Source: a virus (lineage: Duplodnaviria > Caudoviricetes). From it: a stretch of DNA of 54,156 nucleotides. Positions within the stretch are counted from its first letter, which is position 1. Every line of letters starts with the position of its first letter. The stretch covers positions 1 to 54,156 of IMG/VR virus record IMGVR_UViG_3300025608_000549, one strand, 5' to 3'. The position numbers were made by a program, and so were the translations under genes. Below, in pieces: positions 1 through 54,156 of the stretch. The notes below the pieces were generated by a model. The model had not been told where the DNA came from. It saw only the letters and a list, made by a program, of their open reading frames with translations, and ran no database searches.

Positions 1-2
1 AA

Positions 3-275
3 GTTTGTCCAGTGGATTGTTTTTATGAAGGTGAAAACATGCTAGTAATTAATCCAAGTGAATGTATTGATTGCGGAGTATGTGTTCCTGAATGTCCTGA
101 AGAAGCAATTATTTCAGACAATGATATTAGTCTAGGAGACTCTTCAGTTGATTGGTACAAATACAACGAAGAAAAATCGCTAGTATGGCCTAACATTACT
201 GAAAAGAAGGAACCTTATCCTGAATACGAAACGTATCAAGTAATGGAAGACCGCATTAAGTTCTTAGAAGAGTAG
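3..275 (+). CDS. fdxA: 7Fe ([3Fe-4S]/[4Fe-4S]) ferredoxin, FdxA type; 5'-truncated by the window edge
   Basis: Frame open from base 3: [36 protein letters not shown]; CPVDCF and CxxCxxCxxxCP motifs; FdxA-like C-terminal WPNITEKK. Confidence 0.9.
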
Positions 276-293
276 TGCTATTTCTAGCACTAC
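272..293 (-). terminator. Hairpin between convergent ferredoxin and phoH genes
   Basis: 9-bp inverted repeat GTAGTGCTA/TAGCACTAC with a 4-nt loop (GAAA on the minus strand); U-tract weak. Confidence 0.55.
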
Positions 294-312
294 CCAACTA
301 TTTTAGTTCTGT

Positions 313-1086
313 TTAATCGTCTAGTTCTCCATAAATTGCGAGGATTTCTTTGACTGCTTCGTGGCGTTCAATATCTTCCGCTGAAAATTTACAGACGTCT
401 ACCCGTTTGTTATTCTCAAAGTTATCATATAAATTTAAGAATTCCAACAGTCCATTTTTCTGTGGGCGGTCTGCTTGTTGTAGGTCACCGGTAACGATCA
501 TTTTAGATCCAGTACCGAGTCTAGTTAATAGCATCTTCATTTGACTAGGAGTTGCGTTTTGCATCTCGTCAGCAATGATAATACTATTCTTGAATGTTCT
601 TCCTCTCATATAAGCTAAGGGAGAAATTTCAAGGATGCCTTCTGCTATAAACCCTTGTATTTCTTTAGCATAAAAATACTCCTCAAATACATCAAAAACA
701 GGTCTTGTCCACGGTGCCATCTTTTCATTAAGATCTCCCGGTAAAAACCCATGTTGTTCATCCACGCTTACAGCAGGACGGGTAACAACTACTTTATCCA
801 CAACACCTTCTTGGAACATCTTCACTGCGTGTTGACAAGCAATCATAGTTTTGCCTGTACCCGCAGGTCCAATCGCAAAGACAATATCCTTGCTATAGTC
901 TTGTAACTTTAGCAAGTAATCTTCTTGACTTAGATTTTTGGGATATATTGTGACTTTGCTTTTTTTCTGTGGAATAAATTTATTTAATTGTATTACGTTT
1001 TGATTGTGGTCTACAGCCTGTTTGGCTGCTCTTTTTCTTTTCTTCAAAGGATAGCCTCCTATTTTAAGACGAAATAGTGTTGGCAA
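313..1086 (-). CDS. phoH: PhoH-family ATPase
   Basis: GPAGTGKT Walker A, RPAV, GFLPGDL, AYMRGRT, IIADEMQN, TGDLQQAD motifs; TTG start at 1086 or 1047. Confidence 0.95.
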   Translation of the reverse strand: MPTLFRLKIGGYPLKKRKRAAKQAVDHNQNVIQLNKFIPQKKSKVTIYPKNLSQEDYLLKLQDYSKDIVFAIGPAGTGKTMIACQHAVKMFQEGVVDKVVVTRPAVSVDEQHGFLPGDLNEKMAPWTRPVFDVFEEYFYAKEIQGFIAEGILEISPLAYMRGRTFKNSIIIADEMQNATPSQMKMLLTRLGTGSKMIVTGDLQQADRPQKNGLLEFLNLYDNFENNKRVDVCKFSAEDIERHEAVKEILAIYGELDD

Positions 1087-1130
1087 TTAGAACCCTCCTT
1101 TATGTCGTGCTCACTTGCCGAACACATTTT

Positions 1131-1136
1131 TATTTA
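1131..1136 (-). promoter_or_regulatory. Putative late promoter core TAAATA for phoH
   Basis: TATTTA on + strand in the intergenic region; same core precedes many genes here. Confidence 0.45.
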
Positions 1137-1181
1137 AGTCGACTAATCTGAAATAAAAAGATGCTTTAAAGATTCTGCTAA

Positions 1182-1189
1182 GATAAATA
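1182..1189 (+). promoter_or_regulatory. Putative T4-like late promoter GATAAATA
   Basis: Near match to T4 late consensus TATAAATA; upstream of SD GAGG and ATG 1207. Confidence 0.65.
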
Positions 1190-1206
1190 TATATGAGGAA
1201 TAAAAC

Positions 1207-1716
1207 ATGGCTGAACTAAAATCAATCTTACAAAATATCGAAAACGTATATGGATCTAATAACGTTTTAAACATGCTCAAGGACTATGAGCGTGTATTAG
1301 ACGAATTAGGTGTATATGTATATGAGAACTGGGAGGACGGCGAATTAGTCCAAGGTCCCAAAGAAGAAAAATATTTCGTTACGTGTACATGGATGTGGCC
1401 TGAAAAAAAGATGCCTAATCCAAAAGGCGGACAACGTTTATTAGATTATGGTTGTACTGTTAAGTTTAAAAAAGATGAACTAAAAACTGTAAGAAAGATT
1501 AAAACACCAGATGACATTAGACCCGGAACTAAAAAGGGTAAAGTTGATGTTGAAACTATCTGGGAAGTAGAAGTTAAAATTCCTAAAAAATTAATGTTTG
1601 ATATTGATAAAGGCTATAGAAGTTTATCAGCAAATACTAAAAATTATAAAGCACCAACGCCAAATATTGATTCGCCGGATGATGCTATCACTACTGCTGA
1701 TACAGGAGAAGAATAA
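1207..1716 (+). CDS. Hypothetical phage protein
   Basis: 169 aa ORF with SD; TAATG coupling to next gene. Confidence 0.75.
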   Translation: MAELKSILQNIENVYGSNNVLNMLKDYERVLDELGVYVYENWEDGELVQGPKEEKYFVTCTWMWPEKKMPNPKGGQRLLDYGCTVKFKKDELKTVRKIKTPDDIRPGTKKGKVDVETIWEVEVKIPKKLMFDIDKGYRSLSANTKNYKAPTPNIDSPDDAITTADTGEE

Positions 1717-2429
1717 TGGGTTTGAGAGCAAATGATTTAAATGGTTTAATTTTAGATACATTCCATGTAGATTCTTTTCAAAGTAAAATGGGCGATGATA
1801 GAGATGTTTGTGTTTTATCTTTTATAGCAAAAGAAAGATCACCTGCTCGTGATATGATGGAGTTTATCGAAAAAGGATATAACTTTGTATTAGACAGTGA
1901 CGTAAGTGCTGGAGAAGACAGTAATGGTGACTATCATGTGTTTGTTGAGCTACAAAGAGATGCTGACTTACCAAACAACATCAAAGAACTAGCCAACGGT
2001 ATTACTAAACTATCAGGAGTTGATTGTTGGAACTTTAAACATTATAAAAGCAACAGCACCTACGGATTAGATTCTCTAGCAGAAGTTATTAGTAAGTCTC
2101 CGGTTGAATACGACACAATGATGGAAAACATTAGGGTAGAAAGTATCAACAAGTTCTTTGGTAAAACATATAAAGACGAATTAATTGTCGAAGGCGATAC
2201 TATTACTATTAAAAAACCGTTTGGAGTTTCATTGTCTTTTAAACTTGAATCATTCGGTCTTGCTAAAGATATAAGCAAAGAATTATCAGAAACAATTAAA
2301 TTAGATACTAAGAGTACAGCAGAAGTACTTTGGTTAACTAAACTACTAGGGGAAATGAACATTACAAAATACGGTGATGACTTTGTTCTAGAAAACGGCA
2401 AAAAAGCCATGAAGATTAAAATCTATTAA
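1716..2429 (+). CDS. Hypothetical phage protein
   Basis: 237 aa ORF, translationally coupled to upstream gene. Confidence 0.75.
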   Translation: MGLRANDLNGLILDTFHVDSFQSKMGDDRDVCVLSFIAKERSPARDMMEFIEKGYNFVLDSDVSAGEDSNGDYHVFVELQRDADLPNNIKELANGITKLSGVDCWNFKHYKSNSTYGLDSLAEVISKSPVEYDTMMENIRVESINKFFGKTYKDELIVEGDTITIKKPFGVSLSFKLESFGLAKDISKELSETIKLDTKSTAEVLWLTKLLGEMNITKYGDDFVLENGKKAMKIKIY

Positions 2430-2446
2430 AAAGAAGGGATATACAA

Positions 2447-3316
2447 ATGAGTTTTGAATTTGACTTTACGAAAGAGCACCTAGCAGAGATTATTGATGAT
2501 AATCCTGATAACTGGTATGATGCTTTATGCGAACTATTGCCAAAGTATGGCATTACTACAGAGCGCAGAGTAGCACACTTCCTAAGTCAGTGCGCTCACG
2601 AATCAGGCGGCTTTAAGCGCCTTGAAGAAAATCTAAATTATAGTGCGAAAGCACTTCGTGCGGTATTTGGTCGTTACTTCGGTGATGCGCCAAAAGCAGA
2701 CGCAGATGAGTATGCTCGCAATCCAGAGATGATTGCCAACCGTGTTTACAACGATGAGTTCCGTAAGTACAAGATGGGCAACGTCGAAGAAGGTGACGGC
2801 TGGCGTTTCCGTGGTCGTGGACTAAAGCAACTTACTGGTCGTGATAACTATACACGTTTTGGTAAGAGCGTAGACATGACAGCAGAAGAAGCGGCAGAGT
2901 ACGTAGCAACGCCAGCAGGCGCTATTGAATCAGCTTGCTGGTTCTGGGACGCAAACAACCTAAACGACATTGCTGACACAGACGATGTTGTAAAGATGAC
3001 TAAGAAGATCAACGGTGGTAATATCGGACTAGAAGATCGTCAAAGACGTTACAAACATGCTATGGAAGTACTTGGTATGGATGCTGAAGATCTAGGCGAA
3101 GATGATGGTGAAACAATCGATATTGATGATATTGGTGTACTACGTAAAGGTTGCCGCGGCGAAGGCGTTAAAATGATGCAAGAGGCATTAGGTATTGGTG
3201 CAGACGGTGTCTTCGGACCAGGTACTGAGCGTGCACTGAAGGCATGGCAGCATGAAAATGATTTAGTAGCAGATGGTATTGCTGGACCAAAAACACTTGC
3301 TGAATTACTAGGGTAA
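2447..3316 (+). CDS. Endolysin: GH19 (chitinase-like) domain plus C-terminal peptidoglycan-binding domain
   Basis: AHFLSQCAHESGGF, ENLNYS, FRGRGLKQLTGRDNY, SACWFW, INGG motifs; PG_binding_1-like DGVFGPGT..ALKAWQ..L.ADGIAGPKT. Confidence 0.93.
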   Translation: MSFEFDFTKEHLAEIIDDNPDNWYDALCELLPKYGITTERRVAHFLSQCAHESGGFKRLEENLNYSAKALRAVFGRYFGDAPKADADEYARNPEMIANRVYNDEFRKYKMGNVEEGDGWRFRGRGLKQLTGRDNYTRFGKSVDMTAEEAAEYVATPAGAIESACWFWDANNLNDIADTDDVVKMTKKINGGNIGLEDRQRRYKHAMEVLGMDAEDLGEDDGETIDIDDIGVLRKGCRGEGVKMMQEALGIGADGVFGPGTERALKAWQHENDLVADGIAGPKTLAELLG

Positions 3317-3319
3317 ATA
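3314..3319 (+). promoter_or_regulatory. Late promoter core TAAATA built on the endolysin stop codon
   Basis: 5 nt before ATG 3325; no SD. Confidence 0.55.
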
Positions 3320-3324
3320 CTTTT

Positions 3325-3750
3325 ATGTTTAGTTCAATTAGAATTGCGATGATTTTAGTATTACTTTCAGCGGCCGCTGGTGGTGTTTTCTATGTCAAAA
3401 AACTTCAAAGTGATTTAGAAACTGCTAGAGCCAATGTTGCTAAAATGGAAATTGCTGTTCAAACTAGTGAACAATCATTACAACTTGAAAGAGCAGAGTC
3501 CAAAAGACTAGGCGAACTAAACACACAACTAAGTACAGATTTACAAAAAGCAGAGCAGTACGGAGATGAACTTCGTTCTACTCTACAAAAACACAATCTA
3601 ACACACTTGGCAAATAAAAAGCCAGGTTTAATTCAACAGAGAATGCAAAATGCGACTAATAAGTTATGGGATGATCTTGAGTCTATCACTGCTCCTGACA
3701 ACGGGATGCTCGATGCTCAGACCGGAACCACAGATACAAGTAGTAACTAA
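3325..3750 (+). CDS. i-spanin (Rz-like)
   Basis: Single N-terminal TM helix then coiled coil; follows endolysin; overlaps a lipoprotein gene. Confidence 0.8.
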   Translation: MFSSIRIAMILVLLSAAAGGVFYVKKLQSDLETARANVAKMEIAVQTSEQSLQLERAESKRLGELNTQLSTDLQKAEQYGDELRSTLQKHNLTHLANKKPGLIQQRMQNATNKLWDDLESITAPDNGMLDAQTGTTDTSSN

Positions 3751-4030
3751 TACAGTAAAAACTACTGTACCAACAGTTGCTTGGCCTAAACCAGTTCAAC
3801 TGAATGACATTAAAATCTATGTGGTTTCAAAAGAAAATTATGACGAATTTGTAAAAGACTTCGAAGCTAAGAACGGCGGCGATGCTTACATTGCTATCTC
3901 TGTAAAAGATTACGAAAACCTTTCTCTAAACTTTGCTGAACTTCGTAGATATATCGAACAGCAAAAACAAATTATTCTATACTACGAAGAAGCAGTAAAG
4001 CCAGAGGAAATTCAACCCGAAGCAAAATAA
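3650..4030 (+). CDS. o-spanin (Rz1-like lipoprotein)
   Basis: Signal peptide with lipobox LTTG-C; Pro-rich stretch; overlaps the i-spanin 3' end in another frame. Confidence 0.8.
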   Translation: MRLISYGMILSLSLLLTTGCSMLRPEPQIQVVTNTVKTTVPTVAWPKPVQLNDIKIYVVSKENYDEFVKDFEAKNGGDAYIAISVKDYENLSLNFAELRRYIEQQKQIILYYEEAVKPEEIQPEAK

Positions 4031-4033
4031 ATA
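4027..4033 (+). promoter_or_regulatory. Late promoter ATAAATA overlapping o-spanin stop
   Basis: Motif match; SD AAGGAG downstream. Confidence 0.55.
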
Positions 4034-4061
4034 CTTTATCATACATTAAGGAGCGATTAAA

Positions 4062-4415
4062 ATGGCAGATGAAGAAAAGAAAACAGTTACAGTCGAAGTC
4101 GATGCTGACGTAGCAAGAGACATGGACCGTAATGGTGATGGTCACATTAGCGCAGAAGAAGCGGCTATGGATCTAGAATTTAAACGCAAGGCACTAGAAG
4201 ATGCTGATGCTCGTCGTGATGCGATGAGATACATGACATGGTTTGCGTTGTTTGGAATGTTACTTTATCCTACAACAATTATGATTACTTCTTTGTTTGG
4301 TTTAGATAAAGCCGCGGCAATTATTGGCGACATTGCTCCAACTTACTTTGTAGCGATTTCTGCGTTAGTGGCAGCCTATTTTGGTGCGAACGCATACTCC
4401 GATAAGAAAAAGTAA
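4062..4415 (+). CDS. Putative holin (2 TM) with N-terminal EF-hand loop
   Basis: Two hydrophobic helices, basic C-terminus KKK, lysis cassette context; DRNGDGHISAEE EF-hand loop. Confidence 0.6.
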   Translation: MADEEKKTVTVEVDADVARDMDRNGDGHISAEEAAMDLEFKRKALEDADARRDAMRYMTWFALFGMLLYPTTIMITSLFGLDKAAAIIGDIAPTYFVAISALVAAYFGANAYSDKKK

Positions 4416-4459
4416 ATCAATAATAAATCTTCAAGGTAGTCTGTACGATAAGTAATTGT

Positions 4460-5275
4460 ATGGACTACTATTCTATTCTCGGTATTAATAAAAACGCTTC
4501 AGACGAAGATATACGCAAGGCGTATAAAAAGAAGTCTATGAAACACCACCCTGACCGTGGTGGCGATGAGGCTGAATTTAAAAAAGTTAACGAAGCATAT
4601 AGCACACTAAAAGATCCACAGAAACGTGCTATGTACGATAATCCACAAAGACATTATAATAGTTCAAACTTCGCAGGAGGACAAAATCCTTTTGAAGATG
4701 TGTTTGGAGATATGTTTCAGAACTTTGGATTTGCTAGACAAGCACCAAACAGAAATCCTCCGATCCATGCTGAAGTTCAAATTGAACTAGAAGATGTGCT
4801 ATTTGGTAAGACTATTGACGCACAAATTGGATTCAGAAACGGTAACACAAAATTAGTAACAATTAACATTCCTAAAGGTGTACACCACGGATCTCAAATT
4901 AGATATCCGCAAATGGGAGATCACAGCAATCCTAGATATCCGGCAGGCGATTTAATTGTCCGTGTTAACGTTAGAAGGCATCATACATTTAAAAGACAAG
5001 AAGACGATCTTATCATAGAACAAAACATTAATGTATACGATGTTATGTTAGGAACTGATATTTCTGTTACTACTTTAGATAGAAAAACATTTACTGTATC
5101 TGTACCGGCTGGATCACAACCTGATACTGTACTAAGAGTAACAGGTGAAGGTTTACCGAATCCACATAATGGTGCTAAAGGAAATTTATTAATTAAATTA
5201 AAAGTAAGAATACCAAAGAAATTAAGCAAACATGAAATTAAAACACTTTCGGATTTGAGAAATGGAAAAGTTTAA
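4460..5275 (+). CDS. dnaJ: DnaJ/CbpA-type co-chaperone (class II, no zinc finger)
   Basis: DYYSILG..., HHPD J-domain motif, G/F-rich linker, C-terminal GDL and GEGLP motifs. Confidence 0.93.
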   Translation: MDYYSILGINKNASDEDIRKAYKKKSMKHHPDRGGDEAEFKKVNEAYSTLKDPQKRAMYDNPQRHYNSSNFAGGQNPFEDVFGDMFQNFGFARQAPNRNPPIHAEVQIELEDVLFGKTIDAQIGFRNGNTKLVTINIPKGVHHGSQIRYPQMGDHSNPRYPAGDLIVRVNVRRHHTFKRQEDDLIIEQNINVYDVMLGTDISVTTLDRKTFTVSVPAGSQPDTVLRVTGEGLPNPHNGAKGNLLIKLKVRIPKKLSKHEIKTLSDLRNGKV

Positions 5276-5777
5276 ACTAGGTCAACAAGAAACATTATAT
5301 CAAGTTGCCGAGCCTTGGGATTTTGAAAAGGACGGCGATGCTTCACAACTAGAAAAAGATATGTGTGAATTTATGATACAAAACAAAGGCATTGGACTTG
5401 CCGCTAATCAGATAGGATTATTGAAAAGAGTATTTGTTATGGGAAGCACTACTATTCCAGGCTTTCCTAAACCTTTTGCTGTTTTTAATCCTGAGATCAC
5501 TGAAATTAGTGATACGCTAGTATTAGATGACGAGGGCTGTTTAAGTTTTCCAGGTTTATATTTTAAAGTATCAAGACCTGAATGGATACAAGCAAAGTTC
5601 TATGACAGAGACAGAAACTTACATGAAGTAAAGATGGACGGGTATTTGGCAAAATGTTTTCAACATGAGTTTGACCATCTTAACGGAATATGTTATACTG
5701 ATAGAATTAGTAAATTAAAGTTAGATTTAGCAATTAAGAAAATGAGGAAAAATAACAAACATGCTAGAACCCAGTGA
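5262..5777 (+). CDS. def: Peptide deformylase
   Basis: GIGLAANQ, EGCLS and QHEFDHLNG motifs. Confidence 0.96.
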   Translation: MEKFKLGQQETLYQVAEPWDFEKDGDASQLEKDMCEFMIQNKGIGLAANQIGLLKRVFVMGSTTIPGFPKPFAVFNPEITEISDTLVLDDEGCLSFPGLYFKVSRPEWIQAKFYDRDRNLHEVKMDGYLAKCFQHEFDHLNGICYTDRISKLKLDLAIKKMRKNNKHARTQ

Positions 5778-8085
5778 TAAATTACAGGCTGTTTTTGAAC
5801 ATGCTATTGACATTGCTCGTAAATTAAATCACGAGTATGTAACAATCGAACATTTGATGTTTAGTATTATGTGCGATGAGGAAACTTATCGTAGTCTTGA
5901 GGAGTTCGGCGCGAAGTCAGATTACATTAAAGCTAATTTAGAACATTATCTAAAGAACAACTTAACAGATATTACTAATCCAGAATTAAAAGAAAAGCCC
6001 CGCAGAACTCAAAGTGTTGAACGTGCTTTGAACAGAGCTTTTACACAAACACTTTTTAGTAGCAGAAGCAGGATCGAAATTGAAGATATGATCCTTTCTA
6101 TATTAGGCGAGAAGAAAAGTTTCGCTTATTACTACTTGACTAAAGCAGGTATAAACAAAGATAAATTCTTAGAATACTTTACCGAAAAGTGCGATGATTT
6201 TATAGAAGAGAGCGAGGAACAAAAGTTGTCAGCAGGACAGTTAGATAAAATTTTAAATGCTTATTGTGATAATCTTTCGTTAAAGGCTAAACAGAAAAAA
6301 ATTGATCCTGTCATCGGACGTGAAACTGAATTAGAAGATATTCAACTTATTTTAGCAAGACGTACAAAATCAAACGTATTGCTTATCGGCGAGCCAGGCG
6401 TGGGTAAGACTGCTATCGCTGAAGGGTTAGCGTTAAAAATTGCGCAAGGAAAAGTTCCAACGTTTATTAAAGATCACATGGTATACACTTTAGATATTAG
6501 TGCGTTACTTGCCGGTAGTAAATACCGAGGTGATTTTGAAGAACGGTTAAAAGCAGTATTAAAAGCATTAGAGAAGAAAGGTAAAATCATTCTGTTTATT
6601 GACGAAGCACACATGATGAATGGTGCTGGCGCGGCAAACGGAAGTGCGAACGACCTTGCTAATATGCTAAAGCCTATGTTAACCAAAGGCACATTAAAAG
6701 TTATTGCTAGTACAACCTGGGAAGAATATCGCAAACACTTCGAAAGTGATCGCGCACTAATGAGACGTTTCCAACGTGTTGATGTTGAGGAACCAAGCCC
6801 AGAACTTACTAGAAAGATTATTCGTGGACTGAAACGTTATTACGAACAGTACCACAATGTTAAAATTACTGACGCCGCTATTGACCAAGCAGTTAAAATG
6901 TCAGTGAAGTACATGACTGATAAAAAATTACCCGATAAAGCAATCGACATTATCGACTGTGCTTGTGCTAGATTTAAAGTAATCGACGATCCTAGTGAAG
7001 AAACAAACTTAGTCGACTTAGAACAAATTATGTTTGAAGTTAGTAAAATGACTAAGATTCCTTTTGAGAATGTTAGTGAAAAAGAAAGTACTAATCTTGC
7101 TAACTTAGAAAATAATTTAAAGAACGCAGTGTTTGGGCAGGACGATGCTATTGGAAACTTACTTGATAAGATTTTTGTAGCACAATCCGGAATGAAATCA
7201 CCAGACAAGCCGATTGGTAGTTTCTTGTTTGTTGGTCCGACAGGTTGTGGTAAAACTGAAACAGCAAAACAGTTGTCAGACAAAATGTCAATGCCATTGA
7301 TTAGATTTGATATGTCAGAATATCAAGAGAAACACTCAGTTGCTAAACTAATTGGTGCTCCTCCAGGATATGTAGGACACGATGAAGATTCAGGACAGCT
7401 TATTACAAAACTACAAGAGAATCCTAATTCAATTCTTTTGCTTGATGAAATTGAAAAAGCACACAAAGATGTAAGTAATATTTTACTACAATTAATGGAC
7501 AACGGCTTTGTTACTGGGTCTAATGGTAAAAAAGCAGATGCTCGTAATACTATTGTTATTATGACTTCAAACTTAGGTGCCGCTGACAATGAACGCAACA
7601 GCATCGGGTTCGACGACCTTGAAGTAAATGACGAAGATATTAAAGCAGTTAAAAAATACTTTGCTCCTGAGTTCCGTAATAGACTCGATGCTATCGTAAG
7701 ATTTGGTAAACTACAACCAGAAACTGTACGTATTATTGTTGATAAGTTTATCCGTGAACTTAATCTTCAAATTCAAGACAAGCATGTTGAAATTGTATTA
7801 GATGATAAGTCAAGAGATTGGCTTGCTGAAAAAGGTTATAATGCTAAGATGGGAGCAAGACCATTGTCAAGAATCATCGATAAAAGCATTAAATCGCCGT
7901 TAAGTCGCCAAATTCTATTTGGTGATCTAAAAGAAGGTGGCAGAGTTTTTGTAACTATTGTTGATGATGCGCTATCATTCGAAATTAAAAATCTAGGAGA
8001 CGACTTAGATAAATTTCAAAAAAGAGCAATGAAAGCACACAATAGAATACAGAAGGGTAACCTTATTCCAAATGACGATACGTAA
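5761..8085 (+). CDS. clpA: ClpA-like AAA+ unfoldase
   Basis: Clp N-domain; two AAA+ modules (GEPGVGKT, GPTGCGKT); IGF ClpP-docking loop (NSIGFDD); no ClpB middle domain. Confidence 0.92.
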   Translation: MLEPSDKLQAVFEHAIDIARKLNHEYVTIEHLMFSIMCDEETYRSLEEFGAKSDYIKANLEHYLKNNLTDITNPELKEKPRRTQSVERALNRAFTQTLFSSRSRIEIEDMILSILGEKKSFAYYYLTKAGINKDKFLEYFTEKCDDFIEESEEQKLSAGQLDKILNAYCDNLSLKAKQKKIDPVIGRETELEDIQLILARRTKSNVLLIGEPGVGKTAIAEGLALKIAQGKVPTFIKDHMVYTLDISALLAGSKYRGDFEERLKAVLKALEKKGKIILFIDEAHMMNGAGAANGSANDLANMLKPMLTKGTLKVIASTTWEEYRKHFESDRALMRRFQRVDVEEPSPELTRKIIRGLKRYYEQYHNVKITDAAIDQAVKMSVKYMTDKKLPDKAIDIIDCACARFKVIDDPSEETNLVDLEQIMFEVSKMTKIPFENVSEKESTNLANLENNLKNAVFGQDDAIGNLLDKIFVAQSGMKSPDKPIGSFLFVGPTGCGKTETAKQLSDKMSMPLIRFDMSEYQEKHSVAKLIGAPPGYVGHDEDSGQLITKLQENPNSILLLDEIEKAHKDVSNILLQLMDNGFVTGSNGKKADARNTIVIMTSNLGAADNERNSIGFDDLEVNDEDIKAVKKYFAPEFRNRLDAIVRFGKLQPETVRIIVDKFIRELNLQIQDKHVEIVLDDKSRDWLAEKGYNAKMGARPLSRIIDKSIKSPLSRQILFGDLKEGGRVFVTIVDDALSFEIKNLGDDLDKFQKRAMKAHNRIQKGNLIPNDDT

Positions 8086-8746
8086 TGAAACAACTCGTTT
8101 ATTTTACAGTAAATGGCTTTATAAAATAAGTTTAAGGCTACCTGGCGTAAGTGTGATGCGTTACAAAAATGACGTATCACACTTATCAAATTACTTCAAC
8201 GATCATAGACAAGATTCTTACTATCCGCATAGTTTGTATAACCGTGCGGCTGGTAACAAAGATAAACTAATAGAACTTGGTCTTTTACTAAACAACTACA
8301 AAAAAGAAACTTATCAAAAACGTATCGAAGGCGACCTGCTTGATTTGTATACAAACGATACTAATTTAATCAAACATGTTGAAATGGAATTCAACGAGTA
8401 TATTAGATTAATTGCTGAGCCTGATCCAAAAAATATTGATCAATTAGTATCTCAAGAAAAATCAATATTTGTAAAAAGACTACCTCACAAAAGGTTTCAA
8501 TATAGGGTTTATTTAAAACCGCATTGCGGAACATATGATAAGAAAAGTAATTTTGTTACATGGCTAGCACAGCAGGGTGACAAGACTACACTTTCTAAAA
8601 GTCTTACTAATTGGTTCCTTAACACTGACATAAATTGGGATCGTAGATACATACTTATTGAAGATGAAAATCTAATATTGTTTATGAAACTTCATAGTCC
8701 TGAGTTTGTAGGCACAATATACAAATTCGTAATCAAGGATAAATAA
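8072..8746 (+). CDS. Hypothetical protein
   Basis: 224 aa ORF overlapping clpA 3' end. Confidence 0.7.
   Translation: MTIRNETTRLFYSKWLYKISLRLPGVSVMRYKNDVSHLSNYFNDHRQDSYYPHSLYNRAAGNKDKLIELGLLLNNYKKETYQKRIEGDLLDLYTNDTNLIKHVEMEFNEYIRLIAEPDPKNIDQLVSQEKSIFVKRLPHKRFQYRVYLKPHCGTYDKKSNFVTWLAQQGDKTTLSKSLTNWFLNTDINWDRRYILIEDENLILFMKLHSPEFVGTIYKFVIKDK
8738..8745 (+). promoter_or_regulatory. Late promoter GATAAATA
   Basis: 5 nt before ATG 8751; no SD. Confidence 0.6.
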
Positions 8747-8750
8747 CACT

Positions 8751-9101
8751 ATGCCAACACAAAGTATTGTATTATTAACAAATGAATCAACGGAATCTGT
8801 AGATAGTTCTACCTTCTCTTTTACTGATAAAGCAAAAGGAGACGGTTACTATAACCTTTCAGATGGATTACACACTGTGACTTATCGCACAAACGACTTT
8901 GTTGGTGTTATCAAAATGCAAGGCACACTTGCTATTACCCCTACTGAAGACGATTGGTTTGATATTGATCAAACAGACTTCGGCGTTGACAGTAGCTCGC
9001 AAACCGGTACATATCGCAATTTTACTGGTAATTTTGTATGGGTAAGAGCCGCATACAATATCACAAACGGCACAATTCGCGAAATACGTTTTAATCATTA
9101 A
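8751..9101 (+). CDS. Hypothetical beta-rich protein, possibly virion-associated
   Basis: 116 aa, T/S/D/G-rich, behind a late promoter. Confidence 0.65.
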   Translation: MPTQSIVLLTNESTESVDSSTFSFTDKAKGDGYYNLSDGLHTVTYRTNDFVGVIKMQGTLAITPTEDDWFDIDQTDFGVDSSSQTGTYRNFTGNFVWVRAAYNITNGTIREIRFNH

Positions 9102-9103
9102 GA

Positions 9104-9132
9104 TTGACAAAAGCATAAATATAGTATAACAT
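9104..9132 (+). promoter_or_regulatory. Nested promoters: TTGACA-N17-TAACAT and late ATAAATA (9115-9121)
   Basis: Direct motif matches in the intergenic region. Confidence 0.55.
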
Positions 9133-9155
9133 TACCGTAATAAGGGGATTATACT

Positions 9156-10379
9156 ATGCGCGACATTCTTGACAGGCTCAAGCAAATTGAAGAATCACAA
9201 ACAGAACCGTCAGGCCCACAAGTAGGCGACGAGTTCGGTCTTAGTTTTTCAGAAGATTTAGAAATTTCAACTACAATCACAGACGTCCTAGAGGACGGAA
9301 TCGTTGTCGATGTAGACGACGAAGCACTAGCACACATTCAAGAGAATGGTGCTTTTTTATATGATGGCGAAGTCTTTGAAGAAGAACTTGACGAAGGCGA
9401 GCAACACGGAAACAGCAAAATTTATGACAAGTGTCGTAAAGGTTGGCGCAAAAAGCCTGGCGCAACACGTGGTTCAAAAGGTAGTTGTATCCCAGAAGAT
9501 ATTGAAGAAGCAACCGTCGATCTCGATAAAAAGCGCGACTCGGAAAAGAAATGGATTGATGTCGCAAGACTTATGGCTGACGCCACAGGAAAAATTAGTT
9601 TTAAAACAGATGCCGGTATTGAACTTTCAAACGATGTAGAAAAACTTGCTAATGCTATTGTTAGTGTTGCTCCAGAAGAAACCCCTGCTATTGGAAGCAA
9701 AACATACAATATGATTAAAAACTTTGTTGCTAAAGCAGACATGAAAAGTGATCCGAAAGAAATTATGAGCTTTGTTGACGATGCTGTTAAAGCATGGGAA
9801 GGCGGCGCTGAGTGGGATCGTAGTAAAGTTAAAGATCCTAATCCAGAGATGGAAAGAGAAGATATCAATGTTGATGAAGCAAATGAAAGTCCAGAAGAAA
9901 GATTAAAAGCATTAGACGACTTGTATAAAAATACAATGGATACCATTAAGCGTACAGAGAATATTATGTATATGACTCCTCCAGGTCCCAATCGTGATTA
10001 CTACGAGATGGAAATTGATCAAATGCAAAAACACGCTGCAAAAATCAAAAAAGACTATCAAGCACTTGAAGCAGGAATGAAAGGTGCTGATAATATCAGA
10101 GCACAAGTAAGTTCAGCAAGAGCAGAAAGCGTTGAAGAAGCAGAATATCAAGGACGCAAAGTAAGCCTTGGCAAGCCTACAAGAGGCGACGTTAAGAAGT
10201 TTAAAGTATATGTACGTGATCCAAAGACAGGTAATGTTAAAAAAGTAAACTTTGGTGATCCTAACATGAAGATTAAAAAATCTAATCCTGCTAGACGCAA
10301 GAGTTTCCGTGCCAGACACAACTGCGCTAATCCAGGTCCACGCACTAAAGCACGTTACTGGTCATGCCGTAAGTGGTAA
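9156..10379 (+). CDS. Modular putative internal head protein; C-terminal basic Cys/His/Trp module resembling DUF6321
   Basis: Acidic modules separated by xxE sites; C-terminal ...RRKSFRARHNC...ARYWSCRKW. Confidence 0.65.
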   Translation: MRDILDRLKQIEESQTEPSGPQVGDEFGLSFSEDLEISTTITDVLEDGIVVDVDDEALAHIQENGAFLYDGEVFEEELDEGEQHGNSKIYDKCRKGWRKKPGATRGSKGSCIPEDIEEATVDLDKKRDSEKKWIDVARLMADATGKISFKTDAGIELSNDVEKLANAIVSVAPEETPAIGSKTYNMIKNFVAKADMKSDPKEIMSFVDDAVKAWEGGAEWDRSKVKDPNPEMEREDINVDEANESPEERLKALDDLYKNTMDTIKRTENIMYMTPPGPNRDYYEMEIDQMQKHAAKIKKDYQALEAGMKGADNIRAQVSSARAESVEEAEYQGRKVSLGKPTRGDVKKFKVYVRDPKTGNVKKVNFGDPNMKIKKSNPARRKSFRARHNCANPGPRTKARYWSCRKW

Positions 10380-10389
10380 GGAGTTTAGT

Positions 10390-10734
10390 ATGAGATTAAT
10401 GGAATTATTTTCAAGACCCGATAACGAAGATCCTAGATTAAATCCAGATATTAATTATCTAGACGATCTAAAGTTTTATATTGATAACGACAATGATATC
10501 GTGTCTAATGTATTATTTCCTGCTATTAAAAAACACAGACAGAATCCCGATGACGAAACTTCTTATAAATTTTATGTAAAGCCATTGAAACAATGTGCTG
10601 AACATTATGCTGACAAATATGAATTGTCAGATATTAAAGATGATATTTTTAGTAATGAAAGTATTTTAGAATTAGCAAAAAGGATCGCTGAAGAGCAATT
10701 AGCACATATCAAAAGCAAGGACTACAACGGATGA
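10390..10734 (+). CDS. Hypothetical protein (start revised to MRLMELF)
   Basis: SD AAGGAG before ATG 10390; removes overlap with upstream gene. Confidence 0.75.
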   Translation: MRLMELFSRPDNEDPRLNPDINYLDDLKFYIDNDNDIVSNVLFPAIKKHRQNPDDETSYKFYVKPLKQCAEHYADKYELSDIKDDIFSNESILELAKRIAEEQLAHIKSKDYNG

Positions 10735-12131
10735 GATTATTTGACCTTTTTGAGGATAAATTAAAAACTGCAGTAATTGGTTTTGGAAGATTAAATCCTC
10801 CAACAACAGGTCACGGTGTGCTGGTCGATGCTATCAATGCTAAAGCAAAACAATATGGGGGAGATCCTATATTGTTTTTAACAATGACCCATACACCTTT
10901 TCTAACTGATAAAACACAAAAACTTAGACCTTGGGACAAAATCAAAAATCCACTACAATGGAAACAGAAACTATCATACGCACAAAAGTTTTTTGATATT
11001 CCTATTAGTACAGATCCTAGCCTAAACACTATTATGGCTGTTATGAAAAGTTTAGAAACCAAGGGCTATGAGAAGGTAGTTCTTGTTTGTGGTTCGGACA
11101 GAGTACAAGAATTTGAAAGTCAAGTTCTTCCTTTTAATAATACGCCTGACAAAGCAGGACATATTAACTTTAACATCCAAGAAGTTAGTGTTGAAGAAGG
11201 TGGATTTAGAGACGAAGAAGCAGACGATGCTAGTGGCATGAGCGCAAGTAAAATGCGTGAAGCGGCAGCAAATAATGATTTTGAAACTTTTAAAAAGGGT
11301 GTACCTGTAGAAAGTTTAGCAAAACCAATGTTTGATGATGTACGTCAAGCACTTGGCTTAAATCATCAATCAAATAAAAGCGAAGCAACATTGGTGAAGC
11401 CAATGGGTGGTGCTTCGATTAAACCAAGAGATCCTAATTGGCGTGATATGGAAGCACTTCGCAGAAGTAATGCCGCAGGTTCTCACAAGGATAAAAAGAG
11501 AGATCAAAACACTGGTTATCAAAAACACAAGGGCCAGAAATACGATATGAATTCAATTGCTGAAGGTTATCTCGATATAGAAGTAATGGGCCACAAATAC
11601 ATGCCCGACGAAGATCGAGAAGATGACAATGTAAAGATTTGGCACACTATTGTGACTCCCCAAGGTAAGACCATAGACGCAGACTTTACTCCATACGCAT
11701 ATATGGACAAAGAAGATCTTGAATTATATATTAAATTAAATTATCCTAAGCGTATTACAGCAGGTCCGTTAGACAAAAATGACTTGCATAAATTAGCACA
11801 AATTAAAGGAGTTGCTGATTTGGATCCTAAAATGGCAAACGCAGGTAAAAACGAAGCATACGATGACTTTGACTGGGGTAGTGCTTCTAAAAGAGAATTT
11901 AAACGTAAAGAACTAGAATACGAGCTCGGACACGAAGATGAGATTATGAAAAGAGACCAACAGGGTCCTTGGTATATTAAAATTGACGGTAAAATTTATA
12001 AGCAAAAAGGTGAGCCTAAAGTATTCAGTGTAAAGAAAGGTGCTAACAACTACGCACTTGCTATTATTAAAAACAAACCACAACTTCAAGGCAAGATTCT
12101 TTTAACTAGAAAACCAGTAGATGATCAATAA
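10731..12131 (+). CDS. Cytidyltransferase-like (HIGH-superfamily) nucleotidyltransferase with extra C-terminal modules
   Basis: FGRLNPPTTGH, NPL, GSDRV and MSASKMR motifs typical of T4-like phage cytidyltransferase. Confidence 0.8.
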   Translation: MRLFDLFEDKLKTAVIGFGRLNPPTTGHGVLVDAINAKAKQYGGDPILFLTMTHTPFLTDKTQKLRPWDKIKNPLQWKQKLSYAQKFFDIPISTDPSLNTIMAVMKSLETKGYEKVVLVCGSDRVQEFESQVLPFNNTPDKAGHINFNIQEVSVEEGGFRDEEADDASGMSASKMREAAANNDFETFKKGVPVESLAKPMFDDVRQALGLNHQSNKSEATLVKPMGGASIKPRDPNWRDMEALRRSNAAGSHKDKKRDQNTGYQKHKGQKYDMNSIAEGYLDIEVMGHKYMPDEDREDDNVKIWHTIVTPQGKTIDADFTPYAYMDKEDLELYIKLNYPKRITAGPLDKNDLHKLAQIKGVADLDPKMANAGKNEAYDDFDWGSASKREFKRKELEYELGHEDEIMKRDQQGPWYIKIDGKIYKQKGEPKVFSVKKGANNYALAIIKNKPQLQGKILLTRKPVDDQ

Positions 12132-12343
12132 TGGATTTAGATAGACTAAAGACACTAGCGGGTATTAACGAATTTAAGGGCTATCAACCATACGAAGGTT
12201 CTAATATCAGTGTCACAGGTACTGAAAAAAAAGAAATTGAAAGAGAAAGAAAAATCAAGCCGGGTGATAAAGAATGGTTTGAGCTTTGGTTTAGCAGACC
12301 TTATTGGTTAGGAATGCCAGCAAAGTTTAGAGGTAGAAAATGA
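12131..12343 (+). CDS. Small hypothetical protein, putative head cargo
   Basis: 70 aa; LDRLKTLAGINE leader; coupled. Confidence 0.7.
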   Translation: MDLDRLKTLAGINEFKGYQPYEGSNISVTGTEKKEIERERKIKPGDKEWFELWFSRPYWLGMPAKFRGRK

Positions 12344-13455
12344 GAGCAAGTGAATTAGAGCTACCAAAAGGTGTAAAAGTTTATCTAGACATGGATGGTG
12401 TTCTAGCAAACTTCTTTGAGGAGTATGCTAAACTTGCCGGAGCAAAGAGCTACAGAGATGTACCTCCTGCTAAAGTTGATCCTACACTTGATAAAATGGT
12501 TGGTACTGATTTTTTTGCTAGACTTCCTAAATTTCCTGTAACAGATAAAATTGTAGATCTTGCTGTACAAGCCGCAGGTAGTTACGGTATTATCTCTAGT
12601 CCACTTAGAAACGATTTTGCCAATTCAGAAAAGCACAAAAGAGAGTGGATTAAAAAACATTTAAATCCTCAACCCACAGAAATTTTTATTACACCAAATA
12701 AAGAAAAACATGCGGTAAACGCAGACGGTACACCTAATGTATTGATCGACGACAGAGGAGCGAATATAACAGCATGGGAAAAAGCAGGAGGCATCGGAGT
12801 CAAGTTTCAAGCAGACGAAGATTCATTAAAAGTCATTCTGGATGGCCTAAATCGTGCCAGACGAATTGGCTCGGGGGAAGAGAAACATCAACCACAGAAT
12901 CTCAAGAGCAGAGACTTGGGCAAGATGATAGCAACCAAGGATGACGAAGTTGAAGAAGGACGCAAAAAGAAAAAACGTAAGTTGCGTTACGGATACCCGG
13001 TCGGAGGATTTGTAGGATCTATCGGAGGCTCCGGAGGCGACATGGGTGGCGATGGCGGTGGAGAAAGTATTCAACGTGAAGGTGAGCTTGTTGTTCCTAC
13101 TAGCTCAGTCAAAGGTATTGTAGTTGATCTAATCGCTGATAAAATACAACAAACAAACGATTACGAACAAATTTCGCAATGGTTGAAATTTATCGTAGGC
13201 AAGACTCTAAAGCCTAGAGGAAAAATGCGTTATACTATTACATCAGAAGATATATTAGAAGCATTGTCAGTTATTAAAGAAAACTTTGCTGACGGTAAAG
13301 TAAAAGGCAAAAGCAGACCAGGGCGTGTAAAGCGTTCAGGTGCTAGTTGTAACGGTAGCGTGACAGATTTACGCAAACGTGCTAAGAACAGCTCAGGCGA
13401 AAAGGCCAAAATGTATCACTGGTGTGCTAATATGAAATCAGGTAGAAAGAAATGA
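12340..13455 (+). CDS. HAD-family 5'(3')-deoxyribonucleotidase-like domain with C-terminal modules
   Basis: YLDMDGVLANF motif I, ISSP, K, LIDD motif IV; Gly-rich linker; basic C-terminal module. Confidence 0.8.
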   Translation: MRASELELPKGVKVYLDMDGVLANFFEEYAKLAGAKSYRDVPPAKVDPTLDKMVGTDFFARLPKFPVTDKIVDLAVQAAGSYGIISSPLRNDFANSEKHKREWIKKHLNPQPTEIFITPNKEKHAVNADGTPNVLIDDRGANITAWEKAGGIGVKFQADEDSLKVILDGLNRARRIGSGEEKHQPQNLKSRDLGKMIATKDDEVEEGRKKKKRKLRYGYPVGGFVGSIGGSGGDMGGDGGGESIQREGELVVPTSSVKGIVVDLIADKIQQTNDYEQISQWLKFIVGKTLKPRGKMRYTITSEDILEALSVIKENFADGKVKGKSRPGRVKRSGASCNGSVTDLRKRAKNSSGEKAKMYHWCANMKSGRKK

Positions 13456-13652
13456 AAATTAGAGACATTGTAACAGAAAAGGCGGCCAGCAAAAAACAAC
13501 AACAATTCTTTGGTATCGTTAGAGCAATGCAGAAAGGCGATATGAAAAAGAGCGGAGAAGCGGGTAAAGTGGCCAAGGACATGAAAAAGTCAGATGTAAA
13601 AGACTTTGCCGCTACAAAGCACAAGGGTTTACCAAAGAAGAAAAAGAAATGA
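13452..13652 (+). CDS. Small basic protein, DUF3008-like
   Basis: MKIRDIVTE leader then ASKKQQ...DFAATKHKGLP. Confidence 0.65.
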   Translation: MKIRDIVTEKAASKKQQQFFGIVRAMQKGDMKKSGEAGKVAKDMKKSDVKDFAATKHKGLPKKKKK

Positions 13653-13891
13653 GAATAGCAGAAGTTGTAACAGAGAAATGGAGCAATAAATACAAACGCT
13701 CAATTAACTGTAGTAATCCTAAGGGGTTTTCGCAGAAAGCGCATTGTGCTGGACGGAAGAAAAACGAGGATGCCGCAGGTGTTGGTATTGTAACCAAGCA
13801 AAACGCTACCGCTGATGTTCCTGTGGGCGGCGAATACATGAACGTTAAAAAGTTATTTTCAAACAAAAAGCGCAAGTCTAAAAAGAAATAA
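13649..13891 (+). CDS. Small basic protein
   Basis: MRIAEVVTE leader; C..PKGFSQKAHC module; ATGA coupling. Confidence 0.7.
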   Translation: MRIAEVVTEKWSNKYKRSINCSNPKGFSQKAHCAGRKKNEDAAGVGIVTKQNATADVPVGGEYMNVKKLFSNKKRKSKKK

Positions 13892-13898
13892 ATACATT

Positions 13899-14084
13899 AT
13901 GAAGTACCAAGAGCTAATAAAAGGTTTTAAACTATGGAAGGTTGGCATAAAAGTTAATATGCCTTCTTACAGCCAAGTTATTGATACTACTGTAGTAGCA
14001 AAGAACAGAGAAATGGCACGTAGACTTGTATTAGCACAGTATGGTAAAAAGAGTGTTATTAGAACCGTTACGGAAATAAAATGA
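13899..14084 (+). CDS. Small hypothetical protein
   Basis: 61 aa; TAAATA (13889-13894) 4 nt upstream. Confidence 0.65.
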   Translation: MKYQELIKGFKLWKVGIKVNMPSYSQVIDTTVVAKNREMARRLVLAQYGKKSVIRTVTEIK

Positions 14085-14323
14085 AGATTAGAGATATTAT
14101 AGTAGAATATGCTTCAGCAACCGCTACTGCTACTCCAGCAGTTAGCTCAGGTACACCTGTTGCTAAACACAGTAAAGACAAGTCTTATACTGGTTCGCCC
14201 GGAAAAAGTGGTACAAGAGCACCAAAAACACAAAAGCCTAAATTTCACAAGGGTAAGGTTGCTCCAAACGCACTAGACGGTGACGAATTGATGGCTGGCC
14301 AGGGTGTGCTTAAAAGAGGCTAA
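14081..14323 (+). CDS. Small basic low-complexity protein
   Basis: MKIRDIIVE leader; ATGA coupling. Confidence 0.7.
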   Translation: MKIRDIIVEYASATATATPAVSSGTPVAKHSKDKSYTGSPGKSGTRAPKTQKPKFHKGKVAPNALDGDELMAGQGVLKRG

Positions 14324-14340
14324 CAAAGATAAATAGTTAT

Positions 14341-14688
14341 ATGGAGAAAAAAGTGTCAATTATTAACGAAGCAGATGATGTGAAGCCGGATCATGAAGCT
14401 GATATGGCTAGAAGCGAGCTATATAGAGCCGCTGAATACGCAACAAAACTATTCAAAATGATTGAATCTGGTGACGAGCTACAAGGTTGGACTCAGGCTA
14501 AGATTACTAAAGCAAGCGATTATCTTGCTAGTGTATATCATTACATGAAGTATGAGTCAAAGTTCGGCGATACAGACACTACAGCAGAACTTCCTGACGA
14601 GGATGAAACAGAATCATACAATGAATCTGTACAAAAAGAACTAACACAAAGCCTACAAGAGCAGTGGCTTAAACGCAAACAAGGATAA
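14341..14688 (+). CDS. Hypothetical phage protein
   Basis: 115 aa; GATAAATA (14328-14335) upstream; helical core MARSELY...WTQAKITKASDYL. Confidence 0.75.
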   Translation: MEKKVSIINEADDVKPDHEADMARSELYRAAEYATKLFKMIESGDELQGWTQAKITKASDYLASVYHYMKYESKFGDTDTTAELPDEDETESYNESVQKELTQSLQEQWLKRKQG

Positions 14689-14692
14689 AACA

Positions 14693-15604
14693 ATGGACTT
14701 TAACGCAATCGTAAAAAAATTAAGAGATATTGAGCCTACGGACATCGCTAATCCCGATGCTGAAGCTCCTAAAGCAGACACAAAAGCACCAGTAATGCTT
14801 AGTGAAGCGGCACAACTACGTATCAAAGCAGGTATTTCAACAGTGCTTGCTGAATCACAAAAAGTTGATGAAGCAAAAGCAGGTTACTGCTCAGACAAGT
14901 GTTGCGGTTCTGATGTAAAAGCAGAAGATTGCACTTGCGGCCCTGGTTGCTCTCACTGTGATTGTAACAAGGTACAAGAGTCTGTTGAAACTGTAGAAGA
15001 GTCCAAAGTTAAAGAAGTTGAAGGCAAATTTGTTAACAAAGGTGCCAAACTAGAAAAAGTTAAAGTTAAAAACGAATCAGAAGAAAAAGCAAAAACTTTT
15101 GATGAAGAAATTGAAAATATCCTTGAATCTGTTAAGTCCAAACTTGTTAAAGAAGCCAAGAAGAAAATGCCTGATTATCCAGATGTTGACGGTGACGGCA
15201 ATAAAGAAGAGCCAATTGAAAAAGCTCAAAAAGATAAAAAAGCAAAAGGCGGAGACAAGAAAAAGCCTGCTTCAAAAGGACTTTCAGCAAAACAAAAGAA
15301 ACTTCCAGCAGGCTTACAAAAAGCCATTGCTAACAAGAAAGGTGCTAAAACTGAATCAGTTGTTGCTACTAAGAAGCAAGCAGTTGCTGAATCAATGAAG
15401 TTCTTAGATGCTATCAAGATTGTAAAAGAAAGTAACGGCGAAATGAAAATTGATGCTGTTGATACAATCCTTTGGAATTGGGCAAAGCGTGTCGCAAGCT
15501 CAAAAGTTTCCGAAGGTGGTCTAAAAGCAGAAGCAGTTGCCGCTAAGATTTACGAATCACGTGGCGGTATTTGGGACGTATCCAAAAAAATTATTTCAGA
15601 ATAA
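14693..15604 (+). CDS. Lys/Glu-rich putative prohead core/internal protein
   Basis: Many (V/L/I)xE sites; Cys cluster; DVDGDGNKEE loop. Confidence 0.65.
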   Translation: MDFNAIVKKLRDIEPTDIANPDAEAPKADTKAPVMLSEAAQLRIKAGISTVLAESQKVDEAKAGYCSDKCCGSDVKAEDCTCGPGCSHCDCNKVQESVETVEESKVKEVEGKFVNKGAKLEKVKVKNESEEKAKTFDEEIENILESVKSKLVKEAKKKMPDYPDVDGDGNKEEPIEKAQKDKKAKGGDKKKPASKGLSAKQKKLPAGLQKAIANKKGAKTESVVATKKQAVAESMKFLDAIKIVKESNGEMKIDAVDTILWNWAKRVASSKVSEGGLKAEAVAAKIYESRGGIWDVSKKIISE

Positions 15605-15624
15605 TATATTCTAAAACGGTAAAG

Positions 15625-15657
15625 AAAGACAGTCTTTTTACTTGACTGTCTTTTTTT
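15625..15657 (+). terminator. Rho-independent terminator
   Basis: Stem AAAGACAGTC/GACTGTCTTT running into a T-tract. Confidence 0.8.
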
Positions 15658-15670
15658 ATGGCTATATAAT
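15642..15670 (+). promoter_or_regulatory. Sigma70-type promoter TTGACT-N17-TATAAT
   Basis: Near-consensus with 17-bp spacer; SD AGGAG downstream. Confidence 0.8.
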
Positions 15671-15696
15671 AAACACATTAACTAGGAGATTAATTT

Positions 15697-15966
15697 ATGG
15701 CACGATCACATTACGGTCCGGAAGAAAAAGCTAAACTTGAACGTTTGATTAAAGAAGGATCAACAGTTCTTCGAGAAGTTGAGGATCTACAGGCAGGATT
15801 AAAAGACACAGTAAAGGCAGTAGCAGAAGAATTGGAAATTAAGCCAGCAGTAATTAACAAAGCAATCAAAATTGCTCACAAAGACGAATGGGCAAAACAT
15901 GAAGACGAATGGGAAGAAATTGAAGGAATTCTTGGTATCACTAACAACCTTCCATCGAAAGACTAA
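15697..15966 (+). CDS. dsDNA-binding protein, T4 DsbA/GapR-like
   Basis: 89 aa helical; LKDTVKAVAEELEIKPAVINKAIKIAHK pattern; next to polymerase. Confidence 0.65.
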   Translation: MARSHYGPEEKAKLERLIKEGSTVLREVEDLQAGLKDTVKAVAEELEIKPAVINKAIKIAHKDEWAKHEDEWEEIEGILGITNNLPSKD

Positions 15967-15969
15967 TTC

Positions 15970-16254
15970 ATGAAACAAAAAGTAATAGATTTTTGGATCA
16001 ATAGTTACGAATCCGATAAAACAGCATTTGTATTAGAACTAATAAGTTTTATTTTTACAGTAGGTGCTAGTCTTACACTAGCTATCAATGCTAAAAATCC
16101 AAATATGCTTGTTGTATATCCTGGGTTTTTTGTCGGCAGTATTACACAAGCATACGCAAGCTATCGCAGAGGTGCGGCGTGGGTTATGTTGTTAACAACA
16201 TACTTTGCCTGTGTAAACGTATTCGGTTTCGGGGTTGCCGCAAGTTGGTGGTAA
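15970..16254 (+). CDS. Small membrane protein (about 3 TM)
   Basis: Three hydrophobic segments in 94 aa. Confidence 0.7.
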   Translation: MKQKVIDFWINSYESDKTAFVLELISFIFTVGASLTLAINAKNPNMLVVYPGFFVGSITQAYASYRRGAAWVMLLTTYFACVNVFGFGVAASWW

Positions 16255-16260
16255 TAAATA
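16254..16260 (+). promoter_or_regulatory. Late promoter ATAAATA upstream of DNA polymerase
   Basis: Motif match immediately after the upstream stop. Confidence 0.55.
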
Positions 16261-16276
16261 GAAGTGAGAAAGGCAA

Positions 16277-16324
16277 GATCAGCCATAAGTGATCGAATTG
16301 GTTATACCAGCCGAAATTGGTATG
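16277..16324 (+). promoter_or_regulatory. Tandem stem-loops in polymerase leader (candidate translational operator)
   Basis: GATCA-GCCATAAG-TGATC and ATACCA-GCCGAAAT-TGGTAT directly before SD AAGGAG. Confidence 0.6.
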
Positions 16325-16338
16325 TATAAGGAGATGAA

Positions 16339-19008
16339 ATGAGTTACGTAGATGCTTTCTACAACCGTGATACCGACACTATTCATGTTGTCGAACGAGA
16401 CGCCGAAGGTAAGCGTCAATTTAAAGAATACCCTGCAAGATATGTTTTTTATTATCCAGATGCTAAAGGAAAGTACACTAGCATTCATGGAGAACCATTG
16501 TCTCGAGTAACGTGTAAAAATCTAAAAGACTTCCACAAAGAACAAAAAATCTACAGCAATAAAAAACTATACGAAAGTGATATCAATCCTATCTTTAGAT
16601 GTTTAGAGGACAACTATCTCAATCAAGACGCACCTAAACTAAATGTTGCGTTTTTCGATATTGAGGTCGACTTTGATCCGGAACGTGGTTACGCATCGCC
16701 AGAAGATGCGTTTATGCCAATTACATCTATTGCTATTCATCTTCAGTGGTTAGATACATTAGTCTGTTTTGCGATTCCTCCCAAAACAATGTCTATGGAA
16801 GAAGCACAAGATGCTGTTAAAGAGTTTGACAACACTTACTTGTTTGAAACAGAAGGTGAGCTTTTAGATGCTTTCTTGGACCTAATTCAAGATGCTGACA
16901 TTTTAACTGGTTGGAACAGTGAAGGCTTTGATATTCCGTATACTGTTAATCGTGTAACTAAAGTACTAAGCAAAGAGGATACTAGACGTTTTTGCTTATG
17001 GGATCAACTTCCTAAGAAGCGTGAGTACGAAAAGTTTGGTAGACAAAGTGTTACGTATGACTTTTACGGTCGTGTACACTTAGACAGTCTTGAACTATAT
17101 CGCAAATATACCTATGAAGAACGTCATACATATCGACTAGATGCTATTGGCGAAATGGAAATCGGCGAAAATAAAACTGTTTACGAAGGCACACTTGATC
17201 AGTTATACAACAATGACTTTAGAACGTTCATTGAATATAACAGACAGGATACTGCGCTGTTGGACAAACTAGATAAGAAACTAAAGTTTATTGATCTCGC
17301 AAACACAGTTGCTCATGAAAATACTGTTATGCTACAAACAACAATGGGTGCTGTTGCTGTTACAGAACAAGGTATTATCAACGAGGCACACAGACGTGGC
17401 TTTATCGTTCCTAACAGGATTAGGCGAGAGCCCGGCAGTGAACCTGCGGCAGGTGCTTATGTTGCGTATCCTAAAAAAGGCATCGCACAATGGATTGGCT
17501 CCGTAGATATCAACTCTCTGTATCCGTCAGCGATTCGTGCGTTGAACATGGGTCCAGAAACTATCGTAGGACAACTACGACAGGATTATACCAAGAACTA
17601 CATCGACGAACAAATGATTCGTAATAAGAAGTCGTTTGCCGCGGCATGGGAAGGGCAGTTTGGTAGTTTAGAATACGAACTTGTTATGGAACGTAATGTA
17701 GCAAAAGAAATTACTATCGACTGGGAAGATGGTAACAGCGATACGTTATCAGGCGCTCAAATTTATGACTTAATTTTTGAGAGTAATCAACCGTGGATGC
17801 TTAGTGCTAACGGTACAATTTTTACTTACGAAAAAGAAGGTATCATTCCTGGACTACTAAAACGTTGGTATGCTGAACGTAAAGAAATGCAAGCCAAACT
17901 AAAAGAAGCCAAAGATGCTGGAAATAAAATTGAAATCGAATATTGGGACAAGCGTCAGCTAGTTAAGAAGATTAACTTGAACAGTTTGTATGGTGCTATT
18001 CTTAATCCAGGATGTAGATTCTTTGATAATAGAATCGGACAGTCGACCACACTAACTGGTCGTACTATTGTTAAACACATGGCTAGTAAGATTAACGAAA
18101 TTATTACAGGTGAATACGACTACAAAGGTAAAGCAGTTATCTATGGCGACACTGACTCTTGCTATTTTAGTGCGTATCCAGTTCTTCGTAATGAAATCGA
18201 AAAAGGACAAATTCCGTGGGATAAAGATAGTATCGTGAAACTTTACGATCAAATCGCGGACGAAGCATCAGCAAGTTTTCCTAAAATGATGTTAGACAAG
18301 TTTCATTGTCCTAAGAGTAGAGGCGAAGTAATTAAAGCAGGTCGAGAAGTAGTTGCTGTAAGCGGACTGTTTATTACCAAGAAACGTTATGCTGTACTGT
18401 ACTATGACATGGAAGGTTTCCGTGTAGATACAGACGGTAAAGAAGGTAACATCAAGGCAATGGGTCTAGATCTTAAGCGATCAGATACTCCTGTTGTAAT
18501 TCAAGACTTTTTAAAAGAAGTATTAGAAATGGTGTTGTCAGGTAAAGAAAAGGAAGCAGTACTAGATTACATTACTGAGTTTAGAACAGACTTTCATGGA
18601 AGGCCGGGTTGGGAGAAAGGTTCGCCTAAACGTGCTAATAAGATTACCGAATACCAAGCAAAGGAAAAGAAACTTGGTAAAGCAAATATGCCAGGACACG
18701 TAAGAGCAAGTATTAACTGGAACACACTCAAGCGTATGAACGGCGACAAGTATTCAATGAACATCACGGACGGTGCTAAAGTTATTGTTTGTAAAGTAAA
18801 GGATAACCCAATGGGATTTACTAGTGTGGCTTATCCGGTTGACGAACTTAGGCTTCCAGAATGGTTCAAAGAATTACCATTTGATGATTCCCAAATGGAA
18901 AGAACAGTTATTGATGAAAAACTCGGTAACTTGATCGGTGTGCTTGACTGGGACATCAGTCAAACAAGGCAAGACAACACATTTAACAGTTTGTTTGATT
19001 TTGAATAA
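16339..19008 (+). CDS. Family B DNA polymerase (gp43-like)
   Basis: ExoI DIEVD, ExoII WNSEGFD, ExoIII YNRQD; DINSLYPS, KINLNSLYG, YGDTDS, KKRY. Confidence 0.97.
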   Translation: MSYVDAFYNRDTDTIHVVERDAEGKRQFKEYPARYVFYYPDAKGKYTSIHGEPLSRVTCKNLKDFHKEQKIYSNKKLYESDINPIFRCLEDNYLNQDAPKLNVAFFDIEVDFDPERGYASPEDAFMPITSIAIHLQWLDTLVCFAIPPKTMSMEEAQDAVKEFDNTYLFETEGELLDAFLDLIQDADILTGWNSEGFDIPYTVNRVTKVLSKEDTRRFCLWDQLPKKREYEKFGRQSVTYDFYGRVHLDSLELYRKYTYEERHTYRLDAIGEMEIGENKTVYEGTLDQLYNNDFRTFIEYNRQDTALLDKLDKKLKFIDLANTVAHENTVMLQTTMGAVAVTEQGIINEAHRRGFIVPNRIRREPGSEPAAGAYVAYPKKGIAQWIGSVDINSLYPSAIRALNMGPETIVGQLRQDYTKNYIDEQMIRNKKSFAAAWEGQFGSLEYELVMERNVAKEITIDWEDGNSDTLSGAQIYDLIFESNQPWMLSANGTIFTYEKEGIIPGLLKRWYAERKEMQAKLKEAKDAGNKIEIEYWDKRQLVKKINLNSLYGAILNPGCRFFDNRIGQSTTLTGRTIVKHMASKINEIITGEYDYKGKAVIYGDTDSCYFSAYPVLRNEIEKGQIPWDKDSIVKLYDQIADEASASFPKMMLDKFHCPKSRGEVIKAGREVVAVSGLFITKKRYAVLYYDMEGFRVDTDGKEGNIKAMGLDLKRSDTPVVIQDFLKEVLEMVLSGKEKEAVLDYITEFRTDFHGRPGWEKGSPKRANKITEYQAKEKKLGKANMPGHVRASINWNTLKRMNGDKYSMNITDGAKVIVCKVKDNPMGFTSVAYPVDELRLPEWFKELPFDDSQMERTVIDEKLGNLIGVLDWDISQTRQDNTFNSLFDFE

Positions 19009-19015
19009 AAAAGTG

Positions 19016-19044
19016 TTGACAAACCTAAATAAATCTACTATACT
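19016..19044 (+). promoter_or_regulatory. Sigma70-type promoter TTGACA-N17-TATACT with embedded TAAATA (19026-19031)
   Basis: Direct motif match. Confidence 0.75.
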
Positions 19045-19068
19045 ATATAGAAATCAGGAGACATCTCA

Positions 19069-19806
19069 ATGAAAGACATTTTACAAGACATTGTAAGCCA
19101 TACACAGAACTTAGGCTTTCTTACTACCGTAAAGGTTACAGGTGAAGAAAGTAAGACTTCGATCTTTTCAATGGCTGACGACCGCTCTGTGATTATGGAA
19201 GCAGAAACACATAATCCATACGCAGACATGATTGGTATCTTTGGTATGCCACAACTTAACAAACTAAAGTATTTGCTAGATGGTAGTGAATACAAAGAAG
19301 ATGCTAAGATCAGTATTACTACAGCAGATCGTAACGGAGAAACAGTTCCAGTAGGCATCCACTTTGAAAATAAAGATGGCGACTTCAAAAACGATTATCG
19401 TTTTATGAACATGGAAATTATTAACGAGAAGATGAAAACTGTTAAGTTCCGTGGCGCTAACTGGAACGTTACTGTTGTTCCAACACTTGCTGGTGTACAG
19501 CGTATGAGCTTTCAAGCTGGCGCAAACCCAGAGCATCCAACATTCCTTGCTAAAACAGATCAAGGCAACTTGAAATTTAGTTTTGGTGATGCTAGTTCAC
19601 ACGCAGGCGAATTTACTTTTGCTACTGATGTTGAAGGTACTTTAGATCGCGGCTGGACTTGGCCAGTACTTCCAATCCTAAGTATTCTTAAGATTGCTGA
19701 TGTAAACAATACTAAGATGAGTCTTAGTAACGATGGCGCTATCCAAATTGAATTAGACAGCGGACTAGCAAATTACAAATATATCATTCCAGCACAGGCG
19801 GCCTAA
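19069..19806 (+). CDS. Sliding clamp (gp45/PCNA-like processivity factor)
   Basis: 245 aa, follows polB; clamp-like beta/alpha pattern ending in ...YKYIIPA; inferred from size, pattern and context. Confidence 0.7.
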   Translation: MKDILQDIVSHTQNLGFLTTVKVTGEESKTSIFSMADDRSVIMEAETHNPYADMIGIFGMPQLNKLKYLLDGSEYKEDAKISITTADRNGETVPVGIHFENKDGDFKNDYRFMNMEIINEKMKTVKFRGANWNVTVVPTLAGVQRMSFQAGANPEHPTFLAKTDQGNLKFSFGDASSHAGEFTFATDVEGTLDRGWTWPVLPILSILKIADVNNTKMSLSNDGAIQIELDSGLANYKYIIPAQAA

Positions 19807-19814
19807 ATATTATT

Positions 19815-21341
19815 ATGAAAGCACCAGTAAACTTAACACCGTTACAGAAAGACTACGCAGTGTATTTGCCTGCGATTAGTACTTTCTATTCCACATACAT
19901 ATCTAAACAAAGACAAGGCGAATTCGTTCCACAGGATCGTATTCCGCAAGGCTTTGATCGCGGCATTGAAGGTATGAACTTTCTAAATCCAGAAGAAGGT
20001 TATTTTACATACAAGTATGGTTTGTATTCAGCAGGCCACGCACAACTAGATCTTGACAAAACACTTGTACAAGATTCTATGATTCAAAATAGAGACAGAA
20101 AGAATACTGTTATCTTAGGCGACTCAGGCGGATATCAGATTGGTAAAGGTGTTCTTAAGTTTGATTGGCATAATTTTGAAGGTGCTAGTGCTGATAAAAC
20201 TCGTAGTCAAATTTTAAACTGGCTTGAACTAACTGCTGATTGGTCAATGCTACTCGATGTTCCGACTTGGGCAAGCGATCATATTCATTCGCCTAAGACA
20301 GGACTAAAAAGTTTTGATGATTGTTTAAATAAAACACTACACAACAATGACTACTTTATTCGTAATCGCTTAGGACAAACAAAGTTCTTAAACGTATTAC
20401 AAGGTAGTGATTGGGAAACTGCTGATGCTTGGTATCAAGCAGTTAAACATCTTCCAACAGAAGGGTGGGCAATGGGTGGTAAAAATATGTGTGATATGGA
20501 AATCGCACTTAAACGTATCATTACATTGCGTGACGAAAAACTGTTAGATGATAGAGACTGGATGCACTTCTTAGGCACAGCTCAACTAGACTGGTCGTGT
20601 TATTTGACTAGTATTCAACGACAAGTAAGAAAGACCGTTAATGAAAACTTTACCATATCTTTTGATTGCGCCTCACCGTTTATCGCAACAGCACACGGAC
20701 TTGTGTACACAAACGCACAACACACAAACAAGCGGTGGTCAGTCATCATGGACAAAGCACCCGACAACAAAGCCATTAGCCAGGCTTTTGACATCCCCTT
20801 CCCTTTCGAATCAGAAATCGGACGAAGAATCACACAAGGTGACGTCTGCTGGTACAAAGAAGGAATGGAAAACAAAATAGGCAAGATTGGAAAAACATCT
20901 TGGGATAGTTTTAGTTATGCACTAATGATGGCACATAATACATACTGTCACATTGTTGCGGTACAACGTGCTAACAACTTAATGGATATCGAAACTGCTC
21001 GATTCAAACCAGATTGGAGAGAGTGGCGTAAGATCAAAGATTCAGACATGAGTGATGAATTCAGTGATTGGGTTCCACGTAATGTATTGTACTTTGATCG
21101 CTTCGTAGAAGAATTGTTCGCGAGCGAAAAGCCTTTTGAAATGATTGAACAAGCAAAGCCCATGTTGAATAACATGATGGGTATGCGTTTGAAAGGCGGC
21201 GTTGCGAATAATACCTTCAACAACTTGTTTGATGAAGATCAAAAAACAGGCGGTGTTGAAGATTTTAACGATCCAAATGACGAGAAACTTCTCGAATTGG
21301 AAGAACTATATCATGAAGGACTAGCAAAGGAAACTGTCTAA
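19815..21341 (+). CDS. dpdA: TGT-fold transglycosylase, DpdA-like (7-deazaguanine insertion into DNA)
   Basis: TGT motifs DSGGYQ, MLLDVP, NVLQG, GWAMGG, HFLG, SFDCASP; clustered with folE/queE; TAAATA (19804-19809) 5 nt upstream. Confidence 0.8.
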   Translation: MKAPVNLTPLQKDYAVYLPAISTFYSTYISKQRQGEFVPQDRIPQGFDRGIEGMNFLNPEEGYFTYKYGLYSAGHAQLDLDKTLVQDSMIQNRDRKNTVILGDSGGYQIGKGVLKFDWHNFEGASADKTRSQILNWLELTADWSMLLDVPTWASDHIHSPKTGLKSFDDCLNKTLHNNDYFIRNRLGQTKFLNVLQGSDWETADAWYQAVKHLPTEGWAMGGKNMCDMEIALKRIITLRDEKLLDDRDWMHFLGTAQLDWSCYLTSIQRQVRKTVNENFTISFDCASPFIATAHGLVYTNAQHTNKRWSVIMDKAPDNKAISQAFDIPFPFESEIGRRITQGDVCWYKEGMENKIGKIGKTSWDSFSYALMMAHNTYCHIVAVQRANNLMDIETARFKPDWREWRKIKDSDMSDEFSDWVPRNVLYFDRFVEELFASEKPFEMIEQAKPMLNNMMGMRLKGGVANNTFNNLFDEDQKTGGVEDFNDPNDEKLLELEELYHEGLAKETV

Positions 21342-21859
21342 TGAAAAGAAACTATGCTTCGGGTGTTAATAGTGACGTTGACTTTTTTGTAGGATATGAA
21401 GTTGAAAAGACTCCTGCTTACAATTTAAAAACATTGTTTGTAACAGGTTTAAAAGATCCTGCTGACATTCAACTTTGGTATGAGAAAGAAGAATGTGAAC
21501 ACATCTTCTTCGGTTCTAATCATAGTTACCAACCAAAAATAGCAGAAGACTATGAAGCATGGGAAGAAATGATTGAACATTTCTTGGAACAGGATATCAT
21601 TTGTAGTTTGGATATTCCTTTAGATGTTTCCGAAGAATTTTTAGACGGACCGTTAGTAGAATATAATCATTTTATTCCGCAACTCCGTGTAGTGATTCCT
21701 TACATCGATCAATGGAATTATAACACAATGGTTAAAATTGACGACAAAGGATTTAAAGCGTCCAATCCAGGTGTTTGGTGTCACAGTTTACACGATCTAA
21801 AAGATCGCACTAAATTCACAGATTGGGCAAAGTATGGTCTTGACAAAATAGTAGAGTAG
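21341..21859 (+). CDS. Hypothetical protein coupled to the DpdA-like gene
   Basis: 172 aa; TAATG overlap; GYEVEKTP, HIFFGSNHS, NPGVWCH segments. Confidence 0.75.
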   Translation: MKRNYASGVNSDVDFFVGYEVEKTPAYNLKTLFVTGLKDPADIQLWYEKEECEHIFFGSNHSYQPKIAEDYEAWEEMIEHFLEQDIICSLDIPLDVSEEFLDGPLVEYNHFIPQLRVVIPYIDQWNYNTMVKIDDKGFKASNPGVWCHSLHDLKDRTKFTDWAKYGLDKIVE

Positions 21860-21868
21860 TAATATAAT
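21840..21868 (+). promoter_or_regulatory. Perfect sigma70 consensus TTGACA-N17-TATAAT
   Basis: -35 at 21840-21845, -10 at 21863-21868; -10 overlaps ATG 21867. Confidence 0.8.
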
Positions 21869-22349
21869 GAGTGTACAACAAGAAAGTTATCACAACTATA
21901 TGATGAGACGAATGAAAGAAGAAGACGCAAAAATGAATAATCCGCTAAGTAAAGCTAATAGAAGTATATGGGTTACCTTCCGTAAAGAAGGTGTTCATAT
22001 GTATCCAGGAGCAGATAGTGACCCGAAATTGGCAACAGGTGATTGGGACGATGTGTCGTTTCTTGGTGTGCCTCATCGCCATATCTTTCATTTCCGGGTG
22101 CGCATCGAGGTGTTCCACAACGATAGAGACATCGAGTTCATCCAGTTCAAACGCTGGATGGAAAGACTCTATAATGGAGAGAGTACAACCGACAGTGAAG
22201 TGCTCGTTCTAAATCATCGTTCATGCGAAATGATTGCGGATGAACTGTATGAGAAAATTTCTGCGAAGTATCCCGGCCGCTTTGTAGAGATTGATGTCGC
22301 CGAAGATGGCGAAAATGGCTGTTCAATTTTTTATCCTAAACCACAATAA
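21867..22349 (+). CDS. QueD-paralogous T-fold protein, DpdL-like (predicted CDG decarboxylase); true start may be a downstream Met (21900-21933)
   Basis: H...LGVPHRHIF (LxxxHRHxF instead of QueD CxxxHGH), IEF..FK, SCEMIA, VAEDGEN. Confidence 0.7.
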   Translation: MSVQQESYHNYMMRRMKEEDAKMNNPLSKANRSIWVTFRKEGVHMYPGADSDPKLATGDWDDVSFLGVPHRHIFHFRVRIEVFHNDRDIEFIQFKRWMERLYNGESTTDSEVLVLNHRSCEMIADELYEKISAKYPGRFVEIDVAEDGENGCSIFYPKPQ

Positions 22350-22373
22350 CTTGATAGCAAGAGGAATATTAAA

Positions 22374-22580
22374 ATGGCAATTAAGTTCAACCGCGATGCG
22401 TATGACCGTGTATTCACTGATCTCGAAGCATACCTCGATTTTTGCCGATTTGAACTCCGTGAGTTCAATCCTGCTCACCTTTACGACAAAAGTAATTCAA
22501 ACTTTCGTGCGTTCCAAGCGAGCAAACGTAAAAACTATCGGCACCGCCAGCCACGTTACCAATTTTCAAAAAGGAAGTAA
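22374..22580 (+). CDS. Small hypothetical protein with basic tail
   Basis: 68 aa; SD GAGG. Confidence 0.7.
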   Translation: MAIKFNRDAYDRVFTDLEAYLDFCRFELREFNPAHLYDKSNSNFRAFQASKRKNYRHRQPRYQFSKRK

Positions 22581-22583
22581 TTA

Positions 22584-23672
22584 ATGACTATTTACATCGT
22601 AGACATCGAAGCAGTTGATACACGTTATACTAAACAATGGAAAGACTATGTACCGACATTGTTGAAAAGGTCTACGGGTAAAGAAGTTAAAGTAATTAGC
22701 GGTGGGGAAACGCCTCAGGCTACTACGCCTGGGGCTTTCCTTAACTTCGGTGGTACTAACGTTTATAAATCTAAACAACTCGAACAGATTGGCGAGATGT
22801 TTTGTAAAGGAGAAATTAAAGATGGAGATTATTTCCTATATACGGATGCGTGGAACCCAACTGTTATCCAGCTTCGTTACATGGCTGAGCTCTTGGGCGT
22901 GGATATACGAATCGGTGGCCTTTGGCATGCTGGTAGTTATGATCCTCATGATTTCCTTGGTAGGCTAATTGGTAGTGCTCCGTGGGTAAGACATGCTGAA
23001 AAGAGCATGTTCCATGTGTACGATCATAACTTCTTTGCTACAGACTTTCATATTAAGATGTTTGTAGAAACGCTATGGGAAGACGATCCATATTTGTACG
23101 AGTGGACACAAGAAGTACTTGAAGGCGAAGACGAGCGTTTTAAACGTGTTGGCTGGCCTATGGAATATTTAGACGATACTCTAACAGTATATAAGGGCAT
23201 GGAGAAAAAGAATACTGTGCTATTTCCGCACAGAATTGCTCCAGAAAAGCAAGTAGAAATATTTCGCGATTTAAAAGAAGCCCTGCCAGAATACGATTTT
23301 ATTATCTGTCAAGAACGTGAACTTACTAAAAACGAGTATCACAACTTACTAGGTGAAGCAAAGATGGTTTTTAGTGCTAACTTACAAGAAACACTTGGTA
23401 TTAGTTGGTACGAAGGCGCACTTGTTGGAGCGTTGCCTTTGGTGCCAGATAGATTAAGTTACAGTGAAATGGCTGTTGACGATTTCAAGTATCCAAGCGA
23501 ATGGACTACTGACTTCCAACAGTATAAACTTAATAAAGGCGAACTTGTAAAACGCATTAAATTTATGATGGAAAATTACGACAATTATCGTGTAAGCCTA
23601 AATAAACAAGTTGATCAACTAAAAGATAAATTCTTTGGTTGCTCTAACTTAATAAAAGTGTTACAATATTAA
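22584..23672 (+). CDS. GT-B fold glycosyltransferase (GT4-like)
   Basis: WHAG, FPHRIAPEKQ and QETLGISWYE (ExxGxxxxE) motifs; LPLVPDRLSY. Confidence 0.8.
   Translation: MTIYIVDIEAVDTRYTKQWKDYVPTLLKRSTGKEVKVISGGETPQATTPGAFLNFGGTNVYKSKQLEQIGEMFCKGEIKDGDYFLYTDAWNPTVIQLRYMAELLGVDIRIGGLWHAGSYDPHDFLGRLIGSAPWVRHAEKSMFHVYDHNFFATDFHIKMFVETLWEDDPYLYEWTQEVLEGEDERFKRVGWPMEYLDDTLTVYKGMEKKNTVLFPHRIAPEKQVEIFRDLKEALPEYDFIICQERELTKNEYHNLLGEAKMVFSANLQETLGISWYEGALVGALPLVPDRLSYSEMAVDDFKYPSEWTTDFQQYKLNKGELVKRIKFMMENYDNYRVSLNKQVDQLKDKFFGCSNLIKVLQY
23639..23667 (+). promoter_or_regulatory. Candidate promoter for folE: TTGCTC-N17-TACAAT with extended TG
   Basis: TGnTACAAT at 23659-23667. Confidence 0.5.
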
Positions 23673-23713
23673 TATGATGAGAGACATCCTCGTCTATAAC
23701 TCGGAGAAACAAA

Positions 23714-24400
23714 TTGGCAAAATCAGATGAAATTAAAGCAAAGCTAGAAGATGCTAACATTCGCTATTGGGCGGGTGACAACATTTCAGAAGTCCTACAA
23801 AAGGGCGACAAAGAAGAACTTATCGAAGAAGCAACAGTAGCATTTGAAAATGTGCTGGATGCTCTTGTTATTGATCGGAACAACGATCCTAACTCACAAG
23901 GTACAGCAAGACGACTTGCTAAAATGTACTTTAATGAGATCATGAGCGGGCGATATGATCCAATTCCAAACGCAACAGCATTTCCAAATGATTCAGAAGA
24001 CCGTTACGAAGGCATGCTTGTAGTTCGTAGCGAACTTCGTAGTATATGTAGTCACCATCATCAACCTGTTACTGGAGTTGCTTATATTGGCATTATTGCG
24101 GCAGAGAAATTAATTGGTCTTAGTAAGTATACACGTATTGCTCAATGGTGCGCTCGTCGCGGAACACTACAAGAAGAACTTGCTAATGACATTGCTCGTG
24201 AAATTCAAAAAGCAACAGGTGCTGAACATGTAGGCGTGTACGTTCAAGCAACACATGGTTGTTGTGAAAACCGTGGTATTATGGCACATAGCTCACTTAC
24301 GCAGACAACTGTACTAAAAGGTGCGTTTAAAGACGACCCAGGTACAAAGAAAGAGTTTATGGACAATATTAAACTACAACAGGAGTTTGCTCCACGATGA
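23714..24400 (+). CDS. folE: GTP cyclohydrolase I
   Basis: TARRLAKMY, SICSHHHQP, IGLSKYTR, LQEEL, HGCCENRG; TTG start with SD GGAG. Confidence 0.95.
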   Translation: MAKSDEIKAKLEDANIRYWAGDNISEVLQKGDKEELIEEATVAFENVLDALVIDRNNDPNSQGTARRLAKMYFNEIMSGRYDPIPNATAFPNDSEDRYEGMLVVRSELRSICSHHHQPVTGVAYIGIIAAEKLIGLSKYTRIAQWCARRGTLQEELANDIAREIQKATGAEHVGVYVQATHGCCENRGIMAHSSLTQTTVLKGAFKDDPGTKKEFMDNIKLQQEFAPR

Positions 24401-24516
24401 ATAATTTAAGTGATTATATCGCAGTGATTGTAGCAAAAGTTCTTATTGTTACAGTTTTTATAATGGGTATGATTAGTTTAGGTATTGATCTTTATACCGG
24501 AAGGCTTCCATTATGA
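24397..24516 (+). CDS. 39 aa single-TM protein (not in ORF track)
   Basis: MNNLSDYIAVIVAKVLIVTVFIMGMISLGIDLYTGRLPL; ATGA overlaps at both ends. Confidence 0.65.
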   Translation: MNNLSDYIAVIVAKVLIVTVFIMGMISLGIDLYTGRLPL

Positions 24517-24737
24517 TTAACAAATTATTTAGAGTTCCAGATTCTTTTACACTAGAAGATGCATTGGAACACAAAAGAATTGGACCAATATTACAACTGG
24601 CATCAAACTATAAAGTTCAATCGAAATATGATTGTAGATTCATTAACGCTAACTTTACAGAAGGAAACTGGATGTTTGCGTTAGTAAAAAACCCAGATTT
24701 AGGGAAAACACCAAAAAAGTTGGACGATTATGACTGA
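24513..24737 (+). CDS. Hypothetical protein
   Basis: 74 aa, coupled. Confidence 0.6.
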   Translation: MINKLFRVPDSFTLEDALEHKRIGPILQLASNYKVQSKYDCRFINANFTEGNWMFALVKNPDLGKTPKKLDDYD

Positions 24738-24894
24738 ACCAGTAGACGTAAGCAAAAAGCATTTTCATTTAAGCATGGTTAAGAGCCTTGTTCGTATTGG
24801 AGGGTGTGTAGTATTGCTAGGGTGGCAAGACATCGGTTGGTTTGCTCTAGCATTTTTAGTTGCTGAATTAATTGGAATTGCGGAGGAACTATAA
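24730..24894 (+). CDS. 54 aa membrane protein (not in ORF track)
   Basis: MTEPVDVSKKHFHLSMVKSLVRIGGCVVLLGWQDIGWFALAFLVAELIGIAEEL; fills the gap; TAATG coupling. Confidence 0.7.
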   Translation: MTEPVDVSKKHFHLSMVKSLVRIGGCVVLLGWQDIGWFALAFLVAELIGIAEEL

Positions 24895-25139
24895 TGGCAT
24901 TTGAATGGGGACGAATTCATAAATGGGAAGAAAACATTGAACGTGATGTTACAGATAGTGTAACTGAATACATTTGTGAATTTTATGAGATTGATAATAT
25001 TTTAGAGTTGACCAAAGAGCAAGTAAACGAAATTATTGCTTTTCGTGAAGATCTAAATGAGTATTCACCTATGCAGTTAGGGTTTTTTAACATTCTTAAT
25101 GAATGGGATAATGAACATTACGAAGAAAGCGATGAGTGA
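24894..25139 (+). CDS. Acidic hypothetical protein
   Basis: 81 aa; SD GGAGG. Confidence 0.7.
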   Translation: MAFEWGRIHKWEENIERDVTDSVTEYICEFYEIDNILELTKEQVNEIIAFREDLNEYSPMQLGFFNILNEWDNEHYEESDE

Positions 25140-25348
25140 TGGGACCGTATAGCGAAATGAAGCAACAGGAAAGAAGAGATACTATTCAAAATCTGTTAGA
25201 TAATAATCCAGATTTAGATCCTGTTACTAGAGCTATGTGGCAACGACATCTACATAACATCGCTATAGACGAAGGCGAATACGTTAAACGAGTACATGAA
25301 GTCTATGGTAACATCTATAGTAGGTATACAGACCAATGGCTGACATAA
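25136..25348 (+). CDS. Hypothetical protein
   Basis: 70 aa, coupled. Confidence 0.65.
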   Translation: MMGPYSEMKQQERRDTIQNLLDNNPDLDPVTRAMWQRHLHNIAIDEGEYVKRVHEVYGNIYSRYTDQWLT

Positions 25349-25548
25349 TTGACATTACAACAAGATTAAAAGAGTATGTGTTACATTTTAAATGTCCATC
25401 AGTTGTAACACTTAAAGGCTCTGTTGATATTCACTTTGAACTTAGTGACAGCGAAGGAACTGCTTGGGTAAAAGCTAAAAGCAAAGATGAAGCAAAACAA
25501 AAAGTACACAAAGCAATTAGCGTAACGGAGTGGATTAATGATTCTTAG
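25336..25548 (+). CDS. Hypothetical protein
   Basis: 70 aa, overlapping neighbours. Confidence 0.65.
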   Translation: MADIIDITTRLKEYVLHFKCPSVVTLKGSVDIHFELSDSEGTAWVKAKSKDEAKQKVHKAISVTEWINDS

Positions 25549-26041
25549 ATTGCTAGAAAAACTAGGTCGCAAGCGTGTAATTACAGACAGAGACGGAAAG
25601 ATTCCATATCTTATCCGTTATTATGTGTTTTTAAAAGAACGTAAAAACTTTCCTTTTAACATTACACTACACAAAGTTCTTGTTAGTGACGAACCTACAC
25701 TACACGATCATCCTTGGGGATACGCTACACTTATTCTTAAAGGTGGTTATTGGGAACACATTCCGCTTTTCAATCACACAACCGGTGGCGTTGTGGGTAG
25801 TACCAAAGTATGGCGTGGACCTGGACACTTCCGTATGCGTTCAGCAGACGACTTACATTGGTTAGAACTTGCCAAGGACGAAAACGGTAACGAAATTCCA
25901 TGTTGGAGTTTGTTCTTTATGGGACGAAAACAAAAGGAATGGGGTTTTATGCCTTTTATTAAGAAAGGTGATATTATGGAACGTGGATACAAATGGGTCC
26001 ACAATGAAGAATATTTGGCTCGAGGAGCAAAGGATGATTAA
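25538..26041 (+). CDS. Cupin-fold metalloprotein
   Basis: LHDHPW...GGYWEH...LHWLEL cupin metal-binding pattern. Confidence 0.7.
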   Translation: MILRLLEKLGRKRVITDRDGKIPYLIRYYVFLKERKNFPFNITLHKVLVSDEPTLHDHPWGYATLILKGGYWEHIPLFNHTTGGVVGSTKVWRGPGHFRMRSADDLHWLELAKDENGNEIPCWSLFFMGRKQKEWGFMPFIKKGDIMERGYKWVHNEEYLARGAKDD

Positions 26042-26588
26042 GAAGCACTACTACAGTTGGAAACACATTGAAAATATGTGTGTAAGCATTGTCAATCAAA
26101 TGTATAAAGACAATTGGCGTCCTGATTATATTGTAGGTCTTACACGTGGTGGTAACGTGCCAGCTACTATTATTAGTAACATGACAGGTATTCGCTGTGA
26201 AGCACTAAAAGTTAGTCTGCGTGACGATGATAGCCATTGTGAAAGCAACTGTTGGATGTCTGAAGATGCGTTTGGTTATGTTTATAAAGATGAAGATAAA
26301 ATTACCGGCGGGCCTTTAGAAAAGAAAATCCTTATTGTAGATGACATCAACGATACTGGTGCTACGTTTAACTGGATTAAACAAGATTGGCAAGGTAGTT
26401 GCTTGCCTAACGATCCTAAATGGGAACGTATATGGCATAGTAATGTTCGATTTGCTACATTAACTGATAATCTAGCAAGTGAATTTAATGGCAGGGTGGA
26501 TTATACTGTTCACGAAATTAACAAAGCCGAGGACGATGTCTGGTTAGTTTACCCTTGGGAAAACGTAGGAGAGTATTATGGCAACTGA
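26034..26588 (+). CDS. Type I purine phosphoribosyltransferase (Gpt/XGPRT-like); start revised
   Basis: IVGLTRGG, PRPP loop ILIVDDINDTGAT, WLVYPWE; SD GAGGAG before ATG 26034. Confidence 0.88.
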   Translation: MIKKHYYSWKHIENMCVSIVNQMYKDNWRPDYIVGLTRGGNVPATIISNMTGIRCEALKVSLRDDDSHCESNCWMSEDAFGYVYKDEDKITGGPLEKKILIVDDINDTGATFNWIKQDWQGSCLPNDPKWERIWHSNVRFATLTDNLASEFNGRVDYTVHEINKAEDDVWLVYPWENVGEYYGN

Positions 26589-26808
26589 ACATGATAAAAC
26601 CTGTACAGTAACTTGTACAGATAATAGTCGAACAATAGAAGCTGATGTTGATCGATTTGAAAGAAATAAATTTGTTGATATATACATGGCACAAAACAAA
26701 ATTAAAATGGTTTGGAATGGAAAAGTATATGTAGGCAATAAGATGGGCATGGAGTTTACTACACCAGGTCCTAGAGAGTATCAAATCAATAGAGGTAGAG
26801 GTTTCTAA
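26578..26808 (+). CDS. Hypothetical protein
   Basis: 76 aa; SD AGGAG. Confidence 0.7.
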   Translation: MATEHDKTCTVTCTDNSRTIEADVDRFERNKFVDIYMAQNKIKMVWNGKVYVGNKMGMEFTTPGPREYQINRGRGF

Positions 26809-27167
26809 TGGAATTCAAAGACGTTCCGTGGACAGATGTTTTGATTGATACTAGAGATTTTACCGTATTCAAAGACGGCTTTCCAGTAACAGAAGGGCAT
26901 GTATTGTTTGTTCCTAAGATAGCAGATTGGGAGAACTTGGCAAAGTGTTATAAAGCCGCTTACGCATGGGGTTACGATTGGGTAGAAAAGGGTTACTGCG
27001 ATGCTTATAACATTGGGCAGAACATCGGTGAAGAAGCAGGTCAGACTATTATGTGGCCACATGTACATTTAATTCCAAGACGCAAAGGTGATATGGAAGA
27101 TCCACGAGGCGGTGTACGTCACGTAATACCAGAAAAAGGCAACTATAGAAAAGGAGAAGAACAATGA
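26808..27167 (+). CDS. HIT-family nucleotide hydrolase
   Basis: FPVTEGHVLFVPK, AGQTIMWPHVHLIPR; first His of the HxHxH triad replaced by Trp. Confidence 0.88.
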   Translation: MEFKDVPWTDVLIDTRDFTVFKDGFPVTEGHVLFVPKIADWENLAKCYKAAYAWGYDWVEKGYCDAYNIGQNIGEEAGQTIMWPHVHLIPRRKGDMEDPRGGVRHVIPEKGNYRKGEEQ

Positions 27168-27385
27168 GTTCACTAGCAAAAGAATACAATCGAGATAACA
27201 TGATCGAAGCAATTAAAAATCACGCAAAAGGACACATTGCTAAACACGCAATGAATGTCGAAGTGTTTCTTAAAAATTCAGCAGGTGTCGGAGAACATCC
27301 AGACATCTTAGAAGCAATCGAAAAAGAGCTTAACATTATTGCTGAATATCACGATCAAATTGAAGTACTAGAAAAATATTTCTAA
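27164..27385 (+). CDS. Hypothetical phage protein
   Basis: 73 aa; SD AGGAG. Confidence 0.7.
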   Translation: MSSLAKEYNRDNMIEAIKNHAKGHIAKHAMNVEVFLKNSAGVGEHPDILEAIEKELNIIAEYHDQIEVLEKYF

Positions 27386-27386
27386 T

Positions 27387-28202
27387 ATGAAAAAAACTTT
27401 ATTCATAGGCGATAGTCATACTTGCGGTTACGATAGTATACCAGGCGAAACAGGCGAAGGTAGTTATTCTATTTGGAATGACAATAACTATGCTGATCAA
27501 TATGCTTTGTTACACAATAAGCCTTCGATTGTTTACGCTATGTCTGGAGCAACAAACAACGTTTACAAAGACTGGTTAATTTCTACAATAAAAGAAAATG
27601 ATATTGATGAAGTCTTTGTATTGCTTGCGCCGTTAAACAGATTTATTATCGCCTATGATAAAACTCTTGGAAAGACAATTATTGATCCAGATCATTTTAA
27701 GTTACACTTTGGCACTAAACATAACGGACTAGTAGATATTTACTACGACGATGTAATCAAAGACGATGCGTTTCAATTGTTCAACAAACCACACGCAGGT
27801 GATTTTAATTTTCCTGGTCTAGGGTTTAGTTATGAAGAAGGATTAACTAATCCAGATATTCGAAAAAGTAGTTTCATGGAAATCAAGACTTTCTTTGATT
27901 TAAACACGCATCTCGAATATAGGCAATTATTCCAAGACATATATACATGGGACAATATTTGTCACGACGCAGGCGCTAATCTTTATATCTTTAATATAAC
28001 AGATAGGTCCCAGTTACCTAAATATAATGACTATTATGGTAAACTAAAAGCAACTAAAATTTCAGATGTATCTGTAGAAAAATATTTTTCTAAGAAGTAT
28101 ATAGATCATAAAAAATATCATACTGCTGATAACGAACATTACAATACAGAATACCATAAACTTATATCAGGAGACTTTTTAAGTTGGTTAAAAACATACT
28201 AA
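27387..28202 (+). CDS. SGNH/GDSL hydrolase-like protein
   Basis: FIGDSHT block I; DNEH (DxxH) near C-terminus. Confidence 0.65.
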   Translation: MKKTLFIGDSHTCGYDSIPGETGEGSYSIWNDNNYADQYALLHNKPSIVYAMSGATNNVYKDWLISTIKENDIDEVFVLLAPLNRFIIAYDKTLGKTIIDPDHFKLHFGTKHNGLVDIYYDDVIKDDAFQLFNKPHAGDFNFPGLGFSYEEGLTNPDIRKSSFMEIKTFFDLNTHLEYRQLFQDIYTWDNICHDAGANLYIFNITDRSQLPKYNDYYGKLKATKISDVSVEKYFSKKYIDHKKYHTADNEHYNTEYHKLISGDFLSWLKTY

Positions 28203-28777
28203 TTGCCGGTGATAGTTTTGCGGCTAGGTATCCTAATGATACAGGATTAGGATGGCCTTTATTAATGCGTGAGTATTATAACATTGTTAATGTAGCACAA
28301 GCAGGTGTGAGCGAATATAAAATTTTAAAACAATTAAAAAACATATCAAATATTGGATACTTTGGTGCTGTAATTATTTGTCATACAAGTCCATATAGAG
28401 TACACACTAGACAAAGTATTCATAACACAGAATTACACAAAGACTGCGATCTTTTACTTTCCGATGTAGAAGCAAAAAAGTTTACATTAAATCCAGCAGT
28501 GAGATCAGCTAAAGGATACTTTAATCATCATTTTGATCCTGATTATTACGAAGAAATATATAATCTACTTAGAAAAGAAATAAGTGATGTAACTAGATAT
28601 GTTCCAACATTACATATCGATCATTTTGATTCTTCGTTAAAATACGCCCACGAAAAAAACAAACTTGACCTTTCAAGACTATGGCCTGATTTTAGAGGAA
28701 ATATTAATCATTATACAGCCCACGGAAATCAAATAGTCTATGAAACTATCTTAGAAAAATTAAAGGAGTTAAAATGA
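28184..28777 (+). CDS. SGNH/GDSL hydrolase-like protein
   Basis: IAGDSF block I, NVAQAG block II, NHY..HGN near C-terminus. Confidence 0.65.
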   Translation: MVKNILIAGDSFAARYPNDTGLGWPLLMREYYNIVNVAQAGVSEYKILKQLKNISNIGYFGAVIICHTSPYRVHTRQSIHNTELHKDCDLLLSDVEAKKFTLNPAVRSAKGYFNHHFDPDYYEEIYNLLRKEISDVTRYVPTLHIDHFDSSLKYAHEKNKLDLSRLWPDFRGNINHYTAHGNQIVYETILEKLKELK

Positions 28778-28977
28778 GCGAGTATCCAAAAAGTCATGGC
28801 AATAATCAATGGACTATTCAGGTTCAAGAAAACAATAAAACAAAAGAATTGTTTATCGAACTACCCCCTGAAGCACTAGCACAGGTCGGTTGGGATATTG
28901 GAGATCAACTGTTATGGGAAGAATTGCCACACGGTGCTTGGCAATTAACCAAAAAAGATGTTGACAAAAACAGTTAA
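28774..28977 (+). CDS. AbrB/SpoVT/MazE-like DNA-binding protein
   Basis: LFIELPPEALAQVGWDIGDQLLW swapped-hairpin pattern. Confidence 0.7.
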   Translation: MSEYPKSHGNNQWTIQVQENNKTKELFIELPPEALAQVGWDIGDQLLWEELPHGAWQLTKKDVDKNS

Positions 28978-28989
28978 AAAAGGTATAAT
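28961..28989 (+). promoter_or_regulatory. Perfect sigma70 consensus TTGACA-N17-TATAAT for queE
   Basis: -10 ends 6 nt before ATG 28996. Confidence 0.85.
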
Positions 28990-28995
28990 AGTAAA

Positions 28996-29916
28996 ATGAC
29001 AATAGCAACTGACAAGAAATATTATTATAGCGAAATCTTTCACAGTATTCAAGGCGAAGGACATTACACAGGTGTTCCTACTGCTTGGATACGTTTTTTC
29101 TTGTGTAATTTACAATGTAATGGATTTGGACAAATTGATCCTACTAATCCAGAAACATATGAATTGCCTTTTGAAAAGTTTGATACTAGCACAGTTAATC
29201 GTGTAGAGGACTTGCCTGTTTGGGACAAAGGATGTGATAGTTCTTATACTTGGAGCAAAAAGTTTAAACATCTAATGGGACATAAGACAGCTATTGAACT
29301 TGCTCACGAAATTAGAAACACATTAAAAACAGACAGTAATCCAGAAGGGTTATTCCTACATCCTGTAACAAAACAACGACAGCATTTTTGTGTTACAGGA
29401 GGCGAACCTTTAATGAAACACGCACAGGAAGCATTCATTGGTATCATGTGTGAATTTGCTAGACTAGGCGACATGCCAGCAAGTGTTACATTTGAAACAA
29501 ATGGTACACAACCTCTTACACAAGAGTTTATGGACTTTTGGCATGTAGATAATAGCGTTACAAAAGATGTTGAATTATTCTTTAGTGTAAGTCCTAAACT
29601 ATGGAGTGTGGCAGGTGAACAAGCAAAGAAAGCAATTAAGCCTGAAACAGTAGCACAATATAGAAGTTTATCTGAAAAAGGTCAACTAAAGTTTGTTGTA
29701 GGCGGTGAACAACAACAGTGGGACGAAATGGAAGATGTTGTCTCACAATTCAAAGCACAAGGAGTAGACTACCCAGTTTGGGTTATGCCTGTCGGTGCTA
29801 GAGAAGAAGAACAAACTGCAACAGCCGGTGCTGTTGCTAAAAAAGCATTTGAACGAGGATACAATGTTGCGGCTAGAGTACATGTATACTTGTTCGGAAA
29901 CGCAATTGGAACATAA
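28996..29916 (+). CDS. queE: 7-carboxy-7-deazaguanine synthase (radical SAM)
   Basis: SEIFHSIQGEG, IRF..CNLQC...GCDS, VTGGEPL, ETNGT, SVSPKL, RVHVYLFG. Confidence 0.92.
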   Translation: MTIATDKKYYYSEIFHSIQGEGHYTGVPTAWIRFFLCNLQCNGFGQIDPTNPETYELPFEKFDTSTVNRVEDLPVWDKGCDSSYTWSKKFKHLMGHKTAIELAHEIRNTLKTDSNPEGLFLHPVTKQRQHFCVTGGEPLMKHAQEAFIGIMCEFARLGDMPASVTFETNGTQPLTQEFMDFWHVDNSVTKDVELFFSVSPKLWSVAGEQAKKAIKPETVAQYRSLSEKGQLKFVVGGEQQQWDEMEDVVSQFKAQGVDYPVWVMPVGAREEEQTATAGAVAKKAFERGYNVAARVHVYLFGNAIGT

Positions 29917-29926
29917 GGAAAATAAT

Positions 29927-30316
29927 ATGGGATGGTGGAACAAACTCGTAAGAGATAAAAAAGACAAAGATACGTCAACTACAAAATCTCCTCAAGATCA
30001 ATACCGAGAGATTTTAGAAAAACAAAAGAAGGCGGCAACAAAGAAAAAAGAACCCTGGGTTGCTGTATTAGATACGCAAGTTAATCCTGAAAACATTCGC
30101 AACGGTTTCTTTGAACTTGACTGGAATGAATATTTTGTTAATAAATTAAGAAAAGAAGGCTATGGATATGATGGCGATCCTGAAGAAGAAATTGTGGATC
30201 GTTGGTTTAAAGACCTTGCTAGAAACGTTTTAGAAGATGAAGGACAAAATTCTAAAGTCGACGCTGGTTATATTAATGTAGTTCCGATTGATAAAGGTAA
30301 GTCTGAAGTTTCATGA
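29927..30316 (+). CDS. Hypothetical phage protein (start revised to MGWWNK)
   Basis: SD AAGGA before ATG 29927; FFELDWN..F motif. Confidence 0.75.
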   Translation: MGWWNKLVRDKKDKDTSTTKSPQDQYREILEKQKKAATKKKEPWVAVLDTQVNPENIRNGFFELDWNEYFVNKLRKEGYGYDGDPEEEIVDRWFKDLARNVLEDEGQNSKVDAGYINVVPIDKGKSEVS

Positions 30317-30723
30317 TGCGTGACGATTTAATGGTACAACAGCAAGTATCCACTGTATGGCAACATATGGTAGGCGTTATCTGTTTGAATCAAACAAACC
30401 GTAAACAAGTTAAAGCAGTTTTACCAAAACTATTCTTAGTATGTCCGACTCCAGAGGAATTACTTAGAACTCCAGATCATATTATTAAAGAGTTAATTAA
30501 GCCGCTTGGAATGGTAAATGTTCGTGAAAAGCGTCTACGTCAGATGTCAAAAGATTACTTGACTTGGGACGGAGAAGATGCTACAATGTTATATGGAATT
30601 GGGAAATACGGTAGTGATAGTTATCGGCTTTTCTATAAGAATGAGATCCCCGAAAATATTGGTGATCATGAACTCAAACGATATGTGGAAGAAGAATTAA
30701 ATGGCAACTTACATACTAGTTGA
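30313..30723 (+). CDS. HhH-GPD DNA glycosylase, MBD4-like
   Basis: W..MVGVICLNQT, PLG, LYGIGKYGSDSYRLF, DHEL..Y resemble the MBD4 glycosylase domain. Confidence 0.8.
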   Translation: MMRDDLMVQQQVSTVWQHMVGVICLNQTNRKQVKAVLPKLFLVCPTPEELLRTPDHIIKELIKPLGMVNVREKRLRQMSKDYLTWDGEDATMLYGIGKYGSDSYRLFYKNEIPENIGDHELKRYVEEELNGNLHTS

Positions 30724-31690
30724 TACAGCAAACACTTTCTTTAGAGCACGACACGTAGTACGTGGCGATGCTGATATTAAGATCGGAATGGCTTTTCATA
30801 TTACACTTAGCAGTATTATTAAGGCATGGCAAGACTTTAAAGGTGATCATGTTGTATTTTGCTTAGAAGGACGTAGTTGGCGTAAGGATCATTATGCTCC
30901 GTACAAACGCAATCGACAAGAAACTCGCGATGCTCTAACAGCACGTGAACAAGAAGAAGATAAATTGTTTTGGGAAGCATTTGACACATTTAAAGACTTT
31001 ATAGCAGATAAAACAAACTGTACTGTATTACAAAATTCTGTGTTAGAAGCAGATGATTTGATTGCTGGATGGGTTCAAAGTCATCCTCAAGACGATCATG
31101 TTATTATTTCTACAGATAGCGACTTTGCTCAACTTATTGCTCCTAATGTTAAGCAATATAACGGTGTTGCTAATATGACAATTACACACGAAGGTTACTT
31201 TGATGACAAAGGCAAAGAAGTTATTGACAAAAAGACAAAAGAACCCAAGGCAGCACCTGACCCGCAATGGTTGCTTTTTGAGAAGTGTATGCGAGGCGAC
31301 ACAAGCGACAACGTTTTTTCAGCATATCCAGGTGTGCGTAAGAAAGGTACTAAGAACAAAGTAGGGCTTATTGAAGCATACGAAGACAAGGATACAAAAG
31401 GGTTTAATTGGAATAATCTTATGCTTCAGCGTTGGGTTGATCATAACGGCGAAGAGCATCGTGTACTAGATGACTACAATCGTAACCGTGTATTAATTGA
31501 CTTGGCGGCACAGCCTGATGAAATAAAAGAACAAATTGCTACAACTATAGCAAGCAGTACAGATAATCCTAAAAATATTAATCAAGTGGGTATCAGACTT
31601 ATGAAGTTTTGTAATTTGTTTGATCTACAGAAGATCGCAGATCAAGCACAACGTTATGCTGAGCCACTAAATGCGAGGTATCCGAAATGA
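30701..31690 (+). CDS. rnh: T4 RNase H-like 5'-3' exonuclease (FEN family)
   Basis: LVDTAN, SWRK...YKRNR, EADDLI, STDSDFAQL, GDTSDNV. Confidence 0.92.
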   Translation: MATYILVDTANTFFRARHVVRGDADIKIGMAFHITLSSIIKAWQDFKGDHVVFCLEGRSWRKDHYAPYKRNRQETRDALTAREQEEDKLFWEAFDTFKDFIADKTNCTVLQNSVLEADDLIAGWVQSHPQDDHVIISTDSDFAQLIAPNVKQYNGVANMTITHEGYFDDKGKEVIDKKTKEPKAAPDPQWLLFEKCMRGDTSDNVFSAYPGVRKKGTKNKVGLIEAYEDKDTKGFNWNNLMLQRWVDHNGEEHRVLDDYNRNRVLIDLAAQPDEIKEQIATTIASSTDNPKNINQVGIRLMKFCNLFDLQKIADQAQRYAEPLNARYPK

Positions 31691-32160
31691 CATTACTAAC
31701 AGCTAAACCGATTATTGAAGATAAGTTTTGGATTGTTGAACAAGATGGTGAAAAGTTTGCTACATTACGAAAAGATGAGAATCGTTTTGTAATGAGTAAT
31801 GCTAACGGCGTTCAGTTCTTTCCAAACAGAAAAAGTGTACTACAACATTTTGGTAAAGACTTTTTTGTTGTTAAAATTAAAAAAGAAGCAAACAACGCAG
31901 AGCCAAATGAAGTACATGGATTTCCTACTAGCGCAAATCCTCATAACTCTATGTTTGATATTAAAAAGAAACTACCGTTGTTTACCAAAAGCAAAGATAG
32001 TAAAAGTTTATATTCCGCAGGATACTATGTAATTAGATTCGACAAAGGGTGGGTAAAAAGTTTTTGTCCTAAACTAATTACACTTCAACGCTACGACTTT
32101 AAAGGCCCGTTTAAAACAGAACTAGAAATGCGTCAAGTACTATCAAAGGTTTCAAAATGA
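31687..32160 (+). CDS. Hypothetical phage protein
   Basis: 157 aa, coupled. Confidence 0.75.
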   Translation: MTLLTAKPIIEDKFWIVEQDGEKFATLRKDENRFVMSNANGVQFFPNRKSVLQHFGKDFFVVKIKKEANNAEPNEVHGFPTSANPHNSMFDIKKKLPLFTKSKDSKSLYSAGYYVIRFDKGWVKSFCPKLITLQRYDFKGPFKTELEMRQVLSKVSK

Positions 32161-32399
32161 GCAATTTGCCAGATAGAATGCCCAGTATTGAAAGATTAGT
32201 ACAGCGTATTAGAACTGCTGAAAAAGCCAATCAAAAAGAGATTAAGATTACACTTCAAGAAGGCAAAGAACTTGCGTACGATCTAGCTCTTATTACATCA
32301 AAGCTATCTACAACAATAGCAGAAATAAATCAAAAACTAAAAGAAGTTAATGTAGCAGAACAAAACATTGATGTCAAAATGGATGGCGGCGGCTTCTAA
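32157..32399 (+). CDS. Hypothetical coiled-coil protein
   Basis: 80 aa ending MDGGGF. Confidence 0.7.
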   Translation: MSNLPDRMPSIERLVQRIRTAEKANQKEIKITLQEGKELAYDLALITSKLSTTIAEINQKLKEVNVAEQNIDVKMDGGGF

Positions 32400-32402
32400 G
32401 AA

Positions 32403-32444
32403 GATAAATATATGCGTAGTTAATTAAAAGGATTACGTATATAT
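32403..32444 (+). promoter_or_regulatory. Late promoter GATAAATA with an overlapping start-codon-sequestering hairpin
   Basis: 32408-32420 pairs with 32432-32444 (13 bp, 2 G-U). Confidence 0.65.
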
Positions 32445-32745
32445 GAGTAGACCAAAGCCAAAAATTTTGTTAGAGTTTGCTAACAAAGAAACATATAAAG
32501 TCGAACAGATTCTCGAAGCCGAAGCAATCTGGGCAGTGTTTTACCAAGGTTCTCCTTTCAATTTAAAGAGCGGCAGTCTAGTTACTAGCTATCCTGGTCC
32601 TAAATATAAAAAGGTATCTTTTTCTAATCCAGGTCATGCGCATAATTTGGCTAGAAAATTGAATAGAATGTTTAAAACAGATGCGTTTGAAGTTGTCAAA
32701 CTAACCAAAGGGGAAATTCTCCAAAGCGATGATCAAAAAGGATGA
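32443..32745 (+). CDS. Hypothetical phage protein
   Basis: 100 aa; MSRPKP...PKYKKVSFSNPGHA. Confidence 0.75.
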   Translation: MSRPKPKILLEFANKETYKVEQILEAEAIWAVFYQGSPFNLKSGSLVTSYPGPKYKKVSFSNPGHAHNLARKLNRMFKTDAFEVVKLTKGEILQSDDQKG

Positions 32746-33118
32746 TTATACAAAGAAATTTCTTATTGCCGCTAATCAAACTCCAACAACCGATCTATTA
32801 AAAGAAAAAATCATAGAATGGTGGTACAATATTCGGAGTAAGGATTCTGGCGGCTTACGATTGACGAAAAAAGGCATTGACTTTGCTACAAAAGATGCTA
32901 AAATTAAATCATATACAATAAAGTTTCCAGGAAAGTTCATCATAACACCTCAAATATTAGTGTGGTTAGACAAGTTTATTGAATCACCATACTTCATTAC
33001 TAAAAAAGATATTACTGTATTATCAGAAAGAGCGGCTTTTGAACTGTATCTTTTTAGTGGAGATGTTAAGAAATATGGATACAATAAAGCACTAAGACAA
33101 CGTATGAACCAGGATTAA
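32729..33118 (+). CDS. Hypothetical phage protein
   Basis: 129 aa, overlapping upstream gene. Confidence 0.7.
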   Translation: MIKKDDYTKKFLIAANQTPTTDLLKEKIIEWWYNIRSKDSGGLRLTKKGIDFATKDAKIKSYTIKFPGKFIITPQILVWLDKFIESPYFITKKDITVLSERAAFELYLFSGDVKKYGYNKALRQRMNQD

Positions 33119-33153
33119 GCAATCATTAACTACTATTATTTAAATACAACACT

Positions 33154-33408
33154 ATGTTAGATATATCACCACTAAGCATATTAGGAAAGCGCCAAGTAAA
33201 TTGGATGCCACCTCATTTTCATGTTTATTCACTAGAAGATGTTTTCTTCTGGGATGATCCTATCTGTGATTGGATTGAGAATAAACTTAAGGGAAGATAT
33301 AGTCTAGTTAAAGGAACCAACTCAAAAGGTAGTAGTGTACAAGTTGGTTTCGAAGATGAAAAAGAGTTAACATTTTTTATGTTAGCCTGTCCATACATAA
33401 GGAGTTAA
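33154..33408 (+). CDS. Hypothetical protein
   Basis: 84 aa; TAAATA at 33141-33146. Confidence 0.7.
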   Translation: MLDISPLSILGKRQVNWMPPHFHVYSLEDVFFWDDPICDWIENKLKGRYSLVKGTNSKGSSVQVGFEDEKELTFFMLACPYIRS

Positions 33409-33410
33409 AA

Positions 33411-33695
33411 ATGACAGATCAAACACAACAACCCCAAGCACAACCTGCCGCTGAAGGCGCTGGTGCTGCAGCTGAACTTACAATCAACGATTTGAATGCT
33501 ATTCGTACTATTATCGATGTTGCTTCAACTCGTGGTGCGTTTAGAGGTAACGAACTTGAAGCAGTTGGTAAAACCTTTAATAAACTAAATGCGTTTTTAG
33601 AATCAGTAGCACCTAAAAAAGAAGGTGAAGATGCGCAAGAATCTGCGCAAACAGCACCACAAAATGAACAACCTGCGCAACAACCTGCGCAATAA
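33411..33695 (+). CDS. Hypothetical protein
   Basis: 94 aa; SD AAGGAG; Q/P/A-rich ends. Confidence 0.75.
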   Translation: MTDQTQQPQAQPAAEGAGAAAELTINDLNAIRTIIDVASTRGAFRGNELEAVGKTFNKLNAFLESVAPKKEGEDAQESAQTAPQNEQPAQQPAQ

Positions 33696-33706
33696 GGAGA
33701 AACATC

Positions 33707-34324
33707 ATGGCTATGAAACATACAGGTAAAATGAAAAACAATGGAGCGAAAGTGCTAGTAGCATATCGCACATTGCCTGGAGAATCAGATAGTGCTCTTG
33801 TAGTAGACGTAGCTCGCTTATCAGACGCACAACACGACGAGCTTATGAAAGTCGTTGAGAGTAATCAAGCACAAACAGCAAACGAACTCGCTGACGTACT
33901 TTCAAGACGGTATTTTCCAGATGGACGTCAGATGCTTACAGCATTACATACCGACGGAAAACTTAAGAAAGTCGGAACTAGCGGTGTATTAATGACACCT
34001 ACTACATCTGCTACTGTTGTTCTTTCTGAATTGAATCAAATGATTGCTGAACAAAAAGGCGTAACTGTTGATCAGTTAGCAGTTTCTGAAACAGAGCAAA
34101 CAGTTGCTACTGCTAAGGAAACACCTTCTACACCAGAAGATATTGTTGAGCCAGCACGTGATCCTAATGAACCGTTATCGGATGAGGACCTAGCAAAATC
34201 ATATCGTTCGCAAGCAGATCGTTTGAGCAAGGAAGCCGCGGCTTTACGTAGACAAGCAGAAGAACTAGTTCCTACAAAGAAAAAGCCTACTGCTAAGAAA
34301 AAAGAAGCAGATGTAAGTGCATAA
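33707..34324 (+). CDS. Hypothetical phage protein
   Basis: 205 aa; SD AAGGAG. Confidence 0.75.
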   Translation: MAMKHTGKMKNNGAKVLVAYRTLPGESDSALVVDVARLSDAQHDELMKVVESNQAQTANELADVLSRRYFPDGRQMLTALHTDGKLKKVGTSGVLMTPTTSATVVLSELNQMIAEQKGVTVDQLAVSETEQTVATAKETPSTPEDIVEPARDPNEPLSDEDLAKSYRSQADRLSKEAAALRRQAEELVPTKKKPTAKKKEADVSA

Positions 34325-34637
34325 TAAAAAACCGTTCCGTCCACCAAAACATATATCTCAAGAGTGGCCAGAGGTTTTCGAACACATTTACATGAGTGGT
34401 ATGCCGATAAGGTATATTCATGGAGTGGAACTCGAATTCAACGACGGACGGGTTTGGGAAGTAGACATATCTGAACAATTACCATTCTCTCATGAAAATG
34501 AAATTGTTGAAAGATTAATGTCTGCTCTAAAAGAAATGGCCACTGATATTGTAGGCATAAACTTCAACATCGATATTGAAAAATTAAAAAAAGACATAAC
34601 TGATCAAACAAAAAACATTATGAAGGACGATGAATAA
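34317..34637 (+). CDS. Hypothetical protein
   Basis: 106 aa; GTG start overlapping upstream stop. Confidence 0.65.
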   Translation: MHNKKPFRPPKHISQEWPEVFEHIYMSGMPIRYIHGVELEFNDGRVWEVDISEQLPFSHENEIVERLMSALKEMATDIVGINFNIDIEKLKKDITDQTKNIMKDDE

Positions 34638-35372
34638 ATGAATGTTCGAATTGTATCTTACTCAGTAGCAGATCCAAAATTTGTAGAAGAAGCTCAAAAA
34701 GAGTTTATTGCCAAGAATCCAGACAAGGAAGATAAAGTTCCGCAGTTTGATGATCTACAAGATTTGATTGCTTTCTGTGCTAGAGTATCTAACCCATCTA
34801 ATCAGATGAATGAAGAGACTGGCGAAAAATTAATTAAGTATCTAATTAAACACGCACACTGGTCACCTCTCGAAATGGTTAATGCTTGTTTGGAAATTGA
34901 TACTACTCGTGATATTGCTCATCAAATTGTTCGTCATCGGTCATTTGCTTTTCAAGAATTTAGTCAACGCTATGCTGACCCTGCTGAATTCGGTAATCAG
35001 TTTGTTATTCGTGAAGCAAGACTTCAGGATCAAAAGAATAGACAAAACTCTGTAGAGCTTGATCCCAAGGACGAAAATGATGCTAAACTTATGATGGATT
35101 GGAGTGAACAACAAGAAAAAGTCATTGCTGCATCTAAAGAAGCATACGAATGGGCAATTAAGAACGGTATTGCTAAAGAGCAAGCTCGTGCTGTATTACC
35201 CGAAGGTTGTACTAAAACACGTTTATATATGAACGGTACATTGCGTAGTTGGATTCACTACATCGAATTGCGCGGTGCTAATGGTACACAAAAAGAGCAT
35301 ATGGACATTGCTCATGTTTGTGCCGAAGTTATTTCAAAGATATTTCCGCTGGCGGAAGATCTACGTAACTAG
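34638..35372 (+). CDS. thyX: Flavin-dependent thymidylate synthase
   Basis: HWSPLE, RHRSFAFQEFSQRY ThyX motif, EQARAVLP, TQKEH. Confidence 0.96.
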   Translation: MNVRIVSYSVADPKFVEEAQKEFIAKNPDKEDKVPQFDDLQDLIAFCARVSNPSNQMNEETGEKLIKYLIKHAHWSPLEMVNACLEIDTTRDIAHQIVRHRSFAFQEFSQRYADPAEFGNQFVIREARLQDQKNRQNSVELDPKDENDAKLMMDWSEQQEKVIAASKEAYEWAIKNGIAKEQARAVLPEGCTKTRLYMNGTLRSWIHYIELRGANGTQKEHMDIAHVCAEVISKIFPLAEDLRN

Positions 35373-36753
35373 CACATTTGTTGTAAAATACTGTCAACTC
35401 GGGGAACGTTCTTAAAAAGTTCGTTCCTCTTCTTTTATCATACTCATTTACAAATAAACAAAAATCTCCTCGGTTATTAATTAACTCTTGATCTTTGAAT
35501 CTGTTTTGTTCTGCCCAATCAATAACCCTTTTCCATTTTGTTATATCAGTATCATTAAAATATCTACAATCTAAATTATTTTTATTATCTTCCATAAATT
35601 TTAAACAATCGTACATTGTATCCAAATGTTCATCGTCTAAGATTTGTAAACTTAAATGAGGCGGCTCAAGTAAGTAAGGCGTGTCAATTGTAAATCTATT
35701 ATTAAATCTTGTATTATATTTGTGTTTCCATTCAAGAATTTTAACTAACAGATCTTTAAATCTATGTACGCTCATAAAGTTTACGGTGATCATTAATCCG
35801 CATTGTGCCGCTGGAACAACATTCATAAGATGATCTAAATTGTTTTCCCATAGATTAATGTCCATCGGATCTCTTATATATTCTGCTTGTTTACCCCACG
35901 TATCTATGCTTGTAAACACTTGTAAGCGGTCTAATTTGCGTTCTTGTGTAAGAGTAGTTACTTTGTCTATAAACTTGTTTAAATTGCGCTTAGGGACGCA
36001 TAAATTGCTGTTAATAGCGAACTCTAAGTCTTTGTGCGGGTTAGCATCAATATAGTCAAGAACTTTGAATACGTTACTGCTTAACAACGGTTCACCGCCA
36101 GTTACTCTAAAAGTATGAAGCTCTTTATACACTGTAGGAAACCATTTCCAAAATGCTTCAATATATGGATTATCTTTTTCTTTATAGATCCAATTCTTTC
36201 TATCTTTGTTGTTAGCATGGTATTGTCTTCTGTTCACAACTTGATGTAAAGGATAATCGCCGTGTTTATTAAATTCATTTTCCCAAGCACTACTAATACT
36301 TGGTGTACAGTAACTACATTTCATTTGACATTCATTGCCAAAGTTAACTTCCATGTACTTAGGAGCAACATCAGCGTCCCAAGGCATTGACGCAATCTTT
36401 TCTGTAGTTCCTTTTTCTATTTCTTCAAATTCGGCACTTCTAAAATGTCTATCACTTAAATTTCCACAATCTTCCAAATTCCAACAATACTGACACTCTG
36501 GTGGTCTCTCACCTTCTAACATTGCCTTACGTTGAAGTTTTTTATATTTGCTATTATGTAACGCACTAGGATTTTCAGCAAGTTCTTCTAAACTTACTTT
36601 ATGCATACTAGGATGATAACAACTGTGATTATCGCCTGTGTGTAAATGTATGCTAACATGATTCCATTTAGCCGTACAGAAGCCCTTGCCGGTTTGATCT
36701 AGTTTTACAGCAATCTTTTTATATTTTTTATTAGGATCTTTTTTCCAAAACAT
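35329..36753 (-). CDS. Radical SAM protein with N-terminal twitch/SPASM-like Cys domain
   Basis: CQMKCSYC, TGGEPL; N-terminal FCTAKW...SCYHP...CQYCW. Confidence 0.85.
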   Translation of the reverse strand: MFWKKDPNKKYKKIAVKLDQTGKGFCTAKWNHVSIHLHTGDNHSCYHPSMHKVSLEELAENPSALHNSKYKKLQRKAMLEGERPPECQYCWNLEDCGNLSDRHFRSAEFEEIEKGTTEKIASMPWDADVAPKYMEVNFGNECQMKCSYCTPSISSAWENEFNKHGDYPLHQVVNRRQYHANNKDRKNWIYKEKDNPYIEAFWKWFPTVYKELHTFRVTGGEPLLSSNVFKVLDYIDANPHKDLEFAINSNLCVPKRNLNKFIDKVTTLTQERKLDRLQVFTSIDTWGKQAEYIRDPMDINLWENNLDHLMNVVPAAQCGLMITVNFMSVHRFKDLLVKILEWKHKYNTRFNNRFTIDTPYLLEPPHLSLQILDDEHLDTMYDCLKFMEDNKNNLDCRYFNDTDITKWKRVIDWAEQNRFKDQELINNRGDFCLFVNEYDKRRGTNFLRTFPELTVFYNKCASYVDLPPAEISLK

Positions 36754-37403
36754 TATGATTCAAACCTTCCCTTTAGCCATTTAAAATTGTTTATGTTTTC
36801 TAACTTTTCGTTCTTATGTCCGTATTCACGTCCAGCAAGTGCGCCTTTCTTAACAAAATCTACGTATAGTGTATCATTAAAAGTTTCACACCAATGTGTT
36901 AATCTGTATTCATCTTCTTTGCTGTTTCTATTTTTAATTATACCGCTGGACAACTTGACACACTCTCTAAAGGCTGTTCTCCAAGCATGAAAAGGTGTTG
37001 TATTAAATTTATGAATATTACTTACATAATCTAACGGAACAATGTCAAATCCAGTAGACATGTCAACAGAGTTGTTATTGCCAAACAATCGTTTATCAAA
37101 AATCTTTAGGCCGCCATGACCATACACAAGATTATTAACAGGATTGATAGCCCTACATACAAATACTTTTCTTTCGTTAGTTAAACTATCAAGCAACTTG
37201 TTATATGAAAACGATTCTAATAACTCACAATCAGCATCTAATACCATAAAACGAAATGTTAGACTCTGCGAAGCACAATACTGATGACTAGCATGTATAC
37301 CAGAAATAGTATCAACTCTAGATATTGTTTTTAGTTTTTCCTTTGCTAATTTATAGTTTTTATCAGCACACGGATCGTCATATACTAAGAAGAACTTGTC
37401 CAT
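36753..37403 (-). CDS. GT-A glycosyltransferase-like protein
   Basis: LDADC DxD; NNLVYGHGGLKI and WRTAFRECVKL shared with neighbour. Confidence 0.7.
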   Translation of the reverse strand: MDKFFLVYDDPCADKNYKLAKEKLKTISRVDTISGIHASHQYCASQSLTFRFMVLDADCELLESFSYNKLLDSLTNERKVFVCRAINPVNNLVYGHGGLKIFDKRLFGNNNSVDMSTGFDIVPLDYVSNIHKFNTTPFHAWRTAFRECVKLSSGIIKNRNSKEDEYRLTHWCETFNDTLYVDFVKKGALAGREYGHKNEKLENINNFKWLKGRFES

Positions 37404-38284
37404 ATCTTTCCCTTTACAGTATAGTAAGTACTTCCTAATTTGATTGCTTCATCGTATAATTCAATAATACTTTCACATTGATCAGCATTAAATTCTCCCC
37501 AATGAATTCCTAACTCTCTGATAGCACGTTCTCTATATTCTGTTAATTTACTCTCGATGTTAATTTCATTTTGTAAATCGTTCTCTCGATAGATTTTTTC
37601 TAATTCATCAAAATCTCTTACGTTTACATGGTTCCAATCACTAAAAGCAAATACTGTACCCATTCTTGCTCCTAGCATAGCATAGTTTCCATTAACAATA
37701 TGTCTACCAACTGTTCCCCAGACTTTTAATCTATGTAAGTTATGCCAATAAATTTTAGTTTTGATTTTATCTTTTGGAGGTAATTCTCCTCTGACAGTTA
37801 CCATTTTAACGCCTTCACGAAAACCTGCTCTCCATGCTTGATAAGGTGTTTTGTTAATAACTGAATCGCTGAACGCTTCAGGAAAATTTCTATAACCCTG
37901 TTCCCAACAAAATTCTATACTATCTCCATTGGATTCGTGTGTTTTCATATCAAGAGCAAACTTTTTATTCCAGATTTTCAATCCGCCGTTGCCGTACATA
38001 AGTCCATTGACACTATTTTTACCGCACCAACTATAGCATTGAATATCATCTTGTTCTTGTATATCAAGTTTTAAAAATTGTGGGTAAACAATATTATCAC
38101 CGTCAACTCCTACAAACCACTCAGTATCAGAAAGTTTAGCGGCTTCTTTATGTGCCGCGTCACTACCCTTTACACCATGTACACGTTTAGCCCAAGGAAC
38201 TTGGTCTTTTAATCTTGCCCAGTTTTCTTCAGCATTTGGTTCGTCGTAACTGATGAATATAAAATCTAAATCTTTAGTTCTCAT
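37385..38284 (-). CDS. GT-A glycosyltransferase-like protein
   Basis: FISYDEPNA, VDGDN DxD, NGLMYGNGGLKI, WRAGFREGVK. Confidence 0.75.
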   Translation of the reverse strand: MRTKDLDFIFISYDEPNAEENWARLKDQVPWAKRVHGVKGSDAAHKEAAKLSDTEWFVGVDGDNIVYPQFLKLDIQEQDDIQCYSWCGKNSVNGLMYGNGGLKIWNKKFALDMKTHESNGDSIEFCWEQGYRNFPEAFSDSVINKTPYQAWRAGFREGVKMVTVRGELPPKDKIKTKIYWHNLHRLKVWGTVGRHIVNGNYAMLGARMGTVFAFSDWNHVNVRDFDELEKIYRENDLQNEINIESKLTEYRERAIRELGIHWGEFNADQCESIIELYDEAIKLGSTYYTVKGKIWTSSS

Positions 38285-38805
38285 TTTATTTGGTATCCAG
38301 CACTGTTAAATATCTTATAGTAATAAAAAGAAATGTTTCCAGCAAACAACTTTTTATAATCTATTTGGTCAATTTCAAAAATAACTTCTTTATTAGTTTC
38401 GCATTCAAACATTTGATACAAAAAATTAGGGTCGCCTTGTTTTGTTAAATATATCTCAAATTTTCTATCATCATCAAAACTTGAATTAACAACTATATGC
38501 GGTCTATTGTCTATTGATTTGATTACTACTTTAAGATCATACCTTTCAACATTAAAAGTTCTAGGAATATCTATTAACTTATTTTTAAAAGGGTCAGTAT
38601 GCTGTTTTTCTTCAACAGTACTATATAACTTAAATTCTTTGCTATCAACATCAACTTTAAATCTTGCCCAATCGCCACTAGTTATTTTATTTTTCAACTC
38701 TAAAGAAATAGAAGCATGATTATAACTCTCCCATTCCTTACTCAATCTACTAGAGAATCCACAAATGTTTCCGTCATTGTCGTAAAAGATATTAACATTA
38801 TCCAT
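38281..38805 (-). CDS. Hypothetical protein
   Basis: 174 aa, coupled within the GT operon. Confidence 0.7.
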   Translation of the reverse strand: MDNVNIFYDNDGNICGFSSRLSKEWESYNHASISLELKNKITSGDWARFKVDVDSKEFKLYSTVEEKQHTDPFKNKLIDIPRTFNVERYDLKVVIKSIDNRPHIVVNSSFDDDRKFEIYLTKQGDPNFLYQMFECETNKEVIFEIDQIDYKKLFAGNISFYYYKIFNSAGYQIK

Positions 38806-39637
38806 GTTTGATTCCTTTAAACATTAATTCTCTGTAAACTTTGGTCATTTCATTTAAAGGAAACTCTTTATCTGAGTAATGAATAATATCGTATTGTCTA
38901 TGATTACCAATTGTAACATCTACTGTATCATTAAAATAAATTCCTAAGTCTTTTGCGATTGATGATATATCAACATCTTGTAACATATACTTAAGATGAG
39001 CAAACTTTGGAAAAGACATGTCGTAGGAAATTTTTTCTTCAATGTTAAGTAGCTTTGCAGCTAAAGAAAACACTTCGTCGGTACCCATTTCTGGAGGGAA
39101 ACCTTTAGTTAGGTATCTGTTTCTAAACAATTCTTTGTTATACGTTATTGCTTTTACTAGATCAAAAAAGTCATTGGCTATTGCGCTTTCTTTATTGAAA
39201 TATGTGAATCCACTGTATAACAAAGGTAATTTGTTCTCTTTATATGTAGGACGGCAATGTAAATTTGTCATTTCGTCACCGTTGTATTTTGTAACATTTT
39301 TATTAATATAAAGTCCATAGCTATCATTAATAAAATGATCAACCCAATGACTGATATCTTTTGTGAAGTACATGTCAGAGTCAAGACAGATAGTGTGTTT
39401 ATAGGGAGAAATATCAAACATTAGATTTCTTTGATCCCAACCCTTCTCTTGATTAGTTTTAACAATAAACTTATCATAAACAAATCTGTTATACGTCTCA
39501 CTCTTTTCAGATACAATACAAACATTATCATAACCTGATGGTTGTGTTCGTTTAATACTCAATGCTAACAAATTAGCCATGTCATAATAAACACTATTTT
39601 CGCCATTAACTACTAACAAGTATCCAAAATCTTTCAT
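38798..39637 (-). CDS. GT-A glycosyltransferase-like protein
   Basis: LALSIK, SPYKHTICLDSD (DxD), YSGFTYF, TDEVFS, HLK. Confidence 0.72.
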   Translation of the reverse strand: MKDFGYLLVVNGENSVYYDMANLLALSIKRTQPSGYDNVCIVSEKSETYNRFVYDKFIVKTNQEKGWDQRNLMFDISPYKHTICLDSDMYFTKDISHWVDHFINDSYGLYINKNVTKYNGDEMTNLHCRPTYKENKLPLLYSGFTYFNKESAIANDFFDLVKAITYNKELFRNRYLTKGFPPEMGTDEVFSLAAKLLNIEEKISYDMSFPKFAHLKYMLQDVDISSIAKDLGIYFNDTVDVTIGNHRQYDIIHYSDKEFPLNEMTKVYRELMFKGIKHG

Positions 39638-40407
39638 AGTAGTTTGTCCTCAAATTTTATAATAGTTTGTTTATTAAAAAAATGTAGGTCAACACCTTTA
39701 AATTTTGCTATGTCTGTTCCTACATAACAAATGTAAGTATCATCAATAACATCAATAATTTCATCACTAACATTTGCTAAAAAGTTAATCTTAGGCAACG
39801 ATACATTATCAGACGACATTCCTTTGACAATATGTTCGGCAATAGTGAACGCATGATCATTCCTAAAATTATTAATTCCAGGAAATTTATAAACTTTTTT
39901 ATAAAAATTGTAATTTTGTCTAATTAGTTTAACTTGTTCAAAAATACTTTTTGAAACTATGTCTTTTTTAAAATAGATAGTTGTTGCCCACTTTAATGGT
40001 TTATCAAAAATAGGATATGTTCTATAATCGTGTAGATTGTGTACATCAGATGCCATCATAAAACTTTCAGAACATCCAAAGTAATGATTTAGTACATCGC
40101 TGTTTACAAGATAATCCACGTCAACAATTATTGTTTCGTCATAAGGCGATAAGAAATAAACATCTTCTCTAGTTAGATTATAAAATTTCTGTGCTACTCC
40201 AGAAATAATTCTGGTATTAGATTTATCAACGTCAACAATCTTTACTGTATCGAATATGTCATACTCTGTTGTATAAGTTTCTCTATCAGTTATTAGTGTT
40301 ACTGGCTTGTTTAAAAATTTTTTTATTCGACTGGCACATATTCTAGCCAAAGTTAGATAGTTTACTTGGTTGTTATTATGGGCAATGATTACAAATCCGC
40401 AGGACAT
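39634..40407 (-). CDS. GT-A glycosyltransferase-like protein (paralogue of 38798-39637)
   Basis: SPYDETIIVDVD, WATTIYF, RNDHAF, DLHFFNK. Confidence 0.72.
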   Translation of the reverse strand: MSCGFVIIAHNNNQVNYLTLARICASRIKKFLNKPVTLITDRETYTTEYDIFDTVKIVDVDKSNTRIISGVAQKFYNLTREDVYFLSPYDETIIVDVDYLVNSDVLNHYFGCSESFMMASDVHNLHDYRTYPIFDKPLKWATTIYFKKDIVSKSIFEQVKLIRQNYNFYKKVYKFPGINNFRNDHAFTIAEHIVKGMSSDNVSLPKINFLANVSDEIIDVIDDTYICYVGTDIAKFKGVDLHFFNKQTIIKFEDKLL

Positions 40408-40781
40408 TAAAATTTACCGCTTCCTACTTCTTTCAAATAATGTAATTCACTTTTATTTAAAGTTTCAAACTCTTGATGGTCTGTATAAAATACATCAAGA
40501 GCATGAAAGTATCTGTCTTGGCATTGGCTTTGAAAGTCAACGACAGATTTAATCATGATTGGATTTAAATTATGATCCACAATTACTGTTTCTTTAGTTC
40601 TACCACTCATTAGTAGGTAGTTTAGATAAACTAAAAATTCAGGAGAAATTTTAAACAATCCTCCTTCATATCCTAGAATTGTGTTTGCTTCAAATTTCTC
40701 TTTAGCAATATATTTTTGACGCTTTAATACTGCCAATTTGTCAGATGTTTTAATTATTGTTTCGAGTTGTTGTTTATCCAT
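40407..40781 (-). CDS. Hypothetical phage protein
   Basis: 124 aa; SD AAGGA. Confidence 0.72.
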   Translation of the reverse strand: MDKQQLETIIKTSDKLAVLKRQKYIAKEKFEANTILGYEGGLFKISPEFLVYLNYLLMSGRTKETVIVDHNLNPIMIKSVVDFQSQCQDRYFHALDVFYTDHQEFETLNKSELHYLKEVGSGKF

Positions 40782-40843
40782 GGCAAATTCCTTAGCATAT
40801 ACATTATATATGCTAGAAATATGCTACTATTATGATTATTGGC

Positions 40844-42163
40844 TTACGTGGTCCAGGTTCTTACAAGACCAATAGTGTAATTTTGAGGTGTTGCTCGAAG
40901 AGGTATATAATCACTGTAGTCAAATACTAGTTTTATTTCTCTATCTACGTCAGTTTGACTAGCATAGCTATTAGTATTTGATGAATCAAAAAGTTCTATG
41001 ATAAAGTTTAATCGTGTTTGGTTTACAACTTCTCTCATATAAACTCTAACATAGTGATCATCATACTTATCAGTGTATGCTGTAATCTGATCACCAGTGG
41101 CGCCTGCGATTTGTGTGTCAACTGCGGCAACATCAAATGCTCCAATACTTGCGATAGATCTAGAATCTGCATCTAGTCCCATTTGAGTTTTTCCTCTGGC
41201 TCCTACATATAAAGGAAATACTAGTCTGATTAAATCACGCCAGTGTCTGTTTAGATTAAACACGTTGTCATTATTAGCATTTTCAACTACTGTATCAGAT
41301 ACCGGAAACTGTATTTGTACAAGTCCTCCAGTATTGAAAAATTGAACAAAATCATAAGCGTCTGAAAAGTCAACATAAAATTCAAAGAATGTACTTTGGT
41401 TCCATGCTGTCGCATTTCTTGCCGCTGAACCTAATGTTGGTTGATATTGCTGTTGAACCGCACTAAAATATTTGTAAGTGTTAATACTGTTAGCAACTTC
41501 GTAATAAGGATCATAAACATCATATCTAATTACAGCCCCACGTGCTGGTGTCGGCATTTCTGTAATTTCACCTCCAGGGAATAAATTTCCTGGTCCCGGT
41601 ACCGCGCCAGTAATATGACGAACTGCTGTTGTTAAGTCTGCTCTCAAATTTACAAATTGATTAGCACTTATATAATACTGGTTAGCATCACACGAATGTC
41701 CAGTATTTGAAGCAGGATTGTAAGTTTCCCAAAGAACTGCTCCGTTGTCTGATGGATTGTAATTAAATGTATTAAAGTCTACTTCAACAACTGTGGTACT
41801 AACAACTGTAACTACCGTAGCGTAGTTATCTGCAATGTCATAACCGCTCCAGTTGTTTACATTATTATAGTTAGCATGTGTTGTGAAGTTACTAAAGTAA
41901 ATTACTTCACCTACTACTAAATTATGATCATCAACAAATTCTACTCTGGCTTGTGCTTCTGACGAAATTCTTTTTACTGTTCTAGTAAACGGATAGGCTT
42001 TACTGATCAATTGATTTGTCGCTAGTCCGTATCCAGTACCTTCAATATAAACTCCCGGATTCCCGGCAACTTCTTGTAAAGGTCCAAGTTGTTCGTAAAC
42101 AACACTCTGAATTGCGTCCCAATCAGAATATAAAATTGGATCATTTATTTGTGCTTTAGCCAT
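40844..42163 (-). CDS. Putative virion structural protein
   Basis: 439 aa, N/T/V-rich; perfect late promoter upstream. Confidence 0.65.
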   Translation of the reverse strand: MAKAQINDPILYSDWDAIQSVVYEQLGPLQEVAGNPGVYIEGTGYGLATNQLISKAYPFTRTVKRISSEAQARVEFVDDHNLVVGEVIYFSNFTTHANYNNVNNWSGYDIADNYATVVTVVSTTVVEVDFNTFNYNPSDNGAVLWETYNPASNTGHSCDANQYYISANQFVNLRADLTTAVRHITGAVPGPGNLFPGGEITEMPTPARGAVIRYDVYDPYYEVANSINTYKYFSAVQQQYQPTLGSAARNATAWNQSTFFEFYVDFSDAYDFVQFFNTGGLVQIQFPVSDTVVENANNDNVFNLNRHWRDLIRLVFPLYVGARGKTQMGLDADSRSIASIGAFDVAAVDTQIAGATGDQITAYTDKYDDHYVRVYMREVVNQTRLNFIIELFDSSNTNSYASQTDVDREIKLVFDYSDYIPLRATPQNYTIGLVRTWTT

Positions 42164-42186
42164 TTAATTTCCTCATTATATGCGTA

Positions 42187-42194
42187 TATTTATA
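42187..42194 (-). promoter_or_regulatory. T4 late promoter consensus TATAAATA
   Basis: Exact match; contains the upstream TAA stop. Confidence 0.75.
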
Positions 42195-43989
42195 CTTTCA
42201 ACACACACTCGACTACTTTTTCTCTTTCATCGTTGTTTGTTTCTAGTGCTACACCTACAATAAATCTATCTGTGTGTTCAGCACTTGCGGCTCCGTTACC
42301 AGCTGTATAAACTGCTTGACCCTTTTTAACTGGTCCTACTACGCGAACAGGAACTCTTCCTTTTAATCCAATTGCTTGGCCATTTGATTCGCTATTCATA
42401 AGATACGCTGGTTCTGTACTAATAACACCGATTGGAACTCCTGTATCACTACATTCAATTGATTCAAATTCGCTGTTTTCATCTGCTACCATCATAACAG
42501 TACCGTATGGGTAATATTGATCAGTTGTATACTTTTCTGCTAAGTCGGCATATCTTGCCGAAGTTGCTGTTCCGTTAAAGAACCTAGCATTAATATCGCC
42601 TCCGATCGATCTCAAGACAATAGTGTCTGGAACTTTGTCTACATCAAGAGCTTTACCGTTAACACTCTGTGAGTCTGTTGATTGACCTTCAAAAATAACT
42701 GCTTTAATTTTACCATCAGTTGTTCTAGTTGGAATAGTAGCAAATCCAGGAACATGTGTTTCACTAGGATCTAATTGTGTTAGTTTATTAGCTGATATTG
42801 CTTCAGACGCAATTCCATCAAGAGATCCTGAAAAATTACCAGTGAACTTCTGTGCTTGAAACTCTCTGTTTACACTATCAAATATACGAACTGTTGTAGT
42901 TGGACTTGTCTGAGCAAAAATATCTCCGGTTAAACTACCGATAACGTCTCCATGTACATTACCAACTAACTCACCTTTAAGGTTTTCTGACCAAACATTT
43001 TTAAATTTTCTAGTTTCTAGACCTAAATTTATTTGTCCTGAAATTCCAGGGAATATACTATTAATACTATCTGGGTCTGTTGTAAATGCTTGTTGTCTGC
43101 TAAATTTTAAGAATTCGCTTCTTGTTGCTGATTCACCGTCACTACTAATACCAATTGTTAATTGGCCATTAATTTGATTTTCAATAACAGGTGTACCATC
43201 AACAATACTAATTTTTAAAGCATTTGGATTACCAACTGTAAATCCAACATCAGCAAACGACTGCTTTGTTGTGAATCCCGCAGTACTATCTGTTCTTACA
43301 AATCTACTTTGATCAAGTCCGCCAAGTTTTTCTGCGTTTGTAGCAGTACCAACAAAACGATAGCCTGCGCTATCACTAATACCGGTTGTACCGTTAACAC
43401 TGTTTAGTGTAATACCTTTGAAAATCTTTCTTCCTGATTCACTAAAACCAGCAAGATTGTTATCTTGGCTAAGTGTAAAATCATCATCATTACTAAACAC
43501 TGCTGTAGTGATTCCACCAACAACCGAACGTAGAATAACATGTGAAGTATTATTATTGTCTTTTACAACTTCTGTAACAATTTGTGATGTACCAAAACCC
43601 GGTGCGCTCTGTGGGCCGATTAAAACAAAGTTTGAACCGTTCCAAGCACTAAGTTGGTTTGTTTGACTGTCAAACCAAAGATCGCCTTGAGATAAACCTG
43701 ATGGGGGACTAGATCCAACTTCAGCACCACTTGCTGTTCTAAAGTTTCTGCCGTCATAGAATTTTAATTTCTGACTACTTGTATCAAACCAAACTTGACC
43801 TACAATAGGTTTTTCAGGTTGTACACTATTAGCAAAACTTTCAAGTAGATGGAGGAAGTTTTCATTTTGTACTTCTCCGTAGCCGCTATAATTTCTACCA
43901 ACAAATTTTAAATCTGTAGTAGTATCAATAGTACCGTCTGCTACGCTTACTAAGAATGTTCCGTTATATTTGTCTACTTGATATGTCAT
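42190..43989 (-). CDS. Tail fibre/baseplate protein with C-terminal intramolecular-chaperone-like (peptidase G2/IMC) domain
   Basis: Shared N-terminal GRNYSGYGE..NENF..LLE; C-terminal RYADLAEKY...GVIST.PAYLMN...GRVPV. Confidence 0.75.
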   Translation of the reverse strand: MTYQVDKYNGTFLVSVADGTIDTTTDLKFVGRNYSGYGEVQNENFLHLLESFANSVQPEKPIVGQVWFDTSSQKLKFYDGRNFRTASGAEVGSSPPSGLSQGDLWFDSQTNQLSAWNGSNFVLIGPQSAPGFGTSQIVTEVVKDNNNTSHVILRSVVGGITTAVFSNDDDFTLSQDNNLAGFSESGRKIFKGITLNSVNGTTGISDSAGYRFVGTATNAEKLGGLDQSRFVRTDSTAGFTTKQSFADVGFTVGNPNALKISIVDGTPVIENQINGQLTIGISSDGESATRSEFLKFSRQQAFTTDPDSINSIFPGISGQINLGLETRKFKNVWSENLKGELVGNVHGDVIGSLTGDIFAQTSPTTTVRIFDSVNREFQAQKFTGNFSGSLDGIASEAISANKLTQLDPSETHVPGFATIPTRTTDGKIKAVIFEGQSTDSQSVNGKALDVDKVPDTIVLRSIGGDINARFFNGTATSARYADLAEKYTTDQYYPYGTVMMVADENSEFESIECSDTGVPIGVISTEPAYLMNSESNGQAIGLKGRVPVRVVGPVKKGQAVYTAGNGAASAEHTDRFIVGVALETNNDEREKVVECVLKV

Positions 43990-44007
43990 TTTCGTTCCGC
44001 TTTACTG

Positions 44008-44015
44008 TATTTATT
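44008..44015 (-). promoter_or_regulatory. Late promoter AATAAATA built on a stop codon
   Basis: Motif match. Confidence 0.55.
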
Positions 44016-44481
44016 CAAACGCTTTTACTGCGTCAGCATGTGCTATATCATCGTCGACTGAAACAAAAGTATAAGTTTCAGGACTTGCCTTGTATGTAGC
44101 AACTTTAGTGTCTAAATCTGCTTTTGCCGCGTCAATAAACGCTTTCATTGCTGTAAATTCATCTGTATTAGGAATACTAGAAGCATCAAGCATATCAATA
44201 ATAATATTCAATTGTTTATGAATAGAATATTGTTCTAAAATTTTAAGATTAGTATTATATTTTAAAGTTGCTTCCATTACTACTGGCTTGTCTGATTTAC
44301 TCTTAACTTCGCCAGTGGCATAATCACCGTGCCAGTACTCTCCCGTTTCGAGATCAAGTTCTACTGTCTTAACATCGAACTTAGTATTGTCAATCAAACT
44401 TATGTCTGAATCTTCCGGCATCATAGCAACTAGTTGGCCGCCGGGTTTAATAAAAATTAAATGTTTTGTTTCGTTTGCCAT
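44011..44481 (-). CDS. Putative tail fibre assembly chaperone
   Basis: 156 aa among fibre genes; C-terminal helical QYSIHKQLNII; context-based. Confidence 0.5.
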   Translation of the reverse strand: MANETKHLIFIKPGGQLVAMMPEDSDISLIDNTKFDVKTVELDLETGEYWHGDYATGEVKSKSDKPVVMEATLKYNTNLKILEQYSIHKQLNIIIDMLDASSIPNTDEFTAMKAFIDAAKADLDTKVATYKASPETYTFVSVDDDIAHADAVKAFE

Positions 44482-44482
44482 T

Positions 44483-44974
44483 TTATTCTCCCCATGCCAA
44501 AACTAAACTATACTTTGGCTTTTCGTCTTTTTCAATTAGTGTTACTTCGTGTTCTATATCAATTGGCATATCTAAACATGCTCCTGGTATTTCTTCAACA
44601 AAATGTCCGTCTCCGTTTTCATCGTACCATTTAAAATGTGGCTTATCACTTCTTAGAAACACCAACTTAAATTTCCAATAACTTCCTATTGAATCTTTGT
44701 GTCTTGGAAGATAGTCCCCTGCTTCATATTTGTTAATAACAAAACTAGAAACAAATGTCTTGTCTTCCGGAATAGTTTTCCAAATTGCTTCTTTTAATTC
44801 TTCTGGCATTTTAAAATGAAACATGCTTTTCATATTGCTAACGCCATGTTTGGTTTCAAATTTATAAGTATCATTTTCTGTACGACTAGAAAATCTGTCT
44901 GAATATTTTTCAGCCAGTTCAATAATTTCATCTACATTTGTACAGTAGTTTTCAATTTGATTAACCTGATACAT
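44483..44974 (-). CDS. 2OG-Fe(II) oxygenase (start revised to MYQVNQ)
   Basis: INKYEAGDYLPRHKD (HxD), HEV distal His, KYS at the usual RxS position. Confidence 0.8.
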   Translation of the reverse strand: MYQVNQIENYCTNVDEIIELAEKYSDRFSSRTENDTYKFETKHGVSNMKSMFHFKMPEELKEAIWKTIPEDKTFVSSFVINKYEAGDYLPRHKDSIGSYWKFKLVFLRSDKPHFKWYDENGDGHFVEEIPGACLDMPIDIEHEVTLIEKDEKPKYSLVLAWGE

Positions 44975-46727
44975 ATACCCAACTTGTTCCTGCTTGATTG
45001 ACTTCAAATATCAAATCGTTGTTTCTAGTAGGATCTTGAACTGTTGTAGAAACACTAACATTAGTAACTGTTGTAATACCGATCCAACTTCTGGTTCCGT
45101 AGTTTGCTGTTGTAGTTACATTCTGACTTGTTCCTGCGATATGAGCTCTTGTACCCGGATTAAATTGGCTTACAGGAGCAAGTGTGTTTAGTAGACTTGC
45201 TATTCCTGTATTGTTCAATCCTCTAGTATCCAAACTCATAAAAATATCTCTACTTCTAATTGCTTGATCAACATAATTCTTTGTAACGGCATGATTAGAA
45301 AGTGTAGGTGTTGCTGTGATTGTTAAGTTGCCAATCATAGTATCGCCGGATTTGTTAATCTTTGTGCTATCAACAATAGTAATATTTGCCGAGCCGTCAA
45401 ACGCTACGCCATTAATTAACGGAGAACCAGATAGCCTTCCAGCTGATGTTGCTTCACCATTAAACGTACCATACCAATCTTTTGTTCCAGCATTATAAGC
45501 AATGCTATCATCACTAGCATAGACATCGCCTTTGATATCGCCGATTACTCTATTAACAAGTGTTAGCGTGTCTGCTGTAATGTTTGTTGTATTAAAGTTT
45601 GTACCGTTGAATGTTTTTGTACTAGCATCATATACATAATTGTTAGCACTGTCTAAGATACTACCTTTCATGTCACCAATTAAAGTACCATTTAGTTCTT
45701 CGGTACTAGCATCAACCATTGTTAATCCGTTAACACTATCAACATTACCAATTACTCTACCAGTTAGATCTCCGTACAATTCTCTAGCATGAATTTCTCT
45801 ATATCTAATAGTATTGCTACCGATATTGTACGCATCTGTGATGCCTGGAATAAATCCACTATTGCTGAAAATAGCAATATCGTTATTAGTGGATCCTGAT
45901 TTAATTCTAAGTCTAACTGTTTTATCAAGTTGGTTCTCAATTACAGTTTCATCACCATTAATAACGTGAATCTTAACATCGCTGTCAGTACCAACAGTTA
46001 ATCCAGCATCATCGTATGTTGATCCGCTTGGACTACGTAGAACAAAGTTTGAAATATCTAAATCATTAAATAATTGTGAATTACTAGATGTTCCCCAAAA
46101 TCTAAAATCGCTAGTAGTAATACCATCAACTGGTGTGTCGATTAATGTAATACCTTTCTTGATCGTTGTGAAACCTGTAATACTTTCAATAGTACCAATT
46201 GTAAATTCTTGATCTGAAATAATACCAATAACATTATTATCTATAGTAAGTTTAATAATAGCTCTAGCAATGTTACTATTGTCTCTAATAACGTCAGAGG
46301 TAAGTTTTGTTTCAGCAAATCCTGTTGCTCTTTCTGGACCAATTAACTCAAAATCAGTTCCGTTCCATACACTTAGCTGTCCTTGAACATCATCATACCA
46401 AATGTTTCCTTTATCTTTTGCTTGGAGTCCTGTAGGCGGAGTAGAACTTACGTCCGCAACTGCTAAAGTTCTCCATTGATTATCTGTACTACGGAATTTA
46501 ATTTTGTTAGTTAAGTCATCGTACCAAAGTTGACCAGGAATACTTTTTCTAGGCTGTGTTTCGCCTCTAAAGTTTTCTAGTAAAGCAACGAGGTTTTCAT
46601 TTAAAATCTCACCGTATCCAGCATAGTTCTTACCAACAAATCTTAAATCTGTTGAAGAGCTATCTACTGTTTGATCTGGTACTGTTGTTAACAGTACTCC
46701 ATTATATCTGTTTACATTATACGGCAT
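44961..46727 (-). CDS. Tail fibre/baseplate protein
   Basis: Shared N-terminal family motif; INGVAFDGSANITI; HAVTKNYVD. Confidence 0.75.
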   Translation of the reverse strand: MPYNVNRYNGVLLTTVPDQTVDSSSTDLRFVGKNYAGYGEILNENLVALLENFRGETQPRKSIPGQLWYDDLTNKIKFRSTDNQWRTLAVADVSSTPPTGLQAKDKGNIWYDDVQGQLSVWNGTDFELIGPERATGFAETKLTSDVIRDNSNIARAIIKLTIDNNVIGIISDQEFTIGTIESITGFTTIKKGITLIDTPVDGITTSDFRFWGTSSNSQLFNDLDISNFVLRSPSGSTYDDAGLTVGTDSDVKIHVINGDETVIENQLDKTVRLRIKSGSTNNDIAIFSNSGFIPGITDAYNIGSNTIRYREIHARELYGDLTGRVIGNVDSVNGLTMVDASTEELNGTLIGDMKGSILDSANNYVYDASTKTFNGTNFNTTNITADTLTLVNRVIGDIKGDVYASDDSIAYNAGTKDWYGTFNGEATSAGRLSGSPLINGVAFDGSANITIVDSTKINKSGDTMIGNLTITATPTLSNHAVTKNYVDQAIRSRDIFMSLDTRGLNNTGIASLLNTLAPVSQFNPGTRAHIAGTSQNVTTTANYGTRSWIGITTVTNVSVSTTVQDPTRNNDLIFEVNQAGTSWVYVSG

Positions 46728-46740
46728 ACTTTCGCTCCAA

Positions 46741-47097
46741 TTACCTTATTGCCTTAGCGGCATCTTCTCTTGCTTGTTCTAATTCTAAGTATTCTGCCTC
46801 GCTCAAGCTGGTAGCAATACCTAAAGACTTTTCTCTAATATGACGAAGAACTTTCCAGTCGGTACTATTTAAAAATTCTATTTTGTCAACATTTGCTTTG
46901 GCATCAGCTTCTGCTTGTAAATCTGAAGCTGGTCTTAAAGCAACTGCTTTTGTAGCAACATCAAACTGATACTTTCCACCTTCAATAAGTTCCATATCGC
47001 TTTGTGCGATTTCAATAACTTCAACGCCATCAGGAACATTTGGCCTATAGTTTAGTATTGATGTTACTTCATTATTTTCTAAACAAACGTAATACAT
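46741..47097 (-). CDS. Tail fibre assembly chaperone-like protein
   Basis: FLNSTDWKVLRH...QAR pattern; directly follows a fibre gene. Confidence 0.65.
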   Translation of the reverse strand: MYYVCLENNEVTSILNYRPNVPDGVEVIEIAQSDMELIEGGKYQFDVATKAVALRPASDLQAEADAKANVDKIEFLNSTDWKVLRHIREKSLGIATSLSEAEYLELEQAREDAAKAIR

Positions 47098-47098
47098 A

Positions 47099-48721
47099 TT
47101 AACTCCAAATTGCTATCCAGTTTGCCGCTGGTGTGCTTCTCTGTTCTGTGTTCTGTACATAAACTCTAATTCTATTTCCTAGATTAGACCATGTACATCT
47201 TAAACTATCGTTACCGTCAACACCGCCAGCGTAGTGAATTATAGCAATACTTGGTAAAAACGCAACTAAATTAGCCATTGATTTTCCTGCGGGAGGATAA
47301 ACGTCAAAGAAGTTTCTGCTACTGTTGAAACTTCCTACTTGGTTTGTGAAGCCACTTTGGCTATACTGTGTGTTACCGTAAGTAATAGTGTAAGCAGGTG
47401 GTATCTGAGCAATAATGCTTTGAGCATTTGCTGTATCTCTGGCATCAACATACTGCTTGGTAGCGGCATGTAAGCCTGCTGTTGGATCGGCATGTAATGT
47501 TAGCAGTCCTGTTAGTTGTCCTCCTGATAGAGGTAACTTTGTTAAATCTTGAATTGTAATAGGCGATGTTCCATCAAAAGGAACATTATTAATAGTTTGA
47601 GGCGATGTTAGTTTTGTCGCTGTAGTTGCGTTTCCTAACAATGTACCTGTAAAAGTTTTTGTAACTTCGTCATATGCTACGCTAGTATCTGTATTTTGAA
47701 TACTACCCACTAGTGTTCCTGTGACATTACCTGTTACAAAACCTGTAACATTACCAGTAACATTACCTGTAACATTGCCAACAACAGGACCTGTATGTGT
47801 TCCAGTTACATTACCAGTTACATTACCAACAACCGGTCCATTGTGTGTTCCTGTTGTATTACCTGTTAAGTCTGCTGTTACTGTATTAGCTCTAAAATTA
47901 CCAGCACTATCTCTAGAAACAACAGTATCGCTTACATCATTTGCTGTAGCATTAACTGTCCATGTTGTTTGATTTGTTCCATCAAAGTTATTACCTGTTA
48001 AATATTGTCCAGCAATTAACTGATTAGTTGTAGTTGCTGTTACAGTAATATTTGCTGTGCCATCAAATGCTACTCCATTAATTTGTCTTGGAGTATCTAG
48101 TGCCGATGCTGTATCTGCGTTTCCGTGTAAATCGCCTTTAATAAATGTAGATGAATTTAAATTAATACCTGCGTCTAAATCTGTAAATCCAGGAATATTG
48201 TTGACAGTAAATGGACTATCTGCTACAATAGCAATAGTAGCACCATTAACAGTTAATCTCATAACCGGATGATCAGTACCTTGGTCGTCTGTAATTGCTT
48301 GACTCAGGGATCTTGTTACTCCGCTAAATCCTTGAACATCTTCTGGACCTACAAAAGCAAACTGAGTTCCATCCCAAACACTTAATCTTCTATTAGTAAT
48401 ATCGTACCATGTGTCGCCCGGTGACGGGTTTGCGGGAGGTGTAGATGATAATACTGTGCCACCAACTACGTCCCATGTAGTTCCATTGTATACTTTGATA
48501 CTGTTAACAGTAGTATCGTACCAAATTTGCCCTTCGATTGCTTTAGGAGGTGCTCCAACACCAGCAAAGTTTTCTAAGAGGAATAAGAAATTTTCGTTTT
48601 GGATTTCGCCGTATCCAGCAAAGTTCCGACCCACAAGCCCAATACTTGTCGTTGAGTCTAATGTACCGTCTTGAAGTACTACTAATTGGTCTCCGTTAAA
48701 CTTGTTTATCTGGTATGGCAT
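47099..48721 (-). CDS. Tail fibre protein with GNVT repeats
   Basis: Shared N-terminal motif; INGVAFDGT/INNVPFDGT repeats; HAATKQYVD. Confidence 0.78.
   Translation of the reverse strand: MPYQINKFNGDQLVVLQDGTLDSTTSIGLVGRNFAGYGEIQNENFLFLLENFAGVGAPPKAIEGQIWYDTTVNSIKVYNGTTWDVVGGTVLSSTPPANPSPGDTWYDITNRRLSVWDGTQFAFVGPEDVQGFSGVTRSLSQAITDDQGTDHPVMRLTVNGATIAIVADSPFTVNNIPGFTDLDAGINLNSSTFIKGDLHGNADTASALDTPRQINGVAFDGTANITVTATTTNQLIAGQYLTGNNFDGTNQTTWTVNATANDVSDTVVSRDSAGNFRANTVTADLTGNTTGTHNGPVVGNVTGNVTGTHTGPVVGNVTGNVTGNVTGFVTGNVTGTLVGSIQNTDTSVAYDEVTKTFTGTLLGNATTATKLTSPQTINNVPFDGTSPITIQDLTKLPLSGGQLTGLLTLHADPTAGLHAATKQYVDARDTANAQSIIAQIPPAYTITYGNTQYSQSGFTNQVGSFNSSRNFFDVYPPAGKSMANLVAFLPSIAIIHYAGGVDGNDSLRCTWSNLGNRIRVYVQNTEQRSTPAANWIAIWS
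47707..47870 (-). repeat. 12-bp periodic repeat plus 48-bp duplication encoding (GNVT)n
   Basis: TGTH[NT]GPVVGNVTGNV occurs twice; ACATTACCWGTW units on + strand; limits approximate. Confidence 0.8.
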
Positions 48722-48742
48722 TCTTTTTCTTCCATTATATCA

Positions 48743-48748
48743 TATTTA
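48743..48748 (-). promoter_or_regulatory. Late promoter core TAAATA beside a short inverted repeat (48748-48760)
   Basis: Motif match; ACCGTA-T-TACGGT. Confidence 0.5.
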
Positions 48749-48753
48749 CCGTA

Positions 48754-50745
48754 TTACGGTCTAATAAAGTTAGATAGGCCTCCAGGCAATGTTGGATTAG
48801 TTTGATCTTCAACTAACGCTCCGCCTGTAGTAACTACCCATGCTGTTTTTTGCGCATTTAATTCGTATATTGTTACACCTCTTATAGGGTATAATCTAGG
48901 CGGTGTTTGAGCTCCAATTTGATCAGCATCGACTTCTCTGATAACACCTGTTATTATCTGCGCACCCCCTGGTGATTCTGATCCGCTTACATCGTACAAT
49001 GTTGTAGTTGTTAAACTTGGTTGTACAGACGAAATATTACTTACAATATATCTAACTGTGCTAATTCTAATCTTTGTTCCAATTTCGTATTCTGCCGGAG
49101 GACAAATTCTTAAAAGCTCAGCTGAGATCTGATTAGCTGACATTGGACTTTCTTCATTTGGATAATATCCAGTAATATCCATAGTTAACGGAATACTTCT
49201 TGTTCTTACTAAATTAGTAACATATTTTTTGCTTGTAGCTTCTGATAACTCATCACTTGTTAGGGTGTCTACTCCTTCAACTGTTTGATTGATATTAGTT
49301 TCATTAGTAGTTCCAAGTCCTTTAATCTTTGGATTTGATGTACCTATTAATATTAAATTACCTCTAGGTTCAATATTAAGATCTGTTGGATTAGCAGGGT
49401 CGCCGTTTGAATACGTTGCTGTTACGCCATTGTTAGAAATTAGATTATCATTGATTGTAATGTTATCAACATTAAGTTCTACTTGATTACCAAACTGTGT
49501 TAGGCCCGGAGCACTAGTTACAGACGCCGCAAGTTCAATACCTGTTCCAGTATCGTATAAAACATTTGAACCATTGATCTTATATCCCTTGCCTGAAGGA
49601 ACATTAAAGTTTTCTGTTGAATTCCAAGTACCTGTACTTCCATCCCATAGAATAGAATGATCAGTAGTACCTTTTAATATGATTCCGCCGCCAGTGGCTA
49701 ATCCGTCGTTTGATCCACTAGATATTACACCCAACTCTATATTTTTGTCTTTAACTTGTAGTGTAGCAGATTCAAATGTAGTAGTTGAACCTTCAACAGT
49801 TAAGTTTCCGCTGATAGTTACATTGCCGCCAAACGATGCTTCGCCGTTAGCGTTCCCTGGTTGTATCTTTACAGTATCACTACCGCTTGATTCAGCACTC
49901 ATTTCTATAAATGAAACTAATGCTCCATTGCGTCTACCTTTAATTGTAACTTTTCTATTGCTTGTAGAGTTTAAAAGATACACATCTCCTAACCCCTCTG
50001 TTCCTAATTGTCCGTTAGTCGCATCGCCGAATCTAATACCTTCAGCTGTTTGAACTGTTAAAATTTCTGAGAACACATTTGCTTGGTTCTTTTTAGCAAA
50101 AATATCAGCAGGGAGTCCGCCTAATGCTTCTGAGTTAGTAGCAATGCCTAAGAATTTAAAATTTTGAGTAATTGGATTAAAACCAACTTTTACTGATGCT
50201 TCACTAAATCCAGGAATAGTAATTCTTGGAACAAATTCTTGCTTGCTAAAAAATCCTGCTCTGTCTCCACCGACATAAACTGTAGAAATAGTTCTTAACG
50301 TTCCGTTTGAATCCTCAATGCTTTCTACAACCATTCCGCTTTGACCTTGACTTACTTTGTAGTCTGGGCCAATCAAATAATCAGCTGAACCATCAAAAAA
50401 GTATAATTGTCTATCAACAATATTAAACCAAAAATCACCGGAACTAATATCTAACGGTCTTTGTGTTGCCAGCGCAGAAGTACCTACTGCTTTCCATTCT
50501 GTTCCAGCATACACTTTAATTCTGTTTTCAGTAACATCGTACCAAAGTTGTCCAGTAAGAGGAGCAATTGGCTGAGAATCACTAGCAAAGTTTTCAAGCA
50601 TTTTAACAAGGTTTTCATTTAGATATTCGCCAAACCCTGAAAAGTTTTTACCAATTAATGTAATATCAGTTGATGCTGTATCAATTTGCCCATCTGCTAC
50701 GGTTGCTATCGCTGTGCCGTCTGTTCTGTTTATTGTATATGCCAT
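48754..50745 (-). CDS. Tail fibre/baseplate protein
   Basis: Shared N-terminal motif GKNFSGFGE.LNEN...MLENFA; ISGNLTVEG repeat. Confidence 0.75.
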   Translation of the reverse strand: MAYTINRTDGTAIATVADGQIDTASTDITLIGKNFSGFGEYLNENLVKMLENFASDSQPIAPLTGQLWYDVTENRIKVYAGTEWKAVGTSALATQRPLDISSGDFWFNIVDRQLYFFDGSADYLIGPDYKVSQGQSGMVVESIEDSNGTLRTISTVYVGGDRAGFFSKQEFVPRITIPGFSEASVKVGFNPITQNFKFLGIATNSEALGGLPADIFAKKNQANVFSEILTVQTAEGIRFGDATNGQLGTEGLGDVYLLNSTSNRKVTIKGRRNGALVSFIEMSAESSGSDTVKIQPGNANGEASFGGNVTISGNLTVEGSTTTFESATLQVKDKNIELGVISSGSNDGLATGGGIILKGTTDHSILWDGSTGTWNSTENFNVPSGKGYKINGSNVLYDTGTGIELAASVTSAPGLTQFGNQVELNVDNITINDNLISNNGVTATYSNGDPANPTDLNIEPRGNLILIGTSNPKIKGLGTTNETNINQTVEGVDTLTSDELSEATSKKYVTNLVRTRSIPLTMDITGYYPNEESPMSANQISAELLRICPPAEYEIGTKIRISTVRYIVSNISSVQPSLTTTTLYDVSGSESPGGAQIITGVIREVDADQIGAQTPPRLYPIRGVTIYELNAQKTAWVVTTGGALVEDQTNPTLPGGLSNFIRP

Positions 50746-50761
50746 ATTTCTTTACGCTCCA

Positions 50762-52957
50762 TTAGACCCTTGATATTCCGCTTCTAATAACATAATTCAA
50801 TGTTAAGTACGGGTTCATAACACCAAATGGTCTTCCAATCAACGAGTCTGGTTGTCCAGGTTGGCGTTTATTTTCATTAGCAATTCTAACAAGTCCGCTT
50901 GATGACATCTTCTGTCCACCGCCTGTGACTGTTCCGCCTTTTATTCTTGTATTAGAAATTCCTGTTCCGCCGATTTGTGTGGACGGTGAAAAATCATTTG
51001 GTGCTGTGCTAATCTCATTAATAGCATAAAATTGGCTTCCGCTAGGAGTGTTAGTTCCTGATCTTCCTTTCATATCATGATCGTGATCTGGAATATTAAA
51101 CGACTCAATTACATAAGCATCAGATCCGCTGTACGCACCTAATTGACTAGCTTCAGTTTGATCAACTCTAGGGGTTGTTAAATCAACAATAGCATCGTAT
51201 GTTCCGACTGGATGCGGAATTTTTGCTCCGCTGTTCATATTCTGTTTACCTAGTGGAACTCGACCTCTTAAATCAGGAACACGGAATGATTCTTGTTGTA
51301 ATCCGTATATGGTTGATTGTAAACTTCCTTTATTAGCAATGTCATTATAAGTATCGCCGATAACAATGTAAAGATCTGGGAATCTATACTGTTCATATTC
51401 AGAACCGTCACATAACACATATCCTTTTGGAACTGAACTAGCAGGGCCAGCAAATGGTAAAATGGTTCCAATTGGAACACCGGCATCACCGATAAATGTT
51501 TCTCTAGTTGCTTTACGCAGTCCACTAGTTCTTGTGTAAATTAATATTTCATCATTTAAATCAACAGCACCGATACTTGACTTATTTGTAATAATATCAG
51601 ATGTTAATTCTGTTTGGAAAACTTTATTAAGGTTACCTGTACCGTTGAATGCTACAACGTTTGAAGATACATCACCTTCTAATTTAAAGTTAGTAGCACT
51701 TGCTAATGATGTTGCTGAGTTAGAGTTACCATCAATGTTACCTTTTAGTGTACCTTCCACTTCGTTAGCAATGATCTTATTAGCGTAAATTGTACTGTAT
51801 TTGTTGTTGGCTTCACCAATTGTTTCTGAACTAGTTAACGGACGAATTGATTTTGTAACAATACTTCCGCTTAACATTGTTAAGTCGCCGCCTACATTTA
51901 TATCTTTTGAAACAGATAAGCCGCCTTCTGTTCTAATACTACCATTTTGTAGATTAGTACTGTTTGTTTCTGATGTAATTGTTACATCGCCAGTAGCACT
52001 AAGAGTACCAACAACATCTAATGTAGCTGTTGGATTAAGATTATTAATACCTACTTTGTTTTCAATTACTCTAAGTACAGTAGTTGGAATACCAAACGAT
52101 CCTGTCCTACTTGATTGTAAATCTATACTAGCACCTGGTGTGCTGTTGTACATAATAGCATTTGCTGATTGAACACGAAGGTTCATATTTCCGTTTGTAC
52201 CAATAAAGATACCAGCATCATCTCTTACGTTAAATTGTTTTTGTATTGTACCAATTACGTCTGTTCTAATAAAACTTGTTGATGGAATAACATCTGTACC
52301 AACAACAAGACCGTCTGCGGCCGATGCTGTACCAATAAGTTTAGGCGTTACTGATTCTTCTGAAATATCAGTACGAGTAGTAATATTGATACCTGCTTCA
52401 ATACTGTTAAAACCTTGAATAACAACTTTAGGAATAAAACTATCTTTTGAAATAATTGTTACAGGAATATCCTGAGCATAAAAAATAATTACAGTCCTAG
52501 CAACGTTATCAATATCAAAAATGTTTTCGACTAGCGGTCCTGATTTAGTGCCTTCACTAAATTGCGGTCCAACCAATACCCATGTAACTCCTGACCACAA
52601 ATACAACTGCTGTGTTGATGTGTTTACCCACAAATCTCCAATGGCAGCACCTTGAGGTTCATCAACACCTGTTCTAATGTTTGAGGTTGTTTTCCAACTA
52701 ATTCCATCGTAAACGAATAATTTATTTTCAGTACTGTTATACCATAATTGTCCGGTAACTGCTTGTGAGTCTGACGGTGCTTGATCGCTAGCAAAATTTT
52801 CTAATAGATGTAAAAAGTTTTCAGCAATAATTTTACCGTAACCTGTTTGATTTCTACCAGGAATAACAACACTTGTGTCTAGGTTAGATGTATTGTCAAA
52901 TATTTCTAACGGTTCTGGATGGAGTGTTTCATCTGTAAAATATACTTTATAAGACAT
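50762..52957 (-). CDS. Short tail fibre-like protein with tail collar domain
   Basis: Shared N-terminal motif; collar PIGTILPFAG..PKGYVLCDG...FRVPDLRGRVP; HDH; NPYLTLNYVI. Confidence 0.82.
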   Translation of the reverse strand: MSYKVYFTDETLHPEPLEIFDNTSNLDTSVVIPGRNQTGYGKIIAENFLHLLENFASDQAPSDSQAVTGQLWYNSTENKLFVYDGISWKTTSNIRTGVDEPQGAAIGDLWVNTSTQQLYLWSGVTWVLVGPQFSEGTKSGPLVENIFDIDNVARTVIIFYAQDIPVTIISKDSFIPKVVIQGFNSIEAGINITTRTDISEESVTPKLIGTASAADGLVVGTDVIPSTSFIRTDVIGTIQKQFNVRDDAGIFIGTNGNMNLRVQSANAIMYNSTPGASIDLQSSRTGSFGIPTTVLRVIENKVGINNLNPTATLDVVGTLSATGDVTITSETNSTNLQNGSIRTEGGLSVSKDINVGGDLTMLSGSIVTKSIRPLTSSETIGEANNKYSTIYANKIIANEVEGTLKGNIDGNSNSATSLASATNFKLEGDVSSNVVAFNGTGNLNKVFQTELTSDIITNKSSIGAVDLNDEILIYTRTSGLRKATRETFIGDAGVPIGTILPFAGPASSVPKGYVLCDGSEYEQYRFPDLYIVIGDTYNDIANKGSLQSTIYGLQQESFRVPDLRGRVPLGKQNMNSGAKIPHPVGTYDAIVDLTTPRVDQTEASQLGAYSGSDAYVIESFNIPDHDHDMKGRSGTNTPSGSQFYAINEISTAPNDFSPSTQIGGTGISNTRIKGGTVTGGGQKMSSSGLVRIANENKRQPGQPDSLIGRPFGVMNPYLTLNYVIRSGISRV

Positions 52958-52959
52958 CT

Positions 52960-53589
52960 TTATACCTCAGTAAATCCAGTTAGACTCTGTATTCTAACTG
53001 TGTAGTCGATTTGAATCAATCTATTAAGTGACTTTTGTACAGGATGAAAAACTACATGAGTCAATAACTTTCCTGCTGAACTTTTTAAGCCAAGCTCATC
53101 AAACACATATTCACCATCCATGTTAATTGAATTATCAAATGCTTCTTGGCCTTCTGGTTCGCCGTAATCTAGTAGGCAACTTACAACAATATCACTATAT
53201 GTTGCGCCTGTAATATGACGGACTTCCATTTTATTTCTAGTATTGTCAGTGTTTGTGGCAGAATTCTGATCAACAACTTTAGTATATGTTTGATTATATA
53301 GGCTTGAATCTGTACCATTGGTATTTGGTGTTAGATATGTAATAAGTCCAGTTGGGTCAACAACTGTACCACCATTGCCAAAGCTCATTTCTGAGATCCA
53401 ACCTAGTCCTTGATTTGAAAGGCTCTGTGCCATAGCAACACTGATGTTTTCATAATGAATAGCATTGCGTTTATCTACATACACTTCTTGTGTATCCGGG
53501 TCAAAAATCTTAATGTGACCTTCAATATGAAACCCGCCTTGCTCGTCGGGCTTCTTGTTTTCTGTTTGGTTTTCTGTGTTTTCTGCCAT
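52960..53589 (-). CDS. Putative baseplate/structural protein (start revised to MAENTEN)
   Basis: IEGHIKI...NAIH...FDELGL...LLTHVVFHPVQKSLNR; ATG 53619 lies too close to the promoter at 53622-53628. Confidence 0.7.
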   Translation of the reverse strand: MAENTENQTENKKPDEQGGFHIEGHIKIFDPDTQEVYVDKRNAIHYENISVAMAQSLSNQGLGWISEMSFGNGGTVVDPTGLITYLTPNTNGTDSSLYNQTYTKVVDQNSATNTDNTRNKMEVRHITGATYSDIVVSCLLDYGEPEGQEAFDNSINMDGEYVFDELGLKSSAGKLLTHVVFHPVQKSLNRLIQIDYTVRIQSLTGFTEV

Positions 53590-53621
53590 ATCCGTCTCTT
53601 TGAGTTTGTTATCTCTCATTG

Positions 53622-53628
53622 TATTTAT
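53622..53628 (-). promoter_or_regulatory. Late promoter ATAAATA built on a stop codon
   Basis: Motif match. Confidence 0.55.
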
Positions 53629-54155
53629 TCGGGTAATTCTGTGCTACTATTTTGTAGGAACTTCGCTATCGCTGATGTTGCTTCACTCAATGAAACTCCG
53701 TCTGATGCTGTAGTTTCTCCTCTATCGTACCACGTTCTTCCCAATCTCCTAACAATAGTGATTCGTGTTCCAGAGTCAACTGGGTTCGTTAATCTTACAT
53801 ACTGATTTACCCCATCTGCGCTAAATTCAGCATCGTATTGAACATCGCCGTCTGGGCTATATGCCGCTACTGATGGGTCAAACAATTTGTAAGCATCTTT
53901 TTGTAGTCTTCTTCCTCCAACAAATACTTCAATATCATCACATCTACCATAATCTGTAGGTATGCTTGATGTAAATGTTGTATCAGTAATGTTAAAGTCT
54001 CCGTTGTTTGTTGGTACAAAGTCTAATGGGCCAATCAACAATGTTGCGCCATCTGATACAAAATCAGCTTTTTCTTGCTTATCGTTGTATGGTACTGCTT
54101 CAGTATATCCAGTATCAACTACAATATCACCTTGAGAGTGAACTTCTCTAATACT
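53625..54155 (-). CDS. C-terminal part of a larger structural (baseplate-like) protein, truncated by the window edge
   Basis: Frame open to the window end (SIREVHSQGDIVVDTG...); IEVFVGGRRL motif. Confidence 0.72.
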   Translation of the reverse strand, partial: SIREVHSQGDIVVDTGYTEAVPYNDKQEKADFVSDGATLLIGPLDFVPTNNGDFNITDTTFTSSIPTDYGRCDDIEVFVGGRRLQKDAYKLFDPSVAAYSPDGDVQYDAEFSADGVNQYVRLTNPVDSGTRITIVRRLGRTWYDRGETTASDGVSLSEATSAIAKFLQNSSTELPE

Positions 54156-54156
54156 T

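What the first reader, a model, noticed from the sequence alone, without database searches (positions are those of the whole stretch)
18976..21233. DpdA-like transglycosylase shares the polymerase's C-terminal peptide: clamp-tethered DNA modification
Seen: polymerase ends ...DNTFNSLFDFE (NTFNSLFD at 18976-18999); the TGT-fold protein has NNTFNNLFDED (21210-21233) in its acidic tail, 7 of 8 residues identical; gene order is pol-clamp-TGT. Known: T4/RB69 gp43 binds gp45 through its hydrophobic C-terminal peptide, and gp33/gp55 reuse that motif. Inference: the base-exchange enzyme rides the sliding clamp and modifies guanines right behind the fork. I know of no description of this for DpdA; it also argues for a DNA rather than tRNA substrate.
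Basis: partly seen in the sequence, partly recalled or inferred. Interest (0 to 1): 0.88.

Follow-up and report, generated by a model that had tools for sequence, protein, structure and literature searches.

The report
Clamp-docking motif on phage DNA transglycosylase
A jumbo-phage enzyme that probably swaps guanine in DNA for a 7-deazaguanine base carries the same short docking peptide as the phage's DNA polymerase, so it most likely rides the phage's sliding clamp and modifies DNA at the replication fork.

Summary
The polymerase ends ...DNTFNSLFDFE and the 508-aa protein has NNTFNNLFDED 35 residues from its end. A strict form of the motif occurs only in these two proteins in the six-frame window.

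- **Clamp:** ORF 19069-19806 folds confidently (pLDDT 89.7) as a PCNA/gp45-type sliding clamp.
- **Enzyme:** the 508-aa protein belongs to the tRNA-guanine-transglycosylase superfamily. TGT, archaeosine TGT and DpdA are its top structural matches, and its DSGGYQ and FDC motifs align with E. coli Tgt. It reaches no Pfam cut-off and fits no named DpdA subfamily.
- **Context:** it lies among FolE, DpdL-like and QueE-like genes. Its PA5oct homologue belongs to a phage whose DNA resists restriction in a way that suggests a modified G.
- **Motif conservation:** it is present in 79 of 80 IMG/VR relatives and recurs at or near the C-terminus in distant family members. In five deep lineages it tracks the same genome's polymerase tail (1 of 120 permutations reaches the observed score).
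- **Binding:** the one complex prediction gave only weak support (0.60 against a best control of 0.04).

Clamp binding and fork-coupled action remain inferred. I found no description of this in print. I class it as a new variant of a known kind.

The parts
16339..19008 (+). Family B DNA polymerase of the T4/RB69 gp43 type (889 aa)
   Evidence: Pfam DNA_pol_B 1.5e-34 and DNA_pol_B_exo1 4.3e-18. phrog_262 2.5e-204. Best PDB sequence relatives are chains 1clq/1ig9 etc., E 8e-64 over residues 21-834; that these entries are RB69 gp43 is recalled.
18976..19005 (+). Polymerase C-terminal hydrophobic/acidic peptide NTFNSLFDFE, the presumed clamp-interaction motif
   Evidence: 59 of 59 IMG/VR polymerase ORFs with a resolved start end in [LMF]F[DST]F[DE]. 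By eye, all 77 IMG/VR polymerase tails listed fit the same pattern.
19069..19806 (+). Sliding clamp, PCNA/gp45 fold (245 aa)
   Evidence: AF2 pLDDT 89.7, pTM 0.86. Foldseek on PDB: all listed hits are PCNA or sliding clamps, E 4e-11, TM about 0.66. VIA-align: Z 18.0 to A. fulgidus PCNA and Z 16.9 to T4 gp45 (6drt, rmsd 3.3, 212 aligned); ranks 1-38 are all clamps or processivity factors. No Pfam hit; phrog_12062, 'unknown function'.
19815..21341 (+). TGT-superfamily protein (508 aa), candidate DNA 7-deazaguanine transglycosylase (DpdA-like, unnamed subfamily)
   Evidence: Foldseek on PDB: 65 hits at E<=1e-3, and every one of those listed is a tRNA-guanine transglycosylase. VIA-align wide: QTRT2 Z 14.6, TGT 13.8, archaeosine TGT 13.5, DpdA 7ui4 12.4, then generic TIM barrels at about 10. 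hhalign of family alignment A3 against E. coli Tgt: prob 81%, E 1.2e-5, 196 columns, with DSGG[FY]Q and FDC aligned. D103, S104, G106, H251 and D284 are invariant in 72 diverse members. The model is only pLDDT 57.9.
21180..21233 (+). Conserved G-x-R-L-x-G-G...N-x-F-x-x-L-F-D segment of the tail (residues 456-473), which contains the shared motif
   Evidence: Column identities in A1: G456 1.0, R458 1.0, G461 and G462 1.0, N466 1.0, F468 0.74, L471 0.79, F472 0.95. Residues 476-485 are at 0.16-0.47. AF2 pLDDT is below 50 for residues 457-488.
21279..21302 (+). Second conserved island D-x-x-L-x-x-L-E (residues 489-496) in a predicted C-terminal helix; function unknown
   Evidence: Column identities D489 0.79, L492 0.97, L495 1.0, E496 0.89. 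Helix 490-507 in the model. Present in PA5oct as NDEKLTELE. Absent where the LF motif is terminal.
21867..22349 (+). DpdL-like (QueD-fold) protein, context for the base that is inserted
   Evidence: blastp to Cellulophaga phage phiST CGPG_00067: E 1e-13. blastp to PA5oct gp318: E 1e-49. CGPG_00067 is named DpdL, a predicted CDG decarboxylase, in PMC10516641 (passages). phrog_17812.
22584..23672 (+). 362-aa protein of unknown family inside the cluster; homologue directly follows the TGT-like gene in PA5oct
   Evidence: blastp to PA5oct EST35_0317: 45% identity, E 3e-97. No Pfam or PHROG hit.
23714..24400 (+). GTP cyclohydrolase I (FolE), first step of 7-deazaguanine synthesis
   Evidence: Pfam GTP_cyclohydroI 1.9e-39. 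phrog_2197.
28996..29916 (+). QueE-like radical SAM enzyme (7-carboxy-7-deazaguanine synthase)
   Evidence: phrog_2076, 'QueE-like radical SAM domain', 4.3e-56. blastp to PA5oct QueE: 39% identity, E 3e-62.

Best explanation
The window is a fragment of a jumbo phage related to Pseudomonas phage PA5oct. Three adjacent genes encode a gp43-type family B DNA polymerase, a PCNA/gp45-fold sliding clamp, and a TGT-superfamily base-exchange enzyme. Genes for making a 7-deazaguanine precursor (FolE, DpdL-like, QueE-like; no QueC seen) lie nearby.

The enzyme has a TIM-barrel body with the TGT catalytic motifs. A poorly conserved, predicted-disordered C-terminal extension follows. It carries a short hydrophobic/acidic peptide (N-x-F-x-x-L-F-D) almost identical to the last residues of the polymerase.

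By analogy with T4/RB69, I infer that this peptide docks the enzyme onto the phage clamp. In T4/RB69 the hydrophobic, acidic C-termini of gp43, gp33 and gp55 (and a peptide of T4 ligase) bind gp45. A trimeric clamp has three sites, so the enzyme could share a clamp with the polymerase or take over clamps left on new duplex. It would then exchange guanines for a 7-deazaguanine base as the DNA is made.

Shown here: the folds, the catalytic-motif alignment, the conservation of the peptide and its tracking of the polymerase tail, the synteny and the pathway context. Inferred: that the peptide binds the clamp, that the substrate is DNA, and that the action is coupled to the fork.
For: - **Clamp fold:**
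- **TGT superfamily:**. DSGGYQ and FDC align with E. coli Tgt and are invariant in 72 members of 27-54% identity.
- **Polymerase type:** related to chains 1clq/1ig9, E 8e-64.
- **Motif in close relatives:** 79 of 80 IMG/VR relatives carry N.[FYVSI]..[LMHF][FY] in the tail, and 63 of 80 the strict [FY]..[LM]F. 113 of 119 further homologues carry the loose form.
- **Island of conservation:** the motif is conserved between variable flanks.
- **Distant members:** of 109 representatives of 400 aa or more (below 50% mutual identity), 28 have polar-[LM]F-polar/end within the last 12 residues. Shuffles give 2.7 on average, with a maximum of 8 in 500.
- **Lineage pairs:** window NTFNSLFD/NTFNNLFD; PA5oct HFDSLFGW*/SFNSLFDV; Vibrio 2.275.O NNTDLFDW*/NNNDLFGW*; P0255 clade ..DDLFDF*/..NNLFDFS*; L095 KAMKLFNY*/KAKSLFEF*.
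- **Pairing test:** own-genome pairing gives the highest summed score of all 120 permutations. 4 of 5 polymerases match their own genome's enzyme best.
- **Synteny:** the order pol-clamp-enzyme is kept in PA5oct, Vibrio 2.275.O, 10 of 10 P0255-clade loci and L095. It is also kept in 77 of 80 close IMG/VR loci; the other 3 are cut at the contig end.
- **Pathway context:** FolE, DpdL-like and QueE in the window; QueF, QueC and FolE beside the Vibrio homologue.
[quoted passage not shown] They name no transglycosylase (PMC12191111, passages).
- **T4 precedent:** PMC2988020 (passages) and PDB 6drt, 'GP45 complexed with recognition peptide of ligase' (title).
- **Complex prediction** (clamp x3 plus tail 455-508): weak support. 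Score 0.60 (runs 0.61, 0.60, 0.59) against a best control of 0.04. The mark was reached by 58 of 80 solved complexes and 2 of 110 mismatched pairs. At 0.60 or under it was reached by only 7 of those 80 and by both mismatches that passed. The runs agree in at least 58% of contacts, and partner pLDDT is at least 46.
Against: - No binding experiment exists, and the only complex prediction is 'weak support' with partner pLDDT under 50. The pair resembles solved clamp-peptide complexes, so the pass may reflect likeness.
- The enzyme model is poor overall (pLDDT 57.9, from a shallow alignment).
- The Pfam TGT cut-off is not reached by the window protein. Only 4 of 72 family members match it, weakly (best E 0.0045).
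- HMM searches of PDB sequences found no TGT.
- The first aromatic of the motif is S, V or I in some clades, so 17 of 80 lack the strict form.
- In the window the motif is internal and is followed by a second conserved island of unknown role.
- About half of the listed distant representatives (mostly 415-465 aa) show no such motif, and their contexts could not be fetched.
- Nine megaphage-type loci and phage Phosso keep a terminal ..LF motif, but blastp found no PolB or PCNA-like clamp within 10 kb in the nine loci. In Phosso and L101 the upstream ORFs are unrelated to the clamp alignment (prob below 1%). There the gene sits beside primase and DnaB-like helicase, so the reader of the motif could be another protein.
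- The five lineages of the pairing test were partly chosen because their enzyme tails showed a motif. Their polymerase tails were unknown when they were chosen.
- A DNA substrate is inferred from context only.
Confidence: 0.6

Rival explanations
1. The shared peptide is read by another replisome protein, not the clamp. Candidates are the single-strand-binding protein, the primase/helicase or a clamp loader. Polymerase and enzyme would then be recruited to the same hub by a different contact.
For: In Phosso and L101 the enzyme keeps a terminal ..LF motif and sits next to primase and DnaB-like helicase, with no PCNA-like clamp detected nearby. The complex prediction is only weak support. Acidic tails ending in an aromatic residue that bind other replisome partners are known from T7 (recalled, not checked here).
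Against: The polymerase is of the gp43 type, whose hydrophobic, acidic C-terminus is the documented gp45 ligand (PMC2988020, passages). In five lineages the clamp gene lies between the two motif-bearing genes. In the complex job the control with the clamp replaced scored 0.00.
Confidence: 0.15
2. The peptide docks onto the host's beta clamp (DnaN) rather than the phage's own clamp. The core x-x-L-F resembles the bacterial QL[SD]LF clamp-binding consensus (recalled).
For: The motif core is [polar]-[LM]-F, often terminal. Megaphage-type relatives without a detectable PCNA-like clamp nearby keep it. Phosso carries a gene annotated as a DnaE-like polymerase III alpha fragment. The clamp model also aligns with bacterial beta clamps at Z 13-16.6, so the two kinds of binding site are structurally related.
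Against: The window phage and four other lineages encode their own clamp directly between polymerase and enzyme. The motif follows the phage polymerase tail lineage by lineage, which fits a phage-encoded partner that co-evolves. No host protein was tested here.
Confidence: 0.1
3. The protein is not a DNA-modifying enzyme. It could be a tRNA transglycosylase, or a regulator that competes with the polymerase for the clamp.
For: The closest solved folds are tRNA enzymes: QTRT2 Z 14.6, TGT 13.8, archaeosine TGT 13.5, against DpdA 12.4. QTRT2 is listed as a non-catalytic subunit. No activity data exist. The zinc subdomain of TGT was not aligned.
Against: The residues aligned with the Tgt DSGGFQ and FDC motifs are invariant across 72 diverse members, which argues for catalysis. 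The gene is embedded in replication and 7-deazaguanine genes. PA5oct DNA behaves as G-modified, and no other transglycosylase is named for it. Viral structural neighbours include proteins from phages with known DNA deazaguanines: Vibrio phage nt-1 and Cellulophaga phage phiST (PMC10516641, passages).
Confidence: 0.05
4. The resemblance is chance or compositional bias in acidic tails.
For: The motif is short. Matches in PA5oct and L095 are reached by 61 and 48 of 2000 tail shuffles respectively.
Against: 0 of 2000 shuffles for the window and for Vibrio 2.275.O. Only two strict matches occur in the six-frame window. Conservation in 79 of 80 relatives. About tenfold enrichment at C-termini of distant members. 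Pairing test 1 of 120.
Confidence: 0.01

Closest known systems
T4/RB69 sliding-clamp clients: gp43 C-terminal peptide, gp33, gp55 and T4 DNA ligase binding gp45
   Same: A gp43-type polymerase ends in a short hydrophobic and acidic peptide. Other proteins of the same phage carry a highly similar peptide after a divergent linker. The clamp has the PCNA-like fold, Z 16.9 to gp45.
   Different: Here the extra client is a base-exchange enzyme, not a transcription factor or ligase. In the window's clade the peptide is internal (35 residues from the end) and is followed by a second conserved island. Binding is not demonstrated.
DpdA family of DNA 7-deazaguanine transglycosylases (bDpdA, PDB 7ui4; phage DpdA1-DpdA4)
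   Same: TGT-superfamily TIM barrel with conserved Asp motifs. Phage-encoded, next to FolE, QueD-fold and QueE genes. A relative (PA5oct) has DNA that behaves as G-modified. As in the DpdA3 phage phiST, the cluster has a DpdL-like gene and no QueC, and it lies beside the polymerase gene.
   Different: No BLAST-level link to named DpdAs. hhalign to phiST DpdA3 gives only 68% probability over 83 columns, and DpdA3 is 259 aa against 508. Pfam TGT is not reached. It has a C-terminal extension with the polymerase-like motif. The word 'clamp' does not occur in PMC10516641 (find). The supplements of that paper, which list all DpdA homologues, could not be seen, so I cannot exclude that some members are listed there.
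DNMT1-PCNA coupling in eukaryotes (PIP-box-tethered maintenance methyltransferase; recalled, not checked here)
   Same: A DNA-modifying enzyme is brought to newly replicated DNA by a short clamp-binding peptide.
   Different: DNMT1 adds a methyl group to a base in place. The enzyme here would replace the base by transglycosylation. The system is a phage one, and there is no sequence relationship.

Membership tests
Sliding clamp (PCNA / gp45 fold), for ORF 19069-19806 | Two topologically similar beta-alpha-beta-beta-beta domains per protomer of about 230-260 aa | tested here: met
   AF2 pLDDT 89.7. Foldseek: only PCNA or clamp hits listed, E 4e-11. VIA-align Z 18.0 to PCNA and 16.9 to T4 gp45; ranks 1-38 are all clamps or processivity factors.
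Sliding clamp (PCNA / gp45 fold), for ORF 19069-19806 | Closed or openable ring, a trimer for the two-domain type | not tested
   Three copies were given to the complex job, but only the partner was scored and no contacts were returned.
Sliding clamp (PCNA / gp45 fold), for ORF 19069-19806 | Sequence membership in a curated clamp family | tested here: not met
   No Pfam family. phrog_12062, 'unknown function'. A profile against PDB sequences gave only insignificant hits. Membership rests on fold and gene position.
TGT superfamily / DpdA-like DNA transglycosylase, for ORF 19815-21341 | TGT-type TIM-barrel fold | tested here: met
   Foldseek on PDB: 65 hits at E<=1e-3, and all of those listed are TGT. 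VIA-align: the top 4 are QTRT2, TGT, archaeosine TGT and DpdA (Z 14.6-12.4), above generic barrels at about 10. BFVD neighbours include phage proteins named TGT or queuine tRNA-ribosyltransferase. Caveat: model pLDDT is 57.9, with only the core (residues 120-285) confident.
TGT superfamily / DpdA-like DNA transglycosylase, for ORF 19815-21341 | Catalytic aspartates in the DSGG[FY]Q and FDC motifs (their roles are recalled from the TGT literature) | tested here: met
   hhalign of A3 against E. coli Tgt aligns GDSGGYQ with tDSGGFQ and SFDCASP with mFDCVMP (prob 81%, E 1.2e-5). D103, S104, G106 and D284 are invariant in 72 diverse members.
TGT superfamily / DpdA-like DNA transglycosylase, for ORF 19815-21341 | Score above the Pfam PF01702 gathering cut-off | tested here: not met
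   No hit for the window protein. 4 of 72 family members match weakly (best E 0.0045).
TGT superfamily / DpdA-like DNA transglycosylase, for ORF 19815-21341 | Zinc-binding subdomain (Cys/His ligands; recalled) | tested here: inconclusive
   The hhalign match ends before that region. No invariant Cys in A3. C345, H374 and H379 are invariant only among close relatives.
TGT superfamily / DpdA-like DNA transglycosylase, for ORF 19815-21341 | Genomic association with 7-deazaguanine precursor synthesis genes | tested here: met
   FolE, DpdL-like and QueE-like in the window. QueE in PA5oct. QueF, QueC and FolE beside the Vibrio 2.275.O homologue.
TGT superfamily / DpdA-like DNA transglycosylase, for ORF 19815-21341 | Inserts a 7-deazaguanine base into DNA | not testable with these tools
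   Only indirect evidence: restriction resistance of PA5oct DNA (PMC12191111, passages).
DpdA3 subfamily (phiST CGPG_00065 type) | Close sequence or profile similarity and comparable length (259 aa) | tested here: not met
   hhalign prob 68%, 83 columns. No tblastn hit to Cellulophaga or Campylobacter phages even at E<=10. BFVD match to the phiST protein at E 0.025.
T4/RB69-type clamp-interaction peptide | Short hydrophobic and acidic peptide at or near the C-terminus, after a divergent linker, highly similar to the cognate polymerase's C-terminus | tested here: met
   The definition is taken from PMC2988020 (passages).
T4/RB69-type clamp-interaction peptide | Physical binding to the clamp's hydrophobic patch | tested here: inconclusive
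   Complex prediction: weak support, 0.60 against a best control of 0.04. The mark was reached by 58 of 80 solved and 2 of 110 mismatched pairs. At 0.60 or under it was reached by only 7 of 80 solved and by both mismatches that passed. No interface was given.

The most novel reading that the evidence does not exclude
A very large, so far unnamed DpdA-like branch of the TGT superfamily in jumbo and mega phages is a true sliding-clamp client. The branch has more than 7,600 clusters at 90% identity and 1,004 representatives at 50% identity, and includes PA5oct EST35_0316. Its members carry a clamp-docking peptide that co-evolves with that of the phage polymerase. Guanine-to-7-deazaguanine exchange would then be done processively on the clamp at the fork. 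This would be the first base-exchange DNA-modifying enzyme on a clamp 'toolbelt', and a mechanistic route to high-level genome replacement. It would also give PA5oct's modified G its missing transglycosylase.
Probability: 0.55. Interest if true: 0.8.

Novelty: new variant of a known kind. Interest (0 to 1): 0.72.

Why it matters
Phage 7-deazaguanine DNA modifications protect genomes from restriction enzymes and some other nucleases. How a post-replicative base-exchange enzyme reaches a large share of target guanines in a fast-replicating genome is not explained in the papers I read. A clamp-docking peptide gives a simple, testable answer: the enzyme travels with the replisome.

It also flags a huge unannotated enzyme family. 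Every member I saw is labelled 'hypothetical protein', including in the therapeutic-candidate phage PA5oct, whose G modification has no assigned transglycosylase.

It extends the list of sliding-clamp clients to a new chemistry. The short peptide offers a handle for experiments, such as LF-to-AA mutants and peptide competition, and for annotating clamp clients in phages.

Tried and rejected
- **Sequence-only routes to name the two proteins failed.** Pfam and PHROGs gave nothing useful for the 508-aa protein, and only an 'unknown function' PHROG for the clamp.
- **Profiles against PDB sequences** gave only insignificant hits. A2 hit HA3/HA70 chains at E 0.02-0.8, and A1 and A3 hit unrelated chains at E 0.14-2.3. 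I disregard these as chance.
- **Pfam TGT against the six-frame window:** no match even at E<=10, while 14 of 14 control genomes matched.
- **FEN/5'-3' exonuclease (30701-31690):** its ..CNLFDLQK.. stretch, 20 residues from the end, was considered as a third clamp motif. I rejected it because PA5oct has ..CNRWALEQ.. at the same place inside a conserved block.
- **DpdA3 membership** was considered because of the shared DpdL/no-QueC context and rejected.
- **Contexts of motif-less or other distant representatives.** The search for related loci found nothing for P0288, P0301, P0325 and P0335 in viral contigs, nor for P0301 in genome contigs. So I could not test whether family members without the motif come from genomes without a clamp.
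- **P0348**, a query I had scored as motif-less, brought nine loci of 34-39% identity whose proteins all end in ..LF or ..IF within the last 4 residues.
- **Upstream ORFs of Phosso and L101** are not detectably clamps.
- **Literature.** No paper in the held library links DpdA with a sliding clamp. The search 'DpdA' + 'sliding clamp' found 2 papers, both with incidental mentions judging by the listing. The search 'clamp-binding motif'/phage/'DNA modification'/gp45 found nothing relevant in the listing. 'DpdA5', 'DpdA6' and 'deazaguanine transglycosylase' found no such subfamily.
- **Supplementary files are closed.** Supplementary Data S1 of PMC10516641, the list of all DpdA homologues, may bear on whether this family was already catalogued.

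Full report
**1. The observation**

ORF 16339-19008 (889 aa) ends ...SQTRQDNTFNSLFDFE. Bases 18976-18999 encode NTFNSLFD. ORF 19815-21341 (508 aa) reads ...RLKGGVANNTFNNLFDEDQKTGGVEDFNDPNDEKLLELEELYHEGLAKETV. Bases 21210-21233 encode NTFNNLFD, so 7 of 8 residues are identical. A 245-aa ORF (19069-19806) lies between the two.

- A strict form of the motif occurs only twice in all six-frame segments of 80 aa or more in the window, in these two proteins.
- None of 2000 shuffles of the enzyme's last 75 residues reach the observed 8-mer score. The best score in the enzyme's body is half of it.
- The two DNA stretches differ at 5 of 24 bases, three of them synonymous third positions. The likeness is therefore kept at the protein level and is not a recent copy.

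**2. What the three genes are**

*Polymerase.* It is family B (Pfam; phrog_262). Its best solved relatives by sequence are chains 1clq/1ig9 and the like (E 8e-64 over residues 21-834), which I recall to be RB69 gp43.

*Clamp.* The 245-aa protein has no Pfam family and only an 'unknown function' PHROG.
- It folds with high confidence (pLDDT 89.7, pTM 0.86).
- Every Foldseek hit listed is a PCNA or other sliding clamp (E 4e-11, TM about 0.66).
- An independent all-against-all structural search ranks 38 clamps or processivity factors first: Z 18.0 for archaeal PCNA and Z 16.9 for T4 gp45 in entry 6drt.
- So it is a sliding clamp by fold and by position. In PA5oct the homologue is annotated 'structural protein'.

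*Enzyme.* The 508-aa protein has no Pfam or PHROG hit. Its AF2 model, built from a shallow alignment of close relatives, is confident only in the core (mean pLDDT 57.9).
- All listed Foldseek PDB hits at E<=1e-3 (65 in all) are tRNA-guanine transglycosylases.
- The Foldseek-independent search puts QTRT2 (Z 14.6), bacterial TGT (13.8), archaeosine TGT (13.5) and the DNA preQ0 insertase DpdA 7ui4 (12.4) on top. Generic TIM barrels follow at about 10.
- A profile of 72 diverse family members (27-54% identical to the window protein) aligns with E. coli Tgt at 81% probability over 196 columns. GDSGGYQ lies on tDSGGFQ and SFDCASP on mFDCVMP.
- D103, S104, G106, H251 and D284 are invariant in those 72 sequences. 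That these aspartates are the TGT catalytic pair is recalled.
- Among viral predicted structures, the neighbours include proteins named tRNA-guanine transglycosylase. They also include proteins of Vibrio phage nt-1 and Cellulophaga phage phiST.
- Against this: the Pfam TGT cut-off is not reached, HMM searches of PDB sequences find nothing, and the zinc subdomain could not be aligned.
- I therefore place the protein in the TGT superfamily but in no named subfamily. The link to DpdA3 of phiST is only 68% probability over 83 columns.

**3. Context**

The window is a virus record estimated 15% complete.

- Downstream of the enzyme lie a DpdL-like gene, a 362-aa gene shared with PA5oct, FolE and a QueE-like gene. 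The DpdL-like gene matches phiST CGPG_00067 at E 1e-13; that gene is the predicted CDG decarboxylase of PMC10516641 (passages). No QueC was seen.
- The nearest isolated phages are the PA5oct group: 43% identity, same order pol (split by a homing endonuclease), clamp, small ORF, enzyme, with QueE nearby.
- A 2025 preprint reports that PA5oct DNA resists five restriction enzymes. It infers a modified G and lists QueE and a QueD-fold gene but no transglycosylase (PMC12191111, passages).
- In Vibrio phage 2.275.O the homologue (32% identity) sits after pol and a clamp-like gene, and before QueF, a transporter, QueC and FolE.
- The family is huge in metagenomes. 7,699 of the 8,000 scored candidates match in the 90%-clustered collection. 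There are 1,004 representatives at 50% clustering and 496 matching stretches in IMG/VR. Every name seen was 'hypothetical protein'.

**4. Is the motif a conserved functional element?**

*Close relatives.*
- Of 80 IMG/VR loci (69-93% identity), 79 have N.[FYVSI]..[LMHF][FY] in the tail and 63 the strict [FY]..[LM]F. Of 119 further homologues, 113 and 89 do.
- Column identities show an island: N466 1.0, F468 0.74, L471 0.79, F472 0.95. The stretch after it is variable (0.16-0.47). A second island follows, D489/L492/L495/E496.
- The polymerase tails end in [LMF]F[DST]F[DE] in 59 of 59 ORFs with a resolved start.

*Distant representatives.* Of 109 representatives of 400 aa or more, 28 have a polar-[LM]F-polar/end motif in the last 12 residues. 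Shuffles give 2.7 on average and at most 8 in 500. None is found in a body window of the same length.

*Deep lineages.* I fetched contexts for deep lineages without knowing their polymerase tails. In each one the polymerase ends with that lineage's own version of the peptide.
- PA5oct: HFDSLFGW* against SFNSLFDV.
- Vibrio 2.275.O: NNTDLFDW* against NNNDLFGW*.
- P0255 clade (10 loci): ..DDLFDF* against ..NNLFDFS* and variants.
- L095: KAMKLFNY* against KAKSLFEF*.
- With five lineages, own-genome pairing gives the highest summed score of all 120 permutations, and 4 of 5 polymerases match their own enzyme best.
- Caveat: two of the lineages were picked because the enzyme tail showed a terminal motif.

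*Megaphage-type relatives.* A clade reached through a query I had scored as motif-less gave nine megaphage-type loci, all ending in ..LF or ..IF within the last 4 residues.

**5. Does it bind the clamp?**

The T4 precedent is documented. [quoted passage not shown] These can be interchanged, and in gp55 the epitope follows a divergent linker. The RB69 clamp was crystallised with the polymerase's last 11 residues (PMC2988020, passages). Entry 6drt shows a ligase peptide on gp45 (title).

- Score 0.60 (runs 0.61, 0.60, 0.59) against a best control of 0.04.
- The mark was reached by 58 of 80 solved complexes and 2 of 110 mismatched pairs.
- At 0.60 or under it was reached by only 7 of the 80 and by both mismatches that passed.
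- The runs agree in at least 58% of contacts, and partner pLDDT is at least 46. No interface was given.
- Because clamp-peptide complexes are well represented among solved structures, this shows likeness more than binding.

**6. What speaks against the reading, or limits it**

- Phosso and the nine megaphage-type loci keep the terminal motif, but blastp found no PolB or PCNA-like clamp within 10 kb in the nine loci. In Phosso and L101 the upstream ORFs are unrelated to the clamp alignment.
- In Phosso and L101 the gene lies beside primase-like and DnaB-like genes.
- The second conserved island in the window's tail is unexplained.

**7. Comparison with what is known, and novelty**

In mechanism this looks like the T4 clamp 'toolbelt', and conceptually like DNMT1-PCNA (recalled). 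In chemistry it looks like DpdA.

[quoted passage not shown] The word 'clamp' does not occur in its main text (PMC10516641, find). Searches for DpdA with 'sliding clamp', for clamp-binding motifs with DNA modification, and for further DpdA subfamilies found no description. The supplements were closed.

I rate it a new variant of a known kind: a known enzyme superfamily joined to a known docking principle in a combination not described, in an unannotated and very abundant phage family.

**8. Verdict**

Confidence in the full mechanism is about 0.6, and interest is 0.72.

Noticed in passing
window 21279-21302 (enzyme residues 489-496): A second conserved island D-x-x-L-x-x-L-E lies in a predicted helix after the LF motif. 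It is also in PA5oct (NDEKLTELE) and several distant representatives. It is absent where the LF motif is at the very C-terminus. Its partner is unknown.
   Followed up: partly
window 10390-10734 and 10731-12131; L084 13726-14838: Two adjacent window ORFs start MRLMELF and MRLFDLF. Vibrio phage 2.275.O gp469, next to its TGT-like gene, starts MFNELFDF. These are N-terminal look-alikes of the motif. Another first-stage note reads the window ones as capsid-targeting leaders.
   Followed up: no
L097 5614-7230 (Vibrio phage GR7B, 'TGT domain-containing protein'): A different phage TGT-domain protein (538 aa, DSGGFQ and a CxCxxC motif present) has ..SSNKTLFGKEEED.. after its catalytic body, then a lysine-rich tail. 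Clamp-type peptides may occur in other phage TGT/DpdA families too.
   Followed up: no
L001 1605-6831; L087; L095; L091: The polymerase gene is split in several relatives. In PA5oct a Hef-like homing endonuclease gene splits it. In L087 and L095 it falls into two ORFs, the first running on into extra sequence. In L091 a short N-terminal piece is separate.
   Followed up: no
window 21341-24400 and 28996-29916: The deazaguanine cluster has FolE, a DpdL-like gene, a QueE-like gene, a 172-aa ORF and a 362-aa ORF of unknown family (the latter shared with PA5oct). No QueC and no canonical QueD were seen in the window. The inserted base may be CDG, DG or a derivative, as in phiST-type phages.
   Followed up: partly
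L083 (Phosso) 11968-16169; L101 9968-14242: In megaphage-type relatives the TGT-like gene is directly followed by primase-like and DnaB-like helicase genes. It still sits in a replication module although no PolB or PCNA-like clamp is nearby.
   Followed up: partly
window 4460-8085: The phage encodes a DnaJ-type co-chaperone (4460-5275) and a ClpB/Hsp104-like double AAA+ protein (5761-8085).
   Followed up: no
L001 6912-7658 (PA5oct EST35_0314): The PA5oct homologue of the clamp (35% identity) is annotated 'structural protein' on ESI-MS/MS evidence. Either the clamp is packaged or carried along with virions, or the annotation only reflects detection in the preparation.
   Followed up: no
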